A stretch of 63,850 nucleotides of DNA, filler included, from Raillietiella orientalis (taxonomy: Eukaryota): the NCBI GenBank assembly GCA_036172245.1. It is 3 parts of 3 records of this genome, joined end to end, with 100 filler letters (N's around TTAATTAATTAA, not from the genome) between each part and the next. Parts side by side here need not be neighbours in the genome. Positions count along the whole stretch, not along the records: positions 1 to 24,498 come from JAYWIR010000220.1; 2 more parts are not named here. One strand, 5' to 3'. The position numbers and the translations under genes were made by a program. This document shows positions 1 to 63,850 of this stretch, piece after piece. Every line of letters begins with the position of its first letter. Within the stretch, counting starts at the first letter, position 1. The notes below the pieces were generated by a model, which did not search any database, was not told the DNA's origin, and saw only the letters and a program-made list of their open reading frames with translations.

Positions 1-360
1 TGGTTGATAAGTTGAGGTTGTTGGACAAGGAATATTATGAATTGAGTGATAGAAACAAGGTAGGTTATAATGGGTCCTGTAATTATGACGGGGTGATGGT
101 GGGGATGTGGACGATTTACCCTAGGAGTTGAGGTTTAATGGGGGGGGGGGATAATGGGTTTGATATTGTTTGTGTGTTATTTGACTGGGAGAATATATGG
201 GATGTTAATAAGTGGGTGGATTAGGTATAATAAATATAGATATGTTGGTGTGCTGCGTTCAGTAGCTCAAACGATTTCTTATGAGGTATGTATGATTATT
301 GTATCGACGAGTGTGGTTGTGTATGTGGGTGGATATAAGTTGGAGTTAGAAATGAGAGGG
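1..360 (+). pseudogene. nad1: NADH dehydrogenase subunit 1 fragment (NUMT)
   Basis: In the mitochondrial code reads GWISYNKYSYVGVLRSVAQTISYEV, the ND1 GW..SKY..LG.LR.VAQTISYEV signature; truncated at ~360. Confidence 0.9.
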
Positions 361-399
361 TGAAAGGTTAGGAGTAAGTGAAAGGTTAGGAGTGGAAGG

Positions 400-1230
400 C
401 ATCTTGTTAATGGGAGTGTTTTTGTGAAATTACCAGTTTATGCTGTTTATTTATGGCTTCCGAAAGCTCATGTAGAATCCGTTTCTTATGGTTCCATAAT
501 TCTTGCTGGCGTTATGTTGAAATTAGGTAGTTATGGGTTAGTATGGTTATTAATGAAATACGGGTACATACAGGTATGAATCTTTCCAATTACTCCACCC
601 TGGTCCAGCCAGGATTATGGTTGTGAGCTTTTATTCGATGGGAGTAGGTTAGTAGGTTGTGTGATTGGGGGTTTAATGTGTTTTCGACAAGTGGATTATA
701 AGGTAATAATGGCGTATTCTTTAATTTCTCACATAAGGGTTATTGTAGGTGGAAGATTAGTGGGAGGTGAAATGGGGGTAATGGGGTGTGTTTTGATAAT
801 GGTGGCTCATGGTTATGTATCGTCTGGTTTATTTTTTCTTAAGGGTTTAATGTTTGAATGATTGGGGAGGCAATCGATGTATTTGAGAGGTGAAATGAAA
901 TTGGGGTATGGGGGATTGGGGGGTTTGATTATGGTTTTGTGTTTTTAATATGTCATGTCCATTAAGATTGGGATAGTTGGGAGAAATTATAATGTACATG
1001 GGGATGGTTACTGTGGTGATGTATGTATGTTACTGTGGGGATGGTTACTGTGGTGTTATATTGAGGTGTTATTATGTTGGTAGGAGGGGGTTATAGAATG
1101 TATATGATGAGTATGTTGTATCATGGGAGGATGGTACTGGAAGGAAAATTTGTAGTAATGATGAAATGTTTTCATGGTGATGTGTGTGGTAGCAAGGGTG
1201 ATTAGAATCTGTCAAGATGGTTTGATAGTT
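400..1230 (+). pseudogene. nad4: NADH dehydrogenase subunit 4, 3' part (NUMT)
   Basis: FVKLPVY..LWLPKAHVE..GSMILAGVMLKLGSYG, CFRQVDYKVMMAYS and MVAHGYVSSGLF motifs; frameshifted; ends approximate. Confidence 0.92.
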
Positions 1231-1233
1231 GCT

Positions 1234-1293
1234 CTCAAGATAGTTTAATAAGAATGAAGATTTGTGGTATCGTAGGTAGTTATTGGCTTTGAA
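1234..1293 (+). tRNA. trnH: mitochondrial tRNA-His (GTG) pseudogene in NUMT
   Basis: Anticodon loop TTGTGGT (GTG at 1264-1266), acceptor-like TCAAG...CTTTGA, located between nad4 and nad5 as in the arthropod nad4-H-nad5 block. Confidence 0.75.
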
Positions 1294-1635
1294 TTATATA
1301 TTGGGGTTGGTTAGGATGATAGTTGTAAGTGTGGGTTTGTGAATTATTTGTTGAGACTAGATGGAGTAGTGTTGATATAGTGATCATTAATGAGATTGGG
1401 GGGGTTGGAATGAGGGTGTTGTTCGTTGTGGATTGTAAGTGTTATGGGGTATATAATAGTTGTTTCATTTTTAGTTATGGTGTATAGTTGGGAATATGTA
1501 GAATGGAGGAAAAAGTGTTTTTTGACGTATTTTGGTTTGTAGTGAGTATGCTATTATTGCTTACGAGTGGTAATTTAGTGATGGTTGTTTTGGGATGAGA
1601 TGGATTGGATATTTCTTATTTGTGTTTGGTCGATT
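1294..1635 (+). pseudogene. nad5: NADH dehydrogenase subunit 5, 5' fragment (NUMT)
   Basis: FVVSMLLLLTSGNLVMVVLGWDGLDISYLCLV (ND5 GWDGLG..S..LV motif, TGA=W); truncated. Confidence 0.85.
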
Positions 1636-1752
1636 TTGGGTGTGGAAGGTTGATGATGAAGTGTATAAGGGGGTGAATATGATTATAGTTAAGGTGATAA
1701 TGGTGAACATAAGAAGCAGAAGAAGACATTATATGAGTATTAAGTGAGGAAT
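1636..1752 (-). pseudogene. atp8: ATP synthase subunit 8, 5' fragment (NUMT)
   Basis: Minus strand starts ATT CCT CAC TTA ATA (IPHLM, cf. MPQM.P), then a hydrophobic run; lies just after trnD. Confidence 0.65.
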
Positions 1753-1766
1753 TGAATTAATAATTC

Positions 1767-1826
1767 TAGAATTTACTGTGGTAATTATAACATGACAAGT
1801 TATTGTTGTTTTTTAACTAAAATTCT
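1767..1826 (-). tRNA. trnD: mitochondrial tRNA-Asp (GTC) pseudogene in NUMT
   Basis: Minus strand AGAATTT...ATAAC TTGTCAT GTTAT...AAATTCT: acceptor and anticodon stems pair. Confidence 0.85.
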
Positions 1827-1834
1827 GAATTTTG

Positions 1835-2496
1835 TTATGAGAATGTGGACATGAAATTTTGTGGATTGGAGTTGAGTTGGATACTTATAAAGCTGTGTTT
1901 AATGCCACAGATTTCAGAGCATTGAAGAAGAAGGCAGGTTTATCTAAAATAGAATGCCAGGTTTGTCTAAAAAGATGGATTGTTGATTGCGTCATCCAAG
2001 GATTTTGATGCCTAATGAAGGAATGGTTCATGAGTGAAGGACATCTGATGATGTAATGATCATGCAAACTATGATGTTGTAGGGTAGTAGTAAGTGATTG
2101 TCTGTGGTAAGTAGATGTAGATGTTGTCTGTTGGGGATTATGAATGAATCGAATTTAGTGTTTTTGAAATCTGAATATACGTATGTTCAGAATCATTGAT
2201 TGGCAATTGCTTTGATGGTTAAGGAGGGTGACTGGTTATTGTCTAAGTGGCAGACGATGTGAAGGGGAGGGAATATGATTGATAGAAGGATGAGTGAGGG
2301 CGATAGGGCTTCAAATGTGTTCTATGAGGTGGTTGTTGAGTAGGAGAAGGTTGGTGTGAAAGTTTGTTACGTAGGTAAAGGTGTTGTATAGAATTATTAA
2401 GCAGATGGTGATTAAAATGGTTACCATATAGTCATGTAATAGAATGAGATGTTCTATGAGAAGAAAGTATGAGTTTTGGAACATGAGTGGGAGTAT
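1835..2496 (-). pseudogene. cox2: cytochrome c oxidase subunit 2 (NUMT)
   Basis: N-term MLPLMFQNS..LMEHLILLHD; C-term QCSEICGIKHSFM (CuA motif); TAA at 1835-1837; frameshifted. Confidence 0.92.
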
Positions 2497-2551
2497 TACT
2501 AAGTATTATGAATGGATTTTAAGTCCAGTGCATTAATTCTGCCATATTAGT
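2497..2551 (-). tRNA. trnL2: mitochondrial tRNA-Leu(UUR) pseudogene between cox1 and cox2
   Basis: Minus strand ACTAATATGGCAGAATTAATGCACTGGACTTAAAATCCATTCATAATACTTAGTA; TAA anticodon; T-arm appears replaced by a short loop. Confidence 0.85.
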
Positions 2552-4073
<1,522 letters not shown>

Positions 4074-4083
4074 AATAAGTTCA

Positions 4084-4138
4084 TAAGATTTTATATTTCT
4101 AACTTTGAAGGTTAGTATTTTATTTAACTTATAATCTT
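4084..4138 (-). tRNA. trnW: mitochondrial tRNA-Trp (TCA) pseudogene
   Basis: Minus strand AAGATT...CTAAC CTTCAAA GTTAG...AATCTT; about 55 nt, no T-arm visible. Confidence 0.85.
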
Positions 4139-4152
4139 GAAATGTTAGGTAA

Positions 4153-4212
4153 AGTAAAATGGCTGAGGAAAGCAGTAAATTGTAAATTTATTTATGATGA
4201 AATCTTTTACTA
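4153..4212 (+). tRNA. trnY: mitochondrial tRNA-Tyr (GTA) pseudogene
   Basis: AGTAAAATGGCTGAGGAAAGCAGTAAATTGTAAATTTAT...TTTTACTA, a typical arthropod trnY. Confidence 0.85.
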
Positions 4213-4236
4213 TTGAGTGACGGAATGTTATTCTGG

Positions 4237-4275
4237 AGTTTCTAGAATTGCAAGTTCTATGTTGTCTGAGAACTG
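4237..4275 (+). tRNA. trnC: mitochondrial tRNA-Cys (GCA) pseudogene, apparently lacking a D-arm
   Basis: Anticodon arm TAGAA TTGCAAG TTCTA; acceptor-like AGTTTC...GAGAACT; boundaries uncertain. Confidence 0.65.
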
Positions 4276-4998
4276 ATAAGAAATAGTAGTGGTACAAGGT
4301 GGTATAAGGTGCGCACTAAAATCTGAGTTTAGGGGATATGTTAAAGGTATCTTGTAAATTGAGAGTTGATCGATGTGTTGGTAGTTAGAGTAGAAATGAG
4401 AAGGGTAAAAATGTGAGGAGAAGAGAGATGGACATGGGAAGGAAAGGTGGTATGGGGGCAGTTCTGGGTTCGTTTTTTGGAAGGATGGTGAATGATGGGA
4501 GTCTAATGTTGAGATAGATGAGAAGAGAGATTGAGGAGGAAATGATTAAGATGATTGCTAGTGGGATGGGAATCAGTTCTAAAGTTGTTCATTTGGGGAA
4601 AAAGCCTGGGAGGGAGGGTATGCAGGAGAGGTTGAGTAATATGAAAGTATGCTTGTTTTCTGTAAAAGTAGGAGGCATCTAAGTGTATTAAACGAATAAA
4701 TGGTTAAATATGTAATTCATATTGTGGAAGATAGGTTAATTGTGAAAGTTATTCAGATATAGGGGAGGCAGATGAATAAATTATGAGTAACTGTATGGAG
4801 GAGGTAGATAGGGCCATAATACAAGAGAGTGTAGCTCTGAGAATTGTGGAAATTAAAATAATTGATGATGGTAGAAGGGAAATGATGAATGTGGGGCAAC
4901 TTTTGTGAGGTTAGGAGGATATTGATTGATAGTCATGAACAATTGTTGATCATAAGTAATAATTAATAATGGGTATTATGCCTAGAAGTAGCACAATA
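4276..4998 (-). pseudogene. nad2: NADH dehydrogenase subunit 2, 3' part (NUMT)
   Basis: LNLSCMPSLPGFFPKW (ND2 LS.GG.PP..GF.PKW motif) near 4590-4640; same base skew; 5' end cut by the retrotransposon fragment. Confidence 0.8.
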
Positions 4999-6470
4999 TG
5001 GGAACTGGGATAAAGTGACGTCAAAGCCAACTCATCGTGCCAAATTTCATTGCTCCCTGGCACGATTTTGAATTGGTGAGTTCTCACCAGTGCTCGTTTC
5101 CCTTGCCAGGTGGGGTGGATGTGCACCCACTATCCATTGGTATGCATCAGCGCAGACATCAGGACCCTCGAGTTCGACAACTACGAGTATGCCCTGCTCA
5201 CTGCTAAGGCCATCCCTCCCGTTTCGAGGGGAGATCTAGAAGTTGTCCCGCGTCCATAGACTCCACGGAGTGTTCTAGCAACTTCATTCTGGACTCTCCT
5301 TCTTCACGAGGGCGCCACAGCAATTTGAGCCTAACTCTCGGCCTAAATTTCCACAATCCGATCTTCCTTTGGAGGTTTTCAAGCTCCACCTTTGCTTTGT
5401 CTATTCGGCAGAAGAACGCTCCGTAGAGCACCTTAGGAAGGAGACCGCCATTCCACAAGATGGCTTTCCGCTTCATGTTGAAGTACACGCGAGTGTACTT
5501 GGTGGCTGAGGGTGGCCATCTGGTGTTGATTTGATCTTGTTTTTGTTAGTTTTTCGTTTGGGGCATGTGTTCCTCTTCCTATTCTGAGGTCTGGTATCAC
5601 CCATGTCGCTTTCGGACTCTTCATAGTCCGTGCTATCGGCGACTGGGTGCACGCTGCAGGTGAGGCCGTTGATCGGTTCGGAACAAGGCAAAAACGTGGG
5701 CGCCACACTAGTGTATGTCTTTTTGATGTTGAATAGTCTATCCTCCGGCACGAGTCGTTGCTCGTCGTTAGGGACGCATTCATCGCTGGATATTTCCACC
5801 ATGCAGGTTCTCTCGAGTGCTTCCGTCCTTGATTCCACTCGTTCGATTTGTGCGAGCTCTGCTTGCATGTTGGCAACTTCCACCAACTCCGAAGGTGGCG
5901 CAGAAATCTCCATCAGCTTCTCGGTTGTCGCGGCAACTTCCGCCGACTCTTCTGAGGATAGTTGAGCGACTCACTTCATCTTCCTTTTCTTATTTTCCTC
6001 GGTGAATACCTCTGCGGTCATGGCAGTCTCCTCGGTCAGAGGAGCTTGTATTGAGGCATTAGGCTATCGAGTCTTGTTTTGCCACCCCTGGCACCTTGGC
6101 GTCTTCAAAGCGTGTCATCATTGCAAACCTTTCCTCTGAGAAGATCTCCCCTAACAGGTTGCATACTTCCAGCTGCATGATTTCTCCGTACTGGAACACG
6201 AATTTCTTCATGGTATTCTTACTGGTGTTAAAGTAGAGATTTTTCAGGACTCTTCTCGTGGAGGTTTCGCCCATTCCACCCAACAGTAGAACATATATTG
6301 ACAGCCTTTTATCTTTAATTGCTTCGACAAGCGGGTCCCATGATGTGCATATGGTAAAGCCGGTCGCGCAGGGAATAATGGCCTGTGTTACGTTGAAGTC
6401 GACGTTTTAAGGGTGAAAAGCGATGTAAATGTCCTTCACATTAGCAGTTAGGAGAAGGTCGTTAAATGAG
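4999..6470 (-). mobile_element. Unit E: heavily deleted, diverged copy of the Tx1-like LINE family
   Basis: ORF1 RRM remnant (ANVKDIYIA...FNTSK...QYGE...GEIFSEE) at 6060-6460; ORF1 C-terminus at 5520-6000; ORF2 start ATGGCCACC joined to the post-RT region ATKYTRVYFNMKRKAILWNG; no U1 head. Confidence 0.85.
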
Positions 6471-6529
6471 TTTGCTTTGAAGTAATTCATTCCATCGCTT
6501 GTGAGACTAGGGAACCATCCTGTTCGCTA

Positions 6530-9306
6530 CCGCAATTTTCGGTGCACATGGCCTTCGTGGGCATCACCATCGGTTTCTAGGGGGACACCACTCCTGTCCT
6601 CTGAAACAAACCCAAAAGTGTGCCTTTCTGTCTTCCTCTGCAGACACCTCACCGCCTTCACCGCGTTCCAGTCTGGTCGAAGAGTAGGGAAGGTGAGTAC
6701 GTGGAGTTGAGTTTGGTCTTCGCACGCCATGCAGAATTCGTTCTTCTGTCTCCCGGTCCAGTGCCACATTCTGGAACCACTCAAAATGCCTCCGTTGAAG
6801 AACAAAAGGAGGTCGTCCTGAGTGTCTGGGGGTAGGTCACTCCTCATCAGAGCAGCCCCGACGGCCAGCACATTGGCTTGCGCTGGGCCGTAGCGGCTCG
6901 AGGCTGCGTCCAGGGCATTGAGGTCTTCCTGCTTCTTCGAGGTTTCCACCATGATGTTATCTTTGGTCATGAGCAGCCACGACTCCTGCGGCTGCTCCTT
7001 CCAAAAGTCCCGAATGCGATGGTTGAAACAACCCCGCAAGGTCGTGGTCAGGCGATGCAGTCGCAGTTGGTGCCGGCTGGCACTGGTAGCGAACTGCTCG
7101 CACCGTCGGATGTTCAATCTAGGCCTTTGGTTCAACCAGTTCACCGTCTTCTTTGGGATCGGGATGAAGTGAGGTATCACCATGGCCAGTTCTTCGTCCC
7201 ATATCTCGGAGCTGCGAGGCACGATTTTGAACCCTTGGGTTCTCACCAGTGCCTGCTTCCGCTTCCACGTAGGGTCGATGTCAATCCACTGTCCTGTGGC
7301 ACCTATGAGCGCTGACATCAGGCCCCTCGAGCCGTTCAACAGCTTCCAGTACGCCCGGTGCGCTGCATAGGGCCAGTCTTCCCAACTTCTGGTGAGATCC
7401 AGGAGCTGGCGCGCATCCATGCTTTCCACGGAGTGTTGCAACAGCTTCATCCCGGTCCCACCGTGCTCGCGAGGGCGGCACAGAAGTTTGAGCCGTACCC
7501 TGGGTCTATATTCCCGCCAGAGGATCTTCCTTTGTAGCCTTTCCAGTTCGTCCTTCGTCTTCTTGTCCATTCGGCATAAGGCCGCTCCATAGGACAAATT
7601 GGGAAGAACTCCATTCCACAAGGCGGACCTCCGCTTCATGTTGAAGTCGACGCGGGTGTACTTGGTGGCTTCATCGGTGACCTTAACGAGGATCTCCTGC
7701 CACCGGCAGCGAGACAAGATCTGGTCGCCAAGGTGGATTCCCAGGTGTTTTACGGTATCTGCCGCTCGGAATCCGGCTTCTTGCAGTGCGCAGAAGTTCA
7801 TGATTCCCGATTGGCAGCGGTGGCTCTACTGGGTGTTGATCCCAACTCCCAGTACTATTTACAATTGCTTGATTACACCTAGGATGGCTTCTTGATCTCG
7901 TTCCTACTTTAGGAAGAACAGGAGATCCTCCTCATACGCCAGGTGTATCAGCTGCTGTCCATCGATTCGTATTCGTTGGAGGCGGCTGCCCCGATCTATG
8001 ATCGCGGACACCGCCTCCATGTAGAGCACGAACAGCATCGGGCTCAGGGCGTCACCTTGGCGAACACCCCTTTCCATTTCAATTGCTGCCGTCTCCAGCC
8101 CGTTCAAATTGATCTTCACACGTTGCTCCCTCAAGGTTCATTCCAAGTAGTGAATGAAGAAGCTTGGGAAGCCCAGTTTCCTCAAGAACTTCAGCAGCAT
8201 CTCGTGGTCTATGGTATCGAACGCCGTCTCCATATCCGTTAGCCCAAGCACCAGGTCTTCGCCTACATATAGGCAATAACCAATGGTGGCCAGGGCGCAC
8301 TTCACGTTCGCAGACATGCTTCGTCCGGGCACCGCGCACGTCTGCGCTGGAGACACTACCGATGCCATCGACCAGCGATTGGCCCAAATCTTGACCAGCG
8401 ACTTGGCATGCGTGTTGAGGATGGTGATCGGCCGCCATTGGGTGACTTCCATCAGGTCGCCCCTCTTGGGCAGCAATGTCATGCTTTCCTCGTGTAACGG
8501 TGTTGGCAGTCTTCTTCCTGGATTGCGATTGTGAGTTCGTAGAACAGGCGAAGGTAGGCGTGCAGGTACCGCTGATGGTGCGAGATCGGAACACTATCGG
8601 GACCTGCGGCCATATCCTTGCGCTGTCCAGCGAAGTCAATCTTGATTTGCTCTGGGGAGATCTCTTCTTTCATCTTCTGTTGGTCTTGTTTCTTTACTCG
8701 CGGATGTAGGTACCTCAGGATGTTCTGTTGTTCCGTCGGGCACAGACGTCGCCGCCGGAAGTGGTAGACGTAATGATGGTGGAACGTTTCCGCGATTCCT
8801 TCCGACGTGTGCCTGAGTTCGTCTGCGTGCCGGATGGAGAGCACGTCGCTGGCGATGTTCGTCCTTTCCGGCACTCCAACCTCCCCTTTCACCGTCTTGA
8901 AGACGTACCGGCTCTCGTACTGGAACCCGTATTTCGAGAGCGAGCGATCTTGTTGCTGTTCTAGCTCATGGTACGCTTCCGACCTCATCTTCCAGTCGCC
9001 GAACTGCATGTTATTGAACAGATGGATGGTGCGCTTCAGCCTGTCCCAGTCGCCGACCCTGCGTATGGTGGTGTTGCGCAGGATCGCCTCGATCATGTCC
9101 TGGTAATAGGGATGCGTCTCGAACCATGCGGGCATGCATACTAATGCAGCCTGCACTTCCTCAGGGGGTGTTGCGTTTTTCACGTGGATCGTAGCAAGGT
9201 TCGATCCGACAGTACTGATGGAGTTTTCTTGAAGCCTTGCACACGATTGACGATGTCTCCAGGATGTGACGTTTATGTTCGTGAACGTCGACAGGAAGGT
9301 GGTCAT
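6530..9306 (-). pseudogene. Unit A ORF2 (RT + Zn finger; endonuclease mostly deleted)
   Basis: AAGPD, LLPKRGDL, WRPITILN, DMETAFDTIDH, GVRQGDALSPMLF, YEED (broken YADD), VKHLGI, CMACEDQTQLHVL; stops and frameshifts. Confidence 0.92.
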
Positions 9307-9312
9307 AGTTGA

Positions 9313-12034
9313 TTAGTTGGATGAACTGATCTTTTTGTTCTTTTTCGGGAACGATGTCGTCTTGCTCTTTTCTCTTCGCTGCTCCCAAATGTTCCTGTCT
9401 GTACCGACGTAGTCGGTGTTGTCGGCGACCGAGTGCGTGGTGTAGTTGGCGATGCTTTGTGGAGTTGCATAAGGCAATTCGTGAAGCTCGCCGTTAGAGT
9501 ATCTTTTCTTGAATTCCAGAATTCTGTCTTCGAGAGAGAAGCGACTGGCATCATCGGGAACACGCTTGTTGATTGAGATCACCAACGGATAGATGTTTGC
9601 GAAGGCCTGTGATCCCTTTTCCTTGGTGATTGCATCGTTCAGCATTTCCTGCAGTTCCTCCTCCGGGGTGACGTTGGGAATTTTCTCCAGTTTCGCTGTC
9701 GATGCCTCCGGCACCGCCTCCAGTGGCTCGAAAATTTCCGTCTGCTTTTCCATGATGCGTTTTTGTGTAGCCTTTGAAATTGATAGGCTTCTGCTCGGAG
9801 ACTTCTTTCCTTTTGGAGGCATTCACCTCTGCCAGGGGAGCATTCTTTTTTTCCGCTTCGCTATTCTCTTCCGTTGGGAGTGACGGCAGTCCCTGCGCGT
9901 CATTTCACGCAGCATCTCGACGGAATTCTTTTTTGGAATGGCCCGACAGCCGGCAGAAGTAGCACATGATGGGCCTCGTGCACGTCTTGCACGTGTGCCC
10001 CTGCTGGCCGCAGCGGTGGAACTGCGAATTTGAACAAGCGCCGAAGCGATACCCGAACGTTTTGCAGCCCACGCAGAACGCCGGTTGCTGCCTGTAGCAG
10101 ATGAGCACGCATCCGAGAGTGCGTCGATGTAGGCCACTCCCGGGAGCTCGGCCTCGTCGAACAGCTTCATCCGTGCCCAGCCTTCTGCGGAGAAGATGCC
10201 GTGCATCTGATTTTTGAGTTCTACGTGCATTACCTCCCCGTATTGGGAGAGGTAATTGCGGACGGCCAGTCTCGACGTGTTGAAGTCTATGCCTTTCAGG
10301 AAGACTGTCGTGGTTGACACTTCGCCCATTCCGCGGAAGATTCTTCCGTTTATGGGGAGGCTGTGTTCGATGAGTCCCTCTATCAGCGGCTCGCACGACG
10401 TGTAGATTGTGAAGCCGGTGGCGTCCGGGATGATTGCCTGGATGACGTCCAAGTCGACGTTCTTCTGGTGAAGGGCGATGTAGATGTACTCCACGCTGGC
10501 CATCCTGAGAGGCCCGGTCTGCAAAATCACGGGCTTGACTTCCGGACTCACCGTCATGAACGGCAGATCCTCCTCGTTTACCATGTGAACTTCCTGGGCT
10601 GCCGGGTTTCTTCTTTTTGCCGGGGGCACCCCGGGGAAACTTCCGAAAATCGTGAAACTCGCGTTCGACGGGAACGACGGCGCGGCCGCGTACGACGCCG
10701 GGCAGGGAGCCGCGCGCGTAGCTGCGGGCGTTGCTTCCGGCATAGCTTCCGGCGTCGTCTTGGTAGGTGCTGCGAGCGCTGCTCCCGCCTTAGCTGCGCT
10801 CGCAGCACTTCCCAAGGATTTCGGGACTCCTTTGACTTCTGCTGTGACTTTGGCAACTTTTTCCAACTCGGCTGCTTGTACTTCCACCGCTTCCTTGGAT
10901 GGCTCGGCCTCTTCCGCCGGTGCTTCCACAGAAGGTTGTGGTGCTGTCCTTTTCTTCCGCTTGGTGGGCTTCTTTCTCCCTTCGTTGGGTTCTCCCGTCT
11001 TCCTTGCAGTAACCTTGTTCGAAGGAGCCACCTTCTCTTTTTCTGCTTCCTCGGGTTCTGTCGGGAGTGGCGGCAGGCCCTGCGAATCTCTCCCTGCGGC
11101 GTATCGTCTGCATTCCTTCTTGGAATGACCAGACAAGCCGCAGAAGTAGCAGTTTATGGGCTGGTTGCATTCCCGGTGGAAGTGGCCCTGCTGGCCGCAT
11201 CGGTGACACTGCGCCCTAGGGCATGTTCCGAAGCGGTGGCCGAACGTCTCGCAACCAGCGCAAAAGATTGGCTGTTGTCTATATTTCAGCAGCACGGATT
11301 GGGAATAGGCGTCTATGTACGCCAGGTCCGGCATCTTCGCGTTCTCGAACAAACGCATCCTGGCGAATCCCTCCCCAGAGAAGATCTCGCCGTATTGATT
11401 CCGTAGTTCGAGATGTACAACTTCCCCCTACTGGCATAGAAAGTCCTTTATCGTTTTCTTGAGGGTGTTAAAGTCGATCCCTTTTATGTATACGGTCGTC
11501 GTGGAGGTTTTTCCCACTCCACGGAACAGACGACAATTTATCGTCAGACCCTGCTCTACCAGGCCTTCAATCAACGGCTCACGCGGTGTAAATGTGGAAG
11601 CCGGTTCCGCTGGGTATGATGGCGTTGATCACATCCGAGTCTACGTTGCTCTGGTGAAGGGCTATGTATATGCCCTAAACATTCGCCATGCGGAGGGGAG
11701 CCGTGTTGAACACGACAGGTTTCGCCTCCGCATCCCTGCGAAGAATGGGTTCGTCTTCATCGTCGAGCACGAAACGTGCTGGCTGCACCGATGTACGCTT
11801 TTTCGCTGGGGGTATCCCAGGAAAATCATTCGTCCTTGCCACTTCCGCATACGAACGGCTAGATGGCGCCGCCGCTGCTGCCGCTGCCGACGACGCAGGG
11901 CGGATCCATACGGGCGTCGCAACCAGCTTTGCAGGGGTCGCCGCTCCCGCGCACGCTGCGTTCGGCCGTACCGCCGATGTCGCCGCCAGCGCCTCTACCG
12001 GCCTCGCAGATGTGGAGACGTCCATCGCCTCCAT
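9313..12034 (-). pseudogene. Unit A ORF1, chimeric: two Ala-rich + RRM + 3xCCHC modules in tandem
   Basis: Module 1 knuckles CAGCETFGHRFGTC/CHRCGQQGHFHREC/CYFCGLSGHSKKEC (~11090-11265); module 2 CVGCKTFGY../FHRCGQQGHTCKTC/CYFCRLSGHSKKEF (~9925-10075); frameshifts. Confidence 0.88.
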
Positions 12035-12171
12035 TTTCCCCCAGTGGGGCCGATCCCGTGGGGCAACGTCCTCCTCCGCACACTGGGTGGTAGGGCAAAG
12101 TCCACGGTCCCTTTCTGTCACAAACTTTCCGCACAGCACTTTAAAAAAAACACTTTCCTTCAAGAATTTCG

Positions 12172-12335
12172 CAGGAGTCCGCGCGAACGCAGTCTCCCAG
12201 CCTAAAAATTATGCTTCCGAGTAACCCACGTTTGGGGTTATCGCAGAGGTCAGCCCAATCGCAGTGCAATGATCGAGCCTCACTCTGGAGGGATCTCCAT
12301 GGTGACCAAGATTGTCCCCAAGTCCGACAAGCGGT
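12172..12335 (-). ncRNA. U1: Variant U1 snRNA-like sequence, copy 1 (164 nt)
   Basis: Minus strand ACCGCTTGTCGGACTTGGGGACAATCTTGGTCACCATGGAGATCCCTCCAGAGTGAGGCTCGATCATTGCACTGCGATTGGGCTGACCTCTGCGATAACCCCAAACGTGGGTTACTCGGAAGCATAATTTTTAGGCTGGGAGACTGCGTTCGCGCGGACTCCTG. Collinear with metazoan U1: SLII loop ATTGCAC, SLIII loop CAAACGT, Sm site AATTTTTAG, SLIV GCG-TTCG-CGC. Confidence 0.93.
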
Positions 12336-12343
12336 GGGGTGAG

Positions 12344-12349
12344 TTTATT
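12344..12349 (-). terminator. AATAAA polyadenylation-like signal at the 3' end of unit B
   Basis: Same position (8 nt before the U1-like start) at all three junctions. Confidence 0.7.
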
Positions 12350-12490
12350 GAACATCACAAAACCTTACACACTGTACATAAACAGAAACATTCGACTTCA
12401 CAACTAAACACTGTTTCCGTCTTTGGAGTTTCCTTCTTCTCCTCTTTCACAATTAAGTCACTCGTGTTCTCTGGGGAATTAGGGGGCGGG

Positions 12491-15400
12491 TTAGGGGTTT
12501 CTCCTTTGTGCCTGGGAATACTCGTCCATCTTCATGAGGATGTAACGGTACGTCCAGGCGGCGATCCTCCCGCAGCTCCTGATCCCTATTTCCTTTCGAA
12601 CAAGGCCACTGAGAATGTCCCAAGCCGGCACTTGTCGTCGCTGTGTATACATCTAGGCCCTTCTTATCACAATGGCTGTGATGAAGAGGGCCAGCGTCGT
12701 CAAAACCATCGGATTGTACAGGGGAACCACTCCTGTGCCCTGAAACAATCCCCACAGGATCTGCATCGCAGTCTTCCTCTGCAGGCACGTCACCGCCTTT
12801 ACCGCCTTCCAGTCCGGACGCAGCGTGGGGCAGGTGAGTACGTGGAGTTGGGTTTCCTCTTCTCCGCAAGCCTTGCACAATCCATCTTGTTGTCTCCCGG
12901 TCCAGTGCCGCAATCTGGATCCACTCAGAATGCCTCCGTTGAAGAACAACAGGAGGTCGTCCTGAGTGTCCGGAGGTAGGTCGCTCCTCATCAGTGCAGC
13001 CCCGACGGCCAGCACATTGGCATGTGCTGGGCCGTAACGGCACGAGGCTGCGTTGAGGGCATCCAGGTCTTGGTGTTTTCGCGCCGTTTCCACCCTGATG
13101 TTATCTTTGGTCATCAGCAGCCACGACTCCTGCGGCTGCTCTTTCCAAAGTTCCCGGCTGCGATGATTGAAACTACCCCTCAAGGTCGTGGTCAGGCGAT
13201 GCAGTCGCAGTTGGTGCCGGCTGGCACTGGTAGCGAACTGCTCGCACCGTCGGATGTTCAATCTAGGCCTTTGGTTCAACCAGTTCACCGTCTCCCTTGG
13301 GATCGGGATCAAGTGAGGTATGACCATGGCCAGATCTTCGTCCCATATCTCGGAGCTGCGAGGCACGATTTTGAACCCTTGGGTTCTCACCAGTGCCTGC
13401 TTCCGCTTCCACGTAGGGTCGATGTTGATCCATTGTCCTGTGGCACCTATGAGCGCTGACATCAGGCCCCTCGAGCCGTTCAACAGCTTCGAGTACGCCC
13501 GGTGCGCTGCATAGGGCCAGTCTTCCCAACTTCTGGTGAGATCCAGGAGCTGCCGCGCATCCATGCATTCCACGGAGTGTTGCAGCAGCTTCATCCCGGA
13601 CCCACCGTGTTCGCGTGGGCGGCACAGAAGTTTCAGCCGTACCCTGGGTCTATACTCCCGCCAGAGGATCTTCCTTTGTAGCCTTTCCAGTTCTTCCTTC
13701 GTTTTCTTGTCCATTCGGCAGAAGGCTGCTCCGTAGAGAACCTTGGGAAGGAGAACTCCGTTCCACAAGGCAGCCCTCCGCTTCATGTTGAACTCGACTC
13801 TGGTGTACTTGGTGGCTTCGTCGGTGACCTTACCCAGGATCTCCTGCCACAGGCAGCGAGACGCGGTCTCTTCGCCGACGCGGATACCCAGGTACTTGAC
13901 GGTGTCAGCCGCTCGGAATCCGGCCTCTTGAAGTACTGAGAGGTCCATGATCCCGATTGGCAGCAGGTGGCTCTTCTGGGAGTTGATCTTGAGTCCTAGT
14001 CCATTTTCCATCTGCTTGAAAACACCTAGGAATGTTTCTTGATCACGTTCGTCCTCCAGGAAGAACAGCAGATCGTCCGCATACGGAAGGTGTGTCAGCT
14101 GCTGGCCGTCGATTTTGAATGCTTGTAGGCGGCTGCCCCGGTGTATGATCTTGGACACCGCCTCCATGGAGAGCACGAGCAGCATCGGTCTCAGGGCGTC
14201 ACCTTGGCGAACACCCCTTTCCATCCGAATTGCTTCAGTCTCCGGATTGCTCCGCCAGGGTCCATTCCAGGTAATGCATGAAGATGCTTGGGAAGCCCAG
14301 TTTCCTCAAGATCATCAGCAACATCGAGTGGTCCACGGTGTCGAACGCCTTCTCCATATCCGTGAGCCCAAGCACCAGGTCTTCGCCCACGTATCGGCAA
14401 TAAGCGATGGTGGCCAGGGCGCACTTCACGTTCGCAGTCATGCTTCGTCCGGGCACCGCGCATGTCCGCGTAGGAGACACGACGGATTGCATCGCCATGC
14501 TTAAGCGATTGGCCCACATCTTGGCCAGCCACTTGGCATCCGTGTTCAGGATGGTGATCGGCCGCCATTGGGTGACTTATATCAGGTCGCCTCCCTTCGG
14601 CAGCAGTTTCATCCTTCCCTCGTGGAACGATGCTGGGAGTGTTCCTTCTTCGTGGATGGCGTTTGTCAGTTCGTGGAACAAGCGAAGGTAGGCGTGCAGG
14701 TACCGCTGATAGTGCGAGATGGGAACACTATCGGGACCTGCCGCCACATCCTTGCGCAGTCCAGCGAAAGCGATCTTGATTTCCTCTGGCGAGATTTCTT
14801 CGTCTATCTTTTGGTGAGCCAGATTCTTTACTCGCGGAGGTAGGTACCTCAGGATGTTCTGTTGTTCCGTCGGGCACAGGCGTCGCTGCCGAAAGTGGGA
14901 GACGTAATGATGGTGGAACGTTTCCGCGATTCCCTCGGACGTGTGCCTGACTTTGTCTGCGTGCCGGATGGAGAGCACGTCGCTGGCGATGTTCCTCCTT
15001 TCCGGCACTCCAACTTTTCATTTGACCGTCTTGAAGACGTACTGGCTCTCGTACTGGGGCCAGTACTTCGAGAGCGAGCGATCTTGCTGCTGTTGCAGCT
15101 CGCGGTACGCTTCCGTCCTCATCTTCCTGTCGCCGTATTGCATATTACTGAACAGATGGATGGTTCGCTTCAACCTGTCCCAATCGGCGACCCTGCGAAT
15201 GGTAGTGTTTCGCAGGATCGCCTCGATCAAATGCTGGTGACAGGGATTCCTCTCGAACTATTCCGGCATTCATACTAATGCATCTGCGCGCCTTCTTTTC
15301 TTCGGGGGTTCTCTTTCTTCAGCGTGAATCGTAGCAGGGGATGATCCGAGAGTACCGATGGAGATTCCCGGAAGCCTTGCACACGATTCGCGATGTGTTC

Positions 15401-15974
15401 GTTGAAGAGGACGTTTTCGATCGGCTTGCTGCTGCCAACAGCCATTGCAGGCCGAACTCGTCCGACAGCTGCCGATAAGCCGTTCTTCCCTGTGCATCCT
15501 TGGACAGGTTGATGTCCAGCATGTTAAGGTCAGCCACAACGATCAAGATGTCCTTTGTCGAGGCTTTGCTGCGAAGGAGAGACTGCACGGCCTCCGCGTA
15601 GCGATTGTTTTTTCGTTTGGCGCGTACACGTTCAATAAGAACAGGTGAACGTTTCCGGACCAGGTCAACCTCACTCCGACGATTAGGCCTGGCCAAGGTG
15701 AAAAGGTTTTGAGGATGGTGTGTGCGATCTCGTTCTTCACGATGATTGCTATGCCTTTGGTGCTTTTCTGGGCCGGGCTCACGAACAGCTGGGCGTCCAG
15801 TCGTCGTTCCAGCTCCAGGATGGTCTGAAGTTTGAACTCGTGGGTTTCCTGAAGGCAGACGATGTGGTCACGCTCGAGGGTCCGCGTGACCATCCGTCTC
15901 TTCTCCGGGTTCCACAATCCATTCACATTCCAGGAGATGTTGATGCTCCTGACATTCGAAAGGAAGGTGGCCAT
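12491..15974 (-). pseudogene. Unit B ORF2: APE endonuclease + reverse transcriptase + C-terminal Zn finger
   Basis: ISWNVNGL, IVCLQETH, LLNVYAPN, DLN, SDH (APE); AAGPD, LLPKGGDL, WRPITILN, DMEKAFDTVDH, GVRQGDAL, YADD, VKYLGI (RT); CKACGEEETQLHVLTC; several frameshifts and a premature TAG at 12653. Confidence 0.95.
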
Positions 15975-15980
15975 AGGGGA

Positions 15981-17543
15981 CTAGTTGGAGGACCTGCTCT
16001 TCCTCTTGCTCTTCTTCTTCTTCGGAGACGTTGTCGTCCCCCCCTTTGCGTCTCGCTGATCTCCTACGTCGCTTTCTGTCCCGACGTAGTCGTTGCTGTC
16101 CGCGACAGAGTTCCTCGTTTCATTTAGGACATTTCGAGGGACTGCATAAGGCAGCTTATGAAGCTCCCCTCTGGCGAAGCGCTGTTTCACGTCCTGCATG
16201 CTTCCCTCCAATTGGAAACGTTTGGCCGCGTCTGGAACGCGCTCGTTGATGGAGGCCTCCACCCGGCTGATGCGTTGCAGAGCTTCTGACTTCGCTTCTC
16301 TGGTTACTGCTTCCTGCACGATTTTCGCGACTTCCTTGACTTCAGCTGTCACGTTGGCTACTTCCAGCAACTCTGCAGCTTGGAATTCCACCGCTTCCTT
16401 GGCTGGCTCGGCCTCTTCCGCCGGCGCTTCCACAGAAGGTTGTGGTGCTGTCTTTCTCTTCCCCTTTGCGGGCTTCTTTTTCCCTTCGGTGAGTTCTGCC
16501 ACCTTCCTGGCAGTAACCTCGTCCGAAGGAGCCACCTTCACCTTTTCTGCCTTCTTGTCGGGTTCGCTTGGAAGCGGAGGCAATCCTTGTGCATCTCTCC
16601 ATGCGGCGTATCGTCTGCATTCCTTCTTGGAATGGCCAGACAAGCCGCAGAAGTAGGACTTGATCTTCTGGTTGCACTCCCGGAAGAAGTGGCCTCGCTG
16701 GCCGCATCGGTGACATTCAGCCCTAGGGCATGCTCCGATGCGGTGCCCAAACGTCTTGCAGCCTGCGCAAAATACAGGTTGTTGCCTGTATTTGAACATC
16801 AGCGATTGCGAATACGCGTCGATGTAAGCCACGCCAGGCATCTGCGCATTTTCGTACAGGCGCATCTTGGCAAATCCTTCTCCGGAGAAGATCTCACCAA
16901 ACTGGTTCCGTATCTCCAGATGGTGGACTTCCCCGTACTGCGACAGGAAGTTCTTGATGACTTTCTTGCTGGTGTGAAAGTCAACCCCTTTCAGGTACAC
17001 TGTCGTCGGAGAGGTTTCTCCTACTCCACGGAATAGCTTCCCATTGATGGTCAATCCGTGATCGCAAAGTGCCTCGATGAGGGTATCGCACGACGTGTAA
17101 ATGGTGAAACCTTTCACACACGGAATCACGGCCTGAAGTACGTCCATAGCGACGTTTTTCTGATGAAGGGCGATGTAAATGTCCTTCACGTTTGCTAAAC
17201 GAAGGGGACCGCAGTTAAAAACTACCGGCTTGACATCTGCCGGCAGGACGAGTATAGGCTCATCCTCGTCGTCCAGGATGTACCTTGTTGGTTGGACAGG
17301 GATCCTCGGTTTTGCCGGAGGCACTCCCGGAAAACCGACCGATTTCACCGCCGCCGCATTCCAACCGCCAGGTGTCGCCGCCGCTGCTGCCGCCGCGTAC
17401 GACGCAGGGCGGATCGATACGTGCGTCGCAACGAGCGTTGCAGGGGACTCTGCTCCCGCGCACGCTGCGTTCGGCCCTACTGCCGATGTCGCCGCCAGCG
17501 CCTCTAGCGGCCTCGCACATGTGGAGACGTCCATTGCCTCCAT
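15981..17543 (-). CDS. Unit B ORF1: gag-like nucleic-acid-binding protein (Ala-rich N-term, RRM-like domain, 3 CCHC knuckles, charged helical region, basic tail)
   Basis: Uninterrupted frame (track ORF 15981..17588 from GTG; first ATG at 17543, matching unit A); third knuckle has C->S. Confidence 0.85.
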   Translation of the reverse strand: MEAMDVSTCARPLEALAATSAVGPNAACAGAESPATLVATHVSIRPASYAAAAAAATPGGWNAAAVKSVGFPGVPPAKPRIPVQPTRYILDDEDEPILVLPADVKPVVFNCGPLRLANVKDIYIALHQKNVAMDVLQAVIPCVKGFTIYTSCDTLIEALCDHGLTINGKLFRGVGETSPTTVYLKGVDFHTSKKVIKNFLSQYGEVHHLEIRNQFGEIFSGEGFAKMRLYENAQMPGVAYIDAYSQSLMFKYRQQPVFCAGCKTFGHRIGACPRAECHRCGQRGHFFRECNQKIKSYFCGLSGHSKKECRRYAAWRDAQGLPPLPSEPDKKAEKVKVAPSDEVTARKVAELTEGKKKPAKGKRKTAPQPSVEAPAEEAEPAKEAVEFQAAELLEVANVTAEVKEVAKIVQEAVTREAKSEALQRISRVEASINERVPDAAKRFQLEGSMQDVKQRFARGELHKLPYAVPRNVLNETRNSVADSNDYVGTESDVGDQRDAKGGTTTSPKKKKSKRKSRSSN

Positions 17544-17679
17544 TTTCCCCCACTGGGGCCGATCCCGTGGGGCAATGTCCTCCTCCACACTCTGGGTGAT
17601 GAGGCAAAGTCCACTGTCCCTTTATGCCACAAACTTTCCACAGAGCACAAGAAGAAATTACTTTCCTTGAAGAATTTCG

Positions 17680-17843
17680 CAGTAGTCCGCACGAACGCAG
17701 TCTCCCAGCCTAAAAATTATGCTTTCGAGTAACTCACGTTTGAGGATAGCGCAGAAATCAGCCCAACCGCAGTGCAGTGATCGAGCCTCACTCTGGAGGG
17801 ATCTCCATGGTGAGCAAGTTTGTCCCCAAGTCCGACAAGCGGT
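17680..17843 (-). ncRNA. U1: Variant U1 snRNA-like sequence, copy 2 (degenerate)
   Basis: Same length as copy 1 with 13 substitutions by hand count, including U1A loop ATTGCAC->ACTGCAC and SLIII/SLIV mismatches. Confidence 0.9.
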
Positions 17844-17851
17844 GGGGTGAT

Positions 17852-17857
17852 TTTATT
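17852..17857 (-). terminator. AATAAA signal at the 3' end of unit C
   Basis: Positionally conserved upstream of U1-like copy 2. Confidence 0.7.
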
Positions 17858-18000
17858 CAACAATACAAAAATCCTTACGCATTGAACATCAAGAGACACA
17901 TTCGAATTCGCAACTGAACACTGTTAATGTCTTTGGAGTTTCTTTCTTCTCCTGTTTCACCATTAAGTAACTCGTGTTCTATGGGGAATTAGTGGGCGGG

Positions 18001-21000
18001 TTAGTGGTTCGTGTTTTGTGACTGGGAATACTCGTGCATCTTCATGAGGATGTAACAGTACGTCCAGGCGTTGATGCTCCCGCAGCTCCTGATCCCGATT
18101 TCCATACGAACAAGGCCATTCAGGATGTCTCATGACGGCACTTGTCGTCGCTCTGTATACATCTTGTCCCTTCTTATCACAATGGCTGTGATGAAGAGGG
18201 CCAGCGTCGTCAAAACCATCGGATTGTACAGGGGAACCACTCCAGTCCCCTGAAACAGTCCCCACAGGATCTGCATCGCAGTATTCCTCTGCAGGCGCTT
18301 CACCGCCTTTACCGCCTTCCATCCGGAACCAGCGTGACGCAGGTGAACACGTGGAATTGAATTTCCTCTTCCACACACGCCATGCAGAATACATCCTGCT
18401 GTCTCCCGGTCCAGTTCGCTGTCTGGAACCACTCAGAATGCCTTTGTTGTAGAACAACAGGAGGTCGTCCTGGGTGTCCGGGGGAAGGTCCCTCCTCATC
18501 AGTGCAGCCCCCACGGTTAGAACATTAGCATGCGCTGGGATGTAGGGACAGGAGGCTGCGTTGAGGGCATTTAGGGCTTGATGTTTGCGCGCCGTTTCCA
18601 CGCTGATGTTATCTATGGGCATGAGCAACCACGACTCCTGCAAGTTTTCTTTCCAAAGTTCGCGGGTGCGATGTTGAAATAACCATTCAAGGTCGTGCTT
18701 AGGCGATGCAGTCGCAGTTGGTGGCGGCTGGCACTGGTAGCGAACTGCTCGCTCCGTCGGAGGTTCAATCTAGGCCCTTGGTTCAAAAAGTTCACCGTCT
18801 CCCTTGAGATCGGGATGTAGTGAAGTATCACCATCGCCAGTTCTTCATACCATATCTCGGAGCTGCGAAGGACGATTTTGAACCCTAGGGCTCTCACCAG
18901 TGCCCTCTTCCGTTTCCACGTAGGGTCGATGTTGATCCACTGTCCTGTGGCGCCTATGAGCGCTGACATCACGCCCCTCGAGCCGTTCAAGAGCTTGGAG
19001 TACGCCCTGTGCGCTGCATAGGGCAAGTCTTCCGAACTTCTGGTGAGATCCGGGTGCTGCTGCGCATGAATGCTTTCCACGGAGTGTTGGAGTAGCTTCA
19101 TTCCGGTCCCACCGTGCTCGCGTGGGTGTCAGAAGTTTCAGCCGTACCCTGCGTTTATACAGAGGATCTTTCTTTGTAGCCTTTCCAGTTCCTCCTTCGT
19201 CTTCTTGTCCATTCGGCAGAAGTTTGCTCCGTATAGAACCTTGGGAAGGAGAACTCGGTTCCACAAGGCAGCCCTGCGCTTCATGTTGAAGTCGACTCTG
19301 GTGTACTTGGTGGCTTCGTCGGTGACCTTACCCAGGATCTCCTGCCACAGGCAGCGAGACGCAGTCTCTTCGCCGAGGCGGATACCCAGGTACTTGACGG
19401 TGTCAGCCGCTCGGAATCCGGCCTCTTGAAGTACTGAGAGGTCCATGATCCCGATTGGCAGCAGGTGGCTCTTCTGGGAGTTGATCTTGAGTCCTAGTCC
19501 ATTTTCCATCTGCTTGAAAACACCTAGGAATGTTTCTTGATCACGTTCGTCCTCCAGGAAGAACAGCAGATCGTCCGCATACGGAAGGTGTGTCAGCTGC
19601 TGGCCGTCGATTTTGAATGCTTGTAGGCGGCTGCCCCGGTGTATGATCTTGGACACCGCCTCCATGGAGAGCACGAGCAGCATCGGTCTCAGGGCGTCAC
19701 CTTGGCGAACACCCCTTTCCATCCGAATTGCTTCAGTCTCCGGATTGCTCCGCCAGGGTCCATTCCAGGTAATGCATGAAGATGCTTGGGAAGCCCAGTT
19801 TCCTCAAGATCATCAGCAACATCGAGTGGTCCACGGTGTCGAACGCCTTCTCCATATCCGTGAGCCCAAGCACCAGGTCTTCGCCCACGTATCGGCAATA
19901 AGCGATGGTGGCCAGGGCGCACTTCACGTTCGCAGTCATGCTTCGTCCGGGCACCGCGCATGTCCGCGTAGGAGACACGACGGATTGCATCGCCATGCTT
20001 AAGCGATTGGCCCACATCTTGGCCAGCCACTTGGCATCCGTGTTCAGGATGGTGATCGGCCGCCATTGGGTGACTTATATCAGGTCGCCTCCCTTCGGCA
20101 GCAGTTTCATCCTTCCCTCGTGGAACGATGCTGGGAGTGTTCCTTCTTCGTGGATGGCGTTTGTCAGTTCGTGGAACAAGCGAAGGTAGGCGTGCAGGTA
20201 CCGCTGATAGTGCGAGATGGGAACACTATCGGGACCTGCCGCCACATCCTTGCGCAGTCCAGCGAAAGCGATCTTGATTTCCTCTGGCGAGATTTCTTCG
20301 TCTATCTTTTGGTGAGCCAGATTCTTTACTCGCGGAGGTAGGTACCTCAGGATGTTCTGTTGTTCCGTCGGGCACAGGCGTCGCTGCCGAAAGTGGGAGA
20401 CGTAATGATGGTGGAACGTTTCCGCGATTCCCTCGGACGTGTGCCTGACTTTGTCTGCGTGCCGGATGGAGAGCACGTCGCTGGCGATGTTCCTCCTTTC
20501 CGGCACTCCAACTTTTCATTTGACCGTCTTGAAGACGTACTGGCTCTCGTACTGGGGCCAGTACTTCGAGAGCGAGCGATCTTGCTGCTGTTGCAGCTCG
20601 CGGTACGCTTCCGTCCTCATCTTCCTGTCGCCGTATTGCATATTACTGAACAGATGGATTGTTCGCTTCAACCTGTCCCAGTCGGCGACCCTGCGAATGG
20701 TAGTGTTTCGCAGGATCGCCTCGATCAAATGCTGGTGACAGGGATTCCTCTCGAACTATTCCGGCATTCATACTAATGCATCTGCGCGCCTTCTTTTCTT
20801 CGGGGGTTCTCTTTCTTCAGCGTGAATCGTAGCAGGGGATGATCCGAGAGTACCGATGGAGATTCCCGGAAGCCTTGCACACGATTCGCGATGTGTTCGT
20901 TGAAGAGGACGTTTTCGATCGGCTTGCTGCTGCCAACAGCCATTGCAGGCCGAACTCGTCCGACAGCTGCCGATAAGCCGTTCTTCCCTGTGCATCCTTG

Positions 21001-21475
21001 GACAGGTTGATGTCCAGCATGTTAAGGTCAGCCACAACGATCAAGATGTCCTTTGTCGAGGCTTTGCTGCGAAGGAGAGACTGCACGGCCTCCGCGTAGC
21101 GATTGTTTTTTCGTTTGGCGCGTACACGTTCAATAAGAACAGGTGAACGTTTCCGGACCAGGTCAACCTCACTCCGACGATTAGGCCTGGCCAAGGTGAA
21201 AAGGTTTTGAGGATGGTGTGTGCGATCTCGTTCTTCACGATGATTGCTATGCCTTTGGTGCTTTTCTGGCCCGGGCTCACGAACAGTTGGGCGTCCAGTC
21301 GTCGTTCCAGCTCGAGGATGGTCCGATGTTCGAGCTCGTGGGTTTCCGGAAGGCAAACGATGTGGTGACGCTCGATGTTCCGCGTGACCATCCGTCTCTT
21401 CTCCGGGTTCCAGAATCCATTCACATTCCAGGAGGTGAGCTTGGTGCTCCTGACAGTCGACAGGAAGGTGGCCAT
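18001..21475 (-). pseudogene. Unit C ORF2 (APE-RT-Zn finger), disrupted
   Basis: LTSWNVNGF, IVCLPETH, VYAPN, YADD, VKYLGI; shares frameshifts with unit B and has extra lesions in the 3' third. Confidence 0.93.
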
Positions 21476-21481
21476 AGGGGA

Positions 21482-23044
21482 CCAGCTGGAAGATCTGCTC
21501 TTCCACTTGCTCTTCTTCTTCTTGGGTGACGTTGTCGTCCCTCCCTTTGCCTCTCGCTGATCTCCTACGTCGCTTTCTGACGGGTCGTATTCGGTGCAGT
21601 CGTCGACGGAGTTCCTCGTTTCTTTGGCGACGTTTTGCGGAGGTGCATGAGGCAGCTCTTCGTGCTCCGCGCTGGCGAAGCGTTGTTTGACTTCCGGCAT
21701 GCCTTCTTCCAATTGGAAACGTTTCGATGCGTCTGGAACGCGCTCATTGATGGAGGCCTCCATCCGGCTGATGCGTTCCAGATCTTCTACCTTGGCTTCT
21801 TTGGTTACTGCTTCCTGCACGATTTTCGCGACTTCCTTGACTTCAGCTGTCACGTTGGCTACTCCCGCCAACTCTGCAGCTTGGAATTTTACCGCTTCCT
21901 TGGCTGGCTCGGGCTCTTCCGCCGGCACTTCCACAGAAGGTTGTGGTGCTGTCTTTCTCTTCCCCTTTGTGGGCTTCTGTTTCCCTTCGGTGAGTTGTGC
22001 CGCCTTCCTGGTATTCACCTCGGCCGAAGGAGTCTTTTTCTCCTCTTCCGTTTGCACTTGCGGTTCCACCGTTAGTGGTGGCATCCCCTGTGCGTCCCTC
22101 CATGCGGCTTATCGCCTGCATTTCTTCTTCGAATGACCAGACAAGCCGCAGAAGTTGGACTTTATTGCCTGGTTGCACTCCTGGAGGAAGTGGCCCTGCT
22201 GGCCACAACGGTGGCACTGAGCTCGGGGTCACTGTCCTACGCGGTGTCCAAAAGCCTTGCACCCCACGCAGAAGATTGGTTGCTGCCTATGTTTTAGCAA
22301 GACTGATTGCGAATAGGCGTCTATATACGCCAGCCCCGGCATCTTGGCGTCTTCAAACAATCGCATTTTGGCCAAACCTTCCCCGGAGAAGATTTCGCCG
22401 TAATGATTGCGGATCTGCAGATGTTGGACTTCCCCGTATTGGGACAGGTATTCCTTAATGATCTTTTTGTGGGTGTTGAATTCGATGCTCTTGATGTACA
22501 CTGTAGTCGTGGACGTTTCTCCCACTCCACGGAACACCCGACCGTTAATAGGCAGTCCGTGTTTTGTCAGAGCCTCGATGAACGGATCACACGATGTGTA
22601 TATCGTGAATCCCGTCCCGTTTGGAATTACAGCCTTAATGACGTCAAAGTCAACGTTCTTCCGGTGAAGGGCGATACAAATGTCCTTCACGTTTGCGATT
22701 CGGAGTGGCCCAGTGTTGAATATTACAGGCTTCACCTCCGCATTTCTCTGTAGGATGGGTTCATCTTCGTCCCCGAGGACGTTTACTGTGGGTCTGACCG
22801 GGGTTGTCGGTTTTGCCGGAGGCACTCCCGGAAAATCGTCCGGTTTTGCCGCCGTTCCATTATAACGGCTAGGTGGCGCCGCCGCTGCTGCCGCTGCAGA
22901 CGACGCAGGGCGGATGGATACGAGCGTCGCCACGTGCGTTGCAGGGGATGCCGCTCCCGCGTACGCTACGTTCGGCCCTACCGACGATGTCGACGCCAGC
23001 ACTTCTACCTGCTTCGCAGGAACGGAGACGCCGATCGACTCAAT
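21482..23044 (-). pseudogene. Unit C ORF1, disrupted
   Basis: RRM and knuckles present; start codons changed to ATT/ATC, frameshift near 22230, stop TAG changed to TGG. Confidence 0.88.
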
Positions 23045-23182
23045 TTTTTCCCCACTGGAGGTATTCCCGCAAGGCAATGTCCTCCTCCGCTTACTGGGTT
23101 GTAGGGGAAAGTCTACGGTCCCTTTCTATCACACCACTTTCCACGCAGCACTCGAAAAAACCACTTTCTTTAAAGAATTTTG

Positions 23183-23346
23183 CAGGAGTCCGCGCGAACG
23201 CAGTCTCCCAGCCTAAAAATTATGCTTCCGAGTAACCCACGTTTGGGGTTATCGCAGAGGTCAGCCCAATCGCAGTGCAATGATCGAGCCTCACTCTGGA
23301 GGGATCTCCATGGTGACCAAGATTGTCCCCAAGTCCGACAAGCGGT
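23183..23346 (-). ncRNA. U1: Variant U1 snRNA-like sequence, copy 3 (identical to copy 1)
   Basis: Base-for-base match to 12172-12335 by manual comparison. Confidence 0.93.
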
Positions 23347-23351
23347 GGGGT

Positions 23352-24498
23352 TAGTTTATTATGTACCAAACGTACAACCGAACACTCTAGTTTTCCACTT
23401 CCACAAAACAGAATACTGCATTTGTCTGTAGAGTTAAATTTCAGTTCACATTCGCTATTAGTCCACTTTAGTATAAGGTAGGGTTAAGGTGCGGTAGAGT
23501 TCGTCCTTTGTGCCTGGGAATACTCGTCCATCTTCATGAGGATGTAACGGTACGTCCAGGCGGCGATCCTCCCGCAGCTCCTGATCCCGATCTGCTTACG
23601 AACAAGGCCACTGAGAATGTCCCAATCCGGACGCTGTGTATACATCTTTGCCCTTCTTATCACAATGGCTGTGATGAAGAGGGCCAGCGTCGTCAGTAGC
23701 ATGGTATTGTACAGAGGAAAAACACCCGTCCTCTGAAACAATCCCCACAGGATCTGCATCGCAGTCTTCCTCTGCTTGCACGTCACCGCCTTCACCGCTT
23801 TTCAGTCCGGACGCAGCGTGGGGCAGGTGAGCACGTGGAGTTGAGTTTCCTCTTCCCCACACTCCATGCAGAATCCATCCTGCTGTCTCCCGGTCCAGTG
23901 CCGCATTCTGGAACCACTCAAAACGCCTCCGTTGAAGAACAACAGGAGGTCGTCCTGCGTGTCCGGGGATAGGTCACTTTTCATCAGTGCAGCCCCTATG
24001 GCCAGTACATTGGCTTGCGCTGGGCCGTAGCGGCTCGAGGCTGCGTCGAGGGCATCGAGGTCTTGCTGCTTCTTCGCGGTTTCCACCCTGATGTTATCTT
24101 TGGTTATGAGCAGCCACGACTCCTGCGGCTGCTCCTTCCAAAGTTCCCGGATGCGATGGTTGAAACAACCCCGCAAGGTCGTGGTCAGGCGATGCGGTCG
24201 CAGTTGGTGCCGGCTGGCACTGGTAGCGAACTGCTTGCACCGTCGGATGTTCAATCTAGGCCTTTGGTTCAACCAGTTCACCGTCTCCCTTGGGATCGGG
24301 ATGAAGTGAGGTATCACTATGCCTAGTGGTTCGTCCCATATCTCGGAGCTGGGAGGCAGGATTCTGAACCCTTGGGTTCTCACCAGTGCCTGCTTCCGCT
24401 TCCACGTAGGGTCGTTGGTTATCCACTGTCCTGTGGCACCTATGAGCGGTGACATCTGGCTCCTCGAGCCGTTTTTTGTTTTCTTGTCCATTCGGCAG
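23352..24498 (-). mobile_element. Unit D: 3' end of another family member, cut by the contig end
   Basis: ORF2 C-terminus (CMECGEEETQLHVLTC...YSQAQRTNSTAP*), an internal deletion near 24470 (DKKTK joined to NGSRS), distinct 3' UTR. Confidence 0.92.
23355..23360 (-). terminator. AATAAA signal at the 3' end of unit D
   Basis: Positionally conserved although the unit D 3' UTR does not align with those of B and C. Confidence 0.7.
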
Positions 24499-24598
24499 NN
24501 NNNNNNNNNNNNNNNNNNNNNNNNNNNNNNNNNNNNNNNNNNTTAATTAATTAANNNNNNNNNNNNNNNNNNNNNNNNNNNNNNNNNNNNNNNNNNNN
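24499..24598. other. Artificial contig linker (N44-TTAATTAATTAA-N44)
   Basis: Exactly 100 bp, six-frame-stop palindrome in the centre, identical to the second gap. Confidence 0.97.
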
Positions 24599-27500
24599 AA
24601 TTTGGACCAAATAATGAATCAAAGCGAAGGAGAAGATTGCCTTTCAAATTCCGACATTGGTTACCATGAAAACACCACAGAATGCAAAGTGCCTCGCCCT
24701 AATGAAATGTCGGTCTCTTCTTGATGATCCCCTGAAAGCAGGAAATTGGGAGGCTCTTCGGCTCTCCATGACGGGAATTTGCCACCCACTGCAAATGGAT
24801 GCTTCGTGAAGAGGCGCAAAAATGCAATGGTGAAATCTTGTGACTTCGAGATCATTACAAAAGCTGAAAAGTGGCAAATTTGGACCAAATAATGAATCAG
24901 AGCGAAGGAGAAGATTGCCTTTCAAATTCCGGCATTGGTTACCATAAAAAAAAAACAGAATGCAAAGTGCCACATCATAATGAAATGTCGGACTCTTCTT
25001 GATGATCCTCTGAAACCAGGAAATTGGGAGGATCAGCGGCTCCCCATGACGGGAGTTTGCCACTCACTGCAAATGGATGCTTCGCAAAGAGGCGCAAAAG
25101 TGCAATGGTGAAATCTTCTGCTTTCGAGTTGATTACAAAACCTGAAGAGTGGCAAATTTGGACCAAATAATGAATCAGAGCGAAGGAGAAGATTGCCTTT
25201 CAAATTCCGACATTGGTTACCATGAAAACACCACAGAATGCAAAGTGCCACGCCCTAATGAAATGTCGGTCTCTTCTTGATGATCCCCTGAAAGCAGGAA
25301 ATTGGGAGGCTCTTCGGCTCTCCATGACGAGAATTTGCCACCCACTGCAAATAAATGCTTCGTGAAGAGGCGCAAAAATGCAATGGTGAAATCTTGTGAC
25401 TTGGAGATCATTACAAAAGCTGAAAAGTGGGTAATTTCGACCAACTAATGAATAAGAGCGAAGGAGAAGATTGCCTTTCAAATTCCGACATTGGTTACCA
25501 TGAAAACAACACAGAATGCAAAGTGCCACATCCTAATGAAATGTCGGACTCTTCTTGATGATCCTCTGAAAGCAGGAAATTGGGAGGATCAGCGGCTCCC
25601 CATGACGGGAGTTTGCCACTCACTGCAAATGGATGCTTCGTGAAAAGGCGCAAAAGTGCAATGGTGAAATCTTCTGCTTTCGAGTTGATTACAAAACCTG
25701 AAAAGTGGCAAATTTGGACCAAAGAATGAATCAGAGCGAAGGAGAAGATTGCCTTTCAAATTCCGGCATTGGTTACCATGAAAACAACACAGAATGCAAA
25801 GTGCCACTTCCTAATGAAATGTCGGACTCTTCTTGATGATCCTCTGAAAGCAGGAAATTGGGAGGCTCTTCGGCTCTCCATGACGGGAATTTGCCACTCA
25901 CTGCAAATAAATGCTTCGTGAAGAGGCGCAAAAGTGCAATGGTGAAATGTTCTGACTTCGAGTTCATTACAAAAGCTGAAAAGTGGCAAATTTGGACCAA
26001 ATAATGAATCAGAGCGAAGGAGAAGATTGCCTTTCAAATTCCGACATTGGTTACCATAAAGAAAACACAGAATGCAAAGTGCCACATCATAATGAAATGT
26101 CGGACTCTTCTTGATGATCCTCTGAAACCAGGAAATTGGGAGGCTCTTCGGCTCTCCATGACAAGAATTTGCCACTCACTGCAAATGGATGCTTCGTGAA
26201 GAGGCGCAAAAATGCAATGGTGAAATCTTGTGACTTGGAGATCATTACAAAAGCTGAAAAGTGGCAAATTTGGACCAAATAATGAATCAGAACGAAGGAG
26301 AAGATTGCCTTTCAAATTCCGGCATTGGTTACCATAAAAAAAACACAGAATGCAAAGTGCCACATCATAATGAAATGTCGGACTCTTCTTGATGATCCTC
26401 TGAAACCAGGAAATTGGGAGGCTCTTCGGCTCTCCATGACGGGAATTTGCCACTCACTGCAAATGGATGCTTCGTGAAGAGGCGCAAAATTGCAATGGTG
26501 AAATCTTGTGACTTGGAGATCATTACAAAAGCTGAAAAGTGGCAAATTTGGACCAAATAATGAATCAGAGCGAAGGAGAAGATTGCCTTTCAAATTCCGA
26601 CATTGGTTACCATGAAAACAACACAGAATGCAAAGTGCCACATCCTAATGAAATGTCGTACTCTTTTTGATGATCCTCTGAAACCAGGAAATTGGGAGGC
26701 TCTTCGGCTCTCCATGACGGGAATTTTCCACTCACTGCAAATGGATGCTTCGTGAAAAGGCGCAAAAGTGCAATGGTGAAATCTTCTGCTTTCGAGTTGA
26801 TTACAAAACCTGAAAAGTGGCAAATTTGGACCAAAGAATGAATCAGAGCGAAGGAGAAGATTGCCTTTCAAATTCCGGCATTGGTTACCATGAAAACAAC
26901 ACAGAATGCAAAGTGCCACATCCTAATGAAATGTCGGACTCTTCTTGATGATCCTCTGAAAGCAGGAAATTGGGAGGCTCTTCGGCTCTCCATGACGGGA
27001 ATTTGCCACTCACTGCAAATAAATGCTTCGTGAAGAGGCGCAAAAATGCAATGGTGAAATCTTGTGACTTCGAGATCATTACAAAAGCTGAAAAGTGGCA
27101 AATTTGGACCAAATAATGAATCAGAGCGAAGGAGAAGATTGCCTTTCAAATTCCGGCATTGGTTATTATAAAAAAAAACCAGAATGCAAAGTGCCACATC
27201 ATAATGAAATGTCGGACTCTTCTTGATGATCCTCTGAAACCAGGAAATTGGGAGGCTCTTCGGCTCTCCATGACGGGAATTTTCCACTCACTGCAAATGG
27301 ATGCTTCGTGAAAAGGCGCAAAAGTGCAATGGTGAAATCTTCTGCTTTCGAGTTGATTACAAAACCTGAAAAGTGGCAAATTTGGACCAAAGAATAAATC
27401 AGAGCGAAGGGGAAGATTGCCTTTCAAATTCCGACATTGGTTACCATGAAAACAACACAGAATCCAAAGTGCCACGCCCTAATGAAATGACGGACTCTTC

Positions 27501-30500
27501 TTAATGATCCTCTCAAACCAGGAAATAGGGAGGCTCAGCGGATCTCCATGACGGGAATTTGCCACTCACTCCAAATGGATGCTTCGTGAAGAGGCGAGAA
27601 AGTGCAATGGTGAAATGTTCTGACTTCGAGTTCATTACAAAAGCTGAAAAGTGGCAAATTTGGACCAAATAATGAATAAGAGCGAAGGAGAAGATTGCCT
27701 TTCAAATTCCGACATTGGTTACCATGAAAACAGCACAGAATGCAAAGTGCCACTTCCTAATGAAATGTCGGGCTGTTCTTGATGATCCTCTGAAATCAGG
27801 AAATTGGGAGGATCAGCGGATCTCCATGACGGGAATTTGCCACTCACTCCAAATGGATGCTTCGTGAAAAGGCGCAAAGGTGCAATGGAGAAACCTTCTG
27901 ACTTCGAGTTCATTACAAAAGCTAAAAAGTGGCAAATTTGGACCCAATAATGAATAAGAGCGAAGGAGATGATTGCCTTTCAAATTCCGACATTGGTTAC
28001 CATGGAAACACCACAGAATGCAAAGTGCAACGCCCTAATGAAATGTCGGACTTTTCTTAATGATCCTCTGAAACCAGGAAATAGGGAGGCTCAGCAGATC
28101 TCCATGACGGGAATTTGCCACTCACTCCAAATGGATGCTTCGTGAAGAGGCGCAAAAGTGCAATGGTGAAATCTTCTGACTTCCAGTTCATTACAAAAGC
28201 TGAAAAGTGGCAAATTTGGACCAAATAATGAATCAGAGCGAAGGAGAAGATTGCCTTTCAAATTCCGACATTGGTTACCATAAAAACACCACAGAATGCA
28301 AAGTCCCACGCCCTAATGAAATGTCGGAGTGTTCTTGATGATCCACTGAAAGCCGGAAATTGGGAGGATCAGCGGCTCTCCATGACGGGAATTTGCCACT
28401 CACTGCAAATGGATGCTTCGTGAAGAGGCGCAAAAATGCAATGGTGAAATCTTGTGACTTGGAGATCATTACAAAAGCTGAAAAGTGGGAAATTTCGACC
28501 AAAAAATGAATCAGAGCGAAGGAGAAGATTGCCTTTCAAATTCCGACATTGGTTACCATGAAAACAACACAGAATGCAAAGTGCCACATCCTAATGAAAT
28601 GTCGGACTCTTTTTGATGATCCTCTGAAAGCAGGAAATTGGGAGGCTCTTCGGCTCTCCATGACGGGAATTTGCCACTCACTGCAAATGGATGCTTCGTG
28701 AAGAGGCGCAAAAATGCAATGGTGAAATCTTCTGCTTTCGAGTTGATTACACAACCTGAAGAGTGGCAAATTTGGACCAAATAATGAATCAGAGCGAAGG
28801 AGAAGATTGCCTTTCAAATTCCGACATTGGTTACCATAAAGAAAACACAGAATGCAAAGTGCCACATCAGAATGAAATGTCGGACTCTTCTTGATGATCC
28901 TCTGAAACCAGGAAATTGGGAGGCTCTTCGGCTCTCCATGACGGGAATTTGCCACTCACTGCAAATGGATGCTTCGTGAAGAGGCGCAAAATTGCAATGG
29001 TGAAATCTTGTGACTTGGAGATCATTACAAAAGCTGAAAAGTGGGAAATTTCGACCAAATAATGAATCAGAGCGAAGGAGAAGATTGCCTTTCAAATTCC
29101 GACATTGGTTACCATGAAAACAACACAGAATGCAAAGTGCCACATCCTAATGAAATGTCGGACTCTTCTTGATGATCCTCTGAAAGCAGGAAATTGGGAG
29201 GATCAGCGGCTCCCCATGACGGGAGTTTGCCACTCACTGCAAATGGATGCTTCGTGAAAAGGCGCAAAAGTGCAATGGTGAAATCTTCTGCTTTCGAGTT
29301 GATTACAAAACCTGAAAAGTGGCAAATTTGGACCAAAGAATGAATCAGAGCGAAGGAGAAGATTGCCTTTCAAATTCCGGCATTGGTTACCATGAAAACA
29401 ACACAGAATGCAAAGTGCCACTTCCTAATGAAATGTCGGACTCTTCTTGATGATCCTCTGAAAGCAGGAAATTGGGAGGCTCTTCGGCTCTCCATGACGG
29501 GAATTTGCCACTCACTGCAAATAAATGCTTCGTGAAGAGGCGCAAAAATCCAATGGTGAAATCTTGTGACTTGGAGATCATTACCAAAGCTGAAAAGTGG
29601 CAAATTTGGACCAAATAATGAATCAGAACGAAGGAGAAGATTGCCTTTCAAATTCCGGCATTGGTTACCATAAAAAAAACACAGAATGCAAAGTGCCACA
29701 TCATAATGAAATGTCGGACTCTTCTTGATGATCCTCTGAAACCAGGAAATTGGGAGGCTCTTCGGCTCTCCATGACGGGAATTTGCCACTCACTGCAAAT
29801 GGATGCTTCGTGAAGAGGCGCAAAATTGCAATGGTGAAATCTTGTGACTTGGAGATCATTACAAAAGCTGAAAAGTGGGAAATTTGGACCAAATAATGAA
29901 TCAGAGCGAAGGAGAAGATTGCCTTTCAAATTCCGACATTGGTTACCATGAAAACAACACAGAATGCAAAGTGCCACATCCTAATGAAATGTCGGACTCT
30001 TCTTGATGATCCTCTGAAAGCAGGAAATTGGGAGGATCAGCGGCTCCCCATGACGGGAGTTTGCCACTCACTGCAAATGGATGCTTCGCAAAGAGGCGCA
30101 AAAGTGCAATGGTGAAATCTTCTGCTTTCGAGTTGATTACAAAACCTGAAGAGTGGTAAATTTGGACCAAAGAATGAATCAGAGCGAAGTAGAAGATTGC
30201 CTTTCAAATTCCGACATTGGTTACCATGAAAACAACACAGAATGCAAAGTGCCACATCCTAATGAAATGTCGGACTCTTCTTGATGATCCTCTGAAAGCA
30301 GGAAATTGGGAGGCTCTTCGGCTCTCCATGACAAGAATTTGCCACTCACTGCAAATGGATGCTTCGTGAAGAGGCGCAAAAATGCAATGGTGAAATCTTG
30401 TGACTTGGAGATCATTACAAAAGCTGAAAAGTGGCAAATTTGGACCAAATAATGAATCAGAACGAAGGAGAAGATTGCCTTTAAATTCCGGCATTGGTTA

Positions 30501-33500
30501 CCATAAAAAAAACACAGAATGCAAAGTGCCACATCATAATGAAATGTCGGACTCTTCTTGATGATCCTCTGAAACCAGGAAATTGGGAGGCTCTTCGGCT
30601 CTCCATGACGGGAATTTGCCACTCACTGCAAATGGATGCTTCGTGAAGAGGCGCAAAATTGCAATGGTGAAATCTGGTGACTTGGAGATCATTACAAAAG
30701 CTGAAAAGTGGCAAATTTGGACCAAATAATGAATCAGAGCGAAGGAGAAGATTGCCTTTCAAATTCCGACATTGGTTACCATGAAAACAACACAGAATGC
30801 AAAGTGCCACATCCTAATGAAATGTCGTACTCTTTTTGATGATCCTCTGAAAGCAGGAAATTGGGAGGCTCTTCGGCTCTCCATGACGTAAATTTGCCAC
30901 TCACTGCAAATGGATGCTTCGCGAAGAGGCGCAAAATTGCAATGGGGAAATCTTGTGAATTGGAGATCATTACAAAAGCTGAAAAGTGGCAAATTTGGAC
31001 CAAATAATGAATCAGAGCGAAGTAGAAGATTGCCTTTCAAATTCCGACATTGGTTACCATAAAAACACAACAGAATGCAAAGTGCCACGTCCTAATGAAA
31101 TGTCGGACTGTTCTTGATGATCCTCTGAAAGCAGGAAATTGGGAGGATCAGCGGCTCCCCATGACGGGAATTTTCCACTCACTGCAAATGGATGCTTCGC
31201 AAAGAGGCGCAAAAGTGCAATGGTGAAATCTTCTGCTTTCGAGTTGATTACAAAACCTGAAGAGTGGCAAATTTGCACCAAATTATGAATCAGAGCGAAG
31301 GAGAAGATTGCCTTTCAAATTCCGACATTGGTTACCATGAAAACAACACAGAATGCAAAGTGCCACTTCCTAAATAAATGTCGGACTGTTGTTGATGATC
31401 CTCTGAAACCAGGAAATTGGGGGGCTCTTCGGCTCTCCATGACGGAAATTTTCCACTCACTGCAAATGGATGCTTCGTGAAAAGGCACAAAGGTGCAATG
31501 GAGAAACCTTCTGACGTCGAGTTCATTACAAAAGCTCAAAAGTGGCAAATTTGGACGAAATAATGAATAAGATCGAAGGAGAAGATTGCCTTTCAAATTC
31601 CGACATTGGTTACCATGAAAACAACACAGAATGCAAAGTGCCACACCCTAATGAAATGTCGGACTGTTCTTGATGATCCTCTGAAACCAGGAAATTGGGA
31701 GGATCAGCGGCTCCCCATGACGGGAGTTTGCCACTCACTGCAAATGGATGCTTCGCAAAGAGGCGCAAAAGTGCAATGGTGAAATCTTCTGCTTTCGAGT
31801 TGATTACAAAACCTGAAAAGTGGCAAATTTAGACCAAAGAATGAATCAGAGCGAAGGAGAAGATTGCCTTTCAAATTCCGACATTGGTTACCATGAAAAC
31901 AACACAGAATGCAAAGTGCCACGCCCTAATGAAATGTCGGACTGTTCTTGATGATCCTCTGAAACCAGGAAATTGGGAGGATCAGCGGCTCCCCATGACG
32001 GGAGTTTGCCACTCACTGCAAATGGATGCTTCGCAAAGAGGCGCAAAAGTGCAATGGTGAAATCTTCTGCTTTCGAGTTGATTACAAAACCTGAAGAGTG
32101 GCAAATTTGGACCAAATAATGAATCAGAGCGAAGGAGAAGATTGCCTTTCAAATTCCGACATTGGTTACCATGAAAACAACACAGAATGCAAAGTGCCAC
32201 TTCCTAATGAAATGTCGGACTGTTCTTGATGATCCTCTGAAACCAGGAAATTGGGGGGCTCTTCGGCTCTCCATGACGGGAATTTTCCACTCACTGCAAA
32301 TGGATGCTTCGTGAAAAGGCACAAAGGTGCAATGGAGAAACCTTCTGACTTCGAGTTCATTACAAAAGCTCAAAAGTGGCAAATTTGGACGAAATAATGA
32401 ATAAGATCGAAGGAGAAGATTGCCTTTCAAATTCCGACATTGGTTACCATGAAAACAACACAGAATGCAATGTGCCACACCCTAATGAAATGTCGGACTG
32501 TTCTTGATGATCCTCTGAAACCAGGAAATTGGGAGGATCAGCGGCTCCCCATGACGGGAGTTTGCCACTCACTGCAAATGGATGCTTCGATGAGACGCGC
32601 AAAAGTGCAATGGTGAAATCTTCTGCTTTCGAGTTGATTACAAAACCTGAAAAGTGGCAAATTTAGACCAAAGAATGAATCAGAGCGAAGGAGAAGATTG
32701 CCTTTCAAATTCCGACATTGGTTACCATGAAAACAACACAGAATGCAAAGTGCCACGCCCTAATGAAATGTCGGACTGTTCTTGATGATCCTCTGAAACC
32801 AGGAAATTGGGAGGATCAGCGGCTCCCCATGACGGGAGTTTGCCACTCACTGCAAATGGATGCTTCGATGAGACGCGCAAAAGTGCAATGGTGAAATCTT
32901 CTGCTTTCGAGTTGATTACAAAAGCTGAAGAGTGGCAAATTTGGACCAAATAATGAATCAGAGCGAAGGAGAAGATTGCCTTTCAAATTCCGACATTGGT
33001 TACCATGAAAAAAACACAGAATGCAAAGTGCCACACCCTAATGAAATGTCGGACTGTTCTTGATGATCCTCTGAAACCAGGAAATTGGGAGGCTCTTCGG
33101 CTCTCCATGACGGGAATTTTCCACTCACTGCAAATGGATGCTTCGTGAGAAGGCGCAAAAGTGCAATGGTGAAATCTTCTGCTTTCGAGTTGATTACAAA
33201 ACCTGAAAAGTGGCAAATTTGGACCAAAGAATGAATCAGAGCGAAGGAGAAGATTGCCTTTCAAATTCCGGCATTGGTTACCATGAAAACAACACAGAAT
33301 GCAAAGTGCCACTTCCTAATGAAATGTCGGACTCTTCTTGATGATCCTCTGAAAGCAGGAAATTGGGAGGCTCTTCGGCTCTCCATGACGGGAATTTGCC
33401 ACTCACTGCAAATGGATGCTTCGTGAAGAGGCGCAAAAATGCAATGGTGAAATCTTGTGACCTGGAGATCATTACAAAGGCTGAAAAGTGGCAAATTTGG

Positions 33501-36500
33501 ACCAAATAATGAATCAGAGCGAAGGAGAAGATTGCCTTTCAAATTCCGACATTGGTTACCATAAAAACACCACAGAATGCAAAGTCCCACGCCCTAATGA
33601 AATGTCGGAGTGTTCTTGATGATCCTCTGAAAGCCGGAAATTGGGAGGATCAGCGGCTCCCCATGACGGGAGTTTGCCACTAACTGCAAATGGATGCTTC
33701 GATGAGACGCGCAAAAGTGCAATGGTGAAATCTTCTGCTTTCGAGTTGATTACAAAAGCTGAAGAGTGGCAAATTTGGACCAAATAATGAATCAGAGCGA
33801 AGGAGAAGATTGCCTTTCTAATTCCGACATTGGTTACCATAAGGAAAACACAGAATGCAAAGTGCCACATCAGAATGAAATGTCGGACTCTTCTTGATGA
33901 TCCTCTGAAACCAGGAAATTGGGAGGCTCTTCGGCTCTCCATGACGGGAATTTGCCACTCACTGCAAATGGATGCTTCGTGAAGAGGCGCAAAATTGCAA
34001 TGGTGAAATCTTGTGACTTGGAGATCATTACAAAAGCTGAAAAGTGGGAAATTTCGACCAAATAATGAATCAGAGCGAAGGAGAAGATTGCCTTTCAAAT
34101 TCCGACATTGGTTACCATGATAACAACACAGAATGCAAAGTGCCACATCCTAATGAAATGTCGGACTCTTCTTGATGATCCTCTGAAAGCAGGAAATTGG
34201 GAGGATCAGCGGCTCCCCATGACGGGAGTTTGCCACTCACTGCAAATGGATGCTTCGTGAAAAGGCGCAAAAGTGCAATGGTGAAATCTTCTGCTTTCGA
34301 GTTGATTACAAAACCTGAAAAGTGGCAAATTTGGACCAAAGAATGAATCAGAGCGAAGGAGAAGATTGCCTTTCAAATTCCGACATTGGTTACCATGAAA
34401 ACAACACAGAATGCAAAGTGCCACACCCTAATGAAATGTCGGACTGTTCTTGATGATCCTCTGAAACCAGGAAATTGGGAGGATCAGCGGCTCCCCATGA
34501 CGGGAGTTTGCCACTCACTGCAAATGGATGCTTCGATGAGACGCGCAAAAGTGCAATGGTGAAATCTTCTGCTTTCGAGTTGATTACAAAACCTGAAAAG
34601 TGGCAAATTTGGATCAAAGAATGAATCAGAGCGAAGTAGAAGATTGCCTTTCAAATTCCGACATTGGTTACCATGAAAACAACACAGAATGCAAAGTGCC
34701 ACATCCTAATGAAATGTCGGACTCTTCTTGATGATCCTCTGAAAGCAGGAAATTGGGAGGCTCTTCGGCTCTCCATGACAAGAATTTGCCACTCACTGCA
34801 AATAAATGCTTCGTGAAGAGGCGCAAAAATGCAATGGTGAAATCTTGTGACTTCGAGATCATTACAAAAGCTGAAAAGTGGCAAATTTGGACCAAATAAT
34901 GAATCAGAGCGAAGGAGAAGATTGCCTTTCAAATTCCGGCATTGGTTATTATAAAAAAAAACCAGAATGCAAAGTGCCACATCATAATGAAATGTCGGAC
35001 TTTTCTTGATGATCCTCTGAAACCAGGAAATTGGGAGGCTCTTCGGCTCTCCATGACGGGAATTTGCCACTCACTGCAAATGGATGCTTCGTGAAGAGGC
35101 GCAAAATTGCAATGGTGAAATCTTCTGCTTTCGAGTTGATTACAAAACCTGAAAAGTGGCAAATTTGGACCAAAGAATAATTCAGAGCGAAGGGGAAGAT
35201 TGCCTTTCAAATTCCGACATTGGTTACCATGAAAACAACACAGAATCCAAAGTGCCACGCCCTAATGAAATGACGGACTCTTCTTAATGATCCTCTCAAA
35301 CCAGGAAATAGGGAGGCTCAGCGGATCTCCATGACGGGAATTTGCCACTCACTCCAAATGGATGCTTCGTGAAGAGGCGCAAAAGTGCAATGGTGAAATG
35401 TTCTGACTTCGAGTTCATTACAAAAGCTGAAAAGTGGCAAATTTGGACCAAATAATGAATAAGAGCGAAGGAGAAGATTGCCTTTCAAATTCCGACATTG
35501 GTTACCATGAAAACAACACAGAATGCAAAGTGCCACTTCCTAATGAAATGTCGGACTGTTCTTGATGATCCTCTGAAACCAGGAAATTGGGAGGATCAGC
35601 GGATCTCCATGACGGGAATTTGCCACTCACTCCAAATGGATGCTTCGTGAAAAGGCGCAAAGGTGCAATGGAGAAACCTTCTGACTTCGAGTTCATTACA
35701 AAAGCTAAAAAGTGGCAAATTTGGACCCAATAATGAATAAGAGCGAAGGAGAAGATTGCCTTTCAAATTCCGACATTGGTTACCATGGAAACACCACAGA
35801 ATGCAAAGTGCAACGCCCTAATGAAATGTCGGACTCTTCTTAATGATCCTCTGAAACCAGGAAATAGGGAGGCTCAGCAGATCTCCATGACGGGAATTTG
35901 CCACTCACTCCAAATGGATGCTTCGTGAAGAGGCGCAAAAGTGCAATGGTGAAATCTTCTGACTTCCAGTTCATTACAAAAGCTGAAAAGTGGCAAATTT
36001 GGACCAAATAATGAATCAGAGCGAAGGAGAAGATTGCCTTTCAAATTCCGACATTGGTTACCATAAAAACACCACAGAATGCAAAGTCCCACGCCCTAAT
36101 GAAATGTCGGAGTGTTCTTGATGATCCACTGAAAGCCGGAAATTGGGAGGATCAGCGGCTCCCCATGACGGGAGTTTGCCACTCACTGCAAATGGATGCT
36201 TCGCAAAGAGGCGCAAAAGTGCAATGGTGAAATCTTGTGACTTGGAGATCATTACAAAAGCTGAAAAGTGGCAAATTTGGACCAAATAATGAATCAGAGC
36301 GAAGGAGAAGATTGCCTTTCAAATTCCGACATTGGTTACCATGAAAACAACACAGAATGCAAAGTGCCACATATTAATGAAATGTCGTACTCTTTTTGAT
36401 GATCCTCTGAAAGCAGGAAATTGGGAGGCTCTTCGGCTCTCCATAACGGGAATTTGCCACTCACTGCAAATGGATGCTTCGCGAAGAGGCGCAAAATTGC

Positions 36501-39500
36501 AATGGTGAAATCTTGTGAATTGGAGATCATTACAAAAGCTGAAAAGTGGCAAATTTGGACCAAATAATGAATCAGAGCGAAGTAGAAGATTGCCTTTCAA
36601 ATTCGGAAATTGGTTACCATAAAAACACCACAGAATGCAAAGTGCCACGCCCTAATGAAATGTCGGACTGTTCTTGATGATCCTCTGAAAGCAGGAAATT
36701 GGGAGGATCAGCGGCTCCCCATGACGGGAATTTTCCACTCACTGCAAATGGATGCTTCGCAAAGAGGCGCAAAAGTGCAATGGTGAAATCTTGTGCTTTG
36801 GAGTTGATTACAAAACCTGAAGAGTGGCAAATTTGCACCAAATAATGAATCAGAGCGAAGGAGAAGATTGCCTTTCAAATTCCGACATTGGTTACCATGA
36901 AAACAACACAGAATGCAAAGTGCCACGCCCTAATGAAATGTCGGACTGTTCTTGATGATCCTCTGAAACCAGGAAATTGGGAGGATCAGCGGCTCCCCAT
37001 GACGGGAGTTTGCCACTCACTGCAAATGGATGCTTCGCAAAGAGGCGCAAAAGTGCAATGGTGAAATCTTCTGCTTTCGAGTTGATTACAAAACCTGAAA
37101 AGTGGCAAATTTAGACCAAAGAATGAATCAGAGCGAAGGAGAAGATTGCCTTTCAAATTCCGACATTGGTTACCATGAAAACAACACAGAATGCAAAGTG
37201 CCACGCCCTAATGAAATGTCGGACTGTTCTTGATGATCCTCTGAAACCAGGAAATTGGGAGGATCAGCTGCTCCCCATGACGGGAATTTTCCACTCACTG
37301 CAAATGGATGCTTCGTGAAAAGGCACAAAGGTGCAATGGAGAAACCTTCTGACTTCGAGTTCATTACAAAAGCTCAAAAGTGGCAAATTTGGACGAAATA
37401 ATGAATAAGATCGAAGGAGAAGATTGCCTTTCAAATTCCGACATTGGTTACCATGAAAACAACACAGAATGCAAAGTGCCACGCCCTAATGAAATGTCGG
37501 ACTCTTCTTGATGATCCTCTGAAACCAGGAAATTGGGAGGCTCTTCGGCTCTCCATGACGGGAATTTTCCACTCACTGCAAATGGATGCTTCGTGAAAAG
37601 GCACAAAGGTGCAATGGAGAAACCTTCTGACTTCGAGTTCATTACAAAAGCTCAAAAGTGGCAAATTTGGACGAAATAATGAATAAGATCGAAGGAGAAG
37701 ATTGCCTTTCAAATTCCGACATTGGTTACCATGAAAACAACACAGAATGCAAAGTGCCACGCCCTAATGAAATGTCGGACTCTTCTTGATGATCCTCTGA
37801 AACCAGGAAATTGGGAGTCTCTTCGGCTCTCCATGACGGGAATTTTCCACTCACTGCAAATGGATGCTTCGTGAAAAGGCGCAAAAGTGCAATGGTGAAA
37901 TCTTCTGCTTTCGAGTTGATTACAAAACCTGAAAAGTGGCAAATTTGGACCCAAGAATGAATCAGAGCGAAGGAGAAGATTGCCTTTCAAATTCCGGCAT
38001 TGGTTACCATGAAAACAACACAGAATGCAAAGTGCCACTTCCTAATGAAATGTCGGACTCTTCTTGATGATCCTCTGAAACCAGGAAATTGGGAGGCTCT
38101 TCGGCTCTCCATGACGGGAATTTGCCACTCACTGCAAATGGATGCTTCGTGAAGAGGCGCAAAAATGCAATGGTGAAATCTTGTGACTTGGAGATCATTA
38201 CAAAAGCTGAAAAGTGGCAAATTTGGACCAAATAATGAATCAGAGCGAAGGAGAAGATTGCCTTTCAAATTCCGACATTGGTTACCATGAAAACAACACA
38301 GAATGCAAAGTGCCACATCATAATGAAATGTCGGACTCTTCTTGATGATCCTCTGAAACCAGGAAATTGGGAGGCTCTTCGGCTCTCCATGACGGGAATT
38401 TTCCACTCACTGCAAATGGATGCTTCGTGAAAAGGCGCAAAAGTGCAATGGTGAAATCTTCTGCTTTCGAGTTGATTACAAAACCTGAAGAGTGGCAAAT
38501 TTGGACCAAATAATGAATCAGAGCGAAGGAGAAGATTGCCTTTCAAATTCCGACATTGGTTACCATAAAGAAAACACAGAATGCAAAGTGCCACATCATA
38601 ATGAAATGTCGGACTCTTCTTGATGATCCTCTGAAACCAGGAAATTGGGAGGCTCTTCGGCTCTCCATGACGGGAATTTTCCACTCACTGCAAATGGATG
38701 CTTCGTGAAAAGGCGCAAAAGTGCAATGGTGAAATCTTCTGCTTTCGAGTTGATTACAAAACCTGAAGAGTGGCAAATTTGGACCAAATAATGAATCAGA
38801 GCGAAGGAGAAGATTGCCTTAAATTCCGACATTGGTTACCATAAAGAAAACACAGAATGCAAAGTGCCACATCATAATGAAATGTCGGACTCTTCTTGAT
38901 GATCCTCTGAAACCAGGAAATTGGGAGGCTCTTCGGCTCTCCATGACGGGAATTTTCCACTCACTGCAAATGGATGCTTCGTGAAAAGGCGCAAAAGTGC
39001 AATGGTGAAATCTTCTGCTTTCGAGTTGATTACAAAACCTGAAGAGTGGCAAATTTGGACCAAATAATGAATCAGAGCGAAGGAGAAGATTGCCTTTCAA
39101 ATTCCGACATTGGTTACCATAAAGAAAACACAGAATGCAAAGTGCCACATCATAATGAAATGTCGGACTCTTCTTGATGATCCTCTGAAACCAGGAAATT
39201 GGGAGGCTCTTCGGCTCTCCATGACGGGAATTTTCCACTCACTGCAAATGGATGCTTCGTGAAAAGGCGCAAAAGTGCAATGGTGAAATCTTCTGCTTTC
39301 GAGTTGATTACAAAACCTGAAAAGTGGCAAATTTGGACCAAAGAATGAATCAGAGCGAAGGAGAAGATTGCCTTTCAAATTCCGACATTGGTTACCATAA
39401 AAAAAACACAGAATGCAAAGTGCCACATCATAATGAAATGTCGGACTCTTCTTGATGATCCTCTGAAACCAGGAAATTGGGAGGCTCTTCGGCTCTCCAT

Positions 39501-42500
39501 GACGGGAATTTTCCACTCACTGCAAATGGATGCTTCGTGAAAAGGCGCAAAAGTGCAATGGTGAAATCTTCTGCTTTCGAGTTGATTACAAAACCTGAAA
39601 AGTGGCAAATTTGGACCAAAGAATGAATCAGAGCGAAGGAGAAGATTGCCTTTCAAATTCCGGCATTGGTTACCATGAAAACAACACAGAATGCAAAGTG
39701 CCACATCCTAATGAAATGTCGGACTCTTCTTGATGATCCTCTGAAAGCAGGAAATTGGGAGGCTCTTCGGCTCTCCATGACGGGAATTTGCCACTCACTG
39801 CAAATGGATGCTTCGTGAAGAGGCGCAAAATTGCAATGGTGAAATCTTGTGACTTGGAGATCATTACAAAAGCTGAAAAGTGGCAAATTTGGACCAAATA
39901 ATGAATCAGAGCGAAGGAGAAGATTGCCTTTCAAATTCCGACATTGGTTACCATAAAAACAACACAGAATGCAAAGTGCCACATCATAATGAAATGTCGG
40001 ACTCTTCTTGATGATCCTCTGAAACCAGGAAATTGGGAGGCTCTTCGGCTCTCCATGACGGGAATTTGCCACTCACTGCAAATGGATGCTTCGTGAAGAG
40101 GCGCAAAAGTGCAATGGAGAAACCTTCTGACTTCGAGTTCATTACAAAAGCTGAAAAGTGGCAAATTTGGACCAAATAATGAATCAGAGCGAAGGAGAAG
40201 ATTGCCTTTCAAATTCCGACATTGGTTACCATAAAGAAAACACAGAATGCAAAGTGCCACATCATAATGAAATGTCGGACTCTTCTTGATGATCCTCTGA
40301 AACCAGGAAATTGGGAGGCTCTTCGGCTCTCCATGACGGGAATTTTCCACTCACTGCAAATGGATGCTTCGTGAAAAGGCGCAAAAGTGCAATGGTGAAA
40401 TCTTCTGCTTTCGAGTTGATTACAAAACCTGAAGAGTGGCAAATTTGGACCAAATAATGAATCAGAGCGAAGGAGAAGATTGCCTTTCAAATTCCGACAT
40501 TGGTTACCATAAAGAAAACACAGAATGCAAAGTGCCACATCATAATGAAATGTCGGACTCTTCTTGATGATCCTCTGAAACCAGGAAATTGGGAGGCTCT
40601 TCGGCTCTCCATGACGGGAATTTTCCACTCACTGCAAATGGATGCTTCGTGAAAAGGCGCAAAAGTGCAATGGTGAAATCTTCTGCTTTCGAGTTGATTA
40701 CAAAACCTGAAAAGTGGCAAATTTGGACCAAAGAATGAATCAGAGCGAAGGAGAAGATTGCCTTTCAAATTCCGACATTGGTTACCATGAAAACAACACA
40801 GAATGCAAAGTGCCACATCCTAATGAAATGTCGGACTCTTCTTGATGATCCTCTGAAAGCAGGAAATTGGGAGGCTCTTCGGCTCTCCATGACGGGAATT
40901 TGCCACTCACTGCAAATGGATGCTTCGTGAAGAGGCGCAAAATTGCAATGGTGAAATCTTGTGAATTGGAGATCATTACAAAAGCTGAAAAGTGGCAAAT
41001 TTGGACCAAATAATGAATCAGAGCGAAGGAGAAGATTGCCTTTCAAATTCCGACATTGGTTACCATGAAAACAACACAGAATGCAAAGTGCCACATCATA
41101 ATGAAATGTCGGACTCTTCTTGATGATCCTCTGAAAGCAGGAAATTGGGAGGCTCTTCGGCTCTCCATGACGGGAATTTGCCACTCACTGCAAATGGATG
41201 CTTCGTGAAGAGGCGCAAAATTGCAATGGTGAAATCTTGTGACTTGGAGATCATTACAAAAGCTGAAAAGTGGCAAATTTGGACCAAATAATGAATCAGA
41301 GCGAAGGAGAAGATTGCCTTTCAAATTCCGAAATTGGTTACCATAAAAACACCACAGAATGCAAAGTGCCACGCCCTAATGAAATGTCGGACTGTTCTTG
41401 ATGATCCTCTGAAAGCAGGAAATTGGGAGGATCAGCGGCTCCCCATGACGGGAATTTTCCACTCACTGCAAATGGATGCTTCGCAAAGAGGCGCAAAAGT
41501 GCAATGGTGAAATCTTCTGCTTTCGAGTTGATTACAAAACCTGAAGAGTGGCAAATTTGGACCAAATAATGAATCAGAGCGAAGGAGAAGATTGCCTTTC
41601 AAATTCCGACATTGGTTACCATGAAAACAACACAGAATGCAAAGTGCCACTTCCTAATGAAATGTCGGACTGTTCTTGATGATCCTCTGAAACCAGGAAA
41701 TTGGGAGGCTCTTCGGCTCTCCATGACGGGAATTTTCCACTCACTGCAAATGGATGCTTCGTGAAAAGGCGCAAAAGTGCAATGGTGAAATCTTCTGCTT
41801 TCGAGTTGATTACAAAACCTGAAAAGTGGCAAATTTGGACCAAAGAATGAATCAGAGCGAAGGAGAAGATTGCCTTTCAAATTCCGACATTGGTTACCAT
41901 GAAAACAACACAGAATGCAAAGTGCCACATCCTAATGAAATGTCGGACTCTTCTTGATGATCCTCTGAAAGCAGGAAATTGGGAGGCTCTTCGGCTCTCC
42001 ATGACGGGAATTTGCCACTCACTGCAAATGGATGCTTCGTGAAGAGGCGCAAAATTGCAATGGTGAAATCTTGTGACTTGGAGATCATTACAAAAGCTGA
42101 AAAGTGGGAAATTTCGACCAAATAATGAATCAGAGCGAAGGAGAAGATTGCCTTTCAAATTCCGACATTGGTTACCATGAAAACAACACAGAATGCAAAG
42201 TGCCACATCATAATGAAATGTCGGACTCTTCTTGATGATCCTCTGAAACCAGGAAATTGGGAGGCTCTTCGGCTCTCCATGACGGGAATTTTCCACTCAC
42301 TGCAAATGGATGCTTCGTGAAAAGGCGCAAAAGTGCAATGGTGAAATCTTCTGCTTTCGAGTTGATTACAAAACCTGAAGAGTGGCAAATTTGGACCAAA
42401 TAATGAATCAGAGCGAAGGAGAAGATTGCCTTTCAAATTCCGACATTGGTTATCATGAAAACAACACAGAATGCAAAGTGCCACATCCTAATGAAATGTC

Positions 42501-45500
42501 GTACTCTTTTTGATGATCCTCTGAAAGCAGGAAATTGGGAGGCTCTTCGGCTCTCCATGACGGGAATTTGCCACTCACTGCAAATGGATGCTTCGTGAAA
42601 AGGCGCAAAAGTGCAATGGAGAAACCTTCTGACTTCGAGATCATTACAAAAGCTGAAAAGTGGCAAATTAGGACCAAATAATGAATAAGAGCGAAGGATA
42701 AGATTGCCTTTCAAATTCCGACATTTGTTACCATGAAAACAACACAGAATGCGAAGTGCCACGCCCTAATGAAATGTCGGACTCTTCTTGATGATCCTCT
42801 GAAACCAGGAAATTGGGAGGCTCTTCGGCTCTCCATGACGGGAATTTGCCACTCACTGCAAATGGATGCTTCGTGAAGAGGCGCAAAAATGCAATGGTGA
42901 AATCTTGTGACTTGGAGATCATTACAAAAGCTGAAAAGTGGCAAATTTGGACCAAATAATGAATCAGAACGAAGGAGAAGATTGCCTTTCAAATTCCGGC
43001 ATTGGTTACCATGAAAACAACACAGAATGCAAAGTGCCACGCCCTAATGAAATGTCGGACTGTTCTTGATGATCCTCTGAAAGCAGGAAATTGGGAGGAT
43101 CAGCGGCTCCCCATGACGGGAATTTTCCACTCACTGCAAATGGATGCTTCGCAAAGAGGCGCAAAAGTGCAATGGTGAAATCTTCTGCTTTCGAGTTGAT
43201 TACAAAACCTGAAGAGTGGCAAATTTGGACCAAATAATGAATCAGAGCGAAGGAGAAGATTGCCTTTCAAATTCCGACATTGGTTACCATGAAAACAACA
43301 CAGAATGCAAAGTGCCACTTCCTAATGAAATGTCGGACTCTTCTTGATGATCCTCTGAAAGCAGGAAATTGGGAGGCTCTTCGGCTCTCCATGACGGGAA
43401 TTTGCCACTCACTGCAAATGGATGCTTCGTGAAAAGGCGCAAAATTGCAATGGTGAAATCTTCTGCTTTCGAGTTGATTACAAAACCTGAAAAGTGGCAA
43501 ATTTGGACCAAAGAATGAATCAGAGCGAAGGAGAAGATTGCCTTTCAAATTCCGGCATTGGTTACCATGAAAACAACACAGAATGCAAAGTGCCACTTCC
43601 TAATGAAATGTCGGACTCTTCTTGATGATCCTCTGAAAGCAGGAAATTGGGAGGCTCTTCGGCTCTCCATGACGGGAATTTGCCACTCACTGCAAATGGA
43701 TGCTTCGTGAAGAGGCGCAAAAATGCAATGGTGAAATCTTGTGACTTGGAGATCATTACAAAAGCTGAAAAGTGGCAAATTTGGACCAAATAATGAATCA
43801 GAGCGAAGGAGAAGATTGCCTTTCAAATTCCGGCATTGGTTACCATAAAAACACCACAGAATGCAAAGTGCCACGCCCTAATGAAATGTCGGACTGTTCT
43901 TGATGATCCTCTGAAAGCAGGAAATTGGGAGGATCAGCGGCTCCCCATGACGGGAATTTTCCACTCACTGCAAATGGATGCTTCGCAAAGAGGCGCAAAA
44001 GTGCAATGGTGAAATCTTCTGCTTTCGAGTTGATTACAAAACCTGAAAAGTGGCAAATTTGGACCAAATAATGAATCAGAGCGAAGGAGAAGATTGCCTT
44101 TCAAATTCCGACATTGGTTACCATGAAAACAACACAGAATGCAAAGTGCCACATCCTAATGAAATGTCGTACTCTTCTTGATGATCCTCTGAAAGCAGGA
44201 AATTGGGAGGCTCTTCGGCTCTCCATGACGGGAATTTGCCACTCACTGCAAATGGATGCTTCGTGAAAAGGCGCAAAAGTGCAATGGTGAAATCTTCTGC
44301 TTTCGAGTTGATTACAAAACCTGAAAAGTGGCAAATTTGGACCAAAGAATGAATCAGAGCGAAGGAGAAGATTGCCTTTCAAATTCCGGCATTGGTTACC
44401 ATGAAAACAACACAGAATGCAAAGTGCCACTTCCTAATGAAATGTCGGACTCTTCTTGATGATCCTCTGAAAGCAGGAAATTGGGAGGCTCTTCGGCTCT
44501 CCATGACGGGAATTTGCCACTCACTGCAAATGGATGCTTCGCAAAGAGGCGCAAAAGTGCAATGGTGAAATCTTCTGCTTTCGAGTTGATTACAAAACCT
44601 GAAAAGTGGCAAATTTGGACCAAATAATGAATCAGAACGAAGGAGAAGATTGCCTTTCAAATTCCGGCATTGGTTACCATAAAAAAAACACAGAATGCAA
44701 AGTGCCACATGATAATGAAATGTCGGACTCTTCTTGATGATCCTCTGAAACCAGGAAATTGGGAGGCTCTTCGGCTCTCCATGACGGGAATTTGCCACTC
44801 ACTGCAAATGGATGCTTCGTGAAGAGGCGCAAAAATGCAATGGTGAAATCTTGTGACTTGGAGATCATTACAAAAGCTGAAAAGTGGCAAATTTGGACCA
44901 AATAATGAATCAGAGCGAAGGAGAAGATTGCCTTTCAAATTCCGAAATTGGTTACCATAAAAAGACCACAGAATGCAAAGTGCCACGCCCTAATGAAATG
45001 TCGGACTGTTCTTGATGGTCCTCTGAAAGCAGAAAATTGGGAGGATCAGCGGCTCCCCATGACGGGAATTTTCCACTCACTGCAAATGGATGCTTCGCAA
45101 AGAGGAGCAAAAGTGCAATGGTGAAATCTTCTGCTTTCGAGTTGATTACAAAAGATGAAAAGTGGCAAATTTGGACCAAATAATGAATAAGAGCGAAGGA
45201 GAAGATTGCCTTTCAAATTCCGACATTGGTTACCATGAAAACAACACAGAATGCAAAGTGCCACGCCCTAATGAAATGTCGGACTGTTCTTGATGATCCT
45301 CTGAAACCAGGAAATTGGGAGGCTCTTCGGCTCTCCATGACGGGAATTTGCCACTCACTGCAAATGGATGCTTCGTGAAGAGGCGCAAAAGTGCAATGGA
45401 GAAACCTTCTGACTTCGAGTTCATTACAAAAGCTGAAAAGTGGCAAATTTGGACGAAATAATGAATAAGAGCGAAGGAGAAGATTGCCTTTCAAATTCCG

Positions 45501-48500
45501 ACATTGGTTACCATGAAAACAACACAGAATGCAAAGTGCCACGCCCTAATGAAATGTCGGACTGTTCTTGATGATCCTCTGAAAGCAGGAAATTGGGAGG
45601 CTCTTCGGCTCTCCATGACGGGAATTTGCCACTCACTGCAAATGGATGCTTCGTGAAGAGGCGCAAAAGTGCAATGGTGAAGTCTTCTGACTTCGAAATG
45701 ATTACAAAAGCTGAAAACTGGCAAATTAAAACCAAATAATGAATAAGAGCGAAGGAGAAGATTGCCTTTGAAATTCCGACATTGGTTAGCATAAAAACAA
45801 CACAGAATGCAAAGTGCCACGCCCTAATGAAATGTCGGACTGTTCTTGATGATCCTCTGAAACCAGGAAATTGGGAGGATCAGCGGCTCCCCATGACGGG
45901 AATTTGCCACTCACTGCAAATGGATGCTTCGTGAAGAGGCGCAAAAATGCAATGGTGAAGTCTTCTGACTTCGAAATGATTACAAAAGCTGAAAACTGGC
46001 AAATTAAAACCAAATAATGAATAAGAGCGAAGGAGAAGATTGCCTTCGAAATTCCGACATTGGTTACCATAAAAACACCACAGAATGCAAAGTGCCACGC
46101 CCTAATGAAATGTCGGACTCTTCTTGATGATCCTCTGAAAGCCGGAAATTGGGAGGATCAGCGGATCCGCATGACGGGAATTTGCCACTCACTGCAAATG
46201 GATGCTTCGTGAAAAGGCGCAAAAGTGCAATGGTGAAATCTTCTGCTTTCGAGTTGATTACAAAACCTGAAGAGTGGCAAATTTGGACCAAAGAATGAAT
46301 CAGAGCGAAGGAGAAGATTGCCTTTCAAATTCCGACATTGGTTACCATGAAAACAACACAGAATGCAAAGTGCCACATCCTAATGAAATGTCGGACTCTT
46401 CTTGATGATCCTCTGAAAGCAGGAAATTGGGAGGATCAGCGGCTCTCCATGACGGGAATTTTCCACTCACTGCAAATGGATGCTTCGCAAAGAGGCGCAA
46501 AAGTGCAATCGTGAAATCTTGTGACTTGGAGATCATTACAAAACCTGAAAAGTGGCAAATTTGGACCAAATAATGAATCAGAACGAAGGAGAAGATTGCC
46601 TTTCAAATTCCGGCATTGGTTACCATAAAAAAAACACAGAATGCAAAGTGCCACATCCTAATGAAATGTCGGACTCTTCTTGATGATCCTCTGAAAGCAG
46701 GAAATTGGGAGGCTCTTCGGCTCTCCATGACGGGAATTTTCCACTCACTGCAAATGGATGCTTCGTGAAGAGGCGCAAAAGTGCAATGGTGAAATCTTCT
46801 GCTTTCGAGTTGATTACAAAACCTGAAGAGTGGCAAATTTGGACCAAATAATGAATCAGAGCGAAGGAGAAGATTGCCTTTCAAATTCCGACATTGGTTA
46901 CCATGAAAACAACACAGAATGCAAAGTGCCACATCCTAATGAAATGTCGGACTCTTCTTGATGATCCTCTGAAAGCAGGAAATTGGGAGGCTCTTCGGCT
47001 CTCCATGACGGGAATTTTCCACTCACTGCAAATGGATGCTTCGCAAAGAGGCGCAAAAGTGCAATGGTGAAATCTTCTGCTTTCGAGTTGATTACAAAAC
47101 CTGAAGAGTGGCAAATTTGGACCAAATAATGAATCAGAACGAAGGAGAAGATTGCCTTTCAAATTCCGGCATTGGTTACCATAAAAAAAACACAGAATGC
47201 AAAGTGCCACATCATAATGAAATGTCGGACTCTTCTTGATGATCCTCTGAAACCAGGAAATTGGGAGGCTCTTCGGCTCTCCATGACGGGAATTTGCCAC
47301 TCACTGCAAATGGATGCTTCGCAAAGAGGCGCAAAAGTGCAATGGTGAAATCTTCTGCTTTCGAGTTGATTACAAAACCTGAAGAGTGGCAAATTTGGAC
47401 CAAAGAATGAATCAGAGCGAAGGAGAAGATTGCCTTTCAAATTCCGACATTGGTTACCATGAAAACAACACAGAATGCAAAGTGCCACGCCCTAATGAAA
47501 TGTCGGACTGTTCTTGATGATCCTCTGAAACCAGGAAATTGGGAGGATCAGCGGCTCCCCATGACGGGAGTTTGCCACTCACTGCAAATGGATGCTTCGC
47601 AAAGAGGCGCAAAAGTGCAATGGTGAAATCTTCTGCTTTCGAGTTGATTACAAAACCTGAAGAGTGGCAAATTTGGACCAAAGAATGAATCAGAGCGAAG
47701 GAGAAGATTGCCTTTCAAATTCCGACATTGGTTATCATGAAAACAACACAGAATGCAAAGTGCCACATCCTAATGAAATGTCGGACTCTTCTTGATGATC
47801 CTCTGAAAGTAGGAAATTGGGAGGCTCTTCGGCTCTCCATGACGGGAATTTGCCACTCACTGCAAATGGATGCTTCGCGAAGAGGCGCAAAATTGCAATG
47901 GTGAAATCTTGTGACTTGGAGATCATTAAAAAAGCTGAAAAGTGGCAAATTTGGACCAAATAATGAATCAGAGCGAAGGAGAAGATTGCCTTTCAAATTC
48001 CGACATTGGTTACCATGAAAACAACACAGAATGCAAAGTGCCACATCCTAATGAAATGTCGTACTCTTTTTGATGATCCTCTGAAAGCAGGAAATTGGGA
48101 GGTTCTTCGGCTCTCCATGACGGGAATTTGCCACTCACTGCAAATGGATGCTTCGTGAAAAGGCGCAAAATTGCAATGGTGAAATCTTCTGCTTTCGAGT
48201 TGATTACAAAACCTGAAAAGTGGCAAATTTGGACCAAATAATGAATCAGAGCGAAGGAGAAGATTGCCTTTCAAATTCCGGCATTGGTTACCATGAAAAC
48301 AACACAGAATGCAAAGTGCCACTTCCTAATGAAATGTCGGACTCTTCTTGATGATCCTCTGAAACCAGGAAATTGGGAGGCTCTTCGGCTCTCCATGACG
48401 GGAATTTGCCACTCACTGCAAATGGATGCTTCGTGAAGAGGCGCAAAAATGCAATGGTGAAATCTTGTGACTTCGAGATCATTACAAAAGCTGAAAAGTG

Positions 48501-49033
48501 GCAAATTAGGACCAAATAATGAATAAGAGCGAAGGAGAAGATTGCCTTTCAAATTCCGACATTGGTTACCATGAAAACAACACAGAATGCAAAGTGCCAC
48601 GCCCTAATGAAATGTCGGACTGTTCTTGATGATCCTCTGAAACCAGGAAATTGGGAGGATCTTCGGCTCTCCATGACGGGAATTTTCCACTCACTGCAAA
48701 TGGATGCTTCGTGAAAAGGCGCAAAGGTGCAATGGAGAAACCTTCTGACTTCGAGTTCATTACAAAAGCTCAAAAGTGGCAAATTTGGACGAAATAATGA
48801 ATAAGATCGAAGGAGAAGATTGCCTTTCAAATTCCGACATTGGTTACCATGAAAACAACACAGAATGCAAAGTGCCACGCCCTAATGAAATGTCGGACTG
48901 TTCTTGATGATCCTCTGAAACCAGGAAATTGGGAGGCTCTTCGGCTCTCCATGACGGGAATTTGCCACTCACTGCAAATGGATGCTTCGTGAAGAGGCGC
49001 AAAATTGCAATGGTGAAATCTTGTGACTTGGAG
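24599..49033. repeat. 278-bp satellite array, subfamily A (~88 monomers)
   Basis: Motifs such as CCGACATTGGTTACCAT recur every 278 bp; the ORF track repeats with the same period. Confidence 0.98.
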
Positions 49034-49133
49034 NNNNNNNNNNNNNNNNNNNNNNNNNNNNNNNNNNNNNNNNNNNNTTAATTAATTAANNNNNNNNNNN
49101 NNNNNNNNNNNNNNNNNNNNNNNNNNNNNNNNN
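49034..49133. other. Artificial contig linker (N44-TTAATTAATTAA-N44)
   Basis: Same structure as 24499-24598. Confidence 0.97.
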
Positions 49134-52100
49134 CGTGGCACTTTGGTCTCTATCTTGTTTTCATGGTAACCAGTGTCGGACCTACAAGGGGAATACTCTC
49201 CTTCTCTCTCATTCATTATGTGGTCCAAATTTGCAGCTTTTGGGGATTTGTAATCAATTAGAAAACAGAATATTTCACCATTGCACTTTTGCGCCTCTTC
49301 ACGAAGCATCCTTTTGCATTGAGTGGCAAATCTCTTTCATGGAGAGCCGCAAGGCCTTCCAATTTTCTGCTTTCAGAGGATGATTAAGAAGAGTTCGAAA
49401 TTTCATTAGGGCGTGGCACTTTGGACTCTATCTTGTTTTCATGGTAACCAGTGTCGGACTTACAAGGGGAATATTCAACTTCGCTCTCATTCATTATGTA
49501 GTTCAACTTTGCAGCTTTTGGGGATTTGTAATCAATTAGAAAACAGAAGATTTCACCATTGCACTTTTGCGCCTCTTCACGAAGCATCCTTTTGCAGTGA
49601 GTGGCAAACCCCTTTCATGGAGAGCCGCAAGCCCTTCCAATTTTCTGCTTTCAGAGGATGATTAAGAAGAGTTCGAAATTTCATTAGGGCGTGGCACTTT
49701 GGTCTCTATCTTGTTTTCATGGTAACCAGTGTCGGACTTACAAGGGGAATATTCTCCTTCTGTCTCATTCATTATGTAGTCCAACTTTGCAGCTTTTGGG
49801 GATTTGTAATCAATTAGAAAACAGAATATTTCACCATTGCACTTTTTTTTGCGCCTCTTCACGAAGCATCCTTTTGCAGTGAGTGGCAAACCCCTTTCAT
49901 GGAGAGCCGCAAGCCCTTCCAATTTTCTGCTTTCAGAGGATGATTAAGAAGAGTTCGAAATTTCATTAGGGCGTGGCACTTTGGTCTCTATCTTGTTTTC
50001 ATGGTAACCAGTGTCGGACCTACAAGGGGAATACTCTCCTTCTCTCTCATTCATTATGTGGTCCAAATTTGCAGCTTTTGGGGATTTGTAATCAATTAGA
50101 AAACAGAAGATTTCACCATTGCACTTTTGCGCCTCTTCAGGAAGCATCCTTTTGCAGTGAGTGGCAAACCCCTTTCATGGAGAGCGGCAAGCCCTTCCAA
50201 TTTTTTCCTTTCAGAGGATGATTAAGAAGAATTCGAAATTTCCTTAGGGCGTGGCACTTTGGTCTCTATCTTGTTTTCATGGTAACCAGTGTCGGACTTA
50301 CAAGGGGAATATTCAACTTCGCTCTCATTCATTATGCGGTCGAACTTTCAAGCTTTTGGGGATTTGTAATCAATTAGAAAACAGAAGATTTCACCATTGC
50401 ACTTTTGCGCCTCTTCACGAAGCATCCTTTTGCAGTGAGTGGCAAATCCCTTTCATGGAGAGCCGCAAGCCCTTCCAACTTTCTGCTTTCAGAGGATGAT
50501 TAAGAAGAGTTCGAAATTTAATTGGGCGTGGCTCTTTGGACTCTGTCTTGTTTTCATGGTAACCAGTGTCGGAATAACAAGGGGAATATTCTCCTTCGCT
50601 CTCATTCATTATGTAGTCCAACTATGCAACTTTTACGGATTTGTAATCAATTAGAAAACAGAAGTTTCACCATTGCACCTTTGCGCCTCTTTACGAAGCA
50701 TCCTTTTGCATTGAGCGGCAAATCCCTTTCATGGAGAGCCGCAAGCCCTTCCAATTTTCTGCTTTTAGAGCATGATTAATAAGAGTTCGAGATTTCATTA
50801 GGGCGTCGCACTTTGGACTCGGTCTTGTTTTCATGGTAACCAGTGTCGGAATTACAAGGGGAATATTCTCCTTCGCTCTCATTCATTATGTAGTCCAACT
50901 ATGCAACTTTTACGGATTTGTAATCAATTAGAAAACAGAAGATTTCACCATTGCACTTTTGCGCCTCTTCACGAAGCATCCTTTTGCAGTGAGTGGCAAA
51001 CCCCTTTCATGGAGAGCCGCAAGCCCTTCCAATTTTCTGCTTTCAGAGGATGATTAAGAAGAGTTCGAAATTTCATTAGGGCGTGGCACTTTGGTCTCTA
51101 TCTTGTTTTCATGGTAACCAGTGTCGGACTTACAAGGGGAATATTCAACTTCGCTCTCATTCATTATGCGGTCGAACTTTCAAGCTTTTGGGGATTTGTA
51201 ATCAATTAGAAAACAGAAGATTTCACCATTGCACTTTTGCGCCTCTTCACGAAGCATCCTTTTGCAGTGAGTGGCAAACCCCTTTCATGGAGAGCCGCAA
51301 GCCCTTCCAATTTTCTGCTTTCAGAGGATGATTAAGAAGAGTTCGAAATTTCATTAGGGCGTGGCACTTTGGTCTCTATCTTGTTTTCATGGTAACCAGT
51401 GTCGGACCTACAAGGGGAATACTCTCCTTCTCTCTCATTCATTATGTGGTCCAAATTTGCAGCTTTTGGGGATTTGTAATCAATTAGAAAACAGAAGATT
51501 TCACCATTGCACTTTTGCGCCTCTTCACGAAGCATCCTTTTGCATTGAGCGGCAAATCCCTTTCATGGAGAGCCGCAAGCCCTTCCAATTTTTTCCTTTC
51601 AGAGGATGATTAAGAAGAATTCGAAATTTCCTTAGGGCGTGGCACTTTGTTCTCTGTTTTGTTTTCATGGTAACCAGTGTCGTACTTACAAGGGGAATAT
51701 TCAACTTCGCTCTCATTCATTATGCGGTCGAACTTTCAAGCTTTTGTGGATTTGTAATCAATTAGAAAAAAGAAGATTTCACCATTGCACTTTTGCGCCT
51801 CTTCACGAAGCATCCTTTTGCAGTGAGTGGCAAACCCCTTTCATGGAGAGCCGCAAGCCCTTCCAATTTTCTGCTTTCAGAGGATGATTAAGAAGAGTTC
51901 GAAATTTCATTAGGGCGTGGCACTTTGTTGTCTGTTTTGTTTTCATGGTAACCAGTGTCGGACTTACAAGGGGAATACTCTCCTTCTCTCTCATTCATTA
52001 TGTGGTCCAAATTTGCAGCTTTTGGGGATTTGTAATCAATTAGAAAACAGAAGATTTCACCATTGCACTTATGCGCCTCTTCACGAAGCATCCTTTTGCA

Positions 52101-55100
52101 GTGAGTGGCAAACCCCTTTCATGGAGAGCCGCAAGCCCTTCCAATTTTCTGCTTTCAGAGGATGATTAAGAAGAGTTCGAAATTTCATTAGGGCGTGGCA
52201 CTTTGGTCTCTATCTTGTTTTCATGGTAACCAGTGTCGGACTTACAAGGGGAATATTCAACTTCGCTCTCATTCATTATGCGGTCGAACTTTGCAGCTTT
52301 TGGGGATTTGTAATCAATTACAAAACAGAAGATTTCACCATTGCACTTTTGCGCCTCTTCACGAAGCATCCTTTTGCAGTGAGTGGCAAACCCCTTTCAT
52401 GGAGAGCCGCAAGCCCTTCCAATTTTCTGCTTTCAGAGGATGATTAAGAAGAGTTCGAAATTTCATTAGGGCGTGGCACTTTGGTCTCTATCTTGTTTTC
52501 ATGGTAACCAGTGTCGGACTTACAAGGGGAATATTCAACTTCGCTCTCATTCATTATGTAGTTCAACTTTGCAGCTTTTGGGGATTTGTAATCAATTAGA
52601 AAACAGAAGATTTCACCATTGCACTTTTGCGCCTCTTCACGAAGCATCCTTTTGCAGTGAGTGGCAAACCCCTTTCATGGAGAGCCGCAAGCCCTTCCAA
52701 TTTTCTGCTTTCAGAGGATGATTAAGAAGAGTTCGAAATTTCATTAGGGCGTGGCACTTTGGTCTCTATCTTGTTTTCATGGTAACCAGTGTCGGACTTA
52801 CAAGGGGAATATTCAACTTCGCTCTCATTCATTATGCGGTCGAACTTTCAAGCTTTTGGGGATTTGTAATCAATTAGAAAACAGAAGATTTCACCATTGC
52901 ACTTTTGCGCCTCTTCACGAAGCATACTTTTGCAGTGAGTTCCAAACCCCTTTCATGGAGAGCCGCAAGCCCTTCCAATTTTCTGCTTTCAGAGGATGAT
53001 TAAGAAGAGTTCGAAATTTCATTAGGGCGTGGCACTTTGGTCTCTATCTTGTTTTCATGGTAACCAGTGTCGGACTTACAAGGGGAATATTCAACTTCGC
53101 TCTCATTCATTATGCGGTCGAACTTTCAAGCTTTTGGGGATTTGTAATCAATTAGAAAACAGAAGATTTCACCATTGCACTTTTGCGCCTCTTCACGAAG
53201 CATACTTTTGCAGTGAGTTCCAAACCCCTTTCATGGAGAGCCGCAAGCCCTTCCAATTTTCTGCTTTCAGAGGATGATTAAGAAGAGTTCGAAATTTCAT
53301 TAGGGCGTGGCACTTTGGTCTCTATCTTGTTTTCATGGTAACCAGTGTCGGACTTACAAGGGGAATATTCTCCTTCTGTCTCATTCATTATGTAGTCCAA
53401 CTTTGCAGCTTTTGGGGATTTGTAATCAATTAGAAAACAGAATATTTCACCATTGCACTTTTGCGCCTCTTCACGAAGCATCCTTTTGCATTGAGCGGCA
53501 AATCCCTTTCATGGAGAGCGGCAAGCCCTTCCAATTTTCTCCTTTCAGAGGATGATTAAGAAGAATTCGAAATTTCCTTAGGGCGTGGCACTTTGTTCTC
53601 TGTTTTGTTTTCATGGTAACCAGTGTCGTACTTACAAGGGGAATATTCAACTTCGCTCTCATTGATTATGTGGTCCTTCTTTGCAGCTTTTGGGGATTTG
53701 TAATTAATTAGAAAGCAGAAGATTTCACCATTGCACTTTTGCGCCTCTCCACGAAGCATCCTTTTGCAGTGAGTGGCAAATCCCTTTCATGGAGAGCCGC
53801 AAGCCCTTCCAATTTTCTGCTTTCAGAGGATGATTAAGAAGAGTTCGAAATTTAATTGGGCGTGGCTCTTTGGACTCTGTCTTGTTTTCATGGTCACCAC
53901 TGTCGGACTTACAAGGGGAACATTCTCCTTCGCTCTCAATCATTATGTAGTCCAACGTCGCAGCTTTTAGGGATTTGTAATCAATTAGAAAACAGAAGTT
54001 TCACCATTGCACTTTTGCGCCTCTTCACGAAGCATCCTTTTGCATTGAGCGGCAAATCCCTTTCATGGAGAGCCGCAAGCCCTTCCAATTTTCTGCTTTC
54101 AGAGGATGATTAATAAGAGTTCGAGATTTCATTAGGGCGTCGCACTTTGGACTCTGTCTTGTTTTCATGGTAACCAGTGTCGGAATTACAAGGGGAATAT
54201 TCTCCTTCGCTCTCATTCATTATGTAGTCCAACTATGCAACTTTTACGGATTTGTAATCAATTAGAAAACAGAAGATTTCACCATTGCACTTTTGCGCCT
54301 CTTCACGAAGCATCCTTTTGCAGTGAGTGGCAAACCCCTTTCATGGAGAGCCGCAAGCCCTTCCAATTTTCTGCTTTCAGAGGATGATTAAGAAGAGTTC
54401 GAGATTTCATTAGGGCGTGGCACTTTGTTGTCTGTTTTGTTTTCATGGTAACCAGTGTCGGACTTACAAGGGGAATACTCTCCTTCTCTCTCATTCATTA
54501 TGTGGTCCAAATTTGCAGATTTTGGGGATTTGTAATCAATTAGAAAACAGAAGATTTCACCATTGCACTTATGCGCCTCTTCACGAAGCATCCTTTTGCA
54601 GTGAGTGGCAAATCCCTTTCCTGGAGAGCGGCAAGCCCTTCCAATTTTCTCCTTTCAGAGGATGATTGAGAAGAATTCGAAATTTCATTAGGGCGTGGCA
54701 CTTTGTTCTCTGTTTTGTTTTCATGGTAACCAGTGTCGTACTTACAAGGGGAATATTCAACTCCGCTCTCATTCATTATGTGGTCCACCTTTGCGGTTTT
54801 AGGGGATTTGTAATCAATTAGAAAACAGAATATTTCACCATTGTTCTTTTGCGCCTCTTCACGAAGCATCCTTTTGCAGTGAGTGGCAGACCCCTTTCAT
54901 GGAGAGCCGCAAGCCCTTCCAATTTTCTGCTTTCAGAGGATGATTAAGAAGAGTTCGAGATTTCATTAGGGCGTGCAACTTTTTTCTCTGTTTTGTTTTT
55001 ATGGTAATCAGTGTCGGACTTACAAGGGGAATATTCTCCTTCGCTCTCATTCATTATGTAGTCCAACTGCAGTGAGTGGCAAACCCCCCTTTCATGGAGA

Positions 55101-58100
55101 GCCAAAAAAGCCCTCTCCAATTTTCTGCTTTCAGAGGATGATTAAGAAGAGTTCGAACATTAGGCGTGGCACTTTGGTCTCTATCTTGTTTTCATGGTAA
55201 CCAGTGTCGGACTTCCGAGTGGGAATATTCATCCGTCTCATTCATTAGTGGCTGAACTTTGCAGCTTTTGGGGGATTTTTTGTAATCAATTACAAAACAG
55301 AAGATTTCACCATTGCACTTTTGCGCCTCTTCACGAAGCATCCTTTTGCAGTGAGTGGCAAACCCCTTTCATGGAGAGCCGCATGTCCTTCCAATTTTCT
55401 GCTTTCAGAGGATGATTAAGAAGAGTTTGAAATTTCATTAGGGCGTGGCACTTTGGTCTCTATCTTGTTTTCATGGTAACCAGTGTCGGACTTACAAGGG
55501 GAATATTCAACTTCGCTCTCAGTCATTATGCGGTCGAACTTTCAAGCTTTTGGGGATTTGTAATCAATTAGAAAACAGAAGATTTCACCATTGCACTTTT
55601 GCGCCTCTTCACGAAGCATCTTTTTGCAGTGAGTGGCAAATCTGTTTCATGGAGAGCCGCAAGCCCTTCCAATTTTCTGCTTTGAGAGGATGATTAAGAA
55701 GAGTTCGAAATTTCATTAGGGCGTGGCACTTTGGTCTCTATCTTGTTTTCATGGTAACCAGTGTCGGACTTACAAGGGGAATATTCAACTTCGCTCTCAT
55801 TCATTATGTGGTCGAACTTTCAAGCTTTTGGGGATTTGTAATCAATTAGAAAACAGAAGATTTCACCATTGCACTTTTGCGCCTCTTCACGAAGCATCCT
55901 TTTGCAGTGAGTGGCAACCCCCTTTCATGGAGAGCCGCAAGCCCTTCCAATTTTCTGCTTTCAGAGGATGATTAAGAAGAGTTCGAAATTTCATTAGGGC
56001 GTGGAACTTTGGTCTCTATCTTGTTTTCATGGTAACCACAGGTTTGACTTGCTGGGTGTGAATATTCCAACTTGCTCAATCATTATGCGGTTGAACTTTC
56101 AAGCTTTTTGGGGGATTTGTAATCAATTTACAAACAGAAGATTTCACCATTGCACTTTTGCGCCTCTTCACGAAGCATCCTTTTGCAGTGAGTGGCAAAC
56201 CCCTTTCATGGAGAGCCGCAAGCCCTTCCAATTTTCTGCTTTCAGAGGATGATTAAGAAGAGTTCGAAATTTCATTAGGGCGTGGCACTTTCGTCTCTAT
56301 CTTGTTTTCATGGTAACCAGTGTCGGACTTACAAGAGGAATATTCAACTTCGCTCTCATTCATTATGCGGTCGAACTTTCAAGCTTTTGGGGATTTCTAA
56401 TCAATTAGAAAACAGAAGATTTCACCATTGCACTTTTGCGCCTCTTCACGAAGCATCCTTTTGCAGTGAGTGGCAAACCCCTTTCATGGAGAGCCGCAAG
56501 CCCTTCCAATTTTCTGCTTTCAGAGGATGATTAAGAAGAGTTCGAAATTTCATTAGGGCGTGGCACTTTGGTCTCTATCTTGTTTTCATGGTAACCAGTG
56601 TCGGACTTTCAAGGGGAATATTCAACTTCGCTCTCATTCATTATGCGGTCGAACTTTCAAGCTTTTCGGGATTTGTAATCAATTAGAAAACAGAAGATTT
56701 CACCATTGCACTTTTGCGCCTCTTCAATGAAGCATCCTTTTGCAGTGAGTGGCAAACCCTTTCATGGAGAGCCGCAAGCCCTTCCAATTTTCTGCTTTCA
56801 GAGGATGATTAAGAAGAGTTCGAAATTTCATTAGGGCGTGGCAGTTTGGTCTCTATCTTGTTTTCATGGTAACCAGTGTCGGACTTACAAGGGGAATATT
56901 CAACTTCGCTCTCATTCATTATGCGGTCGAACGTTCAAGCTTTTGGGGATTTGTAATCAATTAGAAAACAGAAGATTTCACCATTGCACTTTTGCGCCTC
57001 TTCACGAAGCATCCTTTTGCAGTGAGTGGCAAACCCCTTTCATGGAGAGCCGCAAGCCCTTCCAATTTTTTAAGTTTTCTCAGAGTGATGATTAAGAAGA
57101 AGCCTGAAATTTCATTAGGCGTGGCACTTTGGTCTCTACCTTTGTTTTCATGGTAACCAGTAAGTCGGACTTACAAGGGGAATTATTCAACTTCGCTCTC
57201 ATTCATTATGCGGTCCAACTTTGCAGCTTTTCGGGATTTGTAAACAATTAGAAAACAGAAGATTTCACCATTGCCCTTTTGCGCCTCAGCACGAAGCATC
57301 CTTTTGCAGTGAGTGGCAAATCTTTTTCATGGAGAGCCGCAAGGCCTTCCAATCTTCTGCTTTCAGAGGATGATTAAGAAGAGTTCGAAATTTGATTAGG
57401 GCGTGGCACTTTGGTCTCTATCTTGTTTTCATGGTAACCAGTGTCGGACTTACAAGGGGAATATTCAACTTCGCTCTCAATCATTATGCGGTCGAACTTT
57501 CAAGCTTTTGGGGATTTGTAATCAATTACAAAACAGGCGATTTCACCATTGCAGTTTTGCGCCTCTTCACGAAGCATCCGTTTGCAGTGAGTGGCAAACC
57601 CTTTCATGGAGAGCCGCAAGCCCTTCCAATTTTCTGCTTTCAGAGGATGATTAAGAAGAGTTCGAAATTTCATTAGGGGGTGGCACTTTGGTCTCTATCT
57701 TGTTTTCATGGTAACCAGTGTCGGACTTACAAGGGGAATATTCAACTTCGCTCTCAATCATTATGCGGTTGAACTTTCAAGCTTTTGGGGATTTGTAATC
57801 AATTAGAAAACAGAAGATTTCACCATTGCACTTTTGCGCCTCTTCACGAAGCATCCTTTCGCAGTGAGTGGCAAACCCCTTTCATGGAGTACCGCAAGCC
57901 CTTCCAATTTTCTGCTTTCAGAGGATGATTAAGAAGAGTTCGAAATTTCATTAGGGCGTGGCACTTTGGTCTCTATCTTGTTTTCATGGTAACCAGTGTC
58001 GGACTTACAAGGGGAATATTCAACTTCGGTCTCATTCATTATGTGGTCGAACATTCAAGCTTTTGGGGATTTGTAATCAATTAGAAAACAGAAGATTTCA

Positions 58101-61100
58101 CCATTGCACTTTTGCGCCTCTTCACGAAGCATCCTTTTGCAGTGAGTGGCAAACCCCTTTCATGGAGAGCCGCAAGCCCTTCCAATTTTCTGCTTTCAGA
58201 GAATAAGAAGAGTTCGGACATTTCATTAGGGGGCGTGGCACTTTGGTCTCTATCTTGTTTTCATGGTAACCAGTGTCGGACTTACAAGGGGAATATTCAA
58301 CTTCGCTCTCATTCATTATGTGGTCGAACTTCCAAGCTTTTGGGGATTTGTAATCAATTAGAAAACAGAAGATTTCACCATTGCACTTTTGCGCCTCTTC
58401 ACGAAGCATCCTTTTGCAGTGAGTGGCAAAACCCTTTCATGGAGAGCCGCAAGCCCTTCCAATTTTCTGCTTTTAGAGGATGATTAAGAAGAGTTCGAAA
58501 TTTCATTAGGGCGTGGCACTTTGGTCTCTATCTTGTTTTCATGGTAACCAGTGTCGGACTTACAAGGGGAATATTCAACTTCGCTCTCAATCATTATGCG
58601 GTTGAACTTTCAAGCTTTTGGGGATTTGTAATCAATTACAAAACAGAAGATTTCACAATTGCACTTTTGCGCCTCTTCACGAAGCATCCTTTTGCAGTGA
58701 GTGGCAAACCCCTTTCATGGAGAGCCGCAAGCCCTTCCAATTTTCTGCTTTCAGAGGATGATTAAGAAGAGTTCGAAATTTCATTAGGGCGTGGCACTTT
58801 GGTCTCTATCTTGTTTTCATGGTAACCAGTGTCGGACTTACAAGGGGAATATTGTCCTTATGTCTCATTCATTATGTAGTCCAACTTTGCAGCTTTTGGG
58901 GATTTGTAATCAATTAGAAAACAGAAGATTTCACCATTACACTTTTGCGAGGCCTCTTCACGAAGCATCCTTTTGCAGTGAGTGGCAAACCCCTTTCATG
59001 GAGAGCCGCAAGCCCTTCCAATTTTCTGCTTTCAGAGGATGATTAAGAAGAGTTCGAAATTTCATTTGGGCGTGGCACTTTGGTCTCTATCTTGTTTTCA
59101 TGGTAACCAGTGTCGGACTTACAAGGGGAATATTCAACTTCGCTCTCATTCATTATGCGGTCGAACTTTGCAGCTTTTGGGGATTTGTAATCAATTACAA
59201 AACAGAAGATTTCACCATTGCACTTTTGCGCCTCTTCACGAAGCATCCTTTTGCAGTGAGTGGCAAATCTGTTTCATGGAGAGCCGCAAGCCCTTCCAAT
59301 TTTCTGCTTTTAGAGGATGATTAAGAAGAGTTCGAAATTTCATTAGGGCGTGGCACTTTGGTCTCTATCTTGTTTTCATGGTAACCAGTGTCGGACTTAC
59401 AGGGGGAATATTCAACTTCGCTCTCATTCATTATGCGGTCGAACTTTCAAGCTTTTGGGGATTTGTAATCAATTAGAAAACAGAAGATTTCACCATTGCA
59501 CTTTTGCGCCTCTTCACGAAGCATCCTTTTGCAGTGAGTGGCAAATCTGTTTCATGGAGAGCCGCAAGCCCTTCCAATTTTCTGCTTTCAGAGGATGATT
59601 AAGAAGAGTTCGAAATTTCATTAGGGCGTGGCACTTTGGTCTCTATCCTGTTTTCATGGTAACCAGTGTCGGACTTACAAGGGGAATATTCAACTTCGCT
59701 CTCATTCATTATGCGGTCGAACTTTCAAGCTTTTGGGGATTTGTAATCAATTACAAAACAGACGATTTCACCATTGCAGTTTTGCGCCTCTTCACGAAGC
59801 ATCCTTTTGCAGTGAGTGGCAAACCCCTTTCATGGAGAGCCGCAAGCCCTTCCAATTTTCTGCTTTCAGAGGATGATTAAGAAGAGTTCGAAATTTCATT
59901 AGGGCGTGGCCATTTGGTCTCTATCTTGTTTTCATGGTAACCAGTGTCGGACTTACAAGGGGAATATTCTCCTTCTGTCTCATTCATTATGCGGTCGAAC
60001 TTTCAAGCTTTTGGGGATTTGTAATCAATTAGAAAACAGAAGATTTCACCATTGCACTTTTGCGCCTCTTCACGAAGCATCCTTTTGCAGTGAGTGGCAA
60101 ACCCCTTTCATGGAGAGCCGCAAGCCCTTCCAATTTTCTCCTTTCAGAGGATGATTAAGAAGAGTTCGAAATTTCATTAGGGCGTGGCACTTTGGTCTCT
60201 ATCTTGTTTTCATGGTAACCAGTGTCGGACTTACAAGGGGAATATTCAACTTCGCTCTCATTCATTATGCGGTCGAACTTTGCAGCTTTTGGGGATTTGT
60301 AATCAATTACAAAACAGACGATTTCACCATTGCAGTTTTGCGCCTCTTCACGAAGCATCCTTTTGCAGTGAGTGTCAAACCCCTTTCATGGAGAGCCGCA
60401 AGCCCTTCCAATTTTCTGCTTTCAGTGGATGATTAAGAAGAGTTCGAAATTTCATTAGGGCGTGGCACTTTGGTCTCTATCTTGTTTTCATGGTAACCAC
60501 TGTCGGACTTCCAAGGGGAATATTCAACTTCGCTCTCAATCATTATGCGGTCGAACTTTCAAGCTTTTGGGGATTTGTAATCAATTACAAAACAGAAGAT
60601 TTCACCATTGCACTTTTGCGCCTCTTCACGAAGCATCCTTTTGCAGTGAGTGGCAAACCCCTTTCATGGAGAGCGGCAAGCCCTTCCAATTTTTTCCTTT
60701 CAGAGGATGATTAAGAAGAATTCGAAATTTCCTTAGGGCGTGGCACTTTGGTCTCTATCTTGTTTTCATGGTAACCAGTATCGGACTTACAAGGGGAATA
60801 TTCAACTTCGCTCTCATTCATTATGAGGTCGAACTTTCAAGCTTTTGGGGATTTGTAATCAATTAGAAAACAGAAGATTTCACCATTGCACTTTTGCGCC
60901 TCTTCACGAAGCATCCTTTTGCAGTGAGTGGCAAATCTGTTTCATGGAGAGCCGCAAGCCCTTCCAATTTTTTGCTTTCAGAGGATGATTAAGAAGAGTT
61001 CGAAATTTCATTAGGGCGTGGCACTTTGGTCTCTATCTTGTTTTCATGGTAACCAGTGTCGGACTTACTATGTAGACATATCTAACCTCGCTCTCATTCA

Positions 61101-63745
61101 TTGCGTATCGAACTTCTTCAAGCTTTTGGGGATTTGTAAATCAATTAGAAAACTCTGGTAAAAAGCAAGACCCCTCCTGTGTATTTCTAAGCATCCTTTT
61201 TGCAGGAAAGTGGCAAATCTGTTTCATGGAGAGCCGCAAGCCCTTCCAATTTTTCTGCCTTCAGAGGATGATTAATTAAGAGTTCGAAATTTCATTAGGG
61301 CGTGGCACTTTGGTCTCTATCTTGTTTTCATGGTAACCAGTGTCGGACTTACAAGGGGAATATTCAACTTCGCTCTCATTCATTATGCGGTTGAACTTTC
61401 AAGCTTTTGGGGATTTGTAATCAATTACAAAACAGAAGATTTCACCATTGCACTTTTGCGCCTCTTCACGAAGCATCCTTTTGCAGTGAGTGGCAAACCC
61501 CTTTCATGGAGAGCCGCAAGTCCTTCCAATTTTCTGCTTTCAGAGGATGATTAAGAAGAGTTCGAAATTTCATTAGGGCGTGGCACTTTGGTCTCTATCT
61601 TGTTTCCATGTTAACCAGTGTCGGACTTACAAGGGGAATATTCAACTTCGCTCTCATTCATTATGCGGTCGAACTTTGCAGCTTTTGGGGATTTGTAATC
61701 AATTACAAAACAGAAGATTTCACCATTGCACTTTTGCACCTCTTCACGAAGCATCCTTTTGCATTGGGTGGCAAATCTGTTTCATGGAGAGCCGCAAGGC
61801 CTTCCAATTTTCTGCTTTCGGAGGATGATTAAGAAGAGTTCGAAATTTCATTAGGGCGTGGCACTTTGGTCTCTATCTTGTTTTCATGGTAACCAGTGTC
61901 GGACTTACAAGGGGAATATTCAACTTCGCTCTCATTCATTATGCGGTCGAACTTTGCAGCTTTTGGGGATTTGTAATCAATTACAAAACAGACGATTTCA
62001 CCATTGCAGTTTTGCGCCTCTTCACGAAGCATCCTTTTGCAGTGAGTGGCAAACCCCTTTCATGGAGAGCCGCAAGATTTCACCATTGCACTTTTGCGCC
62101 TCTTCACGAAGCATCCTTTTGCAGTGAGTGGCAAACCCCTTTCATGGAGAGCCGCAAGCCCTTCCAATTTTCTGCTTTCAGAGGATGATTAAGAAGAGTT
62201 CCAAATTTCATTAGGGCGTGGCACTTTGTTCTCTGTTTTGTTTTCATGGTAACCAGTGTCGGACTTACAAGGGGAATATTCTCCTTCTGTCTCATTCATT
62301 ATGTAGTCCAACTTTGCAGCTTTTGGGGATTTGTAATCAATTAGAAAACAGAATATTTCACCATTACACTTTTGCGCCTCTTCAAGAAGCATCCTTTTGC
62401 AGTGAGTGGCAAACCACTTTCATGGAGAGCCGCAAGCCCTTCCAATTTTCTCCTTTCAGAGGATGATTAAGAAGAGTTCGAGATTTCATTAGGGCGTGGC
62501 ACTTTGTTCTCTATCTTGTTTTCATGGTAACCAGTGTCGGACTTACAAGGGGAATATTCTCCTTCTGTCTCATTCATTATGTAGTCCAACTTTGCAGCTT
62601 TTGGGGATTTGTAATCAATTAGAAAACAGAATATTTCACCATTGCACTTTTGCGCCTCTTCACGAAGCATCCTTTTGCATTGAGTGGCAAATCTGTTTCA
62701 TGGAGAGCCGCAAGGCCTTCCAATTTTCTGCTTTCAGAGGATGATTAAGAAGATTTCGAAATTTCATTAGGGCGTGGCACTTTGGTCTCTATCTTGTTTT
62801 CATGGTAACCAGTGTCGGACTTACAAGGGGAATATTCAACTTCGCTCTCAATCATTATGCGGTAGAACTTTCAAGCTTTTGGGGATTTGTAATCAATTAG
62901 AAAACAGAAGATTTCACCATTGCACTTTTGCGCCTCTTCACGAAGCATCCTTTTGCAGTGAGTGGCAAAACCCTTTCATGGAGAGCCGCAAGCCCTTCCA
63001 ATTTTCTGCTTTTTGAAGCTTTTTGGGATTTGTAATCAATTAGAAAACAGAAGATTTCACCATTGAACTTTTGCGCCTCTTCACGAAGCATCCTTTTGCA
63101 GTGAGTGGCAAATCCCTTTCATGGAAAGCCGCAGGCCCTTCCAATTTTCTCCTTTGAGAGGATGATTAAGAAGAGTTCGAAATTTCATTAGGGCGTGGCA
63201 CTTTGGACTCTGTCTTGTTTTCATGGTAACCAGTGTCGGACTTACAAGGGGAATATTCAACTTCGCTCTCATTCATTATGCGGTCGAACTTTCAAGCTTT
63301 TGTGGATTTGTAATCAATTAGAAAACAGAAGATTTCACCATTGCACTTTTGCGCCTCTTCACGAAGCATACTTTTGCAGTGAGTTCCAAACTCCTTTCAT
63401 GGAGAGCCGCAAGCACTTCCAATTTTGTGCTTTCAGAGGATGATTAAGAATAGTTCGAATTTTCATTAGGGCGTGGCACTTTGGTCTCTATCTTGTTTTC
63501 ATGGTAACCAGTGTCGCACTTACAAGCGGAATATTCAACTTCGCTCTCATTCATTATGCGGTCGATCTTTCAAGCTTTTGGGGATTTGTAATCAATTAGA
63601 AAACAGAAGATTTCACCATTGCACTTTTGCGCCTCTTCGCGAAGCATCCTTTTGCAGTGAGTTGCAAATCCGTTTCATGGAAAGCCGCAAGCCCTTCCAA
63701 TTTTCTACTTTCAGAGGATGATTAAGAAGAGTTCGAAATTTCATT
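49134..63745. repeat. 278-bp satellite array, subfamily B (~52 monomers), opposite orientation to subfamily A
   Basis: Period 278 bp; reverse complement aligns to subfamily A without gaps, ~44 differences per monomer by hand. Confidence 0.98.
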
Positions 63746-63850
63746 CCACTTTTCACGGCGGTGGACCAAGGGAGAGAAACGAGAACCACTGCATCTTCTG
63801 TAAGTTGCGAACGATTTTCTTCAACGACTGAGTATTGTTCGCGCATCGCT
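63746..63850. other. Non-satellite sequence: array boundary or start of an insertion
   Basis: Monomer breaks off after ...GAAATTTCATT and unrelated sequence runs to the window end. Confidence 0.7.

What the first reader, a model, noticed from the sequence alone, without database searches (positions are those of the whole stretch)
6530..24498. Tandem array of Tx1-like LINEs, each joined to a full-length variant U1 snRNA
Seen: on the minus strand the pattern [LINE 3' UTR-AATAAA]-[164-nt U1-like]-[~135-nt 5' UTR-ORF1-ORF2] recurs three times (12172-12335, 17680-17843, 23183-23346) with a ~5.5-kb period. The units differ enough to look like separate subfamilies. Established: Tx1-group LINEs often target multicopy RNA genes (Keno in U2, Mutsu in 5S, Dewa in tRNA arrays), and crocodilian SINEU elements have U1/U2-derived heads. 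Insertion inside a gene splits the target, but here U1 is unsplit and sits directly before the LINE 5' UTR. Inference: the mobile unit is U1+LINE. It may insert at the start of a U1(-like) gene, regenerate a U1 copy behind the external snRNA promoter, and be expressed by read-through. I do not know of a described two-ORF LINE with this design, but I cannot search the literature.
Basis: partly seen in the sequence, partly recalled or inferred. Interest (0 to 1): 0.93.

Follow-up and report, generated by a model that had tools for sequence, protein, structure and literature searches.

The report
LINE array with U1-derived spacers
A head-to-tail row of dead LINE retrotransposons from different lineages has one complete U1 snRNA-like piece at every joint, which suggests a jumping gene that carries or re-creates a U1 copy each time it inserts.

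Summary
Three U1-like sequences lie on the minus strand at 23345-23183, 17842-17680 and 12334-12172. They score 105.2, 68.5 and 105.2 bits against RF00003, whose gathering score is 69.5. Each sits between the last 15 nt of one LINE (AATAAA-N9) and the roughly 137-nt 5'UTR of the next. The spacing is 5503 and 5508 nt.

The LINEs have an apurinic-type endonuclease, a reverse transcriptase and an ORF1 with CCHC knuckles. All copies are broken. Their nearest relatives are below 30% identity. They belong to the L1/Tx1 superfamily, but Tx1 membership could not be tested.

Units differ with dN/dS of 0.20-0.57 (ORF1 dS up to 0.95). They therefore diverged as active lineages and arrived separately, which argues against one chance junction amplified by tandem duplication.

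The U1 piece changes more slowly than synonymous sites. Two copies are identical (0/163) although their flanks differ by 21% and 51%.

The first 11 nt are not U1-like, so this is not a working spliceosomal U1.

Whether U1 travels as a 5' head, is a U1-length target duplication, or is recaptured each time cannot be settled. No genome is held, the contig ends inside the array, and the only sequencing run was uninformative. I found no report of a U1-associated LINE. I rate it a new variant of a known kind, interest about 0.6.

The parts
23183..23345 (-). U1-derived module between units A and B
   Evidence: RF00003, 105.2 bits, model positions 1-166. Identical to the 12172-12334 copy at 163 of 163 positions.
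17680..17842 (-). U1-derived module between units B and C, a decayed copy
   Evidence: RF00003, 68.5 bits, below the gathering score of 69.5. It has 13 unique differences and several broken pairs, and the stem-loop 2 loop AUUGCAC is mutated.
12172..12334 (-). U1-derived module between units C and D
   Evidence: RF00003, 105.2 bits.
23346..24498 (-). Unit A: only the ORF2 C-terminus and a 3'UTR of about 137 nt, cut off by the contig end
   Evidence: ORF2 C-terminal frame carrying the motif CMECGEEETQLHVLTC, with the stop near 23486. AATAAA lies at 23360-23355. The linker starts at 24499.
17843..23182 (-). Unit B: 5'UTR, ORF1 (start codon lost, frameshifted), ORF2 (endonuclease from about 21430, reverse transcriptase about 20440-19000, broken), and a 3'UTR of about 119 nt
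   Evidence: ORF map. Exo_endo_phos. tblastn frames. Alignment.
12335..17679 (-). Unit C: 5'UTR 17679-17544; intact ORF1 17543-15981 (520 aa, 2 CCHC knuckles); broken ORF2 15980-12491 (premature TAG at 12655-12653, true stop 12493-12491); 3'UTR about 156 nt ending AATAAA (12349-12344) plus 9 nt
6565..12171 (-). Unit D, a hybrid: 5'UTR 12171-12035, an ORF1 of the C-like lineage to about 10800, then a second diverged ORF1 module plus ORF2. Homology to the other units stops at about 6565, before the ORF2 stop; no 3'UTR or U1 follows.
   Evidence: Translation shows two RRM-like modules and 3 CCHC knuckles. Period is 6144 against about 5505. RVT_1 lies in 8593-8141. The end of homology was read.
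5020..6564 (-). Fragment E: a lower-GC, internally deleted LINE relative (part of ORF1 joined to part of the ORF2 C-terminus), with no U1
   Evidence: Repeat families D15 and D20 are 63-73% alike to the ORF2 C-terminal region. The ORF1-like reading comes from the sequence. No U1 hit at E<=1 in 5000-26000 apart from the three listed.
19378..21269 (-). Tract nearly identical between unit B and unit C (C: 13880-15771)
   Evidence: 2 mismatches in 1892 nt, with an exact run of 1282 nt. It contains a shared stop and a shared frameshift.

Best explanation
This is a head-to-tail array of L1/Tx1-superfamily LINEs, with at least four to six units, and it runs off the contig end. A 163-nt U1 snRNA-derived module is reproduced with every insertion.

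Most likely the module is the 5' head of the element. It would originally have been acquired when the reverse transcriptase jumped from the 5' end of the LINE RNA onto the 3' end of a U1 snRNA. That would explain why the module's 3' end coincides with the mature U1 3' end.

New copies would integrate at the 5' edge of a U1 module, either a U1(-like) gene or the head of a resident copy. The LINE's own 3' end (AATAAA plus about 9-20 nt, with no poly(A) run) is thereby joined to U1, and arrays grow by repeated homing.

Shown:
- U1 identity of the module.
- Identical junctions in 3 of 3 cases.
- Separate selected lineages.
- Conservation of the module above synonymous sites.

Inferred:
- That the module is part of the transposed RNA.
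- The target site.
- The way the element is transcribed.

Later DNA-level events have reshaped the array: gene conversion between B and C, and unequal exchange that produced hybrid unit D.
For: 1. The three modules are U1-derived, with E-values from 1.9e-25 to 2.4e-15.

2. All three junctions are the same on both sides to the base...AATAAA-N9|CCGC... and ...CCTG|C(G/A)AAATTCTT. The 3' junction lies at the end of the U1 model (position 166 of 166). That is the signature of an RNA-level joint.

3. Units differ with dN/dS well under 1. ORF1 B versus C: 271 codons, dS 0.95, dN/dS 0.20, Fisher p 1.9e-23. The other 8 pairs give 0.26-0.57, and 7 of them have p<0.05. The divergence therefore arose in active lineages, which means at least three separate arrivals, each with the same U1 junctions.

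4. The 3'UTR is short (about 119-156 nt) and hypervariable (82/160 differences between A and C). AATAAA-N9 is nevertheless kept in all 3 copies. This points to a real poly(A) signal, with the LINE 3' end at or just inside the module's first bases.

5. The module evolves more slowly than the UTRs and synonymous sites. BC versus CD junctions: U1 13/163, UTRs 48/297, coding 30/376.

6. There is precedent for snRNA heads added by template switching (SINEU, and U6/L1-type chimeras; PMC4494074, Discussion read). There is also precedent for co-transcription with the target helping site-specific integration (same section).

7. One contig of run X1 joins an A-like 3'UTR at 23501 directly to 12350 and lower, that is, to the AATAAA tail. 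This is a further 3'UTR variant at the same tail. It is weak evidence, because the shorter side of the joint is only 39 nt and the contig's extent into U1 was not shown.
Against: 1. U1 copies B and D are identical (0/163). Yet the adjoining 5'UTRs differ at 29/139 positions, the 3'UTR tails at 82/160, and ORF1 dS is about 0.58. A head inherited vertically with its LINE should have diverged. This needs either gene conversion confined to the module or a non-LINE source for U1.

2. snRNA genes have external promoters, and no internal one is known (PMC4494074 introduction passage). A U1 head therefore gives no obvious means of transcription. The 16-150 nt upstream of each module is hypervariable, so no conserved promoter element lies there.

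3. Only one contig was seen. Nothing is known about copies elsewhere.

4. Two other LINE-LINE joints in the contig (about 10800 and about 6565) have no U1. They look like deletions or unequal exchange, but they could mean that insertion is not strictly U1-linked.

5. Near-identity of B and C over 1.9 kb, including shared defects, shows that DNA-level homogenisation acts in this array.
Confidence: 0.5

Rival explanations
1. U1-length target-site duplication. The LINE RNA has no U1. Its endonuclease nicks the bottom strand at the 5' edge of a U1(-like) gene (or at position 11/12). The top strand is cut about 153-164 nt downstream at the U1 3' edge. Fill-in then leaves U1-LINE-U1, and repeated hits on either U1 build the array.
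For: This gives exactly the observed order and precise junctions without any need for a U1-containing transcript. It would explain why U1 does not co-diverge with LINE lineages, since U1 is copied from the locus and not from the element. Very long duplications are on record for a site-specific LINE: the title of Gladyshev & Arkhipova 2009 was seen only in reference lists, and the size of that duplication is recalled, not checked. In Phytophthora, arrays of U2 genes hold different Utopia families, with intact U2 genes upstream of the elements (PMC4640811 passages).
Against: The top-strand cut would have to fall exactly at the mature RNA 3' end, which is an unexplained coincidence for a DNA-level cut (alignment). 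The pattern of identity (outer copies B and D identical, middle copy C with 13 unique changes) cannot arise from successive duplications without extra gene conversion. The module is not a working U1 gene: it lacks the 5' splice-site segment and has no conserved upstream promoter. The supposed target would therefore be a pseudogene-like family.
Confidence: 0.15
2. Recapture at every insertion. Each full-length cDNA ends with a template jump onto an abundant cellular U1-like RNA. The module is therefore new each time and is not inherited. Integration still occurs at the 5' edge of a U1 module.
For: This explains the identical modules B and D next to diverged LINE sequence, with identity starting and ending within a few bases of the module. 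It also explains a joint at the exact U1 3' end. Recurrent 5' addition of U1/U2 sequence is described for SINEU (PMC4494074 abstract and Discussion).
Against: It needs an expressed snRNA with this aberrant 5' end. Only 5 of 12 positions match the consensus AUACUUACCUGG, and the stem-loop 1 loop also deviates. Such an RNA could not pair with 5' splice sites, and no evidence for it exists. In known snRNA/LINE chimeras only a minority of insertions jump (argument in PMC4494074), whereas here 3 of 3 do.
Confidence: 0.1
3. DNA-level origin. A single chance U1 retropseudogene-LINE juxtaposition was amplified by tandem duplication or unequal crossing-over. The LINE parts were later overwritten by ectopic gene conversion from dispersed family members.
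For: The period is regular. A 1.9-kb near-identical tract with shared defects links B and C. Hybrid unit D is 637 nt longer. The array sits in repeat-rich DNA next to a mitochondrial-like insert and at a contig end. Conversion from U1-less donors would stop at the LINE ends and so give sharp boundaries at U1.
Against: dN/dS is 0.20-0.57 across ORF1 and ORF2 in all 9 pairs. This cannot arise in situ, so many separate ectopic conversions would be required, covering both sides of each module up to its very edge. Direct insertion is far simpler. The hypervariable 3'UTR keeps AATAAA-N9 in all 3 copies.
Confidence: 0.12
4. The module is the 3' tail of the upstream LINE (unit = 5'UTR...3'UTR-U1). It would be recognised by the reverse transcriptase in the way other LINEs use structured 3' tails.
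For: The block AATAAA-N9-U1 is a conserved block following a hypervariable linker, as in many LINE 3'UTRs. No poly(A) run is present.
Against: A conserved AATAAA 172 nt before the RNA end would cause premature polyadenylation. The module's own 3' end, not its 5' end, is the one that matches an RNA terminus joined to another RNA terminus. No structural support could be obtained with only 3 copies.
Confidence: 0.05

Closest known systems
Keno (Tx1-clade LINE) and Utopia (NeSL-clade LINE), which target U2 snRNA genes
   Same: These are LINEs tied to one snRNA gene, with a precise 3' junction at a fixed snRNA position. Utopia occurs in tandem and in arrays where different families sit between U2 copies, and intact U2 genes are found upstream of the elements in Phytophthora (PMC4640811 passages).
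   Different: Their target is U2, not U1. The snRNA downstream of those elements is truncated, starting at nucleotide 39, with spacer DNA present. Here a module of full U1 length directly abuts both LINE ends. PMC4640811 states that only Keno, Utopia, Dada-U1 and Dada-U6 were known to target snRNA genes.
SINEU (crocodilian SINEs with U1/U2-derived heads, mobilised by Tx1-Mar LINEs)
   Same: snRNA-derived sequence sits at the 5' end of a retroposed unit, added by template switching. How it is transcribed is an open question, because snRNA promoters are external (PMC4494074).
   Different: SINEU elements are short, non-coding and poly(A)-tailed, and they insert into a Mariner transposon. Here the partner is a two-ORF LINE with no poly(A) run, and the neighbour is another LINE.
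snRNA/L1 chimeric retrocopies (U6-L1 and the like)
   Same: A full-length snRNA is joined at its 3' end to LINE sequence by a jump of the reverse transcriptase (as summarised in PMC4494074 Discussion).
   Different: Those are sporadic dead-end products joined to 5'-truncated L1. Here the joint is at the full-length LINE 5' end and recurs in separate lineages.
Dada-U1 DNA transposons
   Same: They are specific for U1 snRNA genes, and tandem insertions occur (PMC3706591 passages).
   Different: They are DDE transposons that insert inside U1 with a 6-bp duplication. They are not retroelements.
R9 (rotifer rDNA LINE with an exceptionally long target duplication)
   Same: It shows that a site-specific LINE can duplicate a long stretch of its target. 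The paper's title was seen only in reference lists.
   Different: R9 has a restriction-like endonuclease and targets 28S rDNA. The paper itself was not read.
HeT-A/TART telomeric LINE arrays of Drosophila (recalled, from no call)
   Same: Head-to-tail arrays of mixed LINE lineages built by successive transposition. The neighbour's 3' end serves the next element.
   Different: No snRNA module, variable 5' truncation, chromosome-end targeting.

Membership tests
U1 spliceosomal snRNA (RF00003) | Covariance-model score at or above the gathering score of 69.5 bits over the full model | tested here: met
   2 of 3 copies score 105.2 bits over model positions 1-166. The third scores 68.5 bits, just below the gathering score.
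U1 spliceosomal snRNA (RF00003) | 5' end able to pair with 5' splice sites (model consensus AUACUUACCUGG) | tested here: not met
   All 3 copies read CCGCUUGUCGGA there, which matches at 5 of 12 positions.
U1 spliceosomal snRNA (RF00003) | Conserved loops and Sm site: stem-loop 1 loop, stem-loop 2 loop AUUGCAC, and Sm site AAUUUgUGg in the model consensus | tested here: inconclusive
   The stem-loop 2 loop is intact in 2 of 3 copies. The Sm-like site reads AAUUUUUAG. The stem-loop 1 loop reads GGUCACCAUGG against the consensus GAUCAaGAAGg. The stems are kept with compensated pairs (alignment).
U1 spliceosomal snRNA (RF00003) | Its own upstream snRNA-type promoter | tested here: not met
   The upstream DNA is the preceding LINE's 3'UTR. 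The 16-150 nt upstream differ at 82/160 positions between copies, so no conserved element lies at promoter distance. No promoter model for this unknown taxon was available.
Tx1 clade of LINEs | ORF2 with an apurinic-type endonuclease, a reverse transcriptase and a C-terminal Cys/His motif | tested here: met
   Exo_endo_phos (E 5.9e-9) and RVT_1 (E 3.1e-11). A C-X2-C-X7-H-X4-C motif was found in 2 of 3 ORF2 ends scanned. These features are shared with the L1 clade.
Tx1 clade of LINEs | Reverse transcriptase placed inside the Tx1 clade by phylogeny | not testable with these tools
   No labelled Tx1 or L1 reference set was at hand. The best of 1.84 billion representatives is 29% identical. The best solved structures are human L1 ORF2p. 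Named hits are plant L1-like proteins and one Xenopus reverse transcriptase.
Tx1 clade of LINEs | Type I ORF1 protein (RRM plus CCHC knuckles; said to be consistent with Tx1 in PMC5203782) | tested here: inconclusive
   2-3 exact C-X2-C-X4-H-X4-C motifs. Pfam knuckle and Nup35_RRM_2 hits fall below the curated cut-offs. The AlphaFold model was too poor to use, with pLDDT 36.3.
snRNA-gene-targeting site-specific LINE (Keno/Utopia kind) | 3' end always joined to the same position of the snRNA sequence | tested here: met
   3 of 3 visible 3' ends are joined to the same base. Only one locus was seen.
snRNA-gene-targeting site-specific LINE (Keno/Utopia kind) | Target gene split, with the rest of the gene upstream of the element's 5' end | tested here: not met
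   The 5'UTR is preceded by the complete 3' end of a full-length module, not by a 5' fragment.
snRNA-gene-targeting site-specific LINE (Keno/Utopia kind) | Association holds for family members genome-wide | not testable with these tools
   No genome is held. One run of short contigs was laid, and 8 of 80 pieces and 6 of 67 loose ends were printed. Metagenome scans were empty.
snRNA-headed retroposon (SINEU kind) | Poly(A) tail at the 3' end | tested here: not met
   There is no A run between AATAAA-N9 and the next module in 3 of 3 junctions.

The most novel reading that the evidence does not exclude
This could be an autonomous two-ORF LINE that has taken a U1 snRNA as a heritable 5' head. It would home to the 5' edge of U1 sequences, placing a fresh U1 copy behind the resident promoter while it rides on read-through. 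The head would have lost splice-site pairing but kept its Sm-like site, its U1A-type loop and its 3' stem-loop. It may therefore use the snRNP assembly and nuclear-import route for the LINE RNA. That would be the first U1-linked LINE and the first LINE with an snRNA head.
Probability: 0.3. Interest if true: 0.85.

Novelty: new variant of a known kind. Interest (0 to 1): 0.6.

Why it matters
Site-specific LINEs that live in multicopy RNA genes are models for harmless parasitism and for targeted gene insertion. For snRNA genes, the papers I read list only U2-targeting LINEs and DNA transposons in U1 and U6 (PMC4640811). snRNA heads are known only on short SINEs, and how those are transcribed is unexplained (PMC4494074). 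A coding LINE that keeps an unsplit U1 module at every junction would add a new target and a new design. It would also offer a tractable case for asking how a Pol II snRNA sequence without an internal promoter can serve a retroelement. The present copies are dead, and only one locus was seen.

Tried and rejected
- Whole-genome search: none is held.
- Sequencing runs: one DNA run (X1, share 0.13) and no RNA holder listed.
- Laying X1 at 80% likeness gave 71 short contigs, 40 of them under 90% alike. Only 8 of 80 pieces and 6 of 67 loose ends were printed, and none was informative about U1 flanks apart from one joint, 12350->23501.
- Metagenome scans: a 23-nt U1 5' motif gave 0 matches. The reverse-transcriptase protein gave 175 pattern matches but no relative.
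- Earlier findings of this scan: nothing by place, sequence or words.
- ORF1 fold: mean pLDDT 36.3, unusable, so no fold search was made.
- Does the odd 11-nt 5' arm pair with the LINE RNA? Its complement occurs only in the three modules themselves, plus one 1-mismatch site on the wrong strand inside fragment E's ORF1. That is compatible with chance.
- MFE fold of tail plus module: z = -1.62, not distinctive.
- Taxon from the mitochondrial-like COX1 piece: only fragments 50-67% identical, so no assignment was made.
- A native U1 gene array with a LINE in each spacer was rejected. The would-be promoter spacer is hypervariable while the U1 copies are identical.
- Conserved 'proximal 3'UTR' as a promoter was rejected. 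It is coding: unit C has a premature TAG, and ORF2 runs about 55 codons further in A and B.


Full report
WHAT IS THERE

Rfam finds U1 (RF00003) three times on the minus strand.
- 23345-23183 and 12334-12172 each score 105.2 bits (E 1.9e-25) over model positions 1-166.
- 17842-17680 scores 68.5 bits, 1 bit under the gathering score.
- Spacing is 5503 and 5508 nt.

Repeat analysis shows that the whole interval from about 6700 to 24458 is a direct repeat with a period of about 5.5 kb. The lowest unit is 6144 nt long.

Read on the minus strand, each junction is: ORF2 end, a short 3'UTR ending AATAAA plus 9 nt, the 163-nt module, then C(G/A)AAATTCTT... as a 136-137-nt 5'UTR, then ORF1.

THE LINE

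ORF1 is intact only in unit C (17543-15981, 520 aa).
- It has 2-3 exact CCHC knuckles.
- A region upstream of them looks RRM-like to the eye. Pfam gives only sub-threshold knuckle and Nup35_RRM_2 hits.
- An AlphaFold model was useless, with pLDDT 36.3.

ORF2 carries several recognisable features.
- Exo_endo_phos and RVT_1 domains.
- A C-terminal C-X2-C-X7-H-X4-C motif, found in 2 of 3 ORF2 ends scanned.

Every copy is broken by stops or frameshifts.

In the exhaustive search of 1.84 billion representatives, the best relative of the reverse-transcriptase half is 29% identical. Only 1 hit falls below E 1e-30.
- The best solved structures are human L1 ORF2p.
- The few named hits are plant L1-like proteins and one Xenopus reverse transcriptase.

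The element therefore belongs to the L1/Tx1 superfamily. 'Tx1' itself could not be tested. A Type I ORF1 (RRM plus CCHC) is described as consistent with Tx1 and with plant L1 (PMC5203782 passages).

CONTEXT

The window is three contigs joined by N44-TTAATTAATTAA-N44 linkers at 24499-24598 and 49034-49133.
- The array therefore runs off a contig end inside unit A.
- The 278-bp satellite is not its neighbour.
- Below the array lie fragment E and a mitochondrial-like insert.
- Unit D is a hybrid. A C-like 5' part (module, 5'UTR and ORF1 up to its linker) is joined at about 10800 to a second, much more diverged ORF1 plus ORF2 (52% amino-acid identity to C). It loses homology at about 6565, before the ORF2 stop, where fragment E begins.
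- These two joints have no U1. They look like unequal exchange or deletion.

SEPARATE ARRIVALS OR TANDEM DUPLICATION?

Nei-Gojobori estimates give dN/dS below 1 in all 9 pairs examined.
- ORF1, B versus C: dS 0.95, dN/dS 0.20, p 1.9e-23.
- ORF1, D versus C: 0.34. ORF1, D versus B: 0.40.
- ORF2 C-terminus: 0.26-0.57. One of these pairs has p 0.054.

Copies sitting in an array are not selected in place. This divergence was therefore laid down along active retrotransposing lineages. At least three different elements arrived, each with the same two junctions to a U1 module.

DNA-level events are also evident.
- B and C differ at only 2 of 1892 positions between 21269 and 19378, with an exact run of 1282 nt.
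- That tract includes a shared stop and a shared frameshift.
- It reflects gene conversion, recent exchange, or an assembly effect.

THE MODULE

Its stems follow the U1 model with compensated pairs. The stem-loop 2 loop AUUGCAC and an Sm-like AAUUUUUAG are present.

Two features deviate from a working U1.
- The first 12 positions match the consensus AUACUUACCUGG at only 5 positions.
- The stem-loop 1 loop deviates from the consensus.

It cannot act as a normal spliceosomal U1.

Its 3' end falls at the last model position and directly abuts the LINE 5'UTR. This is what a joint between two RNA ends would give.

Where the module begins is uncertain to within about 20 nt. The LINE tail could end after ACCCCA, or after the 11 non-U1 bases, which lie 20 nt past AATAAA.

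The stretch that first looked like a conserved proximal 3'UTR is coding. Unit C has a premature TAG at 12655-12653, and ORF2 continues about 55 codons further in A and B. The true 3'UTR is about 119-156 nt and hypervariable, yet AATAAA-N9 is kept in all three copies.

HOW THE MODULE EVOLVES

Between junctions BC and CD:
- the module differs at 13/163 positions;
- the UTRs differ at 48/297;
- coding parts differ at 30/376.

Here the module behaves like constrained sequence that diverges along with the element.

Between junctions AB and CD:
- the module differs at 0/163;
- the 5'UTR differs at 29/139;
- the 3'UTR tail differs at 82/160.

In this pair, identity starts and stops within a few bases of the module. 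Either conversion is confined to the only segment that all units share, or the module is re-derived from a source outside the LINE.

MECHANISM

A U1 copy must be made with each insertion, because simple insertion next to one U1 would stack LINEs without U1 between them. Three routes fit the array.
- (a) The module is the 5' head of the transposed RNA, and insertion occurs at the 5' edge of a U1 module.
- (b) A target duplication the length of U1.
- (c) A template jump onto a U1-like RNA at each event.

I rank (a) first, at about 0.5, for three reasons.
- The RNA-end joint.
- Regular alternation in 3 of 3 junctions.
- The BC/CD co-divergence pattern.

It still needs conversion to explain the identical pair, and it leaves transcription unexplained. 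snRNA promoters are external (PMC4494074), and no conserved element lies at promoter distance.

Route (b), at about 0.15, has partial precedents in R9 and in the Phytophthora U2/Utopia arrays. Route (c), at about 0.1, needs an expressed aberrant U1. A DNA-only origin with ectopic conversion gets about 0.12, and a 3'-tail reading about 0.05.

LITERATURE

Three full-text searches found no LINE linked to U1.

PMC4640811 (passages read) states that only Keno and Utopia (U2), Dada-U1 and Dada-U6 target snRNA genes.

PMC4494074 (abstract, passages and the whole Discussion read) describes U1/U2 heads on SINEs mobilised by Tx1 LINEs.

I read passages of PMC3706591 and PMC8869645.

Repbase and Dfam entries and subscription journals were not searchable, so an unpublished or Repbase-only family cannot be excluded. 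Supplementary figures of PMC4640811 (S2 Fig, array structure) were not opened.

VERDICT

Still open:
- the genome-wide association of U1 with the family;
- the array head;
- the transcripts.

I rate it a new variant of a known kind, interest about 0.6.

Noticed in passing
24499-24598 and 49034-49133: N44-TTAATTAATTAA-N44 linkers are present. The window is three contigs strung together (1-24498, 24599-49033, 49134-63850), so neighbours across these points are not real neighbours.
   Followed up: yes
1-4300: A mitochondrial-like insert with strong G+T skew on the plus strand (GC skew up to 0.66). Under table 5 it reads as ND4-like on the plus strand (139-948) and COX1-like and COX2-like on the minus strand (2547-3918 and 1944-2321), with many stops. 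It is probably a nuclear copy of mitochondrial DNA. The best COX1 matches were only 50-67% identical fragments.
   Followed up: partly
24599-49033 (+) and 49134-63850 (opposite orientation): A 278-bp satellite with 90-97% identity between copies fills the other two contigs. Composition skews flip sign between them.
   Followed up: no
19378-21269 vs 13880-15771: Units B and C are nearly identical here (2 mismatches in 1892 nt), including a shared stop and a shared frameshift. Their ORF1 regions, by contrast, are only about 70-80% alike. This is gene conversion, recent exchange or assembly collapse.
   Followed up: partly
about 10800 (unit D) and about 6565 (D/E joint): Unit D carries two ORF1 modules from different lineages, 52% amino-acid identity for the second. 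It passes directly into a low-GC, internally deleted LINE fragment E. These LINE-LINE joints have no U1.
   Followed up: partly
12655-12653: Unit C has a premature TAG in ORF2. Units A and B read through for about 55 more codons, so the apparent conserved 3'UTR is coding.
   Followed up: yes
12339-12316 (and the same place in the other two junctions): In the MFE fold, the LINE tail CCCCACCG pairs with module positions about 9-19 (CGG...UGGGG), forming a small hairpin across the junction. The overall fold z-score is -1.62, so this may be chance.
   Followed up: no

Follow-up and report, generated by a model that had tools for sequence, protein, structure and literature searches.

U1 snRNA-like modules at the joints of a head-to-tail LINE array: a candidate U1-derived part of the element

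Small nuclear RNA has been joined to LINE sequence by template switching in the human snRNA/L1 chimeric retrocopies (U6-L1 and others; cited in PMC4494074), which are one-off dead insertions with target-site duplications. By analogy, the closest precedent for the locus described here would be the crocodilian Tx1 LINEs and SINEU with U1-derived heads. The Tx1-Mar LINE families of crocodilians, with their U1- or U2-derived heads, and SINEU have been explained by reverse-transcriptase template switching together with head recombination (Kojima 2015, PMC4494074). The U1 head of SINEU-2, described as much like the Tx1 heads, consists of a short piece from the 5' part, and the U2 junction lies near position 53-58 (PMC4494074); in the sections of that report drawn on here, U1-derived heads are described in crocodilian LINEs and SINEs as short fragments only. 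The crocodilian report, to the extent of those sections, was also the only record of U1-derived sequence on retrotransposons that was found in the open-access full-text literature. A different association of LINEs with snRNA sequence is seen in Keno and Utopia, which, in the relevant part of their description, split U2 at a fixed site and are separated by intact U2 genes with their own flanks (PMC4640811).

The window analysed here, that is, the whole stretch of DNA of 63,850 nucleotides, consists of three contigs (24.5, 24.4 and 14.7 kb) joined by N44-TTAATTAATTAA-N44 linkers. It contains three U1-like copies, each positioned exactly at a joint where units of an arrayed APE/RT LINE meet head to tail; the LINE has L1/Tx1-like relatives and a repeat unit of about 5.5 kb. 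The U1 strand is the strand of the LINE ORFs (minus), and the start-to-start distances between the U1-like copies are 5508 and 5503 nt. The junctions examined (n=3) all lie in one contig, and since the contigs are joined by linkers the fourth unit of the array, unit D, stops at a contig end. In contig 1, mitochondrial-like DNA is joined to the LINE array. No related locus was found in the metagenome, viral and prokaryote-genome collections. The features referred to below are as follows.

5007..6454, minus strand: fragment Z, a LINE remnant with an internal deletion (blastn self-comparison)
6530..12171, minus strand: LINE unit A, with 5' UTR, ORF1 and a broken ORF2
12172..12334, minus strand: U1-like copy 1, at junction J1 (unit B 3' end / unit A 5' UTR; cmscan, RF00003)
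12335..12349, minus strand: conserved 15 nt immediately upstream of U1 (AATAAACTCACCCCA), the motif recurring at 17843-17857 and 23346-23360
12350..17679, minus strand: LINE unit B (Pfam RVT_1 3.1e-11; frames and stops)
17680..17842, minus strand: U1-like copy 2, decayed, at junction J2 (unit C 3' end / unit B 5' UTR; cmscan)
17858..23182, minus strand: LINE unit C (Pfam Exo_endo_phos 1.2e-6; frames and stops)
23183..23345, minus strand: U1-like copy 3, at junction J3 (unit D 3' end / unit C 5' UTR; cmscan)
23361..24498, minus strand: LINE unit D, 3' part only, with the C-terminal frame of the reverse transcriptase (RT) and a 3' UTR, up to the contig end

Copies 1 and 3 each match the U1 family (RF00003) over model positions 1-166 with 105.2 bits (E 1.9e-25, cmscan), and so belong to it by full length and by a score above the gathering score of 69.5 bits, while copy 2, at 68.5 bits, lies slightly below it. 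The stems SLII, SLIII and SLIV that had been quoted in a sequence-only reading of this DNA are present both in the cmscan alignment and in the MFE fold, and the cmscan NC marks count four of about 46 pairs as non-standard in copies 1 and 3 and eight in copy 2. The SLII loop of copies 1 and 3 is the consensus CAUUGCACU, and that of copy 2 is CACUGCACU. The Sm site, which the same reading took to be intact, is retained as a close match rather than as the exact consensus, the predicted Sm-like site being AUAAUUUUUAGG as compared with AUAAUUUgUGg. The first 11-13 nt of all three copies are CCGCUUGUCGG where the Rfam consensus has AUACUUACCUG, with few letters in agreement, and the 5' splice-site-pairing motif expected of a U1 is missing in all three. 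The module is therefore a non-canonical U1: it resembles spliceosomal U1 in its full-length secondary structure, SLII loop, Sm-like site and SLIV, and in having two copies above the gathering threshold, but differs from it in the lost splice-site-recognition sequence, in an SLI loop that departs from the consensus, in the lack of a common upstream region and in its transposon context. As a single sequence the fold is unexceptional (z -1.69). Such modules exceed the Rfam threshold and will consequently be annotated as U1 genes despite their missing splice-site-pairing end.

The LINE itself gives Pfam matches to RVT_1 (3.1e-11) and to Exo_endo_phos (1.2e-6), the latter within 21041-22108 of unit C, and its ORF1 has three CCHC knuckles. 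Inspection of the translation by eye shows YADD and a CX2CX7HX3C motif; the LINE itself gave no Pfam zf-RVT match. Its nearest relatives, 21-30% identical and of L1-like architecture, carry Exo_endo_phos, RVT_1 and zf-RVT, and its best match among solved structures is human L1 ORF2p (2.3e-13). As judged from these sequence features, the LINE is an APE-type element of the L1 group, with a predicted APE endonuclease, RT and C-terminal Cys/His motif. The coding content of the units is unequal. Unit B (5' UTR of about 136 nt, 3' UTR of about 305 nt) has an open ORF1 of 546 codons stop to stop (15984-17621) and an open RT C-terminal frame of 550 codons (12656-14305), with at least five in-frame stops in the N-terminal EN/RT part, and the RT C-terminal frame of unit D is open over 231 codons. 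Unit C has ATT in place of the ORF1 start codon and a broken 3' half, with eight stops in the RT C-terminal frame. In unit A, ORF1 is frameshifted and has an internal duplication, ORF2 is broken, and a truncated 3' end joins the unit to fragment Z, in which ORF1-like (6081-6454) and RT-like (5007-5507) parts remain and no match to U1 was found at E up to 1. Some of this ORF decay could be assembly error. Seventeen dN/dS comparisons were run between units, one of which yielded no dS; the ratio was 0.20-0.53 in 15 of the 16 others and 1.05 in the last, with dS mostly 0.3-0.95 and 0.04-0.28 for the closest pairs. These values support divergence of the units under protein-level selection, as independent element copies, so that they are not simple tandem duplicates of one dead copy.

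Like Tx1-Mar and SINEU, as far as these are covered by the sections cited above, the present locus has U1-derived sequence attached directly to a non-LTR retrotransposon and present in diverged subfamilies, and as in Tx1-Mar the LINE is of APE type with L1/Tx1-like relatives, being at most a candidate member of the Tx1 clade. In contrast to the published heads, it shows at every array joint a complete U1 fold of 163 nt with four stem-loops and a replaced 5' end, its site patterns lean to ownership by the 3' end of an element where the published U1 is at the LINE 5' end, and the host seems arthropod-like rather than crocodilian. A whole, well-folded U1 at every LINE joint in an arthropod-like genome would show the phenomenon in a further phylum and with a full-length snRNA. 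With Keno and Utopia, in the part of their description used here, the locus shares an array organisation in which LINEs alternate with snRNA sequence and several families occur together; it differs in that the U1 module is whole, without gene flanks, and abuts LINE ends on both sides. A LINE of the Keno/Utopia type, targeting an snRNA gene, was considered for this array but does not fit it, whole U1 modules flanking the units and none being split. The human snRNA/L1 chimeras likewise join snRNA to LINE sequence; unlike these, the fusion here is common to units that diverged under protein-level selection and has identical junctions, which makes it heritable within the LINE family.

At each joint, the U1 is preceded by a LINE 3' UTR with AATAAA and a further 9 nt, without an A-run, and abuts this upstream 3' end as directly as it does the downstream 5' UTR. 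The 3' end of the U1 is complete and meets the LINE 5' UTR at the same nucleotide in all three junctions, and about 136-140 nt of 5' UTR then lead to the position of the ORF1 ATG. On both sides the junction points are identical in the three copies, without untemplated letters, and a conserved ACCCCA extension accompanies the module. The upstream motif has 14 of 16 nt in common between J1 and J3, and the roughly 135 nt before it are unalignable; over the 150 nt upstream of copies 1 and 3 a forced alignment gives 62%, which amounts to no alignment, so that the two copies share neither an external promoter nor another element at promoter distance. The 3' UTRs of units B and D, which had been described as not aligning, do so over their first 165 nt or so (about 94-96%), and it is only the last 135-150 nt that fail to align. 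Site patterns in the sequence favour, without settling, the module being the 3' end of the upstream element over its being the 5' end of the downstream one. Changes private to J2 extend about 100 nt into the downstream 5' UTR, so that the link between the module's history and the upstream element is not a clean one.

Copies 1 and 3 are base-for-base identical, as the sequence-only reading had stated, over an exact run of 170 nt (12340->12171 = 23351->23182); the second-longest exact run that units A and C share measures 40 nt. Between J1 and J3 there are no differences from -5 to +164, the first occurring at -6 and +165, and the accompanying claim that the flanks differ where the U1 does not was borne out, with 0/163 differences in the U1 and 103/437 in flanks of 150 nt upstream and 300 nt downstream (Fisher p 2.7e-16). 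In pairs 1-3 (p 2.7e-16) and 2-3 (p 7.7e-7) the U1 exceeds every flank in similarity, and in pair 1-2 the values of 92.0% for the U1 and 87.7% for the flanks do not differ significantly (p 0.15). Against the 900 nt upstream, the lack of differences in the U1 has p 2e-6. The contrast is much smaller against pieces of LINE that share the history of the U1: the nearest alignable block of 3' UTR upstream of copies 1 and 3 is 96% identical (8/191 differences) and predicts about 7 differences in the U1, where none is observed (p 0.0085), a residual excess of conservation. Both borders of the identical tract lie within about 6 nt of the U1 ends, and a random conversion end would fall there on the downstream side only a few times in a hundred. 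Such borders point to a cassette-like process, either selection on exactly the U1 or RNA-templated renewal, and the data support the U1 module behaving as a discrete, better-conserved cassette.

Copy 2 has 13 mismatches in 163 nt relative to copies 1 and 3, all of them private to it, and the J2-private changes have the same density in the U1 (13/163) as upstream (79/889; p 0.88). This flank-like density, together with the doubled number of broken pairs, identifies copy 2 as a passive fossil. Units B and C have a common block of 1,892 nt with two differences, despite at least five in-frame stops, which indicates that identity arises in this array without selection. Perfect blocks of 588 and 1,282 nt occur between the two units. 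Which units resemble each other most changes along the unit. In the 900 nt upstream, J1 and J3 are the most similar pair in 8 of 9 windows. The LINE 3' halves that precede copies 1 and 3 (B and D) are open and closely related to one another, and the half that precedes copy 2 (C) is decayed. It is this mosaic of young and old pieces that accounts for most of the contrast between U1 and flanks. The earlier conclusion that the RNA is under purifying selection or re-templated, rather than a passive fossil, thus survives in the cassette-like behaviour and in a modest excess of conservation, but not for copy 2, nor for the larger part of the contrast.

On balance, we give about an even chance to the U1-like copies being a U1 snRNA-derived module that is a colinear part of the 5.5-kb LINE unit, rather than free-standing splicing genes, with the identity of copies 1 and 3 due mainly to recent common origin or homogenisation of a mosaic piece and with at most modest extra constraint. 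An ancestral element would have acquired, at one end, a whole U1 RNA or a U1 pseudogene, possibly by reverse-transcriptase template switching or by transduction. The module would then have lost its 5' splice-site-pairing sequence and since been copied along with the element, and the array would have become a mosaic through independent element copies and exchange between units. Intact copies 1 and 3 would thereby have come to adjoin young 3' halves, and copy 2 a decayed half to a degree equal to its own decay; it is this correspondence that suggests recent origin or homogenisation as the main source of the identity of copies 1 and 3. The non-canonical 5' end and the two junction points common to all copies fit one ancestral capture better than repeated re-templating from the working U1 of the host.

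It is also conceivable, although in our estimation unlikely, that the LINE RNA uses the U1 fold as a cis-acting element under selection, in which case purifying selection would maintain it in active lineages and it would decay only in dead copies such as copy 2. The fold might be a structure that the LINE reverse transcriptase recognises or jumps to, or a platform for Sm- or U1A-type proteins in RNA stability or nuclear import. This would be consistent with J1/J3 differences that are absent exactly within the module and begin at both of its borders, with U1 conservation above that of the flanks in pairs 1-3 and 2-3 and of the closest related flank, with the retention in copies 1 and 3 of 42 of about 46 pairs, the SLII loop and the Sm-like site while the splice-site-pairing part was free to change, and with intact modules beside open RT C-terminal frames and the decayed module beside a broken one. 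Against it stand the insignificant excess in pair 1-2, near-identity also in plainly dead sequence of the array, the unexceptional fold score, and the existence of only two distinct U1 sequences, too few for covariation. There is an equally slender prospect that the LINE family took over the complete U1 fold as a working terminal RNA domain, keeping the stems, U1A-type loop and Sm-like site and discarding the end that pairs with splice sites. If so, the element RNA could borrow snRNP proteins for its stability or nuclear import, and the fold could serve as a landing site for end-to-end template jumps that join different members of the family into head-to-tail arrays. The LINE would then be the first with a full-length snRNA domain under selection, and a retrotransposon that uses snRNP architecture for its own RNA.

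The capture of a U1 by an ancestral element, which we prefer, differs from a highly doubtful scheme in which the module is renewed at each insertion, the LINE RT switching at the template end onto an abundant U1-variant RNA so that diverged lineages receive the same U1. This scheme corresponds to the second alternative of the sequence-only reading, re-templating, and to the mechanism put forward for SINEU-2 heads. Renewal would account for identity with cassette-like borders and for a complete U1 3' end abutting the LINE 5' UTR, as an end-to-end jump would give, and SINEU-2 heads are described as having arisen by multiple 5' addition events (Kojima 2015, PMC4494074). However, in that description the added pieces end at points that differ by up to 22 nt, whereas here the junction nucleotide is constant on both sides in all three copies, without untemplated letters. 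The source RNA would moreover need both the non-consensus 5' end and the conserved ACCCCA extension, and the J2-private changes are even across both borders, as for a block inherited whole.

Still less likely is that the U1-like copies are host variant-U1 genes or pseudogenes that served as the target of a U1-specific LINE, comparable to Keno and Utopia in U2, with the array built by repeated targeted insertion. Units of different lineages do share one relative position (dN/dS between units below 1), in Phytophthora Utopia families occur in arrays together with U2 genes (PMC4640811, in the portion cited), and the Tx1 clade is rich in target-specific families (PMC4494074, likewise). Insertion into a target is however at odds with a module that is complete at both sides, the U1 being unsplit, and that has no spacer, promoter region or target-site duplication, and no stand-alone U1 was found by cmscan within the window. 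The snRNA-gene-targeting transposons listed in the cited portion of PMC4640811 are Keno and Utopia (both U2), Dada-U1 and Dada-U6 only, which would make a LINE that targets U1 a novelty and not something to be expected. Least likely of all is an assembly or polishing artefact behind the identity of copies 1 and 3, for although the assembly is repeat-rich and fragmented into short linker-joined contigs, the first of which runs from mitochondrial-like DNA into the array, and the perfect B/C blocks could be collapse, copy 2 retained its 13 differences between the identical copies, and copies 1 and 3 have flanks that remain distinct as far as the edges of the U1.

On the minus strand of contig 1, the first of the three joined contigs, lies a head-to-tail LINE array with a period of about 5.5 kb, and the Rfam U1 model has three minus-strand matches in the window, at successive spacings of 5508 and 5503 nt:

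U1-like copies in the window
12172-12334, minus strand, U1 copy 1, 105.2 bits against a gathering score of 69.5, model positions 1-166
23183-23345, minus strand, U1 copy 3, score and extent as for copy 1 (105.2 bits, model positions 1-166)
17680-17842, minus strand, U1 copy 2, 68.5 bits (gathering score 69.5)

Copy 1 lies at junction J1, between the 3' end of unit B and the 5' UTR of unit A; copy 2 at J2, between units C and B; and copy 3 at J3, between unit D, present only as its 3' part, and unit C. The identity of copies 1 and 3 reported from inspection of the sequence was confirmed, the exact match covering 170 nt (12340 to 12171 and 23351 to 23182), with 40 nt as the second-longest exact run between units A and C. 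This identity is far beyond chance, with no differences in 163 U1 positions and 103 in 437 flanking positions (p 2.7e-16). By alignment to the model these two copies have four non-standard pairs out of about 46, keep the SLII loop and carry an Sm-like site. The earlier description of these copies was right in this respect but needs correction in two others: all three copies have CCGCUUGUCGG as their 5' 11 nt in place of the consensus AUACUUACCUG, and their SLI loop differs from the consensus as well. Pairing of the altered 5' end with a site in the LINE was considered and rejected, as its complement CCGACAAGC occurs at 16 sites when up to one mismatch is allowed (12.06 expected) and its exact sites are the U1 copies alone.

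Read along the minus strand, each U1 is directly preceded by AATAAA plus 9 nt (AATAAAMTMACCCCA), without an A-run. On its other side a 5' UTR of about 136-140 nt adjoins it at the identical nucleotide in all three copies and leads to an ORF1 beginning MEAMDV..., the start codon in unit C being ATT. No spacer, split U1, target-site duplication or stand-alone U1 was found within the window. The 150 nt upstream of copies 1 and 3 cannot be aligned, and so no common external promoter is possible. This junction anatomy argues against ordinary U1 genes. The sequence-only reading had held the 3' UTRs of B and D to be unalignable, which is true of the last 135-150 nt or so but not of the first 165 nt or so, which align. 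The 15-16 nt bearing AATAAA are nevertheless kept at 14 of 16 positions, though the roughly 135 nt before them are unalignable. The last 150 nt or so of the 3' UTR (12351-12501) form a replaceable segment, present in one version in B and C and in an unrelated version in D. A contig from X1, a DNA sequencing run, joins 12350 to 12502 without the variable 151 nt, a weak hint that in other copies too the conserved 3' UTR may lead into the AATAAA-U1 end.

The identity of copies 1 and 3 beside diverged LINE sequence had been taken as a sign of purifying selection or of re-templating. The core evidence on this point consists of three-way site patterns, drawn from three junctions on one contig of a fragmented assembly. 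The U1 copies differ at 13 sites, and all 13 differences are private to copy 2. J2-private changes are found at 13 of 163 U1 positions and 79 of 889 positions upstream (p 0.88), and their density stays at 8-13% between roughly -317 and +260; within copy 2 they raise the non-standard pairs from four to eight. As its density of private changes equals that of its surroundings, and as it has extra broken pairs, copy 2 is a fossil decaying with its context. Between copies 1 and 2 the U1 sequence is 92.0% identical and the flanks 87.7%, which is not a significant difference (p 0.15). J1 and J3 show no differences from -5 to +164, with differences resuming at -6 and +165, and the downstream end of the identical tract falls within about 6 nt of the U1 3' end. 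On the downstream side, A and C share 80-84% identity across the 5' UTR and ORF1. On the upstream side, beyond the replaced segment, eight of nine windows over the 3' UTR and the RT C-terminal part have B and D as their closest pair, with 96% likeness across the nearest 191 nt that can be aligned and 91% across 900 nt. The RT C-terminal frame is open for 550 codons in B and 231 in D, and in C the same frame holds 8 stops. The 3' halves before the two intact, identical U1 copies are young and closely related, and the one before the decayed copy is itself decayed. The ORF1s downstream show the reverse, being broken after the intact copies (A and C) and intact only after the decayed copy (B). Much of the reported contrast thus comes from setting U1 against mosaic pieces of other history. 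Selection or re-templating is partly supported: a modest residual excess of conservation remains, there being no differences in 163 U1 positions and 8 in the nearest 191 alignable positions (p 0.0085). J1-private changes likewise number 0 of 163 in U1 and 17 of 574 in the flanks (p 0.018).

The units are not duplicates of one dead copy. ORF1 and RT C-terminal pieces were compared in 17 pairings, and a dN/dS ratio was obtained for 16; it lay at 0.20-0.53 in 15 of these and at 1.05 in one, with dS of 0.3-0.95 in most comparisons and 0.04-0.28 in the closest pairs. These ratios imply that the bulk of the divergence arose under protein-level selection, in active elements. The array is a mosaic in which the closest pair shifts along the unit. 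A block of 1,892 nt in B and C (13880-15771 and 19378-21269) differs at two positions, with exact runs of 1,282 and 588 nt, and a near-identical stretch of the RT C-terminal part is common to A and B. The B/C block contains 5 in-frame stops and is near-identical despite them, showing that identity blocks form in this array without selection. The block indicates recent exchange among array units or assembly collapse, and identity blocks in the array generally may, from their sequence, stem either from exchange between units or from assembly effects. Within unit A, the ORF1 frame contains a second, diverged RRM-like/CCHC part (9826-11427), an internal duplication that accounts for the roughly 540 bp by which this unit exceeds B and C. 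Beside it, fragment Z (5007-6560) is an internally deleted LINE remnant in which an ORF1-like piece is joined to an RT C-terminal piece, EN being absent together with the greater part of RT. Unit A, truncated at its 3' end, is fused to this fragment with no U1 between, and the fragment either was left by a deletion spanning a former junction or is a non-autonomous derivative.

We give roughly even credence to a reading that combines single capture, carriage in the LINE and a mosaic array. A U1 RNA or U1 pseudogene would have been captured once at one end of a LINE, would have lost its splice-site-pairing end, and would now be duplicated along with the rest of the LINE. Several element lineages, with later exchange among units, would have made up the array, and copies 1 and 3 would be identical mainly through belonging to young, related pieces. 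Single capture fits because the unusual 5' end, like the pair of junction points, is common to all three copies. The site patterns and the states of decay point to the module as the tail of the upstream element; precedent in the literature and the AATAAA immediately before it point to the head of the downstream one. It is unlikely that the module acts as a cis-element under selection within the LINE RNA, a proposal with which, in a sample of two distinct sequences, the cassette-like borders and the residual excess of conservation agree. The same borders, and the precedent of SINEU-2, agree with renewal of the module at each insertion from an expressed U1-variant RNA, but this is improbable given that the junctions do not vary and that J2 changes are spread evenly over both borders. 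That the copies are variant-U1 genes of the host into which a U1-specific LINE inserts is highly improbable, and the junction anatomy speaks against it. Least probable is an assembly artefact behind the identity of copies 1 and 3, as copy 2 retained its differences and the flanks remain distinct right to the U1 borders.

A captured and carried module of this type would, by analogy, be the same kind of thing as the U1 heads of crocodilian retroposons. Kojima 2015 (PMC4494074) describes SINEU elements with U1- or U2-derived heads, with recurrent 5' addition by template switch and head recombination with other U1 sequence. Relative to those heads, the fold here is a complete U1 rather than a fragment of about 55 nt, the 5' end is lost rather than kept, the module stands at every joint of a tandem array, and the host is arthropod-like. 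In Keno and Utopia (PMC4640811) the element interrupts an snRNA gene, a pattern against which the anatomy here argues. A search of open-access full text returned no further paper describing a retrotransposon that carries U1-derived sequence, and on U1-targeting or U1-tailed LINEs it yielded the Kojima papers alone. Passages of a tapeworm U1 snDNA paper (PMC12274263) and of the Hebe paper (PMC2861651) have no bearing on the question.

The element itself encodes an RVT_1 reverse transcriptase (3.1e-11) and an APE-type endonuclease (Exo_endo_phos, 1.2e-6) by Pfam, with three CCHC knuckles and a weak RRM-like stretch in ORF1; YADD and a CX2CX7HX3C motif in the RT C-terminus were recognised by eye, and Pfam did not find zf-RVT in the element's own C-terminus. 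The search for relatives gave only sequences of 21-30% identity, whose architecture of Exo_endo_phos, RVT_1 and zf-RVT is L1-like. Atlas neighbours carry RVT_1 and zf-RVT, and human L1 ORF2p is the best solved structure (2.3e-13), with no PDB match for the EN piece. The sequencing runs listed comprise one of DNA, X1, with a share of 0.06, and none of RNA. Alignment of run X1 to 6500-12660 gave 43 contigs, of which 3, 5, 8 and 27 show a likeness of 99% or more, 95-99%, 90-95% and below 90%; this spread implies that the LINE family is multi-copy and diverged in that run. X1 depth over the U1 bins is 1.5-2.2, too low to read U1 copy number or variants. A 26-mer from the U1 3' end had no match in metagenome contigs, where the RT protein search gave 175 pattern matches and none confirmed, and a 23-mer had none in prokaryote genome contigs. 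Two matches of a U1 5' 19-mer in viral contigs, both phage-like and without U1 by cmscan, were put down to chance.

The first 5 kb of contig 1 (139-4960) is GT-rich, decayed mitochondrial-like DNA, and most of the window beyond this contig is satellite:

Other features of the window
within 139-4960, plus strand, ND4-like frame
within 139-4960, minus strand, COX1- and COX2-like frames
4153-4212, 60-nt tRNA-like match
24599-49033, 278-bp satellite, roughly 88 copies
49134-63745, 278-bp satellite, roughly 50 copies

The COX1 piece is nearest to arthropod COX1, at 64-74% identity, which makes the host probably an arthropod or a near relative of one. Lying next to the LINE array, the stretch is a mitochondrial insert in the nuclear genome or else the product of a chimeric join. 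Between contigs, 24499-24598 and 49034-49133 are N44-TTAATTAATTAA-N44 linkers, which look like artificial joiners in a window that is not continuous genome. The satellite, with about 93% matches, takes up contigs 2 and 3 and runs in opposite directions in the two.
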